Shown: positions 1 to 64,000 of the stretch, one piece after another | Layout of the letters: each line of letters opens with the position of its first letter | Position numbering within the stretch: position 1 is the first letter of the stretch | Assembly: GCA_964035545.1 (NCBI GenBank) | Contig: OZ037765.1 | Span: 13,960,698 to 14,024,697 of the forward strand | Direction: 5' to 3' | DNA from: Bugula neritina | Taxonomy: Eukaryota > Animalia > Bryozoa | DNA length: 64,000 bases | Notes under the pieces: generated by a model | Database searches by the model: none | Told to the model about the DNA's origin: nothing | The model's input: the letters and a program-made list of their open reading frames with translations, nothing else | Program-made: the position numbers and the translations under genes

Positions 1-3000
1 TGTGTAAATGAGTAACTGGCTCATGAAATTATTGTAAGTTGTTGTTATTAAAAGCAAACTACCATCTCTTTAAAAGTAAATACCTCCTTTTTGCATTTGA
101 TGTTGAGTTAGTTTTATAGTTCAATCAAAATAAACTTATTGCCTATATTACCTATCAAATTAGCTAGTTTCAGCTTAGTATATTCAATGTGTGATATGTT
201 ACCAATTCAGGCGTCATGATTAAACGATCATTTTGTGTTGTTAATAACTATTATCTCCTCCATGTATATTCATCATAAAATTTTAAGCAAGTGACATGTA
301 TAAATGTAAGGACTGCATATGAATGAGCTCCAAAACTACTAGTTTTTGTAATTACAAGCATTTATTTTACCTACATCAGTTATCCAATAATATTTTATTC
401 AACAAGTTTAAACACTGTAATTTCAAAATATATTATAATTGAAATATTGATCAAGCAATAATTACAAACAATTATAGCATATGACTGTATAAACATTAAA
501 CTATAGAGCAACTCTTGAATCACAGGAATAAAAAAGTGGATATAGCAAAGTTGGCTGTAATTTAATTTAATATACAACATAATCTAATTTAAGGACTGGA
601 AGAATAGCTGTTGATAACATAGTAGAAAATATGATAAAAACAATCAATAGTCTAGTAAAACTACCAAAAAAGTGTCACATAGCTGTTCATGTGAAATGCT
701 AAACTTGGAGCATGAGCAAAATTGATTTAAAATGTCATTTATATAAAGGTGTGAATTACATTAATTAATTCTTGTTATGTGTTGCTATTACGCATATTTC
801 AAAATGACTTTTGATTTACTAATAAAAAAATAAATATTTTGCTGAAAATGTTAAAATTTTTTAAACCTGCTAGCTTTAAAGACCCTTTAACTAGTTAACA
901 AAGCTATGTTAAATTTAACCTAAATTTGGTAAAGTGTAAACACTTCTTTAATTGAGTCAGGTAAATCCATGAAATGCACTCAGACACCTAATCTTTCACC
1001 TATAATCAACTAATTAGAAAAATTTGTAGACTTCACAGCGTTGGTACCATGTAGAACAGCGGTTGCGCAGTTCATCGGACAATAGCTTGTGTTTTTAGCA
1101 ACTATAACATGTAATCTTTGGTCATGTTATTAGGTATTTTAGCCAAGTGCGTTTACATCTTTTAGTTAGTGAGTTGGGCACATCTGATAATCATTCTAAT
1201 TAATTTAAAGAAAGTGCTAAAAACCTTCCATCATTGTTGTAGGTAATTAGTAGATTGAAATTAACGGTTTATGGTCTTGCAGCATATAGCCTTACTTTTA
1301 GCTAATGCATGCAGTTTTTAATTACTTATTGCAATATCTTATTACAATGTACAATGTAGAACAAAACTGCAATAATGCAAATTTAAATGAAAATGTTTAA
1401 TAGGATTATCTAGGTGGTATACACAAACTTATTTGTTTCTGATTGATCAATTACAAACTGGGTGTTTTGACATAGCACATGGTAAACAAATTCATTACAA
1501 AGAATTATCTGAAGCTATGACATTAAAAAACTAGATACCACAAAAAAGTTACTAATTGCAACTTGCAAGTATGCAAGTGAAAACTTCTCACACGACAAAA
1601 GCTCAAGGATGATAGCACAAAGAATAGGGTAGGAAGCTCAGTTGTTATCGGCAGTGAAATAAAATAATACTTATCAATGCTTGCATGTATCTACCAATAC
1701 TGCTTATATATAAAAGCAGCAGCTTTCATTTCATATTTTAATTAACTGGTTGTTGCTAATATTTTGTATCCAATTTACTATATAAACTGGCAATTATACT
1801 CAAGTCTGTCAATTTATTTTGAAGATCTCTGCACACCAACAGTCTTTATAAGAATAGGATCAGGTGCTTGGCTCTAGATTATTATATACGTGCAACTAAT
1901 TTCTTTAATATTGCAATTAGTACACACTAACGGATGAAGTTGGTTTTATTGGGCCACAAAAATATATCCAATTATTTCTCATAAAATATTTGCTTAGGTT
2001 TTGCTAGCATGAATAATAGAGACCACATGATCTTTTCAAACCTAAAGTAAGAAGTAAAGCAGGTTTTTATATGGCAGTTATAGCACAAGCAAAACCAGAA
2101 ATATGTAACTAGTTATTCAGATGTATTGAGTGTTGAGCAAAAACAGAAAAGTAAATTGTCAAATAATATAAACTATTTGCAATTTTTGCTTCAGAGTTTG
2201 TAGGACAAACAATTTTTGTCTGCTTAAAGACTGAAATATATAATGTATGTATTCTAGAAGCTAGCCATCAAATCATCTATGATAACAGTACCTTTCTAGA
2301 TATTCATTAGTTCTGTAAAAATATATATTTTATGTATCTTTTTATTTATAAATTTATTTATAAATTGCTTATATTTACATGACATATAATAAAAATTCCA
2401 TATACAAATTTAGGCCATGGCTGCTGTTACTCCTACAAACTAGCATCATCATAACATCAAGATGTAATATTATGTAACATTGTTGTCAACACTAATAAAA
2501 TGTTACTACAAGAGGCTACATATACATTCTAACAGTTACCTATTGTGAAAAGAATATAAGATGCTCCAAGAACCTTCCAATACCACATCTACATAGCTGA
2601 TATTTGAGATTGTTTGCTAACTATGATATTCTAAATTATGAGTGCTGCTCAGCAATGATCATTGGTGTCTAAATAAGATTCTTTTTAAGTTGAATAGAAA
2701 ATGTAATTAAGACACATAAACCTAAAAAAATTAGTTGAACATTTCTGACTAGTGCAGAGAGGGCTGTCAGCTGACTAATATGTCAGCCTATGGTATACTA
2801 TGGGTTATTGGACCATATATAAATATAGTTTGTGTCTTTATAACAAATGCAGATATTAATTGTAAGGAAAATGTTCTATACTATAAATAGAGTTATAGGG
2901 CACTATCAATATACACGTAAAATATTTGGTCAGCCCAGACTTGTACAAATTATAGTTTACAGCACCATCTCAACTTTTCCTTTATTTGCCTTTTCAAGAA

Positions 3001-3440
3001 ATGAGCTCAGCATGTTAATCATATTTCTAATAGATGTGTAAAGGTTAACCTGGACAGGTTTAACATCAAAAAGTTCTTGGAGTCTTAATTACTGAATATC
3101 ATGTACAATTTATTAAAGTTTGTATTAAAATGGAAACTTAAGTTTCTATATGAATGTGATTTTTTATTATAACAATTTGGTAAAAAAGAAGCAATTGCTA
3201 TTAAATTAAACCTATGGGCAATAATATACAATAACTCATATTCAGTTTTACTGAAAAGTAATTACTGCACTGATAATTGCATATGAACTCTTAAGCAATT
3301 AATTATTTTAGTGTTTAGGTAGAAATTCACAACTTGCCTATAGCTATAATGTTCTTTTATGGAAACATAAGCTTCTAAGAAGCTGGTAAATATCATTATT
3401 AGCAAAGAATAAACTTTTTCAATTTGCTTTGTAGTAGGAT

Positions 3441-3463
3441 CACAGGATAGTTAAGGGCATCCT
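3441..3463 (+). repeat. Left terminal inverted repeat (23 bp)
   Basis: CACAGGATAGTTAAGGGCATCCT; inverted copy at 14445-14467. Confidence 0.9.
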
Positions 3464-4840
3464 CCACATAAATATGATGAATTTGTAGTCTCAGTTCTTA
3501 ATTATTATTTCTCTGTGGGTGGTGTGCGTGTTGCCTACTAATCATAATATAGCATGAGGTTTAGCCGTGACCAATAAACAGCCACATCTACTAGAGCTGC
3601 ACCTCTTCGAATTATTATTATTTGTGCAGTCAATGTTGAGTTTGCTCAGTGTCTGTGGTTAATTATCATCAATTTATCACAGGCTGCATGTATTACAACA
3701 TGGCATTCTCTTCTCATCAAGTTACAGCTCAATAATAAGCCTACTATTTGGTGATTGAAATTATATCAATTTAAATTATTATTTTTTACCCAGTTGGATT
3801 ACAGAAGCCCTCAATACTTTTTTAATCTCGTTACCTTTTGGGAAATTGTTTCAGAATGGCTATGTAACAAATAATCTAAATTGTACTCCCTTTTAAACTA
3901 AGGTTGAGATCATTGACTATTAGCTTTCTATCCATAGATGCCATTGGCATGACTGTAACACTTTCTGTGAGAGAAGGCAGTTCTAGTTCTACATCTTTTT
4001 AATCAAAGCAGCAAATAGTGATGATATGACTCATCAAACACAGTGGCCCTGCTTAGTAAGGTAGCATTGTGAAAAATACCAATATGAGAAATATAGTATG
4101 GTTATGAGTTTATGGCTAATTTCTATCCCAAACATACATATACAATGCATATTTTAGATTAACGTTTTATTTTGCTATCTATACTACAGATTTTTCAAAG
4201 CTGTTTAGTGTAAGGCAGTGTACTATATTATATTTTAAAGAACCTTTCTATTGAACGGGGATGCAAGGATGTTTTATGGCCTTGTGACTACATCACTTCA
4301 TAATCAATTATCTGTTTTAACATTTAACTAGTGTAGTGAAAATAATAAATAACATACTGGAGCCACTTGAACCTTGTAAGAAGCTCACTTCAGTGATGGT
4401 AGTTTACTTGTTAATTGGTAATTTAACTAGGTTGGTGCGTCTACGCACTATAATAGAGGGAATTTAGGAATTTAAGTCATGGGTGCTTAGGTTAAAATAT
4501 CAAAAATTTTAATTGATATAAAAATAAAAAATGCAAAACTTAAACTAATGCTAATCAACAATGCTTATATATAAACTTTCCATTATAAAACTTGTTGCCC
4601 AAATTTGGAATTAAACCACAGACATTTGGTTTTTAAGCTGATGAGCTATGACAGTCACATCAAAACTTCTAAATTCTGCCTTAACCCATTGTGGTCATAC
4701 AATTAGCTCGGGTGCTGTTTTCGATAGCTACAATTAATATTTGCTACAGCCAGACCCACACAACCTGTTGTTTTTGTGGTTGCATTACGTAGGAGCAGTT
4801 GCTGCTTGGAATTACTAAAATACAAAAATTGCGCCTTTTC

Positions 4841-4870
4841 TGACTCAGTGCAGGGTTATTCAGTTCAGTT
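4841..4870 (+). promoter_or_regulatory. Possible core promoter of the transposase (TGACTCA plus tandem TCAGTT initiator-like motifs)
   Basis: TGACTCA at 4841-4847 and TCAGTT at 4860-4865/4865-4870, just upstream of ATG 4886. These are short motifs and could be chance. Confidence 0.25.
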
Positions 4871-4885
4871 ACAAACAAGATAGCC

Positions 4886-7800
4886 ATGGGGAAAGATTAC
4901 AATGAGAATCAGTGTGGATTTTTAGCAACAATTTACTTTATACACCTTAAATCAGGTGCTGAAGTAGAGCATTTCAACAGAGAGTTTAAAGTCACAAAAG
5001 GATTAACTGCCAAGGATTATAGTAGAAAAAGAAAGCAAGCTAGTAGGCATTTCAATAACGCCCTATCCTACGTTAATAATAATAATGAGAAAGAAAAAGA
5101 TAATTTTGTTTCCTATTTCTCATTTCAAAACTTCAAGAAGCTGTCAGCAGCAAGTAAACTAAAGCACAACTACAATAATTGCCTAGAATGCGCTGAAAAC
5201 CATAGACCAATGTGGATAATGAAAAGAAGCAACAAATGCCATCTAGAGACTCCTGCTAAAACTGCTTTGAATTCTTTAAAAGCTGTATTGGACAAGACAC
5301 CGACTGAGATAACTGCTACTGTGGTGGATGATTTTGTTAGAAATGTAATAAAACCAGTCACAGAAAAATTAAAAGGAACACCCTTCTCAGCAAAGTTATC
5401 TATTGGCTCAAAGCGTAAAGCAGTGACAGTTGACGCAGTCCCTAAGAAGGTTCGCAGAGCCATCATCAAGTCTGCCAATGATGAAATGAATGATGAAACC
5501 ACTAATAAAGATTTCATATCGCTCTATGCATCTAAGCAATCACAATCAGAGTGGGATGTGCAAAGAAAACGATCATTTGGTGAAATGAGGCAAAACAGAA
5601 AGAAATCACACACCGGCAGACTAACTGATTATACATTCAATGAAATAGTTGTAAAATCAGCTTTAAAAGAAAATGAGGACATAAATTGGTCTGCTCTAAG
5701 CAAGTCAGCAAACTTGAAAAATGCCAACAATAAAGCTCCTAGAAACGCAGGCCAGGTAAGACTTAATCAAATTGTAACTACTGCTGCTAATTACTTTTTT
5801 GGCAGAGTTACCATTTTTTATTTTAAATATGTTATCTATGCAGAAAAAGTTTGACAAGATTATCACCATTACTTTATTTCATCTTTGATGGATCTTCCAA
5901 AAACATAAATTGCACACACACATAATATATACTGACATATATACACACACATAATATTTACTTACATATATACATACATACACACATAATATATATGTCA
6001 TAGAAGTTGAGCAAAAGTAATATTTGCAAATGTAGTACATCTATCATCTATGAAACAGGAGTGTATTGACTTGTTTACCAGGTTATGAAAGAAGTCGCAG
6101 AACATGTTTTGAAGCATCCTGTACAAAGAAAGCCAAAAACCCGAATATCATGGCTAAATTACAAAAATCTCAGTCTAAATATCAAACGAAAAGCTTCTGT
6201 AACTAGGCTAAAAATAAAGAAAAAGCGGATGATAGACAACGGAGAGATTGATGTTGGGAAAGCCATAGTACCAATAGAATACCAGACTGTACAAGTTCAA
6301 TCAAATGGCACATTGGTAGGTTGATTACTCCTAAAGTCAATAACTGAGCTTTTCAGCACACTTGTACTATGTTACAGTAAGTATAAAGGACTGATAATAT
6401 CATTTCTTACTTTATCTAGTTATTATTTAAAGTATTTGGTATATCATTCTTTAATTTTGCAGGTCAAATCTAAAAAAGAGGTATCTGGTAGAAAGTTCTC
6501 TCTTCTAAACATACGGAGAGATCATCTCGCCAGAATGGAAAAGCTGAAGATTTTAAGATCTGCAGCTGACATAGAAAAGATGTCTGTAGTAGATTCACTA
6601 GCTTTCCTGGAGAGAAATGGTAGGATTTGAATTAAGTATATCCAGAGGCTCATTTGTCTTTAAAACTTGTTCTACAAATAAATGATACTGATTTTCTTAA
6701 CATAATGAACAACATTCTATGACTTTTGAGATTTATGAGCTACATAAATCAAAACTAGCGCTGCAATAGCTATAGAAAACTTTATTTGAACAAAAAAAGA
6801 TATTTACAGCTAAAATGCTTGCAATGTGGAGCAAGGCTTATCTCAATATATCCATGCCTTGTGGAAATCAAAGAAGCCTCAAAATTTCTGTCATCTTTTT
6901 AGAGATAAGCTTTTTTAGACTAAGACCAAGTAAATATAGTCAATATTCCAAAGGCCCATTGCTCCGAAGGTGCATTATTCCGAAGGTGCATTAGTCTGAA
7001 AATTGGTAGATATAGTATTAAATCACTGAGAATATCATAAATTTTACTCACAATCTTGCTATATTATTGCTAGCTGTGGGTGGCGTGCGTGTGGCCTACA
7101 AGTTTGTAATTTTTTAGCCTGAAATTACGCTATGATGCTGCCTCAATTAAGGGCTCCATCATCTATCAACATTCCATTGTGGCTGCTCCATAAACTTAGT
7201 ACACAGCAAGCTATTCACTAGCCTGTCAGCTAGCAAGCCTGCAATTAGTAATCTATGCATTAGTTTCTCTTCATCTCCAAGTGTTCACTGAAGTATGAAG
7301 TGTTGTGCAAGGGTGATATAATAAGTATTTTTATTTCACAGTTCATGTAAAAATGACAGCTATAGGCAATGAACTCATAATATCCAGTTCAATGGCTATA
7401 GCGACTGCAATTCTATTCTAGCTACAGTCAGTCAGCTTATATAGGCCCTTCACACGTTGACTATTAACTGAAAAACTAAATTAAAAAATATTAAAGGAAG
7501 CAAACATTTTGGGTCTACTGTACTGCATTTATGATAAGCTTAGAAAAAGTTTACCTTGTATTTTATAAAAAATAGTTTGCATTTGAAGTTGGCGTCAAAA
7601 AATTATTGGTATTGAATGAAATAGTAAATTTCTGGCTTGGCAGTTAATTATTTAATATCACATATTTAATCTCTAAAATTATTTGTAAGCTGCTAAACTG
7701 CATTATTCTATGCTAGTATTCTTAATATCAGTAAATACGAGCATTGGGGACAAAAAATAATAAACATCTTACTCTGAAATTAAATAACCAAAGCTGCACA

Positions 7801-10800
7801 CCAAACCAAACAACCCCACAAGACATGTAGATGAGGGCAACATTATTAGTATATAAGAGTTCAGGCCCGCCAAATAAAACCTCACCTAACCTAAAATTTG
7901 AAAACCATGTTGCAGATCTTCCTGTTGCTCAGACTATGTTCAATAAATAATTTTAGTTCTAATAATAGTTCTACTAATTTTCGGACTAATGCACCTTCGG
8001 AATATTGCCCAGTCCCCCCTAAAACTACCATAAAAAATCAGTCTGGAATGCGCAATCACATTGAATGCAATTCTTTAAAATAATTACTATTCAATGTTTA
8101 GGGATAGTGGTTGGCAGTATGGACAGCCCCAAGGAACGCCTTAAAGAAGCCTCGCAAAGTAGACATATGGTTTTGTGGCATGACCATTCAGAAATTGCTG
8201 GTAAACATTTATTTATTCATGTATTTTTGTACAAAGAAATGTTAGTTACATAATCAAGCTGTTCACCAATATATCTTATATGTATTTTTTTCAGGTAAAA
8301 GCCACTACTTGTTCATGGTATGGTTTTTGTACGACCCATGTACATACTATACAGATGGAGAGTTTTCAAAGATGAACTGCAAAGTAAGCTGATAGAATTA
8401 TGCAATCTCAATATAGAACACATTTCAATTAGGGTCATCTTATTTGAATTAAAGTTGCTACAATAAGCCAAGCTCTCACTACAGTATTACAAGTGTCGTT
8501 TAGTCTTTGGTAACAGCAATTACTAATGACTAGGTGTTTTAAAGAACAAGTGTTGAAATACACCAAAATATTTTGAAACATAAATGTTTACTTTATGCTA
8601 ATTCAGGAAACACCAGTCAATGTACAATCAGTGGTGGAATCACCTTACATCTATCTACTTGCCCAATCGAACTCTTCCGTTAAGGATCAACTTCTTTATG
8701 TTCCTACTCGACTAGAAGACCTTAGAGAATTGGAGGAAAAAATTAGCTCAAAAGATGGACGAACATTTACTGACAAACTAAGATTTTTTTCTGGTGATAG
8801 TCCAGCAAGGCAACTAGAAGCTGGGCAGCAATGTGGAGGTAAGAGTGATAAACTATAAATTGTTTACACAGGATGAAATACAAGATAGCTTTTGCTACAA
8901 TAATAACAATACGTGTTTGACTTATTCCATGTATAAATTCCCCAAAAAGAATACATATTTACAAGAAACTATATTATTTATGATGAAACTTGATAAAAAC
9001 ATGCATATGTATGTTCAGGAATGTTCCCATGTATGTGTGGCACCCAAGACATTTACTTCAGTAACACTAGCAAATATAGCCAAGAAGGAGCTTTCTATAG
9101 TTCACAAGACCGCCTTCAGCTGCTCCATAAGACAAAAACATGGGAAGATGGTTTTACTAAAGGGAACCTAGCAGTCTTTCAGACAATGAAGGTATGAAAT
9201 TAAGCTGAGTTATAAATAAACACTGGTTGGGAGAAACAGGACTTCCATGTAATACATTTATATATGAGCAGCAATAATTACACTTTTTCAGACTGAAGGG
9301 CTCAGGAATGAATTGTTTCACAGAGGGGTTGCCTATTCAAGTGCAGAGAACATTTCAGGGCTAAGAAGAATTTTGAATGTTAGCCTAAAAGGTCAGAAAA
9401 TTTAGAATGATAAGTTTAAACTATATGTGGTTACAGCGTTGTCGGATGAGATACATAGAAAAAATATGGGCTGCATGAAGCCATAGTAACATAGAATAAA
9501 TCTTCATCCAATCTTAGTTTTGCATCTAGTGAAAGTAGCGATTCATTGTTATGTATAGACCCACACAAGCTACTGTGGGCGCACACATGTATATATAATC
9601 TTTATGAAAAACTTAGTTACGAATATAACTTAAGCCTCACATAAGTTTCTAAATACCTACTTTACAGGTGTGAAAAGGCCTCCTGCTCTTCTTTGTACTA
9701 AGCTGGAATCACAGATCGATATAGGCAGCTACGAAATTTCATCAATAGAACCATTACATGATCTAAAAAATGTTATCAACAAAATTTTAAAAGAACTACC
9801 TAAAGCTGCAAAGAATAAAGAACTCAAGGAAAAATTGACCAATCTTGTTTCAGACATTGAAGGTGAGTAGAGATTCTAACTTGCTAGTAGAAATTGCTAA
9901 CACACATTTTCAATATTGTCTATATCAAAATTAAATAGCCATTTCAAAAACAATTATAAACCTATACAAACATGAATTATAGCTCAAAATAGAGAAATGA
10001 AGGGAACAGAATGCCGGCTTAATTTGGTAAAAGTCACCATCATGCTACAAGATTTCCAGCACACTGAAGATGGGAGAGCCATGTACGTTATGCTAGCAGC
10101 ATTGACAGAGCTGCAAAGTTTGGCATACATGTGTGACACTAATAGATGTCCTAGAACAATCCTCAGGGCATATAATCAAAGTTTTCTTTTTGCCATTAAG
10201 TGCATGGAACTATTTGAAAACCCAGAAACTTGCACCAAGCGCGCTATGTTTGGGATGCCCTTCCATTGCCTTTCAGTGCACTTGCCTGAAACATTGAGAC
10301 TTGTTTCAGGCAGATCATTAGTAGCCGAACACGCTGAAAGGCACTTTTATAAACTAAGGTGCGTACTAAAAAATAATACTAGTACAACAGGAATTTATGC
10401 AAAGTTTGTCCACTCACTTGAAAATGAATGCAAATAGCTTACTATAGGGGTGCTGTAGAAAGAACTCAGATCTATTTAAATTCAGCCCTGATAATATTAC
10501 TGTGATATATGAAAACAGTATTGTTTTAGGGAACTAACGCTGAGGTGCTCCAATAGAAAATCGCAAAGTATTATAGCAAGTGCTATGTTTAGAATAGTGG
10601 TAGAAAGAAAGGCTGCTGATGATGCCATTACCAGCTACGGCAGACAGGAGCACACTATCTCCAATGCATGTAGTGGCCTTAGCCTAGGACATAACACCAT
10701 ATTCTCAAACAAGTAGGTCACTGTCTGATAAGTAAGAATAGTAGCTACTTTGTTGTGTATGATATTGCTACTAAACACAGGCAAATATGCTACTTAAAAG

Positions 10801-11438
10801 TCTATCACTATTTTTACACTAGTTTCCTCAAAGCTCATAGGACAGCAACACTTCACCATTTCCGACGAATTGCTGACTTTCTAGAAATTGGAGAAGGAGT
10901 TTGGTTCAAGGTACATGATGGGGGAGTAGAGTTCAAGGATGGAAAAAACTGCCCAGACAACTACAATTCAGGGCCAATATTAACTCATTTCAGGTAAATA
11001 TCTTAACTACCTATATACCACTATATATCATATATTGTATATATCATACAACAAAAGTAGACTGTTTCTTCCTAAAAATTAATCAAAGAAAATAAAATTA
11101 ATTAAAGAAAATAAGCTTCCACTTGAAGAAAATTAAATGGAAATTCTTTACAACTTGAATCTAAATTGCATGTCCTAGCTTGAAAAAAATTGCATACAAA
11201 ATTTGAACAGCTACTATCTAATTTTTATTAATTCTAAGCAGTTTGTTTTATTTAACATGTTTGGTAACCACCAGAAATTTTTTTGTTAGATCGAGAAACA
11301 TGAAAGACATTAACAACATGCTGAAGACAAGCTGGGAGTTTTGCATCAGAAATAAAAACTCATTAAAAATTCCACTTTTGTGTGACATGCTGACAGATAA
11401 GAAGACAGCTGATAAGCAAGGTAAAATATTCTTTTGAA

Positions 11439-11493
<55 letters not shown>

Positions 11494-12434
11494 GTTATTT
11501 ATATGTTAATTACAAGCAATTTGAAAAATGAGCAATAATTTTCTTCTGCCTAAAATGTCTATTGATAAAATTTTAACAGTGTCAAGAAAATATGAAGAAA
11601 TCAAGCCTGCTATAAGCAATGTGTTGAGTAGTTTGGCAAAGGACAAGCATAAAGAAGTAGAGAACTCTATTGCTGTTTCTGCATCCAATACCTTGAATGA
11701 AACAGATGAGAAGCTTGATGAATCTTCATATGTGTGTGCTGTACCATTGTTGACACAATGTAAGTAATTTTAGATGCTGCCTCCCAATTTTAAAATTACT
11801 TATCAATTTGAAATACATCAAATACACTAAGAAAAAATTATTTTAAATTGGCAGGCCAGACAGAGGTACCAAGCATTTTGCCTAAGAAACTTCAACAAAA
11901 GAACACAGTTACTGGTATGTTGCTTTAAGTATGGTTATCATACACATATAACATACTTATTTTCAGTAACATAAGTTATAGTCATTTAGATTTAGAAAAT
12001 AGAACCATGCAGCTACTATAATGACTTCAGGGCAGCCAATGCACTCACATGTAATCTGAAATAATTAGAATCACCCTGGTGTTTTACAGCATATATTTCT
12101 GCCCACCTTACTTGCAATCAGTTGCTTTTCAATTTTAGATGCTATGAGGAGTCTATGGCCTTACAGTAAAACGATTTTAGAAAGCTTTCTTTCAGCTAAA
12201 CACCGGTTCAAACAACATAACTCTTGCGTTAATAAATTAATGTTGAAATCTGCAAGCCATAAAGTAAAGCCATATTTCTTGAAATTTGTTAAAATATTAG
12301 AGGAAGAAGAAAAAGCAAAAACCATAAGCAAGTTCAGAGATAGAGGACTGATTTCTATGGAAAGTAACTCAGAAGACAATTGGAAGATTAAAATTATTAA
12401 TTATTGGTTGAATCAAATTAATGAGTTTCTATAA
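4886..12434 (+). CDS. 16-exon DDE transposase (~1181 aa), CMC/Transib/RAG1-like catalytic core
   Basis: Exons 4886-5755, 6082-6315, 6463-6619, 8102-8200, 8295-8383, 8607-8838, 9019-9191, 9292-9391, 9668-9862, 9983-10358, 10530-10712, 10823-10993, 11290-11420, 11580-11759, 11855-11914, 12139-12434. All introns are GT-AG and phase-compatible; the join is 3546 nt with no internal stop seen. Motifs: LWHDHS (D1), FFSGDSPAR (D2), GGMFPCMCG, IEPLHDLK, PFHCLSVHLP, AEHAERHF (E). Confidence 0.8.
6941..8018. mobile_element. Non-autonomous foldback/MITE-like element nested in transposase intron 3
   Basis: Left arm 6941-7010 is built of ~15-bp subrepeats (TCCGAAGGTGCATTA-like). Right arm 7970-8018 (TCTACTAATTTTCGGACTAATGCACCTTCGGAATATTG...) is its inverted counterpart. 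No coding capacity; the outermost left end looks eroded. Confidence 0.6.
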
Positions 12435-14198
12435 TAAAATTATTCGCATCCTTTTTTTCTATTTTTTTTCTAACTTTAAGAAAAATAAACCTAAATGTGA
12501 AACCAAATCAATATCAAAAGATGAAACTATTTTTTCTGAAGTGTAATTCAACATCACTAAACATGTTTGTTCTAGTTCAACATCATTATGATTAATATTA
12601 TGACATGAGTCTTACAGTTAGTGTTATTGATACTCATACTGATACTCAGTCTCATGTCGATACTCATAGCATTAGCTGATGACTTTTATTAGATACGTCA
12701 TTGCCAGTAACAAAATGAATACAAATATATAAAAAAATTAATGAATAATAATTATAATAATAATATACATTATATTAAATTAAAATAATACTAATAGTAT
12801 TAGTAATAGTAAATAATAAAAAATTATTATTAAAAATTACTAATAGTAATATATTACTATTAGTATTAGCCGTAATGCTAATACTAATAACTATAAGATC
12901 ATCACTATGAATATTATGTGAGTATTTGCTGAAAAATTTACTTACCCTGTCCCACAAAAAATACTTTCACTGTTGTATAATTCCAATCTCAGTTTGTCAC
13001 TTGGAGAGTGAGAATAATATAAACACGCAGACGGTACCCAGCTATCGCACTTTGTACACTGTATAGGTCGCGAATAATGAGCCAATGTAATGGATTCTCA
13101 TCCTCATTATTATAATTACTGTTGCGTATGTTTTGAATGCTGTAATTGTAGCTAAGTTGGGCTAGCTTTCTAATGCCTTATTATTGTGATTGTTGTTAAA
13201 GCTTTCAGTATAATGTAATTTTCATGAAATACGCATTCCAGAGTTATTTTCTCTTTCTGCTATTTTATCGTTTTGCATTAATACTGATACTGGAAATTTG
13301 TGTGGCTTTTATGAATACCTTCAATACATAGGTTGGCCTATTGAATTATTCGTTTTCCTTTGTCTACTTTTCTTTTGTTTCTGTCAAGCTTAACTTTCTT
13401 TTGTCTGTTGGAACATTCTAGATGTGAATTCTTGTGTATAAAAGCAGGCGAGTTTCCAGTATAGTTCAGACTACTACTGGAGCTCGCTGGTAGTTGGGCC
13501 CTAAGCTGTATCTGATACAATAAAGGTTATCCTTATTTGTACTCAAATACTTGGCTTATTCTCTCTAACACAAAGAGTATGTTCAGGCACTAGTTGCATT
13601 CATAACCCACAGTTTACTACACCATAAATACAGCAATTTGCTTGAAGTCTCAGTATGTTCAGGAGTGGATGTTTCATATTTTATAACCCCCCCCCCATTC
13701 AATATATAAACTCCCCATTCTAATTTTTTACTTTTGCGTTGTATTTACATGAATTATATTACGTTATTTAAATAATAATAGTTTAAGAATTATAAATATT
13801 CTGCAATTTTAGATAAAGTTACTTTTTCTAAATTAGGTTATTGTTTACTTCTCCCCCTAGCGTCACGACATCCTACGCGCTCTTTTGACATCAGTACAAT
13901 CACGCATTCAAAGCTTATCATAACATTGTCAACATTGCATTGCATAAGCAGAGAGCTAGTAGCTAGTAACTAGTAATAAGTGCGTTGGTGTCTTCTCACC
14001 TCTACGTGTTCAACGAAGCGCGAAGTGATGCGCACTGCTAATTCCTCAGGGGAAAATATAGCATTTTCAGTGTATAAATCACTAATTTATGAGAAATCTA
14101 GTAAGGTTATTGAAAAAATAAAAAAACTTACACTGGAGAAATATCTCAGGATTCCAACCGTGCAATTTTTATTCAGATACCATGTTTTACTGCTGAGA

Positions 14199-14397
14199 TA
14201 TTTTACTGGTACTGAAAAGTCAGCTTTTCAGCCAAAATTGGCCAAAATTGGGCAGTTTTTTGTCTATAACTTTGCAAAAAAAGTGAAAATTGAAAATTCC
14301 AAAAAAGTTGCACTGAAGAAAAAGAAGATCTACAACATAGTTTTTAAATTTTGGCTCTAGCACAATTAGGGGAGATTTTATTTTACTGGTACTGAAA
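14199..14397 (+). repeat. Subterminal 19-bp direct repeat pair TATTTTACTGGTACTGAAA
   Basis: Exact copies at 14199-14217 and 14379-14397, 180 bp apart, near the right TIR. Confidence 0.7.
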
Positions 14398-14444
14398 TCT
14401 TATATGATTACAATGCAAACCTCAGTGAGGCAGTTGCAGCTAAA

Positions 14445-14467
14445 AGGTTGCCCTTAACTATCCTGTG
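14445..14467 (-). repeat. Right terminal inverted repeat (23 bp)
   Basis: AGGTTGCCCTTAACTATCCTGTG, the reverse complement of the left TIR with one mismatch. Confidence 0.9.
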
Positions 14468-17400
14468 ATGGCCTCTTATAACTGTTTGGACATAATGTGT
14501 AATTTGTTACCCAATACTTGAAAACTTTCAAGTGACTTACATAAATTGAATTACCATAGTCACTATACCCTGATTTTAGACACTTAACAATTCAATTATT
14601 GCTGACTGTTATTTAATAAACTCCAAAACACTGTTGCATGTATTTAAAGTTCAACCAATTTTCATCAACTGATGACTATACATGGACACTGAAATGGGAT
14701 TATGATGGTTAGTAGAAGTAATTGTAGAGCTGTTGATAGTCAATTGAATATAGTCATTATGTGCTGCAATGAAATGACATGTCATAAGCTCGATTTTATG
14801 TAATTAACTTATAGAAGCGCTGCTCTTGGGACTCACTAAAAGGCAAACACCGGTAATATCTAGAAATGAGATAAAGATTCTTCTAAGTAGCCAGTGCAAC
14901 TCGGAGTTCATGCTATACAACCTATAAACTACTTCCATTGATTTGATATCAATTGCTAAAACAGTCAGCTTTCCTGCTCACTTCATTTTCATTGCATATT
15001 TGATCAGTGTTGCGTTGATACAGACTAGCTCACCATTAAAATGTTCTACCTGGAGACAATTCATATGTTTAGGTAAGTTATGAAGATCTTGTTATTTCTG
15101 GAGGTGACAATAATGTCACTAACAAGTACTGCTTCTGCTGTGAGTGTTTTTACAACAGTGTTTCAAGGCTTACTAAATTAGTAAAAATATTTTTGTCCAA
15201 TATTTGACTTAATTTTTTGAAATTGGCCTCTCACCTGGGACCAGCCCTTGTCTGATGCAGCACCAGATAGTGTGTCAATTTAGAATAGCATAAAAAGGAT
15301 TTCCACAACTCGTGTTCGGCTGCTATAGCTGGCATACACAATGATTGTAATAGCTAATGCATATGATATTAGGACACTGTTATAGGTAAAGTAAAGCTTT
15401 TCGGAAGCCCGATACATAAAGTCTATTTTCTGGAGCTATCATCAGTGAGGTTTAAGAATTTTTGCTGGCAATAAATAAAAGAGTTGACAAGATTTAGCAA
15501 ATTTAAGTTTAAAAAATCTATTCAGGGAATTCTTAGATAGCGTCTTGCATAGTTGGCTGCAAGTAAAAACGGCTACGATGTTGGGAGGTAGTCACTGAAT
15601 GATTCAAAAAATGAAAATAGCCTGTGCTTATAGGCATGTGCAGGCATGTAGGTGTTTTAATTATAAACTAACCTGATGGTTGTTCCTTAAATTAAAACGA
15701 TCCACAATGATAAAAGATGTTTTAGCTGAGCTAGGATTCTTTTGAGGACTATCAAAGCAGCACAGGGGCAACTTTAACTAGACGGCCTTCTAAACATCAA
15801 CATTAACACTGCTGAGATTGAACTCTAGTCACTCCAGAGTGATATCCAACATTATACACACAAGATGTTGTAGTTACATTTATGTTTATATTCTAAACTT
15901 GTTTGTCCAAGCAAATTTATATTCATATTATTATTATAGAGGCCTATTGATGCACAAAACGCTAAGCCCTTGATTTGAGTAATTTTTTTAATTATTTTCA
16001 TTTTCAACTAGGTTATACTAATCATATGGAGATGAGAGTTTTGGGTTTTATAAATATTTACCAACCACAATTATTAGGCATGAAATCTCCCATTACCCAA
16101 TAAACTTAAAACATTATGTAGGTGGTTGAATGAGGCACTATAGATCAAATGAGCTTTTCAGAAATTAGTTGATAATACTGATGGCAATTAAAACATGTTG
16201 GTATCTTGAACCATAAGGACTGCTATACACACGCGCATATATTCGCACATTAATTCTACTCCAATTACTGCTTCACCTTTTAAAAATTAGGAGATCAATG
16301 AACTAGTGACTGAAACATTTTAACAGTTTTAAAATTATTATTACTGGGAGTTTAAATTTTGTGAGCTGTGATTAATTTTCAAGCATGTTTGTTTACCATG
16401 TATTAATCAATTTTGAGAAATAAATTAATTAAATTAGTTTTAGCTCCTGAGAGATATGTTAGCATGATGTAGCTTTAAAGTGTGACTCTTCTATCTTACT
16501 TTGTAGACAGTAATCTACAAAACTATAGACATAGCAAACAATAAATTGGATAGTTAAGATTAAGCAAGCTGCAGGCTAAAAATAACTGTAGAAGCATTTT
16601 AGGCTATTGCTTTAATTACTATTATCAATTTTACTATTGCACATTTCAACACAGTTTTATACATCGAACACAAGTTTTTACTGGTGCCATTCTCTAAATA
16701 TTTTACAAGCAGTACCCATTAAAATTTATATCTTGAGGTATTTATGAAATTAACAGTAACTTGAAAAAGGTTCAGTAGTTTAATGTAGAGTATGTGAGTC
16801 ACTGTTAATACAAATCGTATATGAAATTGATTATTTTATAAGTAACATGTAGCTGTCATTTGTTTGAATAATTCGGGCTAGATTATTTTATATTGCTGCC
16901 TATGCAAATATAAATTTATTCATTGGATTTCCTCTTATTGTCAACACCATTCTATACCAGAAAACCAAATATTATGCTTCACTAAGCAAAACAGATGAAT
17001 GCGAAATAACTTAAGTAGCTTAAAGTTTTATATTTCATTATAAATCAATGCATAACTGTTACACAATGGTTTTTGCTAGATTGGGTAAATGCACTGTTGT
17101 TAAAAGCTTACATACAAAGACACCTAGTCAGGGTCCCTTAACAGTCACACCTTGGGCCCTAAAATTAAACTGACAATTATATTTTGAATAGCTACTATTT
17201 GAGCAAATACTGTCAGATCTTCTCTGTTTCTTTGCACTGTATGACAATTATTTTTCTAATGTCACTGACATCCATGATAGGCTGCAGGTGTATTAGCAGA
17301 TGTCTCTGTCTATCATAATCACAATACTAATAATCGTTGCATGTGAAAGAGGTTTTGTTACTACTGCCTTATTTAGAAATTCCTAAATATTTCAACCAGA

Positions 17401-18661
17401 TACATTATTATTAATTTCAAAAGAATTATGGTATTGCAGGGCAAATAAACTAACAAGCTTACAAGCAAAAACATAACTATTATGACTTACCGTTTTTTTA
17501 ATAAAATATGACTAGAAGAAATAAAAGCAAGTATGATTTTAAAGTTAAAAGAATGTATAATTTATAGCATTATATCACTAAAGACGAATTTTACATCAAA
17601 CCCTGGAAATGCATTAAGAAGATATTTTTATTCTTTAAACTAATTTTACATTATTTTATGTTGTAAATTTATAAATTGTTTATATAATAAATATCTGAAA
17701 AACAAACTAACCAAAAATATGCCTTACCACCCGAGCTGTCTAATACAGAGCTAAAGCCTTTTAAAATATTTATGTAGAATTACTATGTCTCCCCACAGCA
17801 TTTCATCAACCTAATATATTAGATAGCTATCACCATTTATTGATTCGTATAGCAATAATTACATAAATGTACTTTCATTACAGTCATTAATGTCTGTTTA
17901 GCCACTATAGCGGGCTCATTAATGATTGCAGGTTATTGACAAGAAATAAGATGAACATTCTCTATAAGCAGTGCGGGTTTTTAATTATAGATAATTTATA
18001 ATCTTTGATTTCTATTTTTCACACTAAGTTTTACTGATTACACATACACTGTAGAAATGGAATGAATTATAAATCAAAAGACATAGCAAATTTAGTAAGA
18101 CGTAGCAATTCTTCGATTACTAATTTGTATGCACACTTTTTTCCAATTTGATAATAATAACATGTGTTATATTGATAAGTTTCCAACTATATTGCACATA
18201 CAGAATTATGCACATATAAAAATAAGAAGCAAAATCAAGTTTGTGCTCACTTAATTTTAATTCCATTATATTGTATTCAGATATATAATATATAATAATG
18301 TATATATCAAGATATATAGTATATTGTACTTACAATTAAATTCAACCAAGCAATTAGTTTACATACTTTCTGTGATTTGTCTTTTTAAAATTGTGTAGAA
18401 ATACTACTTGAATTTTTGATAAAGTTATTTTTTAAAACCAGCTGTGCATGCTTTTATATTAATTATAAACTTGTTTGGACAAATACTTTTGCATGATTAA
18501 ATCTAGCATCTAATTAGCATGTTGTTCGAATACAAGTCTTCAAAAAAAGTTTCAGTTTCAGTCCTCATACAGCATGGAGTAATGTATACTCTTAGCCTGT
18601 ATATGTCATCAGAGAACATACCATGTAATAACTTATATCCCACGATGTGTATTTGTAGCAA

Positions 18662-20260
18662 ATGATGGACTGCAATACAACAGTCTGGAGTGGCAACAGC
18701 ATAGCATGGAGTTCATGTGATAACATTTCTGAAGAATTATCCTCAGGGATTATTAGCAACATATCCTGTCTGTCTGCTGACTATGTTTACCCTAATCACC
18801 CTTACCCTCCCTGGGGCATTGCTCTTCTTGGTCTTATGGCTGGCATCACCAGTCTCATCACAACTGGAGGAAATATATTAGTAGTTTTAGCTTTCATACT
18901 AGAGAGGTCTTTGAGGCAGCCATCTAACTATCTTATTGCAAGTCTTGCAGTAACCGACATATTAATTGGTGTTTTTTCTATGCCGGGTTATTCTTTATAT
19001 TTGCTTAAAAAGTATTGGCCACTGGGACAAATCTTGTGTGATTTGTGGCTGTCGCTTGATTACACAGTGTGCTTGGTCTCCCAATACACTGTTTTTCTAA
19101 TAACTTTAGACAGGTTTTTTTCTGTAAAGGCACCAGCCAAATATCGAAACTGGAGATCTACAAAAAAAGTTAAAGTTTTCATAAGTGTAACATGGATGGT
19201 TCCAGCCTTTGTATTCTTTGTAACGATATTAGGTTGGAGAAAATTTACCGGTTCATTGCCACCTAGTGACTGTACTTGTGCAGCAGAATTTCAAACCAAT
19301 TCTCTCTTTACAGTTATACTAGTTATCTCATACTATTGGGTGACCCTAGTTATCATGATAGGGCTATATATTGGAATATATCGAGTTGCTTTACAGTTAC
19401 ATAATAGGTCCCAACAAAGTGAGAATCGATTTAGGAAAATGGAGCAAATGACCACCAACCACTGCCAGGGTATCGAGATGGCTCAATTTGTAGATGATGA
19501 TATGGATCCTATGCCTAATAACCTCGATGGTGGTTTGTCACACAAACACTTAGCAAAGGCTACTCCAAAGAGCCCTGATGAAGGTAGTGACTTTAGCATT
19601 GAGCCTTCGACATCAAGCGATAGCGGCTACAGTAAGAAGTGCCCTCAGCATGACACTCGCATTGGAACCCATCAAATAGTAAAAACTGCGAAATCGAGAA
19701 CTCACACGGACTCGCCCTTGTGGAAACCTCGAAATTCTCTTACAAGTGACACAATTGATTGGGATGCGTTTGAGAATGAAAATGACGACAGTTTTGACAC
19801 TCAAACAAACAGGGTTCCATCAACCCGAATATTAGAACCAGATGAACCAGTCGACGAAGAAATGCAGAGTGACTACACCTGCCAAAGAATTTTAAACAGA
19901 ATATCCAAGACATTGACTCGGCTTGGCAAACCCACATGGTGTTTAACTAACTGCACATCATTTAAAACAAATAGTTCTAAAACTAAATCTAAATTTGCAA
20001 ATAGAGCTCGAAAAGCTTTTAGAACCATTACTTTGATTTTAGGAGCATTTGTGATATGCTGGACTCCATATCATGTTGTAGTGATAGTTCATTCATTTTG
20101 CAGTTCATGTGTTAATTTGACATTCTACGAATTTACATATTGGCTTTGTTATATGAACTCTCCTCTCAATCCTTTTTGTTATGCTTTGGCTAATCAACAA
20201 TTTAAAGAAGCCTTTATAAAAATTATAAAAGGCAAGCATTTTAGAAGAAGAGCTCATTGA
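18662..20260 (+). CDS. mAChR-B: Muscarinic acetylcholine receptor, B-type (GAR-1/GAR-2-like), intronless class A GPCR, 532 aa
   Basis: 7 TM segments; WPLG..LCDLWLSLDYTVCLVSQYTVFLITLDRF (TM3 Asp, DRF); long third intracellular loop; CWTPYH in TM6; YWLCYMNSPLNPFCY in TM7. A tttgtag acceptor just before the ATG suggests a 5'UTR intron. Confidence 0.88.
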   Translation: MMDCNTTVWSGNSIAWSSCDNISEELSSGIISNISCLSADYVYPNHPYPPWGIALLGLMAGITSLITTGGNILVVLAFILERSLRQPSNYLIASLAVTDILIGVFSMPGYSLYLLKKYWPLGQILCDLWLSLDYTVCLVSQYTVFLITLDRFFSVKAPAKYRNWRSTKKVKVFISVTWMVPAFVFFVTILGWRKFTGSLPPSDCTCAAEFQTNSLFTVILVISYYWVTLVIMIGLYIGIYRVALQLHNRSQQSENRFRKMEQMTTNHCQGIEMAQFVDDDMDPMPNNLDGGLSHKHLAKATPKSPDEGSDFSIEPSTSSDSGYSKKCPQHDTRIGTHQIVKTAKSRTHTDSPLWKPRNSLTSDTIDWDAFENENDDSFDTQTNRVPSTRILEPDEPVDEEMQSDYTCQRILNRISKTLTRLGKPTWCLTNCTSFKTNSSKTKSKFANRARKAFRTITLILGAFVICWTPYHVVVIVHSFCSSCVNLTFYEFTYWLCYMNSPLNPFCYALANQQFKEAFIKIIKGKHFRRRAH

Positions 20261-20964
20261 AAGGCAGATGCCAGATTAAAATATGCTCTGTTTTTAAAGT
20301 GTGCTATATTATTGCATTTGTGACTCACTTTCTATCTTTGAAACAAATGTTTCACTTGCACGAGTGTTACAATTGTTTACATATATTTTGTCATAATAAA
20401 TTATACTATATACAAAACAGCACTAAGAAAATTTGTTAGGTGATGAGAGTCTTTACACCAATATTGCCCATGATCTACTGCCTTTCACTTTTTCATATTT
20501 GCGTAAAGTTTCCACAAGGTGGTTTGCTATTACAAGCTAGCATTACACTACATTAATTTGTAAGTTATGGCAGTGGCCCGCAAATTACTATAATATTCAC
20601 TATAACATTTACCATAACATTTACCATAATATTAACTATAACATTCACTATAAATTTTACTAGATTAATTATTGATCACTTTAACATCACAACCTTAATT
20701 GGTTGCCTAATATCCATAAAGAGAATGAATTTTTTTATAAAAGATACATTTATCATACATGACAATGTTGTTGAAAGAATATTCTTTGTAAAGGGCTGCA
20801 CAAAATATATAAGAAGTATAAATACTCCATAAAAACAATACAATATTTTGGTTTGCAAAATGATCCAATAAGTTTCCATCAACTGACTAGCAGCATGTGA
20901 AATAACATGGCTAGTCTGTTATTCCACACTGGATTAATATAATGCGCAGGATGCAATGCACGTG

Positions 20965-21076
<112 letters not shown>

Positions 21077-21130
21077 TTCTATAATTAAAAATGAATCAAA
21101 AGAACTCAATATTTCGAAAAATAGAGTATT

Positions 21131-21349
<219 letters not shown>

Positions 21350-21464
21350 GTATCGTGAGATTTTTAAAAACAGCGGATAAAAAAGTGCTCAAATTATTAT
21401 GTGTATAATAATGAGCAATTATATTATTGAGGAAAAGAGCAATTTAATTATATAGATGTTGTTT

Positions 21465-21515
21465 TATTGTACTACTAATAGTTTCATGCCTCTTTGGCAC
21501 TCCTCAGGCACAATA
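21465..21515 (-). ncRNA. Minimal type I hammerhead ribozyme motif (Penelope pseudo-LTR)
   Basis: Reverse complement is identical to 23672-23722. Confidence 0.8.
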
Positions 21516-22130
21516 TTGACAAATTTAAATTTTTACATTAAGAAAATCGAAATGCTAAACACAAGGTAAGACGTAACGAAGACATGACAGTGGCTGTATT
21601 GTTATATAGGTTTGTAGGTGTAAATTAATATATAAAAAAAAACAAAAAAAAAAACCATAATGTAATGTAAAAACATAATTTATAGCAGGTGCATGAAGTT
21701 TTTGTTGGGTGACTATTCTCTATGGGTATTTGTATATTATTTACTATAGTACTTAAAATATAAATAGGCTACAGAGTTTCTAGGTTTTGTGGTTGCACAG
21801 TAAGAATTTTTTTGAGTGTCGGCAGGTTGATAAGAGTTCATTTCGCTTGTTTAAAGTACACATGTTAGGTTTGTATAAAATAAAGAAACATTCCCATAGG
21901 CATAAATTACACCTTTTGGTAGTTGTGTTGTATGGTTTCGCTTTTCTTAATATTTTCCAGCTTATGTTGTGCTTAATGTTTTTGTTAGTTAGTTGCCAAA
22001 TGTGTTTGCTAAGTTCCACAATATATACTCTGTTATTCTACCACTATGTTACTGTATACCCTTATTTTATCGTGAATTCCATACAAGTCAACCTCAAAAC
22101 ACGGGTGTACCAAACTTTAGCTGCCTTTTA

Positions 22131-23413
22131 GATGAAAGAGAAATAATTATACATGCCAAAAATTCACTACTCTTCAACTCTGGAAATAAGGCATGGGGAA
22201 AACATAACCACAACCTCTTCGATGTTACAATGGGAGGATACGACGGCGCAGAAACATGCGAACTAGTTGGGGCGTACATTTTAAACTCAATAACACTAAA
22301 ACATGGCAAAAACTTCGGCCTGTACAGAGATGACGGCTTAGGAGTATCTGACAAAACACCCAGAGAAATAGAGAACATAAAAAAGGACATCTGCAAAATA
22401 TTTTCTGAAAATGGATAAAAATAACAATCGAAGCAAATAAAAAAATTATTAACTTCTTAGACACCACACTCAACCTAAACAATAAAACCTACACACCATA
22501 CGCTAAGCCAAACAGTTCTACTAAATATATTCATAACAAATCCAACCACCCAGCAAGCATAATCTCCAACCTACCTTCGTCCGTTAATAAACGACTGTCG
22601 TCAATATCATCTAACGAGAAAATTTTCACACAATCCACCTACAACCACCAAAGCCTCCTAAACCAAAGTGGCTACAAACACCAACTACAATTCCTACCAA
22701 GAACCCAAACAAACAACACACAACAGAAATCTCGAAACCGAAAAAGAAAAGTTGTTTGGTACAATCCACCATACAGCCAACATGTAACCACAAGAATTGC
22801 AAAAATCTTCTTTAAAATCATGAATGAGGAATTTCCAAAACAACACCCACTCTATAAAATAATCAACAAAAACACTATAAAGGTTAGCTACAGCTGCATG
22901 CCAAACATAAAACAGACCATAAATGCCCACAATAACAGACTATTAGAGAAACAGAAGCAACAAAACAAAACCCCCAGAAAAAACTGCAACTGTAGAGAAA
23001 AAGAAAGTTGTCCACTGAAAGGAAACTGTCAGGAGAGCAGAGTTATATACCAAGCAACTGTGGAAACTACCGAAAACGAGCCTGCAACATACATTGGCCT
23101 AAGTGAAGGACCGTTCAAACTAAGATACGCAAACCACAGATCATCATTTAAAAACAAGGAGAAAGCAAATCAAAGAGAACTTAGCAAACACATTTGGCAA
23201 CTAACTAACAAAAACATTAAGCACAACATAAGCTGGAAAATATTAAGAAAAGCGAAACCATACAACACAACTACCAAAAGGTGTAATTTATGCCTATGGG
23301 AATGTTTCTTTATTTTATACAAACCTAACATGTGTACTTTAAACAAGCGAAATGAACTCTTATCAACCTGCCGACACTCAAAAAAATTCTTACTGTGCAA
23401 CCACAAAACCTAG
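22131..23413 (+). pseudogene. Penelope RT + GIY-YIG ORF, 5'-truncated, one frameshift near 22415
   Basis: [15 protein letters not shown]...KIFSENG continues in another frame as KITIEANKKIINFLDTTLNL...VWYNPPYS...MNEEFPKQHPL...KFLLCNHKT*. Confidence 0.85.
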
Positions 23414-23671
23414 AAACTCTGTAGCCTATTTATATTTTAAGTACTATAGTAAATAATATACAAATACCCATAGAGAATAGTCACCCAACAAAAACTTCAT
23501 GCACCTGCTATAAATTATGTTTTTACATTACATTATAGTTTTTTTTTTTTTTTATATATTAATTTACACCTACAAACCTATATAACAATACAGCCACTGT
23601 CATGTCTTTGTTACGTCTTACCTTGTGTTTAGCATTTCGATTTTCTTAATGTAAAAATTTAAATTCGTCAA

Positions 23672-23722
23672 TATTGTGCCTGAGGAGTGCCAAAGAGGCA
23701 TGAAACTATTAGTAGTACAATA
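23672..23722 (+). ncRNA. Minimal type I hammerhead ribozyme motif (Penelope pseudo-LTR)
   Basis: tattgtgc-CTGAGGA-gtgcc(aaaga)ggcat-GAA-ACTA(T)TAGT-A^-gtacaata: stem I, CUGANGA, stem II, GAAA, short stem III, and a GUA cleavage triplet ending at 23714. Confidence 0.82.
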
Positions 23723-23757
23723 AAACAACATCTATATAATTAAATTGCTCTTTTCCT

Positions 23758-23804
<47 letters not shown>

Positions 23805-23821
23805 TTATATATATATATATA

Positions 23822-24496
23822 TTATTATTAAGAAACAGAGTAATTTAATTAGATATTATTTTATTGCGCTACTATTAGTTTCATGCCTCTTTACCACTTC
23901 TCAGGTAAAATATTGAATTCAAATTTTTACATTAAGGAAATAAACATGCTAAATACAACGTAAAACATAATGCAAACATAATAGTGGCTTTGGTGTTATA
24001 AGTTTGTAGATATTTTTAAATATATAAAAAACATAATGTAAACACACCATTTATAGCAAATATAGTTTATGTTGGGTGTCTATACTTTGTAGGTATTTGT
24101 ATATTATTTACTATAGTACATAAAATATAAATCACAGAGTCTCTAGGTTTTATGGTTGCACAGTAAGAATTTTTTTCAGTGTCTGTAGGTTAATAAAAGT
24201 CTGTTCGCTTGTTTAAAATACACATGGTAGGTTTGTATAAAATAAAAAATATTCCCATTGGCATAAATTACACCTTTTGGTAATTGTATATTGCATGGTT
24301 TCACTTTTTTTTAATATTTTCCAACTTATATTGTGTTTATTGTTTTTGTTAGTTAGTTGCCCAATGTATTTGCTAAGTTATGTTTGATTTGCTTTCTCCT
24401 TGTTTTTAAATTATGATTTGTGATTTGCCTATCTTAGTTTGAACGGTCCTTCACTCTGGCCAATGCTACGTTGCAGGCTCGTTTTTTGGTAGTTTC
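23822..24496 (-). mobile_element. Older, diverged Penelope 3' fragment (GIY-YIG C-terminus + pseudo-LTR), tail-to-tail with the young copy
   Basis: Collinear with the reverse complement of ~23063-23765, with many substitutions and small indels. Separated from the young copy by a TA-rich run (~23763-23821). Confidence 0.85.
23862..23912 (-). ncRNA. Degenerate hammerhead ribozyme motif
   Basis: Homologous to 23672-23722, but the core reads CTGAGAA and stems I/II are disrupted. Confidence 0.55.
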
Positions 24497-25204
24497 TGCC
24501 AAAAATATATACACGCACGCACGCACACATGCACATGTATATATGTGGACAGCAGCTGTTTCGGAATTTGTTCCCTTATCAGAATAAAAGAGAGTACCAT
24601 AGCTCACACCATTGCAATAAGAGAAATTGGCGTTTCTGCCAAAGATTATTTAAAAGGTGTGTAAACTCAAGCCGTATTATGCAGAGAGCTCAAGTGACTA
24701 TATTTATATTATTATGCACATATTCATTTACGAGTTATCCCCTTTTCTGCGATCTGTAAGCTAGAAAAATTAATCTATAAATTAATTTTAGTGAAACTAG
24801 GCAAAGATAATCATATTTCATGATGACTTTGACAATGATCTTGCGCTAAGGATAACTTTTGTTACCCACAATGCTCAATTTCCGCAAATAATGTAACGTG
24901 AGACAAACCCTAATAATTATAAATAATTATCAAGTTCATTTTATGGTAGTAGCTTACCACTTACATTTGCTGTGAGAACAATTTCCAAACTCGTGTGGCC
25001 ACACACAATAACTGGATTAGGGATGCTGCGATAGTTCTGTAGTTCTGTTTAATAATTGATCCGAAGTCATAGACATAAGGTGAGTGACACTGAGTCTGAC
25101 TCTGACAGTCACACTCACACTGACACAGTCACAGTGAGTGTGACCGTGGCTGTGAAGTCATGAAGTGTGATGTAATTTCAATTCGAATTTGTAAACCCTA
25201 ACTC

Positions 25205-25570
25205 TAAATCTAATACTAATACTAATAGTAATACTATTAGTATTACTGTATTAGTATTACTATTAGTATTAGTATTACTATTATAATTATTAAGTGTTAC
25301 TTTATTACTAGTAATTGTAGTACAATACTAGTGCTATTACTATTACTATTACTGAGTATTAGTATTACTAATAGCACTAGTATTGTAGTACTATTAGTAT
25401 TACTACTACTAGTAGTAGTTAAGTAACACTTACTTGTTAGTTAATAACTAATAAGTATAACTAAAAGTAGTTGTTTAGTGCTAGTAGTACTAACTGTACA
25501 TGTGATACTAATAGTAATACGAAGAGTAAGTCTAATAGTAATACTAATAGTAATAGTAATAACTAATATC
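25205..25570. repeat. Low-complexity TAATAC/TAGTAA-type hexamer tract with internal strand switches
   Basis: Repeated actaat/agtaat/attagt units; similar tracts at ~12770-12900 and ~46150-46330. Confidence 0.7.
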
Positions 25571-27239
25571 ATATATGATATAGATTAAATAATAAATTGA
25601 AATATTCATATTAGTGTTAATGTAATTCAAATTGTTTGTTCAACTTTGAGTTATACTTCAACTTAGCCTCATAAATATTAATTAATAATTTATAGTTATG
25701 AAATTAACTTCAAATGAGTATTGTAACTTGATAATTTTATTATTATTATAAATTATATTTATGCTAAGCCTAATAGCAATACTAATACTAATAGTGATAC
25801 TAATGCTAATACTAATAGTAATAATAATCTATAATTATATGATATTATTAATAATATTATTATCAATAATTACAACAATGGTAATAATACCTATGGCTAT
25901 ATTATTATTTGTAATATATTTGTAATATTCTAAAATAAAATAACTGGAAATCAAAACACTTTTCAACTATCACTATGATGTCGAACTATACCTAAGTATA
26001 TTAATATTATCATATTTCTAATATACTTATATTTAGAGTTTATAGTAGTAATAGTTGAAAATAAAAACTGTTTTGATTTTCATTTTTATTTTTAGTAAAC
26101 CATACAGTTTATACTATAACTTATAGTAATAGCTAATGGTATACTTATACTAATAGTAATCATATACTTATAGTGTTGCTTTTACTTTTAGTTTTACACT
26201 TGAACTTTCCTTCTAGCGTTAATTTCAACAGTAGGTAATTGTCATTGTAACAATTCTTAATCATTGATGCTGATAATGATTGCCGCAATGGTAATCACCA
26301 TATGAATGCAAATGATGATTACAATCACAATGTAAACATCAACATGACTCACTATGACTCACTGTTCATTCTAAGTAGTAGTAGCATCAGCAGCAGTAGT
26401 AGTAGTACACGTAGTACTGCTTAGTATAAGTTCTATTATTGTAATATCTAACTGTATGTAATAGTTTCATAGTTACTGATAGTGGTGGTGTTACAGTTAC
26501 ACTAAAATAAAAGTAAGCAATTGCAAAACATCAAATTTAAAGATAAAAGTGATCGACAATGCCTATAGTTATTGACGTGGTAGTTGAAAATGTTTAATAT
26601 CAATTTCAATGTGAATTTTCCATCAATACTAATATTTATGTTAACAATTTCGTTGCTATTATAGTAAAAATGTTATAATTATTGCTGCTGTTGCTGCTAC
26701 TACCACCACAACCACCACCATTATAGTTATAGTCAATGTTATATAATAAGACACCCATAGTTCATATGCCTAAAGCATAGAATTAGAAACAGCTTCATTT
26801 CAAGTTATGTTTAGTTAGTTCTCTTAAGTTTTGTAAAGCTGATGTCATCCACAGAAGCACAAACTATGCTATTTTATGTTTAAAATAATGTCTAAGTTTG
26901 CTAGTTTGGTTTTGGCTAATAAATCAAAAAATTTAGCTTGTTTCAGTTACAGAATTTTAAAATGAAACAGGCAATGTTAACTTATGTATTAATTGTTATA
27001 AGAACTGATTGTGATGTAACTCGTCAGCTCAAATTTACTTAGCAGCTCGATGGAACAGATTTTTCTTTGCTTGGCAATTGTGTATCACAAACGTTATTAA
27101 AGAATAATTTATATTTGTTATAATTTTTGGAAACTAATTTTATTGTGTTGCTGCTTTTAGCTTTCAAAAGTTTGGAAAATGTAGTTTGACTTATATAGTT
27201 GTTTACATTTTTTTAGGTTTTAGCCTTTCAGCTTCAAAG

Positions 27240-30200
27240 ATGAATAGGTTTATACTGTACTTCTGGTACTTGGTGCTCATGTGGAACAGTTGTGCTGTAT
27301 TTTCTTCAGCACTCTCCATTGTCTCTAGCGAGGATTTCGACAAACCAATACAAACTTTATTATTAAGAGGGGACACACTATTTGTTGGTGGAACTGATAC
27401 CCTGTATAATGTGAATGCTAACACATTGTTGCTAAACACAAGTTATATATTATTTAACTATGCAATAGCTGCAAATACTCCTTTGCCAACCATTCTCTAC
27501 TTAGGAGAGGGAATGGACAACCGTATTATATTTTGCAGTGAATACAATGGCCAATGTCGGATAATCACAACTGATGCTCAGGATCGTATAGTCTCAGTGT
27601 ACAATTCATCCAACAATATAGTCGCAAATAAACGAAACAGCTCAGTTTTATTTGTCAACACAAAGTATGACAACATTGATGATGCTATTTGGGTAATAAG
27701 TTCTTTTGGTACAGAAATTTCCAAGGTTCCAGCTTTAGCTGTACGACTTCCTGCTACCTTGAAGTACTACAGAGACTCTGATTTTGCTTTATCTGGCACT
27801 GAAATACTTGGCAGTTTTCTCAAGTACACACAGGGTGCTTCATCAAGTTTTGTCTATGGCTTTGCATCCTCAGGATTTGTTTTTTATGTGAAAAATAAAG
27901 GTGGTAAAGCTTATATCGGAGCAACATGTGACAATGATGATAAGTTCTCTTCATTAGTTGAGTTTCGCTTGGTATGTAACAGTGATGGTGGTGAGCTTCG
28001 GGAATACATACAAGCTGCTACTCTGGCGAAGGCTGGAAATCTGCTATATTACTTTTTAAATCAACAGTCACAGTCATCACTAAAGCCAGATGACGATTTC
28101 CTCTATGCTGTGTTTGGAGCAGATAGCATAACTTCTTCTACATCTATATGCATATTTAGTGTTGAGGTTCTTGCAAATTTGGCTAACACTATTTATACTA
28201 AATGTCATGTGGAAGGAGATAAGCACAATGTTGTAGTTGGCCCTTCGGAGCTGACGACGGCATATCCAGATTGCGCTGTCTACAAGGTGTGTTTTGGGTT
28301 TTTACTCTTCAAATTTTGATTGACAGCTGTAGGTTTTGTTATGTAAGCAGTCTGGTGTACCATAAAAAGTCTGTGGAGACTGTAAATTTTCACTTTTTTG
28401 CTGAATGATATCATTCTAAATTTGTAAATACTTTCAAATGTATTCTGTAGGGTTTTAACAACACACCTGCGCTTACTTCGTGTCAAATCATCAAGTATCC
28501 TGGGTATGGACGTTTGTATGGCAACAGTCCTCTCCAATACTTAGTTCCCACGATACAGCACAGTATATTCGATCTCACATTTTCAGTTAATGCTATTACT
28601 GTATCTATCGTTCAGCCCTACACTGTTGTGTTCACTACTTCACCCAATGGGTTTATACGCAAGGTAAGACTAATTCATTTTAAAAGCGGTACTAAATGTA
28701 TGATCTCTAACTTTTTCAAAATAGAAATATATGATATTAAACTACATTAGTTTGTGTGTTTTGTTTGCTTTAGATTGTGATTACTGAGCGTTCTTTAAAC
28801 AAAGTCTACAACACTGTCGATTTGAATCCACATATGAGGAATCCAGCTTCTTTACTAACAGATATTGCTGTTAACAACAACTTTATATATGCATTAACAA
28901 GCAAGCAAGTGTTTGGTGTACCCATCCATCATTGCGATGTGCCTACTAGCTGCCAAGCGTGTAGTGAACTTGGGGACCCTCACTGTGGCTGGTGTGTTCT
29001 CAGCAACAAGTAAGTGCAAGCTGCAGACTGTCTCTTCTTTCTCAGTTTAGTCCACTCAGGTTTGGGCCAAGCCTTGGTTTATCATGTGTACATTATTTAG
29101 ATGTTCTGCCCGGAACGAGTGTGAGAAGTCTGGTGTCACAGGGCACTGGCTACAGGAGTCATATGGTAGTCTTGGCTCAGGCTGCGTCCTTCCAACTATG
29201 GAAGAAACAATGATTTCTCTCCAGAAGCATGCTGATGACACTGCATTTCAGGTAATACTTCCTGATTACAAGAATGATCCATACCTTTCATTATTGATTT
29301 AGTATTGTCCCATGATTGTTCAATGGCTTTTGTGTAACTGAAAGGAATTTTTTTTCAAAATACTAAAGCTACTTAGTTCTACTAAAAGCATTATGACATC
29401 ACTTTTTATGTTGTGATATACATCTGTGTCTGCACCTTGCTGGTGAACATTAAGCAAATACTTTGGAGTACAATAATGTGTCCGTAGTATAACGGAAATA
29501 CTGTGATGATGTTGCTAATGTAAAACCATGAAGCTTTCTCTGATTATGCTCAAGTAAATTCATAATTATTTTTGTTAAATTCGTTGCTAATTTGTAGGCT
29601 GTCTACATTGTGGTGTTTCCATGAAACATTTATCTGTTTCTTGTCAACCCCATTTTTATGAAACTGATGTCGTTGTGAAAACAGTACATTTTGCATATTC
29701 AAAAAAAATTAGGTAACTGATTTTTTTTAAAAGAAGTTTAAATATGTTATGTTTATATAAGCTATAAAGCATCAATAATTCGTTGCAAGATTTATTCTAA
29801 ACAGCTCAATAAGAACAGCATGAAAGTTTCTGCTCACAGTTCTGTTTTTGTGATGACCAGTTTCTAAAGCAGCCATTTTTACGGGAACATCAGTGTGGGC
29901 AGGCTTTTATATGACGTAATATAATATAAACCGTTTCCCCCTCTTTTGATTAGCTTAAGGTAAATCTCAACCAAGTGCCAGAGCTAGAAGGGAACGAAAC
30001 CTATCGTTGTTGCTATCTTAGTGGTGCATCAGAGCTGTGTACTGATGCAGAAAAGTTGGTATCTGTACTCTTCTCCGACTCAACACCTTTTATAGCATGC
30101 GTGAATGTTGATCTGCAGCATATTTCACAGAGCATACCCAGTGGAGAAGGTAACAAGTATAGGATTTTATGTATGTTTAGCATTTTTTTTGCTCTTAATA

Positions 30201-33200
30201 TTCTTTCCTGATACATTTTATCATGTTATTGTTGTGGAAGCTTTCTCACTACCGCTTTGCTATTATTCTCTAGATCACGTCACAACTGACTTGAAGCTTA
30301 TGATTGATGACACCCTCTTCACTAGTATTGAGATCACCTTTTATAGTTGCTCTAAGCACACCAGGTACCACATTATATGATAACTGTTTTCACATGATTT
30401 TAGACCCATAGTAGCCTCTCCAAAGACATTGTTGTGTGGAATATGCATTTTTATTTGTTGTAGCTGCACTTCTTGTGTCACAACCCTGTCAGACTTCTCA
30501 TGCAACTGGTGTCTGGGCTCACACCTGTGTTATGAGACTGGTTCTAACAATATCTGTGATGGGTCAGCAGTAACTAATACCCTGCAGTTGGTAGCTGGAC
30601 AACAAAGAGGTGCTGCCAGTTGCCCCAGAGTAGAGCCTTTAGATGATTCTATTTACTTGGTAGCTGCCGATGCTCACCCTGAAAACCTCAAGTTTAACCT
30701 CTACAACCAGCAGGTTGGTCATCTGAAGTGCTTTACATAAATCTTTACTATCACATTTGTATGTACTTATAAGTGTTTGTTTCTCTCTGTTATATACGGT
30801 CTGCGATGATTACTGCTGTATTATTTGGTAGGACACTGACTTGGGTTACACATGTGAACTAAGATGGGATAATGGGCAAACACTAAGTCTTGAAGCAATA
30901 GTCAGCCAATCTACCAACCCCAGCACTCTTGAATGCCTTGTACCTGATGAACAAAAGCTCGATTATGATGGACCTGAGAAGGTGATGAAGGTAAAAGTCA
31001 GGATTAAGATCAAAGATTCAGAAACTTACTTGGACAACAGCCAAGATTCATACAGTGAGTGTTGTCATTCTACATAGAATCATGATGCATATAACTTTTC
31101 TGCCGCTCATAGCTCTTGAGTTCAGAGCATGTTGTTTAATACTCGGTCTACTATACTGTAATGCTGTTAGAATATGGTACACAGCCCAATTTCTATTGCT
31201 CAGACAGAAGCAAATGCTACAGTTTTTTTTTACAATATATGTTAGACATGTGTAATAATGATTTGCTTCTATGTGTTGTTGCTTTTGATGGATTGTCAAA
31301 TGAGTTTCTATTTATGTCCAACTGCCAAATTTGACTTTTGGTCTTATCTGTCTAATCATGATCTAACAGCCATACACTGACAAATATGGCAACTACTTCC
31401 TCATTTCTTCTGCTATATTCATTTTCTATTGTCGTATACTAGGGAATACTGTTCTTTCTTGATTGCCATGCTCAGTGAATGAGTTGTTAGTTAAAGACTC
31501 AAATACTCATTGTAGTTGAGTTGTATAAGTGTGAATTGATGGAACAAACATGCAGCGAATGCCTCAGCTTGGATGTCAAGTACAACTGTGGCTGGTGCCG
31601 CTCCAAAGACATCCGAGAATGCAGAGTAGCAGACCACTGTCCTTCTGGAACATCTTTTTTAAAGTCCACTGAAGATTCTTGTCCAGATGTTGAAATAATA
31701 TCTGTATGTTGTAACGTGGTTACTTTTATATTTGACTACAATAGTTATCAAGCTCCGTTCTTGGCTCATTTCATTGCTGTTGTCATTGACCCAGTGATTG
31801 TTACCTCAGATCTATTTACTTGTAAAATTTGCTGCCTTAAAATTTATTTAGGAATAACTTTTATAATGAATTCACAAAGTTTTAGATCAGACTTTAAAAT
31901 ATAAATTAGGAAACTATAAGATTTAGATTATAACTGAACATAGATGACGTGATTCGTTGTCAAGACTTAAAATTTATTTTCATCAGTTATAGAAATCTAT
32001 TGTGTCAACTGGAAGTAGAAATTTAAGAAGGTGTGTTTCTACTTTGCTGCAGATCAACCCTTCCAATGGCCCTATTCAGGGCGGTACTCGGGTTACCATA
32101 ACTGGGGTCAACCTGGGCCAGTCCTACAAGGAAATAAGGAATGGAGTGTCTATTAAGAGGGATGCCGGTGATGTGATGTGTATAGTAGACGAGACAGGAA
32201 GTTATAATCCTTCTCTTGTCGTCTGCACTCTACAGAGTACGAGTGAACCCGGTGCTGGCCTCCTCAGGGTCAACATTCAGAGCACAGAGAGCCTGTTTGC
32301 CGAGTCTGGTGGTAACTTCTCCATTTTGGTACGTCATTAATTCAAGTTTCATATTCCAAGTTACCTGTATGTCTCACCACTCACACGGCTAATGCTTATA
32401 CTGTACAATCATGTCATTTCCATGAATTAATCTCATTTCAACTGCAGCCATCTCAAAATATAGAAACAGGTTATAGTTTTTACTTTGTTGGTGTGATCCA
32501 GTTCCCATGTCAGCTTGAACTCAGTTCAGCTATAGGTCCATCAGTCTATGGAGGTCAAAAAATGAGGTATAAAAATGGTAGACTGACCACAAATAGTTGA
32601 ATGCTACTAACTTAAAATATTACATTTATAGTACAAATAGAAATAACTGGTGCTAGTAATATTTGTGGTGCTAATCTAAACTGTCCAAGCAGTTCAAAGT
32701 GATTTATATATTGTGATGTCCACTTGTAGGCATGTAAATGGTTGGAATAAGGTTTTAAAAATTGTGATCACAATTGCTGATAGATATGAAATAACTCATT
32801 GTAGTCCAATATATGTACCCATAATAGCTAAAAGGCCGACAACCTAAATGTACATAAATAGCTCTTCTACTATATGGCAGTCGAGGGGGACAACTGAGCA
32901 ATGTCAGACTGATAGGGTTATACAAATATTTACATTGAAAATGACTTCATAACTGAACTGGCTGCAGTCCAACTGAGATAGATCTATGGAACCCAGGGAA
33001 TTTAGTATTGATTTGTGTTCAAATTTTTAGTCCTTAGCAATTTGAAATTGAAGTGAAAACGTTTGTATGTTTCAAACTTGTTGTGCACTTGAACTTGCTG
33101 TACCCAGCAGTTGACACCTTGATTGGGGCAGTTGAAGGTCAACATGAGTTGAATAGTTCAATAAAATGGGACTGCTTCTAGTCAATAATAACCTATTGTA

Positions 33201-36200
33201 CACACAGTGTTGGTATCCCTGATGTTTTGTTCCTGTAGACTCCACCAGTCAGCCCCTCAGGTATTGTGACTTCCTTTGCACCAACAGATACAGTTCACAC
33301 ACTGCCCTCTGCATGAGTAATGACTAATAGCATTGAACTTGTATCTCTAGGAATGTTTATAAGTTGCTGTTTCTAACCCAACTCACAACAGTTCAGTTTG
33401 CCAAGGATTTTGCTGAATATTGATAATACAGACTATGATAATGATTTGCTACACATATTTATCCTTATCAGTTTGTATGTTCTGTTAGTGTTTATGCAAT
33501 TCATTTTGAGTCACGAATGCTGGTATAGCACTTTTGTTGAGTCTTCGTTGCTGAACTGCTATCATTGTGAAGCTAGTCTGCAAGTATTAGTTGGTGTTGT
33601 ACTGACAGCGACCTCAACCAGGTCATGTGACCGTTATGCACCCTGGTTATGTTCTGCCAACTACCCCAAGTAACCTGTCATATATCCCCACAAACATGAT
33701 TTCTTCTCACATCAATATGCAGTAGCTATTAAATAGTGTACAAATTCCAAATTATATTGATGAATGCACAATACATAATCATGTTGGTACTAGTTGCTAC
33801 CTGCAACTAGTTGAAAATCTATAGTCACTGGGCATAAGATACAGGTGTATGAGGTATAGGTGCAGGTGTATTAGGTATAAGTTATAGGTGTATTAGGTAT
33901 AGGTACAGGTGTATTAGGTATAGGGTACAGGTATATTAGGTATAAGGTACAAGGTTAATGATCATATGCTGTAATAGAATATAACAGGATAAGGTACCAT
34001 ATGCTGTATGACTGAAAAATGCTGAGTATGTGTAGCACCTGCCCTACAATGTATAACTATGGCTCTATTGAGTGAATGAGCTCTTAATCATTGTACATTC
34101 CATTAGTTGTTAAGTTGTTGACACAATTTTATGCTTCTCTACTCCATAATGGGCAATTTGTATGACTACTGATTACAAGCCATATTATTAACTTAAGAGG
34201 ACATGAGTTATTTGATTTATCTTATGCAAATACACAATTGCTTCGCTGAGCATTTTCTCTATGTTGCGATCATTCTTTATTTTGTACTTGACAATTGAAT
34301 GCATTATTTTTAATTAAATTCTTTCATCAAAGTTAACTTGATTTTAGTAAATCATTCACTTATGATTTTAAGTTCTTCAGCTATTCCAGTGCTATATCAC
34401 AACACTCTGTATTTAGCTCATATAGTCTTCTTTCCCTATACATGTTATAATAACCACACAGCACATAACTACACACAACGATAACTACATAATGATGACT
34501 GCACAACACCACCTTCATGCTCTCTCTGTCGCTGCCCTTGATACATTGACCCTTGTTAGTTGGAAAACATACTCTTTACTGAAAGGTTTCCATAAAGTTT
34601 TCGTTGACTTAAAAGTTGAGTAGCTGTCACTACATTTATATCGTTCTCATGTGACAATGCTTAGTCATGTCTAGTGGGTGTTGAGACTGAATAGGCAACA
34701 AGTGTGGTGTGATGATACTAGTACGGTAGTTGGTTACAACTGATGGACATAGTATAGAATACAGTATAGTGTAGTCTGTTATAGTATAGAAGTATATTAG
34801 CAGCTGCTATGCTAGTGTAATATGGTGCAATAATTTAGTGTAGTGTGTGACATATTGCTATGGTGTATACATAACATGTATTGCCCACTACAATTATTTG
34901 TGCACATTGTATACACAGTCCTGTATTATGTATCATAACAATATCCAGTTACTGTGTTCACTCAGGTACCAAGTATTAGCAGTCTCTCTACCAACGAAGG
35001 CCCAGTTTCTGGTGGAACACGAGTCACTTTACACGGTGAGAATGTGAATATTGGAGGTGAAAGAATGGTGATAATGAAGCTGAGCAGTGGAGTAGAGTTG
35101 AACTGTAGTCTCGTAACAAGGTCAGTCAAGATAGTCAATGTGTTTGGACATTTAGCTCATTTAAGATGCATTTATTGGATCAGCATATCCACTAGTGTGC
35201 TGGTCAAGACCAAGATAACTGAAATTTACGACTTCTTTTTGGCCACTCTGTACCCCCATGTTGTGCTACTAAATGCTATGGATAGCCTGATGTATATGCT
35301 CAAGCCTGAAAGAACACAGGATATGCAAAATTAATTTATATGACGTCTCTGAAAATGCTTTGTATAGTCATTCATGCAGAAGGAAATTCATTGAACTTTT
35401 CGAGTGTTGCTAAAATATTATACAAACTTCAAACAATTTTTTCTCATTTATCATAATAATCAACTTATAATTCAGTATTAAATGCACGATCTTAGCTTTA
35501 GTCTTCTGTATACTAATGGCGTCGGAAGACAACTCCAAGCCAAAGTTAGCTGAGAGTGTCCTAGTTCTCTGTTTGTGTGCTATGCTGCAATAAACTTCAT
35601 TATAGTCTACTTTTACTAAACAGTTAAAATATTTCTAGAAGCAGCACCTAGTTGGAGGTAATTGAGTAAAGTATTTGTATGTACACATTGCTGTGCAAAC
35701 TTCAAACCCCAAACCAATGCACTCAGTTACCACCATCTCGGTGCTGCTGCAAGCAATTTTCAGAAAGCTATGTGGAGTGAATAAGGCCATTTTTGTAGAT
35801 TTAGGAGGAGGGGAGGGGGCGGGTAGTTGTATGTGGTTATGTCTTGCATTTTCTCACAGCTTACAATATGTTATATTTTAACAGCAATAACACCAATGAG
35901 ATGGTATTCTTAACTCCTCGAGTCCCTGCTGCAACTTATGTGACAGAAATAACACTCCGTCTAGATGATTATACTGATATCAAAACTAACCCATCCAGTG
36001 CTGAGTTTTACTACAGGGCGGATTCCACAGTTACTAAACTCAACACCTATCACGGCATCATTTCGTGAGTTGACCTGAATAACTTTCTCTCAGGAATTAA
36101 CTTTTCGATATGTTGACTGAGTATGAATAAATGTTTGATTTATATTTTATTAGGTTTACTGTTGAAATTTGCTTTCATTTTCGAATTTTAAGAAAATTTA

Positions 36201-39200
36201 AAATGTGACATTTATAGCAAAAAGTTATGCTCAAAGAATCCTTATAATTCTAGTGCAACTTGTCATTATGAAACTGTTTTCTAAGCTGTGCTATTGATAA
36301 CGGCAGTTTCACTCAAAGTTTAATAAAAACACGAATGCAATGGAACTGATTCCATGTAGCTTATACTCCAAGGGCCAAAGTTAATTTTCAATGCTTTTTG
36401 TCAAATCCCTTTTATGTTTGTGGGTTTAAAATTCAATAAGTCATTTGTAATGCTGGCACCCATATGTTACCCCAATAAATGTTTTTATTAAAGTATTTTT
36501 TTCATCTGAAATATCTAATACGTTTTTTTCTGGTTTTACACTCATTTACAGTACGTAAGAGTCATCATTACCCTAAAACACTTATGAAACTTGAGCTCAA
36601 ACCTGATTATCAAATTACTAGTATAGGTTTTACCTTTTTACTTTGCAAGTTATAGAAAGAGGGGCATGGAAAGTTATTTAATAGACTCTTCAGTTTTGTT
36701 GTGTTGATTCTGTCATATATCCTACTCAGAGGAGGCACCACTCTAACTGTCATATTTTCTACTCAGAGGGGGCACCACCCTAACTGTCATATATCCTACT
36801 CAGAGGGGGCACCACCCTAACTGTCATATATCCTACTCAGAGGGGGCACCACCCTAACTGTCATATATTCTATTCAGAGGGGGCACAACTCTAACTGTTG
36901 ATGGATCATCTTTCAACATAATACAAGAGCCACTGATGTATCTGGAACCTGTTGGTGACATGACACGAACTCGCCGAGCTACTGATAGTACACTAACCAA
37001 GGTTTTCGCTTGCTCCACTCCAGATTCTAACCACCTCAAGTGTGAACTGCCCACTATTCCTAGCTCATGGCCAGCTGACTCTAATGGAACAATCCGTTGT
37101 AATTATGGATTTATTCTAGATGGTATTCAGGTCAGTTCCTTACTGTACTTTCCAGTATCTCTTTGTAGCAGTGTAACCTTTGTGGTCTACAAGTACCTTT
37201 ACAGGTTTGCTATTAGCTGCAATGTGTTTATAATTTACTTAAACTTACGAAATATTTGTGATAAAGTATCTGAAGTATGGTGTACTATGTCGTGGATACT
37301 ACTACTTCTTGAACAGCATGCTATACTGTGTCAGTTGAGCAACCTTCTGTGCATATTGGTTTTCCTGTTTTATCATTTAAAGTTACATAATCACCTCTTA
37401 TACACTACATTTCCATGATTCACATTACGTGAATGGATTTTTCATTGGCCGTCATGGAAATGCGGTGATAGATCATGTAAGCACTACATTTTCATCTTTT
37501 ATTGTATTTGATTTAATGCAACTGTTTCACTTATGCATATTTCAGGAAACACAAGATCTTGCTACTAAAAATAAAAACACGTTCAATATAGGAAAAGACC
37601 CATCATTTACAGTCTTTGGCGAAGTGCCTTTAGCTGAGAATCTGAAGATTGAGGTTTGTATTATCTAGATCTGTCATAATAACAATTCTATTTGACTATT
37701 CAGTGTCGCTATCGTACTCTATTAGCACTAATAGATAATAGTCTCTTACCACTAGTTGTTACTACTGGCACTAATTCATAATACTTGCAGTACTCACTAG
37801 ATGGCAGTGGGCACTTTCACCGGGTCATTATCACCAGTTACTCCTAGTAGCTGTTGTCAATACTTGTGGTTTAGCCACTAATAGTTGGATTTTAGTGTAC
37901 CTAGTTTACTCATTTTATTATATAACTACTCACTCTGTAGAAGTATACTGTGATATTATCCGGAGTAAACATTCATGCTAACCTCATCTTTCACAGGGGG
38001 AGAATTTGTTATACATAGGCGGGCAAGACATAGTTCAACCAATAGTTCGAGTTGGCGTGGCTGGCTCTGGTGACAAATCAGGAACAGAGTTGGACTGTGA
38101 TGTCACAACTATACAGGATGACCTGCTGTACTGTGACATGCCGCAACTAGACTCACCATACAAGGAGTATGTAGTCACTGTGTACTACGGGAGTGTTGTC
38201 AGGGAAGAAGTCGGCACAGTTGTGGTCGCCTCTGACCCCCAGGTGCCAACGCTTACCATTGTTGCTATCGGTGTGAGCTGCGGTGTGCTCGTCATCATTG
38301 TCATCATCATAATTGTGGTGCTCAAGTGCAGGCTGAGTCAGACAGATCAAGGTATGAAAAAGCTACAGGACAAGATGGATAACCTGGAGATGACGGTAGC
38401 TAAAGAGTGTAAAGAAGGTACTTGTAATGCACCAGCTAGACCTGTTTTAGGTTATTGCTTATTAATTTTCTGAAGAGAAAGGCAACTTGGTATTTCCCCT
38501 TTTCTTTTAGATCTAATCCCAAGCATCCTTACCTGGTGTGAACACATTAGTCTATATTTACTGATCAAACATTTGTTGTTTTATATTGCAAGTATTTAGT
38601 CTTGGAGTGCCATTGCCTGGTGCTCATTGCAAGTATGTTGTAATTTATTTCCTCACCCAATATGTGTGTTGTTTAGCATTCACAGAGCTTCAAACTGATA
38701 TGACAGAAATGACTGCCGACATACAAGCATTGCATGGACTTCCATTTTACGAGTACAACCGGTACTGTGTGAAGGTGCTTTTCCCTCCCCTCCAAAGCGA
38801 GTATGAACACCCAGTGATGCGACCCTTAGAGGTGATGCACTTTTCTCGCTTTTATTAGGATTTTAAAATATTAGTGTCTTGTAGGGTAATAATATTTTAA
38901 TAATATTTCTCATATACTCAGTTCATTATTCAAGCAACACAGTAAGAGCACTAAGCAGTGGGAATATTTTTGACTGTTTTTACGTCCTATTTTAAACAAT
39001 TTCTGATAGCGTTGCGCAACTTGATGTCTCCAGGTTTCTGTGCAGCACGGCACATGGATGTATCTAATTGTGCAGCGCTATAAGAAATTTTATCTATGAC
39101 AAATTGGTATCTTCTATTGCTTCTCTAATATTATCATGGGTGGTATGCAGTTCAGCGAAGATAGGGATAGAGTGGAGCGTGGTATTCGTGAGTTGGCCTA

Positions 39201-42200
39201 TCTGATCAACAACAAAACCTTCCTCCTGACATTCATACGCACTCTGGAGCAGCAGCAAAAGTTCACTGTTTGGGATAGGGTAGAGCTAGGCTCTTTGATT
39301 TCAGTGGCCTTGCAGCCTAACATGGAGTATCACACAGAGTAAGTACACTAAGCGACTGTGTGTCACAAATCCAGTGAAACCCTGAAAAAATCTTTGTGAG
39401 GCTAATGGACTCTTGCACCTAACCATGCTGGCTGGCAGACTTCCTTTAAGTTGGTCTATCTGTCTCGTAGTGTGTGTGTGTGTGTGTGCGCGTGTGTGCG
39501 TGTGTGAGGTTGTTTCTATCAGCCTAATCAGTTGTACTTCTTTGAACAGTCCTTAAAACTTGTATTGCAAGGTACCTATATAGTAGCAATACTTTTTACA
39601 GGTAAAGGCAATTCTCAAAATAGGCTTATTTTGCCAATAATAAAAATAATTACTCTATGAGTTTTGTGTAAACATGTCTGCTTGTTATTTAGAAGTTGAC
39701 GCTGTCATTTCATGTTAAGGTTTAGTTTTAGAATCTGTGTCATAGATTCAATCATCAACATTTCTGTTTAATCTTTTACCAACAACCTGTAAATAATTAT
39801 ATCCCTTGTGAATATTATATTTTTAATTATTGCCAAACACTAAAATATATTTTCTTTTTGAAATCGATTTCAAAATCTTTTCAAGATATAGATTTTAGCA
39901 TTTATGTTTCCCACTCTGTTTGTAGCATCCTGAAGACTTTATTAGCTGAGCTGATAGAAAGAACCATGAATAATCCAAAGAAGGAGGCTAAAATTTTACT
40001 GCGAAGAAGTGAATCAGTTGCTGAGAAAATGCTTTCAAATTGGTTTGCCTTTCTCCTTCAGAAATTTTTAAAGGTATATATATATCCAAGACCTGTATTG
40101 TAATAAAACAAAGCCATGTGCTATATTGTTTTATCGAAGATTAGCTGTGGGTCTTGTTAAATTCCTCTCTGGTTCTTTAGGAGTGCGCTGGGGAGCCCCT
40201 GTATCTTCTATTTAGGGCTATCAAACAGCAACTAGACAAGGGACCTGTGGATGCTGTTACATCAGATGCCAAATACTCGCTCAATGAAGAAAAACTACTG
40301 AGGCAGATTGTGGAGTGCCGTCCTATTGTGAGTAACACAGCGTTTCCTTCACATGATCAGTTTATGTAGGGAAAATGCAGTTATTCTGAATATGTGCACA
40401 AATGCATCCATACCTACAAAAACTTACACATGCATACACTCATACATACATAAACACGCACACCCTCACACACCCATACATGCACGCACATTGGTACATA
40501 CACACGCCCACATACACACATAGATACACACAACAAATTATTTAGGGAGTTATAACTCTTTGATTTTAGACCCTCCGGTTCCGTAGTCCAGATGCTCACG
40601 CTGTACAGGACCCACAAACAGTAAAGGTACTCGACTGTGACACAATTTCTCAGGCCATTGATAAGATTCTGGACATCTTGTACAGAAATGCACCAAACAG
40701 CTCAAAGCCTGACCGGGATTCTCTAATTCTAGGTGAGTGAAATATTTAGACTTGGACTGAGCAGACAGTGGTACTTAGACTAAACTGTTACTGTTATTTA
40801 GACTAAACAGAAATATGTGATTTTAATTTTCATGCATTCAATGACTACATGGTAAATATTAGCAGGAGTGTAAGAGCAGGCTTTAAAGTCTAGAATTTTT
40901 ACATTGTATTGTACAACAATTTTCACAGTTGTGTATGTTATTCAAATAGCTAGTAGTTTTAGTGTGTGTTTTAGTGTGTGATCTAAAAATATCATTGAAA
41001 AAGCATCACCTCTTAAACCTTCAAAAGAGTTTTCTTTAAAATTGTTTTAGCAATGGTTTTCTTGTGGTTTTAAAAACTTGTGTATTAATTGCTGTAAATT
41101 CTACTGCACATTTAGAATGGGTGAAACCAAATGGAGAGCGTGTAGTTATGACAGATGATGACCCAGCGTTTAGCAAAGTGGAATCAGATCACTGCAAAAG
41201 ACTAGTCACTCTTCAGTGCTACAAGATAACGGATAATGCTACTGTAGCTCTCACACCCCGTCACCATGTAATGGACTCCAAGTCTAGTCTTCCTAAGCAT
41301 GGTAAGCTGGTTTCAAGTTTCAATCTTAGTCAGTGTGTATAGCGGAAGCAAAATTTCTAACATCGCAAGTTTGTCTGTTATTTAATACTGCTCACTTTAG
41401 TTTATTATTTTTACATATTCACTGATTACTTGCAATGGTCAGTTGCATAGATTACGCTACTAAGAAGGTTAATCATCATTTACACCATTAAGAGTTACAA
41501 AAGCTCAATTATTAATATAAATTTTATAGTTCTACCATTATTCTGAAATTTTTTTAAGAACCCAGTCTTGTTACACATGTGGCATTAGAGAGCACTTGCA
41601 TAATGAAGGCATACTTTTTGTTGACCAAATGATAGAACTTTATCATCGCTTTTTATTTTTATACATAATGTTAAATATTCTGTGTGTTGAAATTAAATCA
41701 TGTAATTGATTATAATTTATACCATCATTATTAGAAGTTTGCTAATTCATGTGTACATATTGTGACTATGGCATGTATGCTACACATGCTGATTAGTAAC
41801 TCTACTGTTTGTGTTCTGCAGCACCTATAAAACGATCATTCTCATATAAAATATATGAGTACATGATCTCTAACCTATCATGGTCATCATCAATGGATGA
41901 TGACATGAGTATTTGTAAGTCAGCAATTTGTTGTACGCTTTTCAGTTATGCAGCACATAATAACACTTATTTCACTGATCTTTCTATACATTTATGCTTT
42001 TTACTGTTGTTTACTTGTTTTTAGTTAGTTTTTATGTGATAACAATCATTACTTGTTTAATAGTGTCAGTTTTGTGATTTTGTGTTGTGGGTTTTTTTTT
42101 GGGGGGGGGGGGGGGGAGGAGAGTTAGTTGTGGTTTTGTGCTTTTTCCAATGTAAAGGTTAATTGATGTTTTTAGGCTGTACAAATGGAGATATCATGAA

Positions 42201-44759
42201 GCAAGGGAGGGGTAAAAGAAACAAGTTTTTGGCTCTAACAGAGTTTTAATTAGAGTTTTTAACTGCCTGGGGTAGAACAATTCAATGCAGCTTTTTGGTA
42301 TACTACCTATTTCTAACGCAATGATTGTTAGATAAAGAGGTCTGTCAACAGGCTTTACTTAGAGAAATGCAGTGTTTGAAGTAACAAAAGAATAAATGAA
42401 CATTTTGCTTTATGAAATTTGACTAAAAATTCAAATGAAAATGACTTCTAAGAATATGTTGACAGATACTAGCAGTTCAAGTGGAAATTACCATGGTTCA
42501 GCTACTGGGGACAGCCTGTCTAGAGCCAATAGCACTAACAATATTCTAGATCCTGCAAGTGCTAAGCAGAAAGTCCTTCCATACCATTTGGTAAGCACAC
42601 ATGTTGATTTACATTTAAATTTCGAAGTAAAGATCTGCAAACTAAATAAGCTGACTTTGCACTTGCAATAGAGGCCTATCGATAACAAACATATTTCTTT
42701 ATACAGCAGCATAGATGCCTTTTATGTCTGCCAAAACCAATATTAGAAATGAATGCAGAAATAACATTTACATTTTCAACGGTGATTCTCCGAGTTGAAG
42801 TAGTTTAGCTCTATAATTTTCCACATAGTATTCTAACTGTGCAATCTCAAACTATTTTTTCTAGTCTATACAAACCTAAAATATTGCACTTGAATAAATT
42901 TAAAGTGATTTATTAGGTTTTTTCAATAATTTTTAAAGGTGAAGCCATCAGAGGCTGATGTGCACCAAGAAGGAGACAGAAATAAAATGGTGTCTGAGAT
43001 TTATCTCACAAGGTTGCTGGCAACTAAAGGAACGCTTCAACAGTTCGTTGATGATTTGTTTGAAACAATATTCAGCACGACCCATCGGGGTTCTGCGCTT
43101 CCACTTGCTATAAAATACATGTTTGATTTTCTTGATGACCAAGCTCTGCTGCACAATATTGGAAATGTTGATGTCATACACTGCTGGAAGTCTAACAGGT
43201 ATCAACTATTCAGGGTGTACAGTTATTAGTTGTCTTCTCATGACATTTATAGCAAATTTTTCTGTTGCCTAATTACTTCACAAAATAACACTATTTGCAG
43301 TTTTTTATCTGCAAGGTAAAAACATTTAATTTCAATTTTATGTTATATTTTCCCTACAATTATAACTTTTATATAGGTAGGTTTGTACTGTAACAATTGT
43401 TGGAAAGCAATAGTAATTTGTAATTGTTCAACTCATTTTGCAAACTTTAGAGTATTCTGTAATTTTTATACAATTTAAAGGAAACAAATTGTCAAATCGA
43501 GGAACGATTGTGAATCTTTTACTTTATGCTTTGTAGCTTACCGCTGAAATTCTGGGTCAGTGTAATAAAGAATCCCGACTTTGTATTTGATATTCACAAG
43601 TCAAATATTGTGGATGCTTGCCTCTCAGTTGTTGCACAAATCTTTATGGACAGCTGCTCTACCAGTGAATATCGACTGGGGAAAGAGTCCTCATCCAGTA
43701 AACTTCTGTATGCCAAGGACATTCCAAAATATCGAAGACTGGTGGAAAGGCGAGTTCATTTTTATAAGACATAAGTTTTAAGGCTCTGCTACCAGAGAAC
43801 ATTAACTATTGGACTATTTAGAATTAGTGGTTGCCAGTTTAATAAATTGCAGCATCTCTCACGGCCACCCCAGGTACACTTTGGCTATTCTCTCTAAACA
43901 GCAATTAAAAGAATATTTAAGACAGCATTTCAAAAAAACTAATTTCAGATCAAAGCTTTAGCATCATATAGCAGTTGGAAATTGATAATTCAGTCGATAA
44001 TAATAATTTTAATAGATGTCCATTTGGTTATTTCACGTGGTATTTGTCTCATCATGAAATTCTAATTGAATAGCTCATCCCTTGAAATTGCTGGGGTTGA
44101 ATTAATATTGTCCATGACTTTTATAGGTACTATTCTGACATAAAATCAATGCCAGCCATTAGTGATCATGAAATGGCAGCTGTATTAGCCGAAGAATCAC
44201 GACAACATCGCAATGAGTTCAACAACAGTGCTGCCATCTTTGAATTGCATAAATACATCACTTCCTATAAATCTGAGGTAATTTGCGTACTTGCAGCTTA
44301 TCTTTTATTCAATTTCAAATAGCCTACCGATGCTTTTATTCACTATTTTGTAGTTGATGTACATTGCTTAGATTAAACGAGTTAATTCAATTTTTTAATG
44401 AAATTGCTAATTAGGGTAAATGCCCTACATTTTACACAGTAGATTGAAAATCTTAAATGTCTTTTATGGTAAATAAAAAATATGGAATTTTGCTTGAAAT
44501 TTAATAACTGCTACAGGTTGACAAAACTATTGTTTTTGTTGAGTATTTCAGCAAAACATTTTGTTTTGATAGTTTTTTTAAATATGAAATTATTCACCAC
44601 TGCTTTGTATTATGCAGGGGCATGTTAGTAAATGAAACCTATTTTTTATAATTTCAGATAATGGATGCTTTGAAAGAAGATGAATTTGCCAGAAAGAACC
44701 ATTTAGCCGAGCGTCTTTTTGATGTCAATAATTTGCTCAACATTTCTAGACTAACTTGA
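27240..44759 (+). CDS. PlexA: Plexin-A family semaphorin receptor (multi-exon)
   Basis: Signal peptide [22 protein letters not shown] (exon 27240-28286), Sema domain, PSI domains ([15 protein letters not shown]; CTSC...CNWC; CSECL...CGWC), IPT repeats ([13 protein letters not shown]; [13 protein letters not shown]), TM at ~38250-38320, and a GAP domain with the plexin-A-type [31 protein letters not shown]...[13 protein letters not shown]. Last exon 44658-44759 ends in TGA. Confidence 0.93.
33833..33951 (+). repeat. Intronic minisatellite, ~21-22-bp unit (AGGTATAGGTACAGGTGTATT) x~5
   Basis: Imperfect direct tandem copies within a plexin intron. Confidence 0.75.
36710..36898 (+). repeat. 37-bp tandem repeat x5, each unit containing a plexin 3' splice site and the start of the exon
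   Basis: Unit CTGTCATATATCCTACTCAG|AGGGGGCACCACCCTAA; AG acceptors end at 36729, 36766, 36803, 36840 and 36877. Confidence 0.9.
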
Positions 44760-45129
44760 AGTATTCATGACTTACTAACCCTGGTTTAAACGTAGCATGA
44801 TGTTCTATATGGATGTTCTACACAGACAATCATAGTAGTTAAATTTTATAACAGAAATAGCAAATAACATCTGTTGCATATTCTGTCACTGCTACATCTC
44901 TTAAGCCATTCTGCAATCTTATTACTGCTTTTCTATTTCGCTATTATGAAATGTCACATACTTATATGCATTTATATTATATTACATATTGCCTGTATTT
45001 CCTTTGTACATATTTATAACAATTCGATATTTTACTACATATTTACTCAAAAGCTCATGCTTCTTTTACCACAAGGTTATCAGTGGAAAATTTAAAAATG
45101 CAATAAAACATTTAGTGCATATTAACAAA

Positions 45130-45758
45130 TTAATCAATCTGTATTTCTGTCTTTCTGCCAGACTTAGCCGCGAGCTGCGCTGATAACTGCTCATTATGTG
45201 TTTTTAAAGCTGATTTCAATGTCCATGTTTTATTTATGCCTTCTAGTTCAATCAAATCACAAGTCCATTTTCGGTTTTTTCGGCAATCTACACTGCATTT
45301 TGGAGACCCACATTTTACACAAGGAAAATGACATCCTGAGCAAGTTGGCTCAAGACAGTCACAAAAGTCTGTTCCCTCCTCAATCATCTTGCCATCACGG
45401 TCATGTATAGCATTAGTGTAATTAGCTCTACAATAGCACAAGTAGAATCAAAAGCAAATTGCAAATGATAGGCACTTCATTAGCCATTTTCAATGAAGAT
45501 CATAAAATGAAGCAACTGTAAACATGTTAGTACACATATATTTTAAGTTTTATGTAGCACGGAAAATTGTGAAACTTGATATATAACAACTAATGAATGT
45601 GGGAAGTAGCATTTATCAACTTACTTGTAGATGTTTGATCTTGCCAATTTTCTTCTTTCTCTAGAACTGGTCTGGGGATTAAAATCGCCTAAAAACTCTT
45701 GAGAAACTTTGAGCACTGCATTATTAACTCGAGCCACATCTTTAGACTTGCCTGCCAT
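45130..45758 (-). CDS. ARL14EP: ARL14 effector protein-like (ARF7EP C-terminal Cys-rich domain), 2 exons, ~143 aa
   Basis: Exons 45758-45625 (MAGKSK...DFNPQTSSRERRKLAR) and 45427-45130 (IHDRDG...DFCDCLEPTCSGCHFPCVKCGSPKCSVDCRKNRKW). GT-AG intron, phase 2. Confidence 0.85.
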
Positions 45759-46400
45759 TTTAAGAATGTTCCCAGTTACTTATACCTATGATATTCTTTG
45801 ACCTCTATTGTTTTTTCACTCGTATTTTTTTGCTATACCATTTGCATCTTTCTCATTTCGAAGAGCAGACCTTCAAAAGTTGATAATACAGCTGTTTTTT
45901 AATTTGAAGACTGTAAACGGAGACTTAATAACAAGTCCTAGCAAAATTAGGCATAGTGATGGCTTAACAGTGACAGGCTAGTACTATAATATTCACAGTG
46001 ATCTAGAACAAATCAAAATTTAAATCATTCAACATTTACTTTTAGAATCCACCTGCTAGCCAATAATAGCAGGTACGCAGTGTGGTAAACTCAAGTTTGT
46101 GGTCAAGAATGAAAATCACAATGCTGTCACTTATTATTGTAATCCAAGAAAGATACTCGTAGTCATACTCGTACTGATACTGACAGTCAATGTCATAGTT
46201 ATGAGAATAAGTAGTAATATTACTATCACTGTAACATTTACTATTAGCATTACTATAAGTATAACTGTATATATTAATATATAACTTATATTTATAATAT
46301 AATATATAATAATCATAATAAAAACTAAAGGTATAACTAAATGCCGACGCCTGACAGCTAATGAAATTGAATAACAACACACTGCTAAAAACTCACGCAT

Positions 46401-46600
46401 GTTTATAGTCGCTATCCCTGTGAGAAACCCTTGATGGAAAGGGTTTTTGTTAAAGCGGGCTAAGAACTTATTTAGATGAGGCCCAGTAGCAATTATGATT
46501 GGGTGCTTTTCCTAATATCACCAATGGCCGTTGTCAGGGCTCGAACCCATGACTTTGTGCTTACTAGGCAAACGCTCTAACCGCTAGACCACGGCTGCTC
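46401..46600 (-). mobile_element. tRNA-derived SINE
   Basis: Minus strand shows A box TGGTCTAGCGG (46591-46581) and B box GGTTCGAGCC (46547-46538), then a core CCATTGGTGATATTAGGAAAAGCACCC shared with the copy at ~55968-56083. Confidence 0.8.
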
Positions 46601-46739
46601 CCAACAACATACTGTTGGTGATGGTGATTATTTTTATTAAAAAAATTAATTTCAACACCTATTTTAATGAATCACTTAAAATATAACATTATGATTATGA
46701 TTAATTATTAACTAATACTACGCGTATAAATTAAAATAT

Positions 46740-47043
46740 TGTGGTGGCTCGTGGAGCTACCAGCAACACAATACGCAAGGTTGCGTATTGACCCGGAACA
46801 ATGTATTAGCCAATTAGCTAGGCTGTTTTATAAGTAATAGTAGCCGCTTCGCGCTACTAGCTCAGTTGAGGATAGTGCTGTAAATTAAATAGACGTGCGT
46901 ATCATTACTGTTGTACATTGGATTTTATTATGTATTCTTGTATTAAATATAACGATATCTACTCGACTTAACCGGTGAAGTTTCTCTAGTGATAAATAGA
47001 CTCTCTTGGTGGCACATCAACCCTAAATCTGAAAATCATAACA
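46740..47043 (+). repeat. 5' LTR
   Basis: TGTGGTGG...CATAACA; no difference seen from the 3' LTR. Confidence 0.97.
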
Positions 47044-47044
47044 G

Positions 47045-47062
47045 TGGTGGCAGCAGTGGGAT
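47045..47062 (+). promoter_or_regulatory. Primer binding site, probably tRNA-Leu
   Basis: TGGTGGCAGCAGTGGGAT begins 1 nt after the LTR. Its complement ATCCCACTGCTGCCACCA resembles tRNA-Leu 3' ends. Confidence 0.75.
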
Positions 47063-47076
47063 AGTGTATATCAAAG

Positions 47077-47943
47077 ATGGAGACTGAAAATGCTAGAATG
47101 CAACCACCCCCAGTAGAAGGTGAGCGTAGAAATGCTGTTAATCCTGTGAATCGTGAAGGAGAAGAAGCTTATAGACATTGCTTGAAAGCTCCCACCTTTA
47201 CTGGGTCGGAAGATGTCGAACAATTTATACAAGAATTTAGAGAGGTAATGGAAGTTGCTCAATGACCGCATAGAGTGGCCCTTATTCAATTGCGGAGAGC
47301 GGTGACGGAGCAAGCCAAGCCGTACGGAGTGGGAACGGACGTAGACGGCATACTGGCTGCGCTGCGGGCCCGTTTTGGCACCTCCGTCATAGACGCTAGG
47401 ACCAAGCTGGAGAGATTGTGCCGCACCCCGCGGACCTCGCTGCAAGAGCATGCCGCGACGGTGAAGAAGCTGGCGCAGATTGCATATAGCGATCTGCCAG
47501 CACAACACCAAGAGCGTTACACCTATGACGCCTTTGTCCAGTCCCTAAACGACCTGGACCTAGACCATCACCTACGAGCTAAAGGGATAACCAGAATAGA
47601 GGATGCCCTGAAGGCTGGAGAAGCTTACCTGTTGGCTACCCAAATGCATCGAGCACAAAGGAACCCACCAGTAGTTGGAGTCAGCGCTGCCAGGGCTACG
47701 ACAGGCTCCGAAGCCCTCCCGCTGGAAGCCGAAGTGGACCGTATGGTAGAGATGCTGGGACAATTGGTAACCATTCTGGCCGGTGCTGGCCCCGGTCAGG
47801 CCTTGCGGATGCCCCCAACACCTGTGGGGCAGGGCTGGAGTAGCGCTGATCAGGACCAGGGACAGAAAGGACGACCCCAATACCAGGGGGCGTTAAACTG
47901 TCACGGCCCGCGGACACACTCCCTCCCCGCGGGCCGCAACTAA
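47077..47943 (+). CDS. gag: Gag, interrupted by an in-frame TGA at 47263-47265
   Basis: ORFs 47077-47265 and 47275-47943 are in the same frame: KAPTFTGSEDVEQFIQEF...EVAQ*PHRVALIQL...ALRARFG. Confidence 0.85.
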
Positions 47944-47949
47944 AGGAGT
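47892..47949 (+). promoter_or_regulatory. Predicted -1 programmed ribosomal frameshift signal (G_TTA_AAC + H-type pseudoknot)
   Basis: Slippery heptamer 47892-47898 in the gag frame; 5-nt spacer; stem 47904-47913/47927-47936; loop ACTCC (47918-47922) complementary to GGAGT (47945-47949). Confidence 0.7.
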
Positions 47950-48241
47950 ATGGTGGAACGCGCCGTCGTCTGTCCGTACGGACGCGGCGGAACATTCCAC
48001 CCGAGTGGCAGGTACCACGCAGGACTAGTAGGCCCGCACAACGGCCCAGTACCTTCTCTCTGCCACTCGCTAACCGGTTTCACCGGTTACCTCGGGAGGA
48101 GGAGCCCGCCACTGAAATGGAGCCAGAAGGCCCAGTGGAGAGGCCCAAACCCCGCCGGCACCAACCTCGCCGCCGGAAGCCCCGTAAACCACGGGTGAAA
48201 CCCCCGCCGTCCTGTCAAACCAGGACAACACATGCGGGGGG

Positions 48242-51200
48242 GTGAAAGTACAACCACATGGAGAGAGCTATTTCCTACCCGGAAAGGTGGCCGGCAACGC
48301 CGTCACTTTCCTGCTCGACTCCGGTTGTACTACCAACCTTCTCAGTCGTAGAGTCTTTGAGGCACTGCCCCGCCGGGACAGGGATAGAGTACGACCGTAT
48401 ACTGGAGAACATGGCACCCTGGCAGACGGGTCATGTATCCCCTTTTATGGTATTATCGAGCTCCCTGGGCGTGTCCGAGATCAGGCTGTACAGGAGACCT
48501 TTATCATAGGTCAACTGGAGGAAGATGCTATCCTCGGAATGCCCTTCTTGAAGCAACACCAGTGCCGAATAGATTTCAGTAAGTCGGTGGTGCTGATGGG
48601 CGGGCGAGAACTCGCCTGTGTGGATAAGTTTGGGCGTCCTCTGGTGGGCGGTGTTCAGGTAGTTCGAAACTGCACCGTACCCGGACGCTCCAGAGCTACT
48701 ATCCACTGCCGAGTGAACAGCAACCGGATAGCCAGGCTCGGGGTCGTTGAAAGCGCGCACGAAAAGATCCAACTCGCCAGTAGTTTAAACCGACTAACTG
48801 AGCGAGGGGAGGTCTTAGTGCAGTGCGTCAACCCCTTTACCGAGCCCATTGAGCTCCCAGCTGGGTCAATGCTGGGCCGGTTCCATTCCGTCCAGGAAGA
48901 GGACGTGGGCCCGTCGCTGGGTGACGCGACGGAGGCACCCCCTCGACACCTTATTCAGGGACGAGGGGCAGTCCCAACACATCTCCGGGAGTTATACGAA
49001 ACAGCCAGTGGCGGCTGCGCGAGTAACAGAGAACGCCAAGCTATGGCCAAGTTACTACGCGACTACGGTGATGTGTTCAGCAGCGGAGAGCATGACGTGG
49101 GACTGACTGGAATTGTCAGACACGAAATACCGCTGACTGCAAGGACAGTCCCTGTCCGGCAGCCCACGCGCAGGCTGGGGCCCGAGAAAGAGAAGGAGGT
49201 TAGCCGACAAGTACGGGATCTTCTGGACCGGGGACTGATAGAGCCCGCCCATAGTGCGTGGAGCTCGCCAGTCGTACTGGTCCGGAAGAAAGACGGCAGT
49301 TGGCGGTTCTGTGTGGACTACCGCAAACTCAATAGCGTAACCATACAGGACGCCTACCCTCTACCTCGTATGGACGAGTCATTGGACGCCCTAGCCGGCA
49401 GCAAGTACTTCAGTACGTTAGACTTGCTAAGCGGCTATTGGCAGGTTCCTCTGAGTCCCGACGCCCAAGAGAAAGCGGCGTTTATCACACGGGACGGTTT
49501 GTGGAAGTGGAAGGTGCTGCCCTTCGGGTTAACCTCCGCCCCAGCCACCTTCCAGAGGCTGATGGAACAAGTCCTTAGCGGACTCCATTGGAAGACACTG
49601 CTGGTCTACCTCGATGATGTCATCGTAATCTCTCCAGACTTCGAGACACATGTCAGTCGTCTGCAGGAGGTTTTCGAGAGACTCCGAGGTGCCGGTCTTA
49701 AGCTCAAACCTTCCAAGTGCGCTCTGTTGCAGCCGGAGGTCAAGTACCTGGGGCACGTTGTCGGTCGAAACGGCGTGGCAACGGATCCCGAAAAGGTACG
49801 GGCAGTAGAAGACTGGGTCACCCCCCAAGACTTGACCGGACTCCGGGCTTTCTTGGGGCTGGTAGGGTATTACAGGCAATACATACCAGACTTTGCGGGC
49901 ATAGCCCAGCCGTTAAACCGGCTTACCGCAAAGGGAGTGACGTGGCAGTGGACTCCAGTCGAACAAGAAGCGTTCGACCGCCTCAAGGGCTGCCTCCTAA
50001 CGGCGCCCATCTTGGCCTACCCAGACCCCACTCTGGAGTACATCCTAGACACGGACGCCAGTGACCAGAATGTTGGCGCTGTGCTGTCACAAATGCAGGA
50101 AGGCCGAGAAGTAGTAGTAGCCTACTACAGCAAGTCTCTCTCTCCCGCTGAACGAAATTACTGCACTACCCGCAAGGAGCTGCTGGCAGTAATCAAGTCA
50201 GTGAAGCACTTCAGACCATACCTATATGGCAGGAAGTTCCGGCTGCGTACGGATCATGCCTCGCTGATCTGGTTGTGCAGGAGAGCAGAGCCCTCTAGTC
50301 AGGTCGCCCGGTGGCTCGAAATCCTAGCTGAATTCTCGTACCGGATCGAACACCGACCGGGCAAGAGACACAGCAATGCGGATGGGTTGAGTCGCCGACC
50401 TGACGGAGGTTGCAAACAGTGTCTCAACATCGAGAGGAGGGATGGAGGTCCCCCACGATGCGAGTTGGAGACGCTGGCTCATCACGGAGCACCGTTTGAC
50501 TGGGATCAAGGTCAACTCAGGCAAAGAGTTGATGAGTCCCCGGAGGATGTACAAAACCTCCGCGCCAACCCTGTACTGGCCGGTAATGTTCGAGAGCTGA
50601 AGAAGCTCCAAGAAGAGCTGCCTGGAGTCGTGGCAGACATATACCGGGCCAAAAGGGAAGGGCGACGACCCAGCGAGGAACGCATACGACAGGGATGCGC
50701 CGAGTTCCGGCTATACTGTCAGCGTTGGGACTCGCTGCGGATCGGGCAGGATGGGTTGCTAACCATCTCTCTAGCTGCCAGCGGTAGACACCCGGAAAGG
50801 AAGAGGGTAGTCTGCCCCACAGCCATCCGCCGTGAGTTGATTTGGGATACTCACAAGCAGGCCCACGCAGGGGTCAAGCGAGTGATATCCAAATTACGAC
50901 TCCGGTGGTATTGGCCGCAGATGGAGCGTGACGTCCGGCTCAGAGTCAAACAGTGTGATATCTGCCAGGCCAGTAAGCATAGCCGCCCCCCTGGTGAAGC
51001 AGGACGGCGGAGGCTATATGCTGGTAGGCCCTGGCAAGTAGTCGCTGTAGACCTGGTCGGACCCATGCCCCTGACCCCCAGAGGCAATAATTGGATCCTA
51101 GTACTAACCGACCACTTTACTAGGTGGGCGGATGCTCTGGCTATCCCAGATGCATCAGCCCCAACAGTGGCCAGGGCACTAGACCAACATATATTCTGTT

Positions 51201-52516
51201 ATTTTGGGCTTCCCGAACAGATACGCTCTGATCAAGGCGCTCAATTCCAGTCTCAACTGATGAGCGACCTTTGCCACCTCTGGGGAGTAAATCAGAGCAG
51301 GACCACCCCCTACCACCCTCAAGGTAACGGGGTGGTGGAGCGCAACAACCGGATGCTAGGTGATGCACTCCGGAGTCTCCTCCTTGGACGAGGTCAAGAG
51401 GAATGGGATACGGTGTTGCCGCAAGTCATGCGTGCATACCGTAGCACCCCACACACCAGTACTGGTGAGACCCCAAACCTCTTGATGCTCGGGAGAGAGA
51501 CTCGTGTCCCTGACCATCTCACCTATCACGTTCCAGAGCAAGACAACTCGGTTCACGAGTATGCCAGTGAACTAGTGGAACGGATGAAGGCCGCACACGA
51601 TATACTGCGTCAACAGCAGTGGAAGGTGCGGCACGAAGATTCCGATGAACCACCTCTCTATCAAACGGGAGATAAGGTGTGGATGGTCAATTACCGTAGG
51701 CGTCGCGGACAGGCTGATAAACTGAAGCCTAAGTTCGTAGGCCCCTACGTGGTCGTCGAGGCTATGCCCAATCATACGTACAAGATTGAGCGCTCAGGAC
51801 AGGTGTCTATCCAGAATGAGTCTCGCTTGAAACCGTATTGGGCTAGCCCTGACGGAGTGGGAGAAGCCCCCCCGTTGTTAGAGCCCAGGAGGCAGACAAC
51901 GACGCGCGGGCGACGGCGGCATGGACCTGAATACGAAGTGGTCATACCGCGGGAGGAAAACTTGGTGAGAGAGGAGCGGCAGCTTTTGTCAACAGAAGCG
52001 TGTCCGCCACCGCCAAGTCTAATTCCATCACTTCCAGAAACCGAGCCGGTTCCAGAAGTGCAAACCCCCACGGAGGGAGGGGCTCCATCCGGAGAACAGG
52101 AAGAGGTGACCGCTAACGGTGAAGTAGAGATGCCATTAGAGCCCCCTACTAACGAACCGGCAAGCGTGTCACCCCCCCTAGAAAGGGGACAGCGTACGAG
52201 GAAACCCCCACCGTATTTGAAAGACTTCGTATGTGACTGCATTAGAAGCGGCGCACATGAAAGTCTAGGGGAAAACCGTACGATAAAATGTTGGAGTTGT
52301 GAACCCCACGCAAATATCAACTTTTGCGAGGGCGGAATAGTGGGAGGAATTAATGCGCGTAAAGCAAATAGTTCCGACCTCGTGCCTCAGAAACGATGCT
52401 CAGCCTTTTCTTATGCTGACATCGCCAAAGGCAGACGTATCTCACAACCAGCTCCAACCTTACCAAGAACGTTGAGTAAGGACATTAATACCGAGTTCCC
52501 AGGTAAGCCAGTATAA
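48242..52516 (+). CDS. pol: Pol polyprotein (aspartic protease, RT, RNase H, integrase)
   Basis: LLDSGC protease; YLDD RT; DAS...ELLA...TDH RNase H; H-x4-H...CDIC zinc finger, DLVG/SDQG/VER integrase core and GPY motif. No chromodomain seen. Confidence 0.97.
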   Translation: MKVQPHGESYFLPGKVAGNAVTFLLDSGCTTNLLSRRVFEALPRRDRDRVRPYTGEHGTLADGSCIPFYGIIELPGRVRDQAVQETFIIGQLEEDAILGMPFLKQHQCRIDFSKSVVLMGGRELACVDKFGRPLVGGVQVVRNCTVPGRSRATIHCRVNSNRIARLGVVESAHEKIQLASSLNRLTERGEVLVQCVNPFTEPIELPAGSMLGRFHSVQEEDVGPSLGDATEAPPRHLIQGRGAVPTHLRELYETASGGCASNRERQAMAKLLRDYGDVFSSGEHDVGLTGIVRHEIPLTARTVPVRQPTRRLGPEKEKEVSRQVRDLLDRGLIEPAHSAWSSPVVLVRKKDGSWRFCVDYRKLNSVTIQDAYPLPRMDESLDALAGSKYFSTLDLLSGYWQVPLSPDAQEKAAFITRDGLWKWKVLPFGLTSAPATFQRLMEQVLSGLHWKTLLVYLDDVIVISPDFETHVSRLQEVFERLRGAGLKLKPSKCALLQPEVKYLGHVVGRNGVATDPEKVRAVEDWVTPQDLTGLRAFLGLVGYYRQYIPDFAGIAQPLNRLTAKGVTWQWTPVEQEAFDRLKGCLLTAPILAYPDPTLEYILDTDASDQNVGAVLSQMQEGREVVVAYYSKSLSPAERNYCTTRKELLAVIKSVKHFRPYLYGRKFRLRTDHASLIWLCRRAEPSSQVARWLEILAEFSYRIEHRPGKRHSNADGLSRRPDGGCKQCLNIERRDGGPPRCELETLAHHGAPFDWDQGQLRQRVDESPEDVQNLRANPVLAGNVRELKKLQEELPGVVADIYRAKREGRRPSEERIRQGCAEFRLYCQRWDSLRIGQDGLLTISLAASGRHPERKRVVCPTAIRRELIWDTHKQAHAGVKRVISKLRLRWYWPQMERDVRLRVKQCDICQASKHSRPPGEAGRRRLYAGRPWQVVAVDLVGPMPLTPRGNNWILVLTDHFTRWADALAIPDASAPTVARALDQHIFCYFGLPEQIRSDQGAQFQSQLMSDLCHLWGVNQSRTTPYHPQGNGVVERNNRMLGDALRSLLLGRGQEEWDTVLPQVMRAYRSTPHTSTGETPNLLMLGRETRVPDHLTYHVPEQDNSVHEYASELVERMKAAHDILRQQQWKVRHEDSDEPPLYQTGDKVWMVNYRRRRGQADKLKPKFVGPYVVVEAMPNHTYKIERSGQVSIQNESRLKPYWASPDGVGEAPPLLEPRRQTTTRGRRRHGPEYEVVIPREENLVREERQLLSTEACPPPPSLIPSLPETEPVPEVQTPTEGGAPSGEQEEVTANGEVEMPLEPPTNEPASVSPPLERGQRTRKPPPYLKDFVCDCIRSGAHESLGENRTIKCWSCEPHANINFCEGGIVGGINARKANSSDLVPQKRCSAFSYADIAKGRRISQPAPTLPRTLSKDINTEFPGKPV

Positions 52517-52533
52517 GTCTTGTATTCCTATTC

Positions 52534-53607
52534 ATGGAAACGGGCTCGATGCCAGTAAATTCTGAACTAATTCAGCAGATTGAATCAGAATTACTGGGAA
52601 CCACGTTTCATGTGAATGACGATGAAGACACTGTAATGGCCGATGGTCTGTTAGACCTGGAGCTAGACACTGTTCTTGGTCAGTCCACACATGATTCATC
52701 AGTTCCTCGAGTGCATTCCAAAAGCTGTGACTCTCAGGCTAGCAACGGTCGACAGTCACTAGAATTATGTTGTAAAGATCCACCGCGATCTAACACTAAT
52801 TCTACTTTTGTAGACACACTCGCGCCCGTCTCTCCGGGCATGCCTTCTCTAGAGATGGCGTGGGACCCAGAGCCGGCCCCAACAACTTCTACAACCAGGC
52901 AACTGCCACCCCAGTTGGAAGCAACCTCCAACTGGATTACCCCTGCCACAGAGAGAGAAATCAGGACCCATCAAGGAGGTGAGAGTAATCGTGAATGCAA
53001 CCTCTGCCAGCAGCGATTCACAACCCACCGCAGACTAAAAGTACACTTGCCGCAGCACTACATCACCACTTTCTGCCCTTGCGGAGAATATAGCTACAAT
53101 CGTGATTACCTATTGCGGCACCAACGTACTATGCAGTGTTATCAAGGGCATGTCTATGAAGTAGACGAATCATCCTATCCTGCCTTTCTCAGCGCCATCA
53201 AACCACTCATCACTGACTCAGCTCGGCTATCTCGCCTGGAGCAAGGCTTCCCTTCCCCGCGACCCATCATCTCTGGAGCCGCAGATAAACCTACCCAGTC
53301 TACTAACTCTCCACCCCACAGTCCTCTACGCATGCCGCATACCTTTCCTCGTGTCGTACTACAGAGGGTAGACACAAATGCGTATACACTCCCTCCTCCC
53401 CTTCCATCCTCAGAGCGGAAAAGACACAGACAGCCGACTTCCTCTCGCTCGTCCCCCTGGGCCCGCAACCTACGTGAAGTAGAAGCTAGGGCGCACGACT
53501 TAGAGCAAGAAGTGTACAGGCTGGCCCCACGGGTACAGGCTGCATCCAGTGAACTCAAATACTTACAGGAGTCTATTAAACGCATGAAGCGTGCGGCCCG
53601 CAGTTAA
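52534..53607 (+). CDS. Extra ORF3 of the Gypsy element: C2H2-type zinc fingers + C-terminal coiled coil, 357 aa
   Basis: Starts 17 nt after the pol stop, inside the LTRs. Contains CNLC-x12-HLPQH and CPC-x12-HQRTMQC; the C-terminus LREVEARAHDLEQEVYRL...LKYLQESIKRMK has a heptad pattern. Confidence 0.8.
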   Translation: METGSMPVNSELIQQIESELLGTTFHVNDDEDTVMADGLLDLELDTVLGQSTHDSSVPRVHSKSCDSQASNGRQSLELCCKDPPRSNTNSTFVDTLAPVSPGMPSLEMAWDPEPAPTTSTTRQLPPQLEATSNWITPATEREIRTHQGGESNRECNLCQQRFTTHRRLKVHLPQHYITTFCPCGEYSYNRDYLLRHQRTMQCYQGHVYEVDESSYPAFLSAIKPLITDSARLSRLEQGFPSPRPIISGAADKPTQSTNSPPHSPLRMPHTFPRVVLQRVDTNAYTLPPPLPSSERKRHRQPTSSRSSPWARNLREVEARAHDLEQEVYRLAPRVQAASSELKYLQESIKRMKRAARS

Positions 53608-53874
53608 CTCGAGTCTACCTACAACTCCATACTACTCATTCCCCTACCTCTCTGTGGCATTCCCTACCGTAATGGTGGCACGTACTCTACATGTAGATAG
53701 GACCTTCTCTTGCTTATTACTTAGTGTGCACGTTATATATACCTGTATATTTTTATCAGTTGTTGTTTTTTTTGTATATACTTTTATACTGTTCTCTTAC
53801 CCCCCCCCCCCCCCACAACGAAGTATACGTTTTTTTATGTGAATTTTATTTTATCAGAAAGTGGGCTTTCTGCT

Positions 53875-53885
53875 GGAGGGGGCAG
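53875..53885 (+). promoter_or_regulatory. Polypurine tract
   Basis: GGAGGGGGCAG abutting the 3' LTR. Confidence 0.8.
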
Positions 53886-54189
53886 TGTGGTGGCTCGTGG
53901 AGCTACCAGCAACACAATACGCAAGGTTGCGTATTGACCCGGAACAATGTATTAGCCAATTAGCTAGGCTGTTTTATAAGTAATAGTAGCCGCTTCGCGC
54001 TACTAGCTCAGTTGAGGATAGTGCTGTAAATTAAATAGACGTGCGTATCATTACTGTTGTACATTGGATTTTATTATGTATTCTTGTATTAAATATAACG
54101 ATATCTACTCGACTTAACCGGTGAAGTTTCTCTAGTGATAAATAGACTCTCTTGGTGGCACATCAACCCTAAATCTGAAAATCATAACA
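53886..54189 (+). repeat. 3' LTR
   Basis: 304 bp, identical to the 5' LTR by eye; followed by TSD ATAT. Confidence 0.97.
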
Positions 54190-55967
54190 ATATAACAATA
54201 ATAAAATTAATAATAATCTTATAATAATATCAATAGTTGTATATAAATATTAAATTCTGTAAGTAATTAAGTTAAACCTAAAATAATAAATATAATTATA
54301 AATTAATACTATAAGTATAACTATAAGTTAATGTATAATCCACTTTCACTTACTCTTAGACTTCTAGTTCTACAGTTTTAGTTTTGTTTACTTTTAATGT
54401 TATGTTTTAATACAAACATAATATCAATAAATATAATGATAATAATAATAATATAATAATAACGTAATCATAATGTTAATATCAAAATATAAACATCAAC
54501 AATAATATCAATAATAATAAATAAAATTGGTGAAACATTCATAATTATTGTTGCAATAGTAAAATTAAACGCTAAAATCTTTAATTCAATACTATTATTT
54601 AATTATAATACTAATAGATGATCTTTGCAATTTTCATTTCAAAACCACGATGACGATGGTAAAGCTAGATGGATTTTTGAAATAGAGGTTTAGCAAAATT
54701 GAAACCTAAAAACAATTCCAGTGTTTGACAAAACCAGATATAAAGTTAACGTTATCAATGTCCTAGAAAACCGCCCTTCGACTTTATTAGTAAAACTAAT
54801 ATTTTGTCAGTCTTACAATTATTTACAATAATATTAAACAAATTATTATATACAGGCAAAAATGTGCACTTTTTCAAATTTATGATATCTTGAAAGTAAA
54901 GTCACTTGGGCGAAAACTATTCGGTCTTTTTTGTGATCGAATTTTAAAAACAGAGTTATCTTTCTATGCAAACTATTGCAAAACTACAATAACAATAATA
55001 CTATTACTAAGCCAACAGCCCTTTGTCAAAGGGTATATAATATATCACTTTGCCCTTTTTGTTAAAACCACATAAGCACAATTTACTTTCATGGCAGTGC
55101 CCAGTGTTCACATATGGACTTTTCTCTTCAGCACCAAAGTAACTGGAAAACTATAAATATTTCAACCAAACATGCATTGCTGAAGAGTTTTTTGTTATAT
55201 ATCTACGAGAAACAATTTTGTGTATATACAATAAAGTCAAGAGTAACTAATTGGAGATTTACTTGAAATTGCTACTTTACTTGTTTCACTTTTTATGCCT
55301 ATAAGTATAATTTAGCTCAATCTTCATATTTTCATTTTACAATCTCCACATGTGTACCATTCTTACCTGTGTATTTATATGTTATTTATATATGTATTTA
55401 TATATAAATTATATTATTTATCTTAAAATATAAATGTAAGTGATGTAATGTACTTAATCTTATAGCGCATATGTAATTTATTTGGGAGCAGCTGTTATCT
55501 ATATTAATAAAATCGTTCAAGAAAGTGAAATGGAAAAACTTATAATCTGATAAATTATAACTAGGTCAAATGCTTACGTATACTATTTCAAATCAGATAG
55601 TGGGCGTCACCTGTGTCCAACAACTGCCATGACTCACTGAATTGTTTTAATTCTGTAATTATCCTGTGCAGCCCATCTTTCACTGGTGGGAGTTGATTGA
55701 TGACTGCAAATTTGTGACAAATGAAAATAAATATTATATAAATTCATATTGTCGGGACCTAACGCTTTTTGCTAAACACTGATCAATTTTTTGCTGCTTT
55801 GTACTAATTGTTGAGAGCAAGAATAACATGTAACTTATTGTAAAATTAAATAGTATTACATGCGAAATACTGTATAATGGTTTGACTCGCAGTGATTTCT
55901 TCTAATTAATGTAGCTGAAAAATTCAAAAGGGTAGAGAAATAAATTTGCAAGGGGGTATAAAGCATT

Positions 55968-56083
55968 TGAAGCAATTAGTAGTAAATGGGTCAGCTGGTT
56001 CAGCCAAGGTCAGCGGTTTGAATCCTAGTAAAGGCTATTGGCGATGTTAGGAAGGGCATTCAGTCATACTTTCTCCTTAGCCA
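55968..56083 (+). mobile_element. Decayed SINE fragment related to 46401-46600
   Basis: B box GGTTTGAATCC (56015-56025) followed by GGCTATTGGCGATGTTAGGAAGGGCATTC. Confidence 0.55.
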
Positions 56084-56393
56084 CAACAAAAAGCAAGTCT
56101 GCTTTGAAAAAACTCTAGCTTACCATTAGCCACGGATGGCAAATATGAACCCCCTGGTATATATGTATGTAATTGATGTAAAATGGATTTAATAACTAAT
56201 TTGTTTAGTCTATTGTGGAAGTATTGGTATATATGAAATGATATATGCCCTAAAAAATATGTGCACAAGTGTGGCGAGTACCGTGATAGAAAACTTTTGG
56301 AGTAACGACACCATGTAACCATTACTACAAACTCGTTGTAGCAGCCTTAGGCCCTGATAAAGACAAGAACTGCATGCAGGGGACTTTTTTCTT

Positions 56394-56549
56394 AGAATTG
56401 TTTTATAAGCACAGCTCCGAGTTGGAGGCGAATGAGTGCAGTATTTCGGGGGTCTCAAGTTTGGAGTTAGGTCCACCAACTCCAAACTTTAGAACTCAAA
56501 ATGCTGCACTCATTTGCCCCTAACTCCGAGCTGCTTATAAAACAATTCT
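56394..56549. repeat. Imperfect 156-bp palindrome (MITE-like)
   Basis: AGAATTGTTTTATAAGCA (56394-56411) pairs with 56532-56549. Inner AAGTTTGGAGTT/AACTCCAAACTT flank a 9-nt loop. Confidence 0.75.
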
Positions 56550-57489
56550 TCTTTTCGTGAACCTAATCAGTTTTTTTGATGATTTCTAATAATAATATAA
56601 TATTATATGTTATGGGTATATACTTGTTTAAAATTAAATCCAAGCAGTTTATAAATTACTTGCTATTAGGGTTTTAAAATCACATATAAACAGCAACTTC
56701 TCTACATGGCAGGTCATCTATTGCATATGTAAATACATATTATATTTCTTTCATGCAAACTAGTTGGCATACACAGGAATAATGCTCTCCATTATGATGA
56801 ATGAACTCCTCAGTATCTTTGCATTCCCGTGACAAGAATGATTATCATCAAATAGTAGCCTATTCATCAAATTTATGCTAGTCACCACATATTTGTGTTT
56901 AATAGGAGCTCTCCTTACTCGGTTCCTTAAAACACTGGGCAGTGCAATCCAAATTGACCATTCAAAGTATTTACTAGTGTACCTGCTATTGGAACATTCT
57001 ATAAGTTTTATTATACCTTTGTTCTTTTAATAAAAAGTTTTCATTTGTTTAGGATTTTATAAGTTTTATAAAGTATAGTTACATGTGAAAGTTGTTTCCA
57101 TACTTGGTTTTATAATCAAAGCTTTTATTATAATGAATTATAGCTGATCAACAGGCGTGGGATCTATAAGCTGAAGTGACTTTGAATTGAAAACATTTCC
57201 CCTAACTAGCATAAGAAAATTACTCAACATGAATCCCTGCACAATTTCAGCCGTTAACAATAATCTGTAATAGTAAATTTGTAGTGGACCTACGAACAGC
57301 TACAAGAAGAAATGTTAGTATAATGTGGGTATATTGGCAGTTGTGTCTACAGGAAGTACTTTAGTGTTGAGAAAAATATTATCAACATAGTATTTTGTCT
57401 TCTAATGCATTTGCAGCTTTATATATTCTAGCTCTATAGTATATTACGAACTTCTACCTTTTTACCTGTAGAAGTTTCATTCAAGCAAT

Positions 57490-57763
57490 ATGACATAGAC
57501 TATAAAGCTTTCATTAATTTGGTATATATATATATATATCAAATTTTCTACTTTAATAGTCTACTTTCTAAAATAGTTTTGGTATGAATTTAATAGAATT
57601 AGGAATCATAAGTAGCCTACTATATTCAAGATACACAACAAAAATGCAGAGAATGTAATACTGTTAAATTGATACCAAAACTCTTTTAGAAAATAAAGGA
57701 TTTTAATAGAAATTTAATATACATTGTATATACCAAATTAATGAAGGTTTTAATCTATGTCAT
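57490..57763. repeat. Diverged foldback/MITE-like element with ~105-bp inverted arms
   Basis: 57490-57596 aligns with the reverse complement of 57661-57763 (e.g. TTCATTAATTTGGTATATA / TATATACCAAATTAATGAA). Confidence 0.65.
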
Positions 57764-58778
57764 GTATATGCATTAAGTCTCAGGCAAGTGCTAAAGAAAG
57801 ACAGTGCTGTGTGATAAATTAAATACTGTTGTTTAACAACCTGTATTGGAATACCATGATTTGTAACTCAACTATTTGTGATTTTATGACCAACAGTCTG
57901 AAATGCTAGATCAGGCCCATTAATACTATGTGTAAATACAGAACACCTTAAAATAAAATAATACTTTTCAACATTGAGTTGATAAAACAACATTTTGTTG
58001 GTTGAAAAATATTTTTGAATAAATTCGTATCAGTCTTTTCAGTAATGCATATAAGTGCTAGACTTCACATGTCCATAATATGTAGTGTAGATTGTAGTGA
58101 AACATGTTTGAATATTGCCAAAAAAATTAAAGATAGGAGCCACGATGACTAGCAAAGTCTGTAAACTACATTTTGAAAAAGACAGTAGTTGAGATTCATT
58201 GTGTTTATTTGCAACTTTGACTGGCAAGTACAAAAAATTAAACCGGACTATAAATATAAAATATATTATCTAACATCTGCAGATGACCAAAACTAGAATA
58301 ACATTGGTGAAGTTAAATGTATATACAATGCATGAATTGTAGATCTTTGGAAACATGATATAATATAAATTGATTGCACAATTAATAAATAATATAAATT
58401 AGATAAAAGCCTTATTTGCGCCTGACTTATATGTCAGATATACATGATACATATAATATGAGTAGAACATAAAAATTTGATTTAGCTGTTATTATAAATA
58501 ATAATTATGCATTTTCTGCTTTACAATACTTTTGGCTGCCATAAATGATGGATGATTGGCTAGCAGAAAGCTTCCCAGAATGCAGTTTCATCAATGCTTC
58601 AGCCAATCAATACACTAACCATTAGGAGCTAACAGATCTGACTGGACGAGTCAAATTCTTATTTGAAATATTTCAGGTTAGACTTTATGTATGTAAAGCT
58701 GATACAGCTTGAAAATGGTAAACTGGTAAAAAACCAATAAGAAATGAAGTGTTACGAGAATCAAAAAGCAACAAAGAA

Positions 58779-60931
58779 TTATAGAGCACTAGCTTTGCAA
58801 TAGAAACACATATAGCAGGTCTCAACCAGCTGCTGAATTGTAGGCGGCACTGCATTGTAGTCCTTCGCCATACTAGCAAACCCCTTGGATGAGAACCAAA
58901 AGTTTAAATTCTCCACTTCTGTAACGGTTGGCACAGACGTTTCACCTAAAAAAAAGCCTAACATGATAAAACACAGTATGAAAAATGAAAAGCATATCAA
59001 CATAAAAAATAGATCAGCTTGCATATTAGATGATAGCCTAAACATATAGAGTAGAGAGCTCGTAATTGGCTGAAACTGCTATTAAATTACTATATTTCAT
59101 CATCAAAAATATTCTCAGAGTAAATAGCCCATTATATTTCAAATGCTATTTGGCAGAACATGTTATTGCAATGGTCATTATTTCAACATTCATTCATTTG
59201 GCAACAACAGAAAAACTATGTTTAGCATGATTACTTGCACATTATTCATATATCTAGAGATTTACTAATCATACTGCAGAGATAATGTTCTTCCTTGTTT
59301 ATATATCCACTTACCAACATCACTGGCCAACCCTCTGAACAAAAGCCACTTTGACGAAGGGCCATTGGAACAGCTGCTACGAGTAAAGGTGATATAATGG
59401 GAACCTTCTATACAGATTATAGAGAAAAGAGAGTAGGTCATGGGCGACATGCTCTCGCTTGCTCCATCACATATAATTTCTATTGGCATGTGGCCCGACC
59501 TTTTGTCATGCTTGTGAACCTGAAAAAAAACACAGATGTATTGAGCAGTCAACTCTAACCAGTAAAATAATTGCAAACATAGCAAAAGCCCCGTTTATAG
59601 TGGGTCTAAATACTTACTGTATTGGAACAATCATGGCAAAAACTAGACTTTTTCCACTCATTTTCAGATACATAACACTCCGGGCATTCCCATACAGCAA
59701 TTTCTCCGCAGATATAGCAGGATCTTGCCGCTGAAATAAAAACTCTTCAATTACTAGTACATAAATAAACTATCTACGAAAATGGTGAACAAATGGAACA
59801 AATACATTAGTGTATCTGTATTTATCACCCATTTCTATAACTATTGGAATTCAGAAACTGAATACTATGACTTACTGATGAATATTCATTAGTTCTTATC
59901 ACAAGTTAGAGATATTCAGAATGTCGCTGATAAAACTTGTATGAAGTGTAGAGAGGCCAACAACTACTAACCAGTATACACTATGACCTCAGTTCACTTG
60001 AGTCATGTCACATATGCAGCTTATATACTGCTGCTGTGTTAATATACAAGAGAAAATAACTTCAGATAAAACTATTTATTAAGCTGACAAAGAGCTAGTA
60101 CCTTATAATACTGCATGAAAGAGGTAAGTTACAAACTAACCTCCCTCTACCACATCAGCAAGGTCTAGCTGGAGGGAAGGTAAGACCCTGTCACATGTAT
60201 TCTGTTCCTTTCTAGATTTGGGCATATGTAGTATAAGATATGATGGTATCTACAACAATAATGTATAGCCACTGTACAAACATAAAATTGTCATCAAATC
60301 TCAGAATGAAAACTAGTATAACGTAGAAAAAATATATATAATTTATTAATCAAATATAAAAATTATCACAAACTGGCTGAACCAACAGGCAAATTACTGA
60401 AGAAACAGAACTTTAAATGTACAGAGTCTGAATAATTGGATAGTTACCTGCTTGAATTTCACCTGGGCTTGAGTCAGTGAGTCATGTAGCAATTCTTGAA
60501 CAGTGGGAAAAGCAATGCGAGCATCCCTTTCAGATTTTAAATATAAGCTGTAATGGGACTGGTTATTGCTACAACCAACAACAAAGCTTTTTATCAAACA
60601 TTCTATTAACTAGATTTTAGAGGTCATGTTGTTTAATGCTGACCTTCAGCATTATTCTGGGCAGTATTTAGTAGGAGGGTTTGTTCTTGAAGTATTGCCA
60701 CTGAAGGTACTATTGCAACATCTGGTACGAAGTGCAATGTAATGTAATGATGTATAGAGATATATGGATACGTATAGAGATGTCTAGAGATATATAAATA
60801 CATATAAAGATGTATAGAGATATAGATACGCATAGAGATGTATAGAGATATATAGACATGTCTCAAAATATAGAGATACATATAGATACATATAGATACA
60901 TATAGAGATATATAGAGATATATAGATATAT

Positions 60932-60999
<68 letters not shown>

Positions 61000-63466
61000 T
61001 GTATAGATATGTATGCTCTTACGTTAGCTGAATAGGTGGATACACTCTGAACACTTTGAGCAAGAGCAGGCTAATGAACTCTCTTGAATCTCTACTGACT
61101 TTGTTGGAAGTCTTTTCGTCCAGTTGACCGAGTAACTTCCGCAACTGGCGGGTTGCCTTCTGAGCGACAAAACCACGCCTACCAGAATTATATACAGTAT
61201 AAACGTGTAGAGATACACATAGAAATACTACACAGTGCTTGATAATCACTCAGGTCAATGTATTATGGTATTCTGCTATTAAATTGTCCCAAGCAGAAAA
61301 CAGACCCGGAAGTTTGAAAGAGCTGATGCTCCTTGGGTTAGGGTCAACGCATGGCACTTTACTCAACAACTTATTACGGCCACCTCATCAGAAATATACT
61401 GCACCTCAAATCCCTGCTATATGTAACTCTACAACACATGCTAATTTAATATTTGTAATACTTTTAGTAGTTGAGATGGCCCTTACTTTCTGAGTGGGTT
61501 CACTATATGGCATCGCAATAGCCTCTGAATATCTGAGTAACTTTCGATGTCATTAGACTTCTTAGGCAGCCGCAGCACTTCATCAAACACCACAGAAAAG
61601 GCAAACATAGCAAAGATACAAGCATCCACATAGCTGGAACCATTGTCTTCTTGTATACCCTTCCATTCCCCAGTATGTCTGCTTTGGTCAAAATTATAGG
61701 GCTGAATATAACCCTCAATAAAATCTTTTCGACTGTCACTTTCTGCAACAAAATACCATCATAACACATATACACACGTACAAGTGTAGGCTAACATTGA
61801 AAGCACCAGGACACATGTATGCAGTTAGCCTCAGTAACATAAATGAATTTATATTAATTAGTATTTAGATTTTTGAAATAACCCATAGCAAACTAGACTG
61901 AGTAAATATCACATATTGCCATCCTTAAAATTTAGGACAATTTTATTAATTACTCTCTAAAATAAATTATTTATATTCTGCTTAAACGCAGAAACAAGAA
62001 ACATTTTAGAAATAAAATGATACTATAATGAGTAATTAGAAATATAGCAAACATCAAAGACATATTTAATATTTTATCAAGCAAATTGGCCAAACTTACT
62101 CCTGATCTCGCATTTCAGCAAATTTACGAACATAATGTCGTTTTTGGAGCTTTCCACAAGATGGTCACTTCCGTACCAGCCACAAGAGCAAGAGCCATTT
62201 ACTTCATCCTGTAACATTTTAGAGATTTATCTACAGACATTATAATTCCCTGTATCTATGTGCACCTTACTTGCTATACTGTTATACCATTAATCTATAT
62301 CTCATTACAGTACAAGAACCATTGCTCTAGATATGAATAATGAAATCATTAAATCTTTAAAACAACAAGCCTGTATGCTTTCATACTATATCTATTACCA
62401 CTCACCATTTTAACACCAGCGAAATAGCGTCCTGGCTTGGCTATTTCGTATCCTATCCACTTGACGATGCCCGGCTGATTGTCAATGGTGACTGAACAAC
62501 CCTCAGTGATTTGACTAGATATTGGTGTAATTCTACATACTAAGCTGGACTGTGAACTAACGTCCTGTTTAATATCCCTAGATCTGGCCGGATCAGCTCC
62601 GTTTACTCTTTGATTTTCAGCAGCATGTTCAGCTGGCGGAATGTGCGTTACATGAAATGGAGATGAGTGAGTGTCTGAACCCTGACTGGAGACATCGCAA
62701 CTTCTAGGGGAGATGCTGCCAACTGAGCTCCGCCTCTGATTGGCAGCTGTCAATAGATTAGACCGTTCATTAGGCTGTGCAAAGTAGGAGAAGTTGTTTA
62801 TCAACCAAATAAACTTTGAGCAGTAAATTAGGGCAACAAAGCACAACCGTCTCAATTTTGTTGTTGAAAATGTTGGTCAGTTTTCAATGTATAATTCTTA
62901 TCATAGTAATGAGAAAATAAGAGTGGACACAACATTTGATCAAAGCCAGCATATTCTGCACTTCATGAAGCATAGTCAAGTCTACATTTAATATACTTGT
63001 GTTAGTTGAAGCGCCACACGACCCACAGCCACAATGCGAAATAGTATGACGGTTGTTTTGAACTGATGAGTAAAACTGGGGGCATCTATCAAACTATGTA
63101 CAACTGATAATTTAATGTCAGTTTTAATAATAAATTATGAATAAAATACCAGTAACAATAATAAATAACAAATGTGAATAAAAAATAGAGTTTAAAACAT
63201 GTATTTGTATTTGACCCAGACAGTAGAAAGCTCTAGAAAATGTAAGTGGACAGCATACGCACTGGGGACGAGCAATCCAGTGTGGAGTTTTGTATTTCTC
63301 TTCTGTGAAGCTAATGGAAACCGTTCAGGGGAGGAGCTATATCGCTGTCTACATTCGGTGCTGCTACTATTGCTGCTACAATTTTCATCACACCTCTCTA
63401 TAGTGGACGGTTTACTGTTTCCATTACACATTTCAGTTTGTCTAGTAGCTGAAGAGGCACTTTGTT
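58779..63466 (-). CDS. CYLD: CYLD-like ubiquitin-specific protease family protein (CAP-Gly + USP with B-box), catalytic residues substituted; 5' end uncertain or outside the window
   Basis: CAP-Gly-like PGIVKWIG...FAGVKM; [23 protein letters not shown]...IVNPLR; [11 protein letters not shown]...[13 protein letters not shown]; B-box [22 protein letters not shown]; [15 protein letters not shown]; C-terminal CYMCFY. GT-AG exons. Confidence 0.85.
60745..60996. repeat. Intronic ~10-bp TATAGAGATA-type repeat grading into (TA)n
   Basis: Visible tandem units followed by a pure TA run. Confidence 0.85.
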
Positions 63467-64000
63467 CTACAAGAGAGCCGTCAGTGTAAGGGGAGACAAT
63501 CACAGAGAATCAGACCAGAAGATACACCATGGGACTTCCATTTTAAAACTATTTTGTTCCGCCTTCAGATAAATTTTCATTTTTATATAACTATAAAACA
63601 TTTATAGATATTTGATTTGGTACAAAATATAATTGTAATCTAAAACTGTGAGGTGTAATTAGTATATTCCATGTGAGAACATGCAAACAATACATATGTA
63701 CATTTCTTTACTTTAAAGCAATCAAAAGTGTTCAATCTAGTAAACATAGATTGCTTTAGTGAGCATAATCTACAGTTATGGTGAAAATTGTACATCAAAT
63801 AACACTCCTAATGTGCTGAAAACATTTTCTAGTATTTGACCTTTTCCTGATGAGAAGTTGTTAAATATGCCATCCTTATCAAGGTACCAGCAAGTAACTC
63901 TCTAACATTGGTATGCTTTTCTACTACTTTATTGTGAAATTTGAAATAAATCTTGTTAAATGATACATAAGACTGAGCTATGATTCAATATTGGCAAGTA

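Follow-up and report, generated by a model that had tools for sequence, protein, structure and literature searches.

The 64,000-nt window of the Bugula neritina genome analysed here (contig OZ037765.1, positions 13,960,698 to 14,024,697) carries at positions 3441-14467 an 11,027-bp element with CAC...GTG ends which is very probably a full-length, apparently autonomous DNA transposon of the cut-and-paste type that belongs to the CMC/"CMCT" clade and was active in the recent past. It does not represent a novel kind of mobile element. That it is a genuine transposon follows from the presence of copies bounded by terminal inverted repeats (TIRs) at unrelated sites, with their own target-site duplications (TSDs), from empty sites, from MITE progeny and from constrained exons; on the same grounds, the proposal of the initial annotation that this stretch holds a potentially autonomous DNA transposon with an intact gene was upheld.

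Termini and target-site duplication

The 23-bp TIRs start with CACAGGA and comprise a 5' arm on the forward strand (3441-3463), which begins CACAGGATAG, and a 3' arm on the reverse strand (14445-14467), both assigned by inverted-repeat match and by genome abundance. The arms are identical at 22/23 positions, as had been reported at first, or 96% over 25 nt when counted together with the AT flanks. When the 216-Mb genome was queried with the 19-nt terminal word, allowing up to 2 mismatches, 400 forward and 386 reverse matches were found, compared to 1 and 0 for the reversed word used as a control, and the TIRs are therefore not a product of chance.

The AT dinucleotide that had been noted on each side of the element is present, the left copy at 3439-3440 and the right copy, beside the 3' TIR, at 14468-14469. 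This is a true 2-bp TSD lying outside the TIR, because the dinucleotide varies between copies and paralogous empty sites agree, which excludes the earlier caveat that AT could be part of the TIR. All copies have the ends CACAGG...CCTGTG, and the flanking dinucleotides of the six full-length copies are AT, AA, TA, TA, TA and AG. A 2-bp duplication of variable sequence was seen at 35/36 insertions (6/6 full-length copies and 29/30 MITEs), with the flank pairs of the MITEs agreeing at longer lengths in 3/30 (3 bp), 1/30 (4 bp) and 0/30 (5 bp). Empty sites, which the initial annotation had suggested looking for in other haplotypes or relatives, were found as paralogous ones, exact 28-nt matches in satellite arrays, that is in related repeats of the same genome.

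Copies of the element and its short derivatives

Searching the genome with the TIRs, as had been recommended, recovered hundreds of MITEs, and there are five more full-length copies. All six full-length copies, including that of the window, end exactly at the TIRs, have unrelated flanks and carry their own 2-bp duplications. One of them, on contig 4, is 100% identical over all 11,027 bp and lies at a different site, its differing flanks arguing against an assembly duplication. Three further copies are ~98.6-98.7% identical with exons free of stops, one of these having 6 nt inserted in frame in exon 1 and another an exon 6 alignment that stops short of the acceptor. The remaining full-length copy has 94% identity.

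Most of the TIR matches delimit 756-bp short derivatives (MITEs), of which there are about 390 pairs, with a mean pairwise identity among copies of 94%. These have the 3' 477 bp in common with the element at ~90% and the 5' 170 bp at ~70%; the corresponding 3' subterminal region of the element (13991-14467, forward strand) includes a ~180-bp direct duplication at 14109-14400. A nested MITE-like repeat of ~1.07 kb (6937-8019), with a 49-nt inverted repeat at 6972-7020 and 7960-8008, lies in intron 3 and was found in every full-length copy. The same genome holds a sister family, B, whose left end is homologous to that of the element (CACAGCATAGTTAAGGTCA) and whose right end, sought from two copies, was not definable.

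Gene model and constraint on the exons

The predicted gene runs on the forward strand from 4886 to 12434 and comprises 15 exons and 14 GT-AG introns encoding 1161 aa with no internal stop, in a model anchored on paralogues and relatives. The spliced, stop-free frame first described between these positions thus held, and its count of 16 exons, 15 introns and ~1181 aa did not. Exon 1 (290 aa; 4886-5755) is followed by exons 2 (6082-6315), 3 (6463-6619), 4 (8102-8200), 5 (8295-8383), 6 (8607-8838), 7 (9019-9191), 8 (9292-9391), 9 (9668-9862), 10 (9983-10358), 11 (10530-10712), 12 (10823-10993) and 13 (11290-11420). Aligned to profiles of relatives that seem to be poor in introns, exons 1-13 are collinear and nearly gapless; a further, 16th exon was looked for from exon 1 to exon 13 via profile positions and, because these positions run without a gap, none is missing. 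Provisional boundaries are confined to exon 14 (11580-11759), which is conserved only with the in-genome sister family, and to the acceptor of exon 15 (12139-12434, with the stop codon at 12432-12434), neither having support outside the Bugula neritina genome. Logan contigs encoding a 97% copy of exon 1 were collinear with genomic DNA including intron 1, i.e. unspliced. One conserved gene was found in the element, within which a second, TnpA-like gene was not detected and no RAG2-like partner gene was seen.

Among the near-identical copies the exons diverge by 0.14-0.40%, compared to 0.7-1.0% for the introns (Fisher p 2e-5 to 2e-3), and in the 94% copy the exons likewise diverge less than the introns. 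Exons thus change 2-6 times more slowly than introns, the predicted transposase exons being under purifying constraint.

These data bear on the possibility that the element looks intact and is no longer mobile, its identical copies and MITEs being left over from a burst now past, or its gene model concealing a defect, for instance a misassigned C-terminal exon or silencing of the promoter. The average of only 94% pairwise identity among MITE copies would fit such a reading, as would exon 14 and 15 boundaries without support outside the host genome, but the copy elsewhere in the genome that shows no difference over the 11,027 positions, the three ~98.6-98.7% copies with stop-free exons and the purifying constraint on the exons all speak against it, and we consider it unlikely, though worth keeping in mind.

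Conserved residues and predicted fold of the encoded protein

Relatives of the protein number 420 at E <= 1e-3 and occur in Cnidaria, Mollusca, Hemichordata and Cephalochordata (amphioxus). The Asp of WHDHS (exon 4, 8176-8190), the Asp of GD.PA (GDSPA in exon 6, 8793-8807) and the Glu of E..ER.F (exon 10, 10327-10347), the putative first, second and third catalytic residues, are conserved in every aligned relative covering them. The exons of the window contain the full set of D, D, C-x-C, LH, H(4)H and E: the Cys pair lies in exon 7 (9030-9038) and corresponds to the C(2)C zinc motif, being C(2)C in most relatives and C-x-C in the window's protein and its closest subgroup, and the LH and H(4)H motifs, invariant among aligned relatives, are EPLH in exon 9 (9748-9759) and H-CLSV-H in exon 10 (10264-10281). 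The motif H-x4-C-x2-C-x3-H of exon 1 (5165-5203) is also invariant, and this N-terminal region is probably DNA-binding; a fold prediction for exon 1 from a 7-row alignment (pLDDT 48) was unusable.

Protein searches with the window's sequence were run exon by exon. Pfam searches with raw ORFs and exact exon translations gave nothing above noise, and with 56 relatives they gave SAP only (13/56 at up to E 1, best 2.5e-7), without Transposase_21 or DUF4218. The corresponding SAP-like insert of the window lies in exon 8 (9301-9375), which on its own had no Pfam match. Sequence searches of the PDB with exon 10 and with the family profile returned SAP domains only, and with the family profile no RAG1 or Transib chains at E <= 10. 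DUF1258 was without match by HMMER, and PF02992, PF12940 and PF06869 were without match in the host genome, which is uninformative as control genomes gave the same result.

The fold was modelled with a relative, P0093, that is roughly 30-40% identical to the window's protein. The AlphaFold2 model of P0093 (pLDDT 90, pTM 0.89) had the RAG1 core as its best solved match (Foldseek E 7.6e-10; VIA Z 17.3 over 428 residues, rmsd 4.3), followed by BbRAGL (Z 14.4), HzTransib (Z 14.1) and the P element (Z 10.5), and the modelled fold of this protein family is that of the RAG1 core. The model puts D157 in strand beta-1, D256 just after beta-4, and E535/E538 at the start of a helix; D256-x17-C274-x2-C277 parallels D708, C727 and C730 of RAG1, with the offset taken from the aligned ranges. 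In the ESM Atlas, the named entries closest in shape were predicted Transposase_21/DUF4218 proteins of plants and arthropods, together with Plavaka (TM 0.41-0.54). By ESM sequence features the neighbours were DUF1258, Transposase_21 and Plavaka (0.85-0.84) and RAG1 (0.82), all of which lie below the 0.9 level and serve as leads only.

In the mechanism that we propose, the ~1161-aa protein would be a DDE transposase, with the Asp of WHDHS, the Asp of GDSPA and the Glu of E-x-x-E-R-x-F acting as catalytic residues and the Cys pair, LH and H(4)H forming a RAG1-type zinc site. DNA of the TIR or of the subterminal region would be bound by the N-terminal ~420 aa, which contain the H-C-C-H motif, and perhaps by the SAP-like module too; the enzyme would then excise the element at its CAC ends and integrate it by a 2-bp staggered attack on the target, and the same enzyme may mobilise the MITEs in trans.

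Probable placement within the CMC/CMCT clade

The CMC/CMCT clade comprises EnSpm-CACTA, Mirage, Chapaev, Transib and RAG1 (Yuan & Wessler 2011, Kojima 2025). Mirage, first described in Caenorhabditis, is the 2-bp-TSD branch of the CMC superfamily, and DUF1258 is a domain that we take to mark Mirage-type proteins. The element shares with Mirage its CAC...GTG termini, the 2-bp TSD and a predicted DDE transposase with the Cys/His motifs of the clade, and by sequence features one of the closest named clusters is a nematode DUF1258 cluster (0.85, no more than a lead). It differs in that its family is without HMMER-level similarity to DUF1258, in the inserted SAP-like module that separates the Cys pair from the LH motif, in the long N-terminal region with the H-C-C-H motif and in its 14 introns.

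Published marks of the clade are the motifs C(2)C, LH and H(4)H, termini of the form CA..TG and TSDs of 2-5 bp (PMC12730594, PMC4079192), and this motif set is quoted as diagnostic (PMC4079192). Within CMC alone the TSD range is 2-4 bp. The element has putative DDE residues, whose catalytic role we infer, on a predicted RNase H-like fold, together with the Cys/His motifs, CAC termini and a short TSD, and we file it in the CMC/"CMCT" clade as Mirage-like by TSD, a placement made from these features. The groups offered by the initial annotation, CMC and Transib/RAG-like, were both right at clade level, the protein family having a modelled RAG1-core fold and resembling predicted CACTA transposases.

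The resemblance to the TnpD-type proteins of CACTA/EnSpm is one of predicted fold (plant cluster, TM 0.54 by query over 484 aligned residues; arthropod cluster, TM 0.52), and CAC termini, subterminal repeats and a large multi-exon gene are also held in common. In contrast, the element gave no Pfam Transposase_21/DUF4218 (PF02992 / PF13960) match, so that the likeness is at the level of predicted structure only, it has a 2-bp TSD rather than the usual 3 bp, and a single conserved gene was detected. Chapaev and Chapaev3 likewise have CAC/GTG termini and the C(2)C/LH/H(4)H set and are found in animals, whereas the TSD of Chapaev is 3-4 bp (TWA in Chapaev3) and that of the element a variable 2 bp, the Chapaev3 transposase is ~550 aa compared to ~1160 aa, and the subgroup of the element has C-x-C. 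With Transib, RAG1 and ProtoRAG the family appears, in the model, to have the fold of the whole core in common, from the pre-RNase H to the C-terminal domain (RAG1 residues ~480-1004), and D, D, C..C, H(4)H and E follow one another in the same order at almost the same distances; the differences are a TSD of 2 bp rather than 5 bp, the SAP-like insert in the family of the element, the absence of a sequence-level match to RAG1 and the fact that no RAG2-like partner gene was seen in the element.

It could be argued from this last likeness that the element belongs to the Transib/RAG1-like lineage proper, with a non-canonical 2-bp TSD, and not to the CACTA/Mirage/Chapaev side of the clade. Its best solved-structure matches are indeed RAG1, BbRAGL and HzTransib, its TIR start CACAGGA agrees with the RSS heptamer CACAGTG at 5/7 positions, and a 2026 preprint describes Transib-lineage elements with 3-bp and TA TSDs. 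The PDB, however, is without a CMC transposase structure, and whichever CMCT member was searched would thus have RAG1 and Transib as its top matches; the named ESM Atlas neighbours by shape are Transposase_21/DUF4218 and Plavaka, the DUF1258, Transposase_21 and Plavaka clusters outrank RAG1 by features (as leads only, all being below 0.9), and CMC elements typically have a 2-bp TSD, subterminal repeats and a large gene of many exons. We therefore regard a place in the Transib/RAG1-like lineage proper as distinctly improbable.

That the gene is a domesticated or ordinary host gene lying by chance between inverted repeats, its other copies being segmental duplications, was rejected on copy structure and has a negligible chance of being right: the relatives are annotated as uncharacterised host proteins and no convincing pair of TIRs was found around those of Argopecten and Exaiptasia, but each of the six full-length copies ends exactly at the TIRs, in unrelated flanking sequence and with a 2-bp duplication of its own, about 390 MITE pairs have the same ends, and there are paralogous empty sites.

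Discussion

Placing the element as a transposon of the CMC/CMCT clade adds to this group, of which few active animal members are known, a well-delimited and apparently live autonomous element with a MITE partner, its termini, TSD, gene model and copy set now being defined. More tentatively, and with the odds somewhat against it, the element may be the active type member of a distinct, undescribed CMCT branch, SAP-bearing and RAG1-shaped, standing between the classical CMC families and Transib/RAG1. An unclassified lineage had also been suggested in the initial annotation, and Pfam does not cover the family. Such a branch would extend across cnidarians, lophotrochozoans, hemichordates and amphioxus and be invisible to Pfam and to routine annotation. 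If real, the element, being a natural and apparently live member of it, would offer an experimental handle on how a RAG1-type core worked before Transib/RAG.

The relatives carry annotation as uncharacterised proteins, exactly the label that the initial annotation expected gene annotation to give this gene, and the "uncharacterised protein" gene of many marine invertebrates would in fact be a transposase. The predicted structure ties this Pfam-invisible family to the RAG1/Transib-type catalytic core, a tie that would be useful for the annotation of invertebrate genomes and for the study of RAG1 core evolution, and the element may possibly provide a new transposon tool.

Boundaries, copies and target-site duplication of the element

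The 11,027-bp element at 3441-14467 of the window is a real, well-defined transposon that has been recently active. Its inverted arms, at 3441-3463 and 14445-14467, start CACAGGATAG, are alike at 22/23 positions and are both adjoined by AT, so that the 23-bp terminal inverted repeats (TIRs) and AT flanks of the initial annotation were recovered unchanged. A 19-nt terminal word gave 400 forward and 386 reverse matches in the 216-Mb assembly (≤2 mismatches), against 1 forward and 0 reverse for the reversed pattern used as control, and the TIR pair is therefore not due to chance. The majority of these matches paired up at ~756 bp spacing, and the genome has five full-length copies besides the window element: on contig 4 (100% identity across all 11,027 bp), contig 2 (98.7%), contig 3 (98.6%, carrying a 1.8-kb insertion) and twice on contig 6 (98.7% for the first, ~94% for the second). 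The TIRs were the exact limits of 6/6 full-length copies, with unrelated flanks.

It had been cautioned that AT might be part of the TIR; tabulating the flanks of copies, as the initial annotation had proposed, gave a target-site duplication (TSD) of 2 bp. The duplicated dinucleotides of the six full-length copies were AT, AA, TA, TA, TA and AG, each copy having its own, and 29/30 sampled 756-bp MITEs (short derivatives sharing the element ends) had the same dinucleotide on both sides (TA nine times, AA five, AC four, TT three, plus others), with agreement in 3/30 at 3 bp and 0/30 at 5 bp. As the duplicated dinucleotide varies between copies and is matched in 29/30 MITEs, AT is a 2-bp TSD outside the TIR. 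Several of the MITEs are contained in satellite arrays with a ~20-bp unit, and when the left flank was joined to the right flank minus one dinucleotide copy, the resulting 28-nt strings of five satellite MITEs recurred exactly elsewhere in the arrays; these recurrences are therefore paralogous empty sites of the five. Many MITE insertions sit in such arrays (unit near ACTGAAATACACTGCAACAT), located on contig 1 at 14.9-15.6 Mb, ~1 Mb from the window, and on contig 2 at 18.2-18.9 Mb.

The MITEs have in common with the element its last 477 bp (~90%) and first 170 bp (~70%), and their mean pairwise identity is 94%. Intron 3 of the transposase (6937-8019) holds a nested ~1.07-kb MITE-like repeat ending in 49-nt inverted repeats (6972-7020 and 7960-8008), with at least 25 stand-alone copies elsewhere (80-91% identity); its presence in all full-length copies indicates that its insertion predates the spread of the family. 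One segment of this repeat, 7023-7308, shows ~72% similarity to the 756-bp MITE in the 5' part of the latter. In its 3' subterminal region the element contains a ~180-bp direct duplication (14109-14400; e.g. 14199-14217 equals 14379-14397), overlain by a probably spurious 126-aa ORF at 13980-14360.

A predicted 15-exon transposase gene conserved among copies

Comparison by tblastx with diverged in-genome paralogues (48-83% identical to the window in exon 10) revealed 15 conserved coding blocks with unconserved DNA between them. Adjacent blocks could all be joined by phase-compatible GT-AG introns with stop-free split codons, giving a predicted model of 15 exons that is 1,161 codons (3,486 nt) long and whose one stop is terminal. 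The spliced, stop-free frame first proposed thus holds in this paralogue-anchored model, and its 16 exons and ~1181 aa are replaced. One conserved gene only was detected in the element.

All searches with the gene model were run on single exons. Profiles were built from relatives with contigs almost wholly taken up by coding sequence; scored singly against these, exons 3-13 were collinear and near gap-free (profile positions 6-42 for exon 3, 48-74 for exon 4, 77-102 for exon 5, 104-178 for exon 6, 181-234 for exon 7, 237-267 for exon 8, 270-332 for exon 9, 340-458 for exon 10, 461-517 for exon 11, 520-575 for exon 12 and 577-606 for exon 13), as were exons 1-3 on the four longest relatives; therefore no exon is missing between exons 1 and 13. 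From these alignments, the ~20-residue gap between the two gene models, if real, would have to fall in exons 13-15, at the C-terminal end, where conservation is poor. Public contigs with a 97% copy of exon 1 were unspliced genomic DNA.

Exon divergence among copies was 2-6 times below intron divergence, the contig-2 copy differing at 5/3486 exon sites and 33/4063 intron sites (Fisher p 2e-5), as would be expected if descendants came only from lineages whose transposase works. The copies on contigs 2 and 4 have complete, stop-free exons; the first contig-6 copy has a 6-nt in-frame insertion in exon 1, and in the contig-3 copy the alignment of exon 6 falls two bases short of its acceptor. A sister family, B, has two copies (contig 6, ~7.085 Mb; contig 4, ~15.503 Mb), with a ~50-70% identical protein, the same exon layout, an intact exon 1 and the left end CACAGCATAGTTAAGGTCATCC; on the right, their likeness breaks off at a shared point, with no TIR there.

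Relatives, predicted fold and conserved motifs

Pfam gave no match on the window exons. With exon 10 as the phmmer query, 1.84 billion representatives yielded 420 matches at E ≤ 1e-3, and the longer relatives and the profile-search matches, from Argopecten, Mytilus, Ptychodera, Branchiostoma, Exaiptasia and Actinostola, were labelled 'uncharacterized' or 'hypothetical' proteins. SAP was the sole Pfam family in relatives (13/56 at up to E 1, best 2.5e-7), and a PDB sequence search gave SAP domains only.

An AlphaFold2 model of P0093 (742 aa, 56-row alignment), a natural relative ~30-40% identical to the window protein, was confident (pLDDT 90, pTM 0.89). Among solved structures it matched the RAG1 core (Foldseek E 7.6e-10; RAG1 residues ~480-1004, VIA Z 17.3, 428 residues, rmsd 4.3 Å), amphioxus RAG1-like (Z 14.4), HzTransib (Z 14.1), P element transposase (Z 10.5) and retroviral integrases (Z ~7.7). 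By shape in the ESM Atlas it matched plant Transposase_21 + DUF4218 (CACTA; TM 0.54 by query, 484 aligned), arthropod Transposase_21/DUF1258 (TM 0.52) and Plavaka (TM 0.41); sequence-feature searches gave the same neighbour set with RAG1 ranked lower, at scores at or below the level of leads only.

The conserved motif order in the family is W-H-D-H/N-S, G-D-x-P-A, a Cys pair, a SAP-like insert, E-P-L-H, H-x4-H and E-x-x-E-R-x-F. All conserved family motifs are present in the window, including WHDHS (8176-8190), GDSPA (8793-8807), C-M-C (9030-9038), EPLH (9748-9759), H(4)H (10264-10281) and EHAERHF (10327-10347), and the N-terminal ~420 residues hold an invariant H-x4-C-x2-C-x3-H motif. In the P0093 model, the RNase H-like sheet has D157 in its first strand and D256 after its fourth, and E535/E538 stand at the start of a helix. 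By the offset taken from the aligned ranges (model 30 = RAG1 483), D256, C274 and C277 fall at RAG1 709, 727 and 730, the sites of D708, C727 and C730; H514/H519 and E538 parallel H937/H942 and E962.

Beyond what is demonstrated, namely the anatomy and copy history of the element and the fold modelled on P0093, a mechanism may be proposed in which the N-terminal ~420 residues would recognise the element ends, the SAP-like module possibly helping, the CAC ends would be processed by DDE two-metal catalysis, and the Cys pair and His residues would form a zinc site. Strand transfers 2 bp apart would integrate the element, and the MITEs would be mobilised in trans.

Neighbouring features in the window

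A single-exon muscarinic-type GPCR host gene (18662-20260) has the transposon ~4.2 kb upstream; among named proteins its closest relative belongs to the bryozoan Watersipora subatra (52%), so that the host, too, is probably a bryozoan. A host-gene ORF at 27186-28319 resembles the start of a Sema-domain protein. A 197-aa ORF at 22820-23413 has a GIY-YIG-like pattern (..VIYQATV.., ..TYIGLSEG..) amid strong strand skew (GC skew -0.24, AT skew +0.21) and is possibly part of another mobile element. At 47200-53600 lies a Ty3/gypsy-type LTR retroelement (GC 50-58% vs 30-35% around) with an open pol frame of 1424 aa (48242-52516); at least 104 genomic copies, of 1858 first-look candidates, have 99-100% protein identity over a 400-aa stretch, which suggests that this compositionally foreign-looking element underwent a large burst very recently.

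Classification of the element

The EnSpm-Mirage-Chapaev-Transib-RAG1 (CMCT) clade is marked by C(2)C, LH and H(4)H motifs, CA..TG termini and 2-5-bp TSDs (PMC12730594; PMC4079192), with literature TSD lengths of 2-4 bp for CACTA/Mirage/Chapaev (CMC) and a canonical 5 bp for Transib. We are highly confident that the element belongs to the CMC/CMCT clade, in keeping with the CMC and Transib/RAG-like groups named as candidates by the initial annotation and with the RAG1-core fold of the modelled relative. Its 2-bp TSD differs from the canonical 5 bp of Transib and the 3-4 bp of Chapaev and is like that of Mirage. Sequence-level Pfam proxies for EnSpm, Mirage and RAG1 gave no match for the element's family (genome searches with these proxies were blank in control genomes also), and no paper listed by a full-text search on SAP domain, transposase, CMC and RAG1 (any three of the four) used the phrase 'SAP domain', which is weak evidence. 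The family could be an already catalogued animal 'EnSpm/Chapaev/Mirage' group or an undescribed branch. Its transposase is an unannotated one with, on the model of its relative, a predicted RAG1 fold, and the result is a solid annotation rather than a new kind of element.
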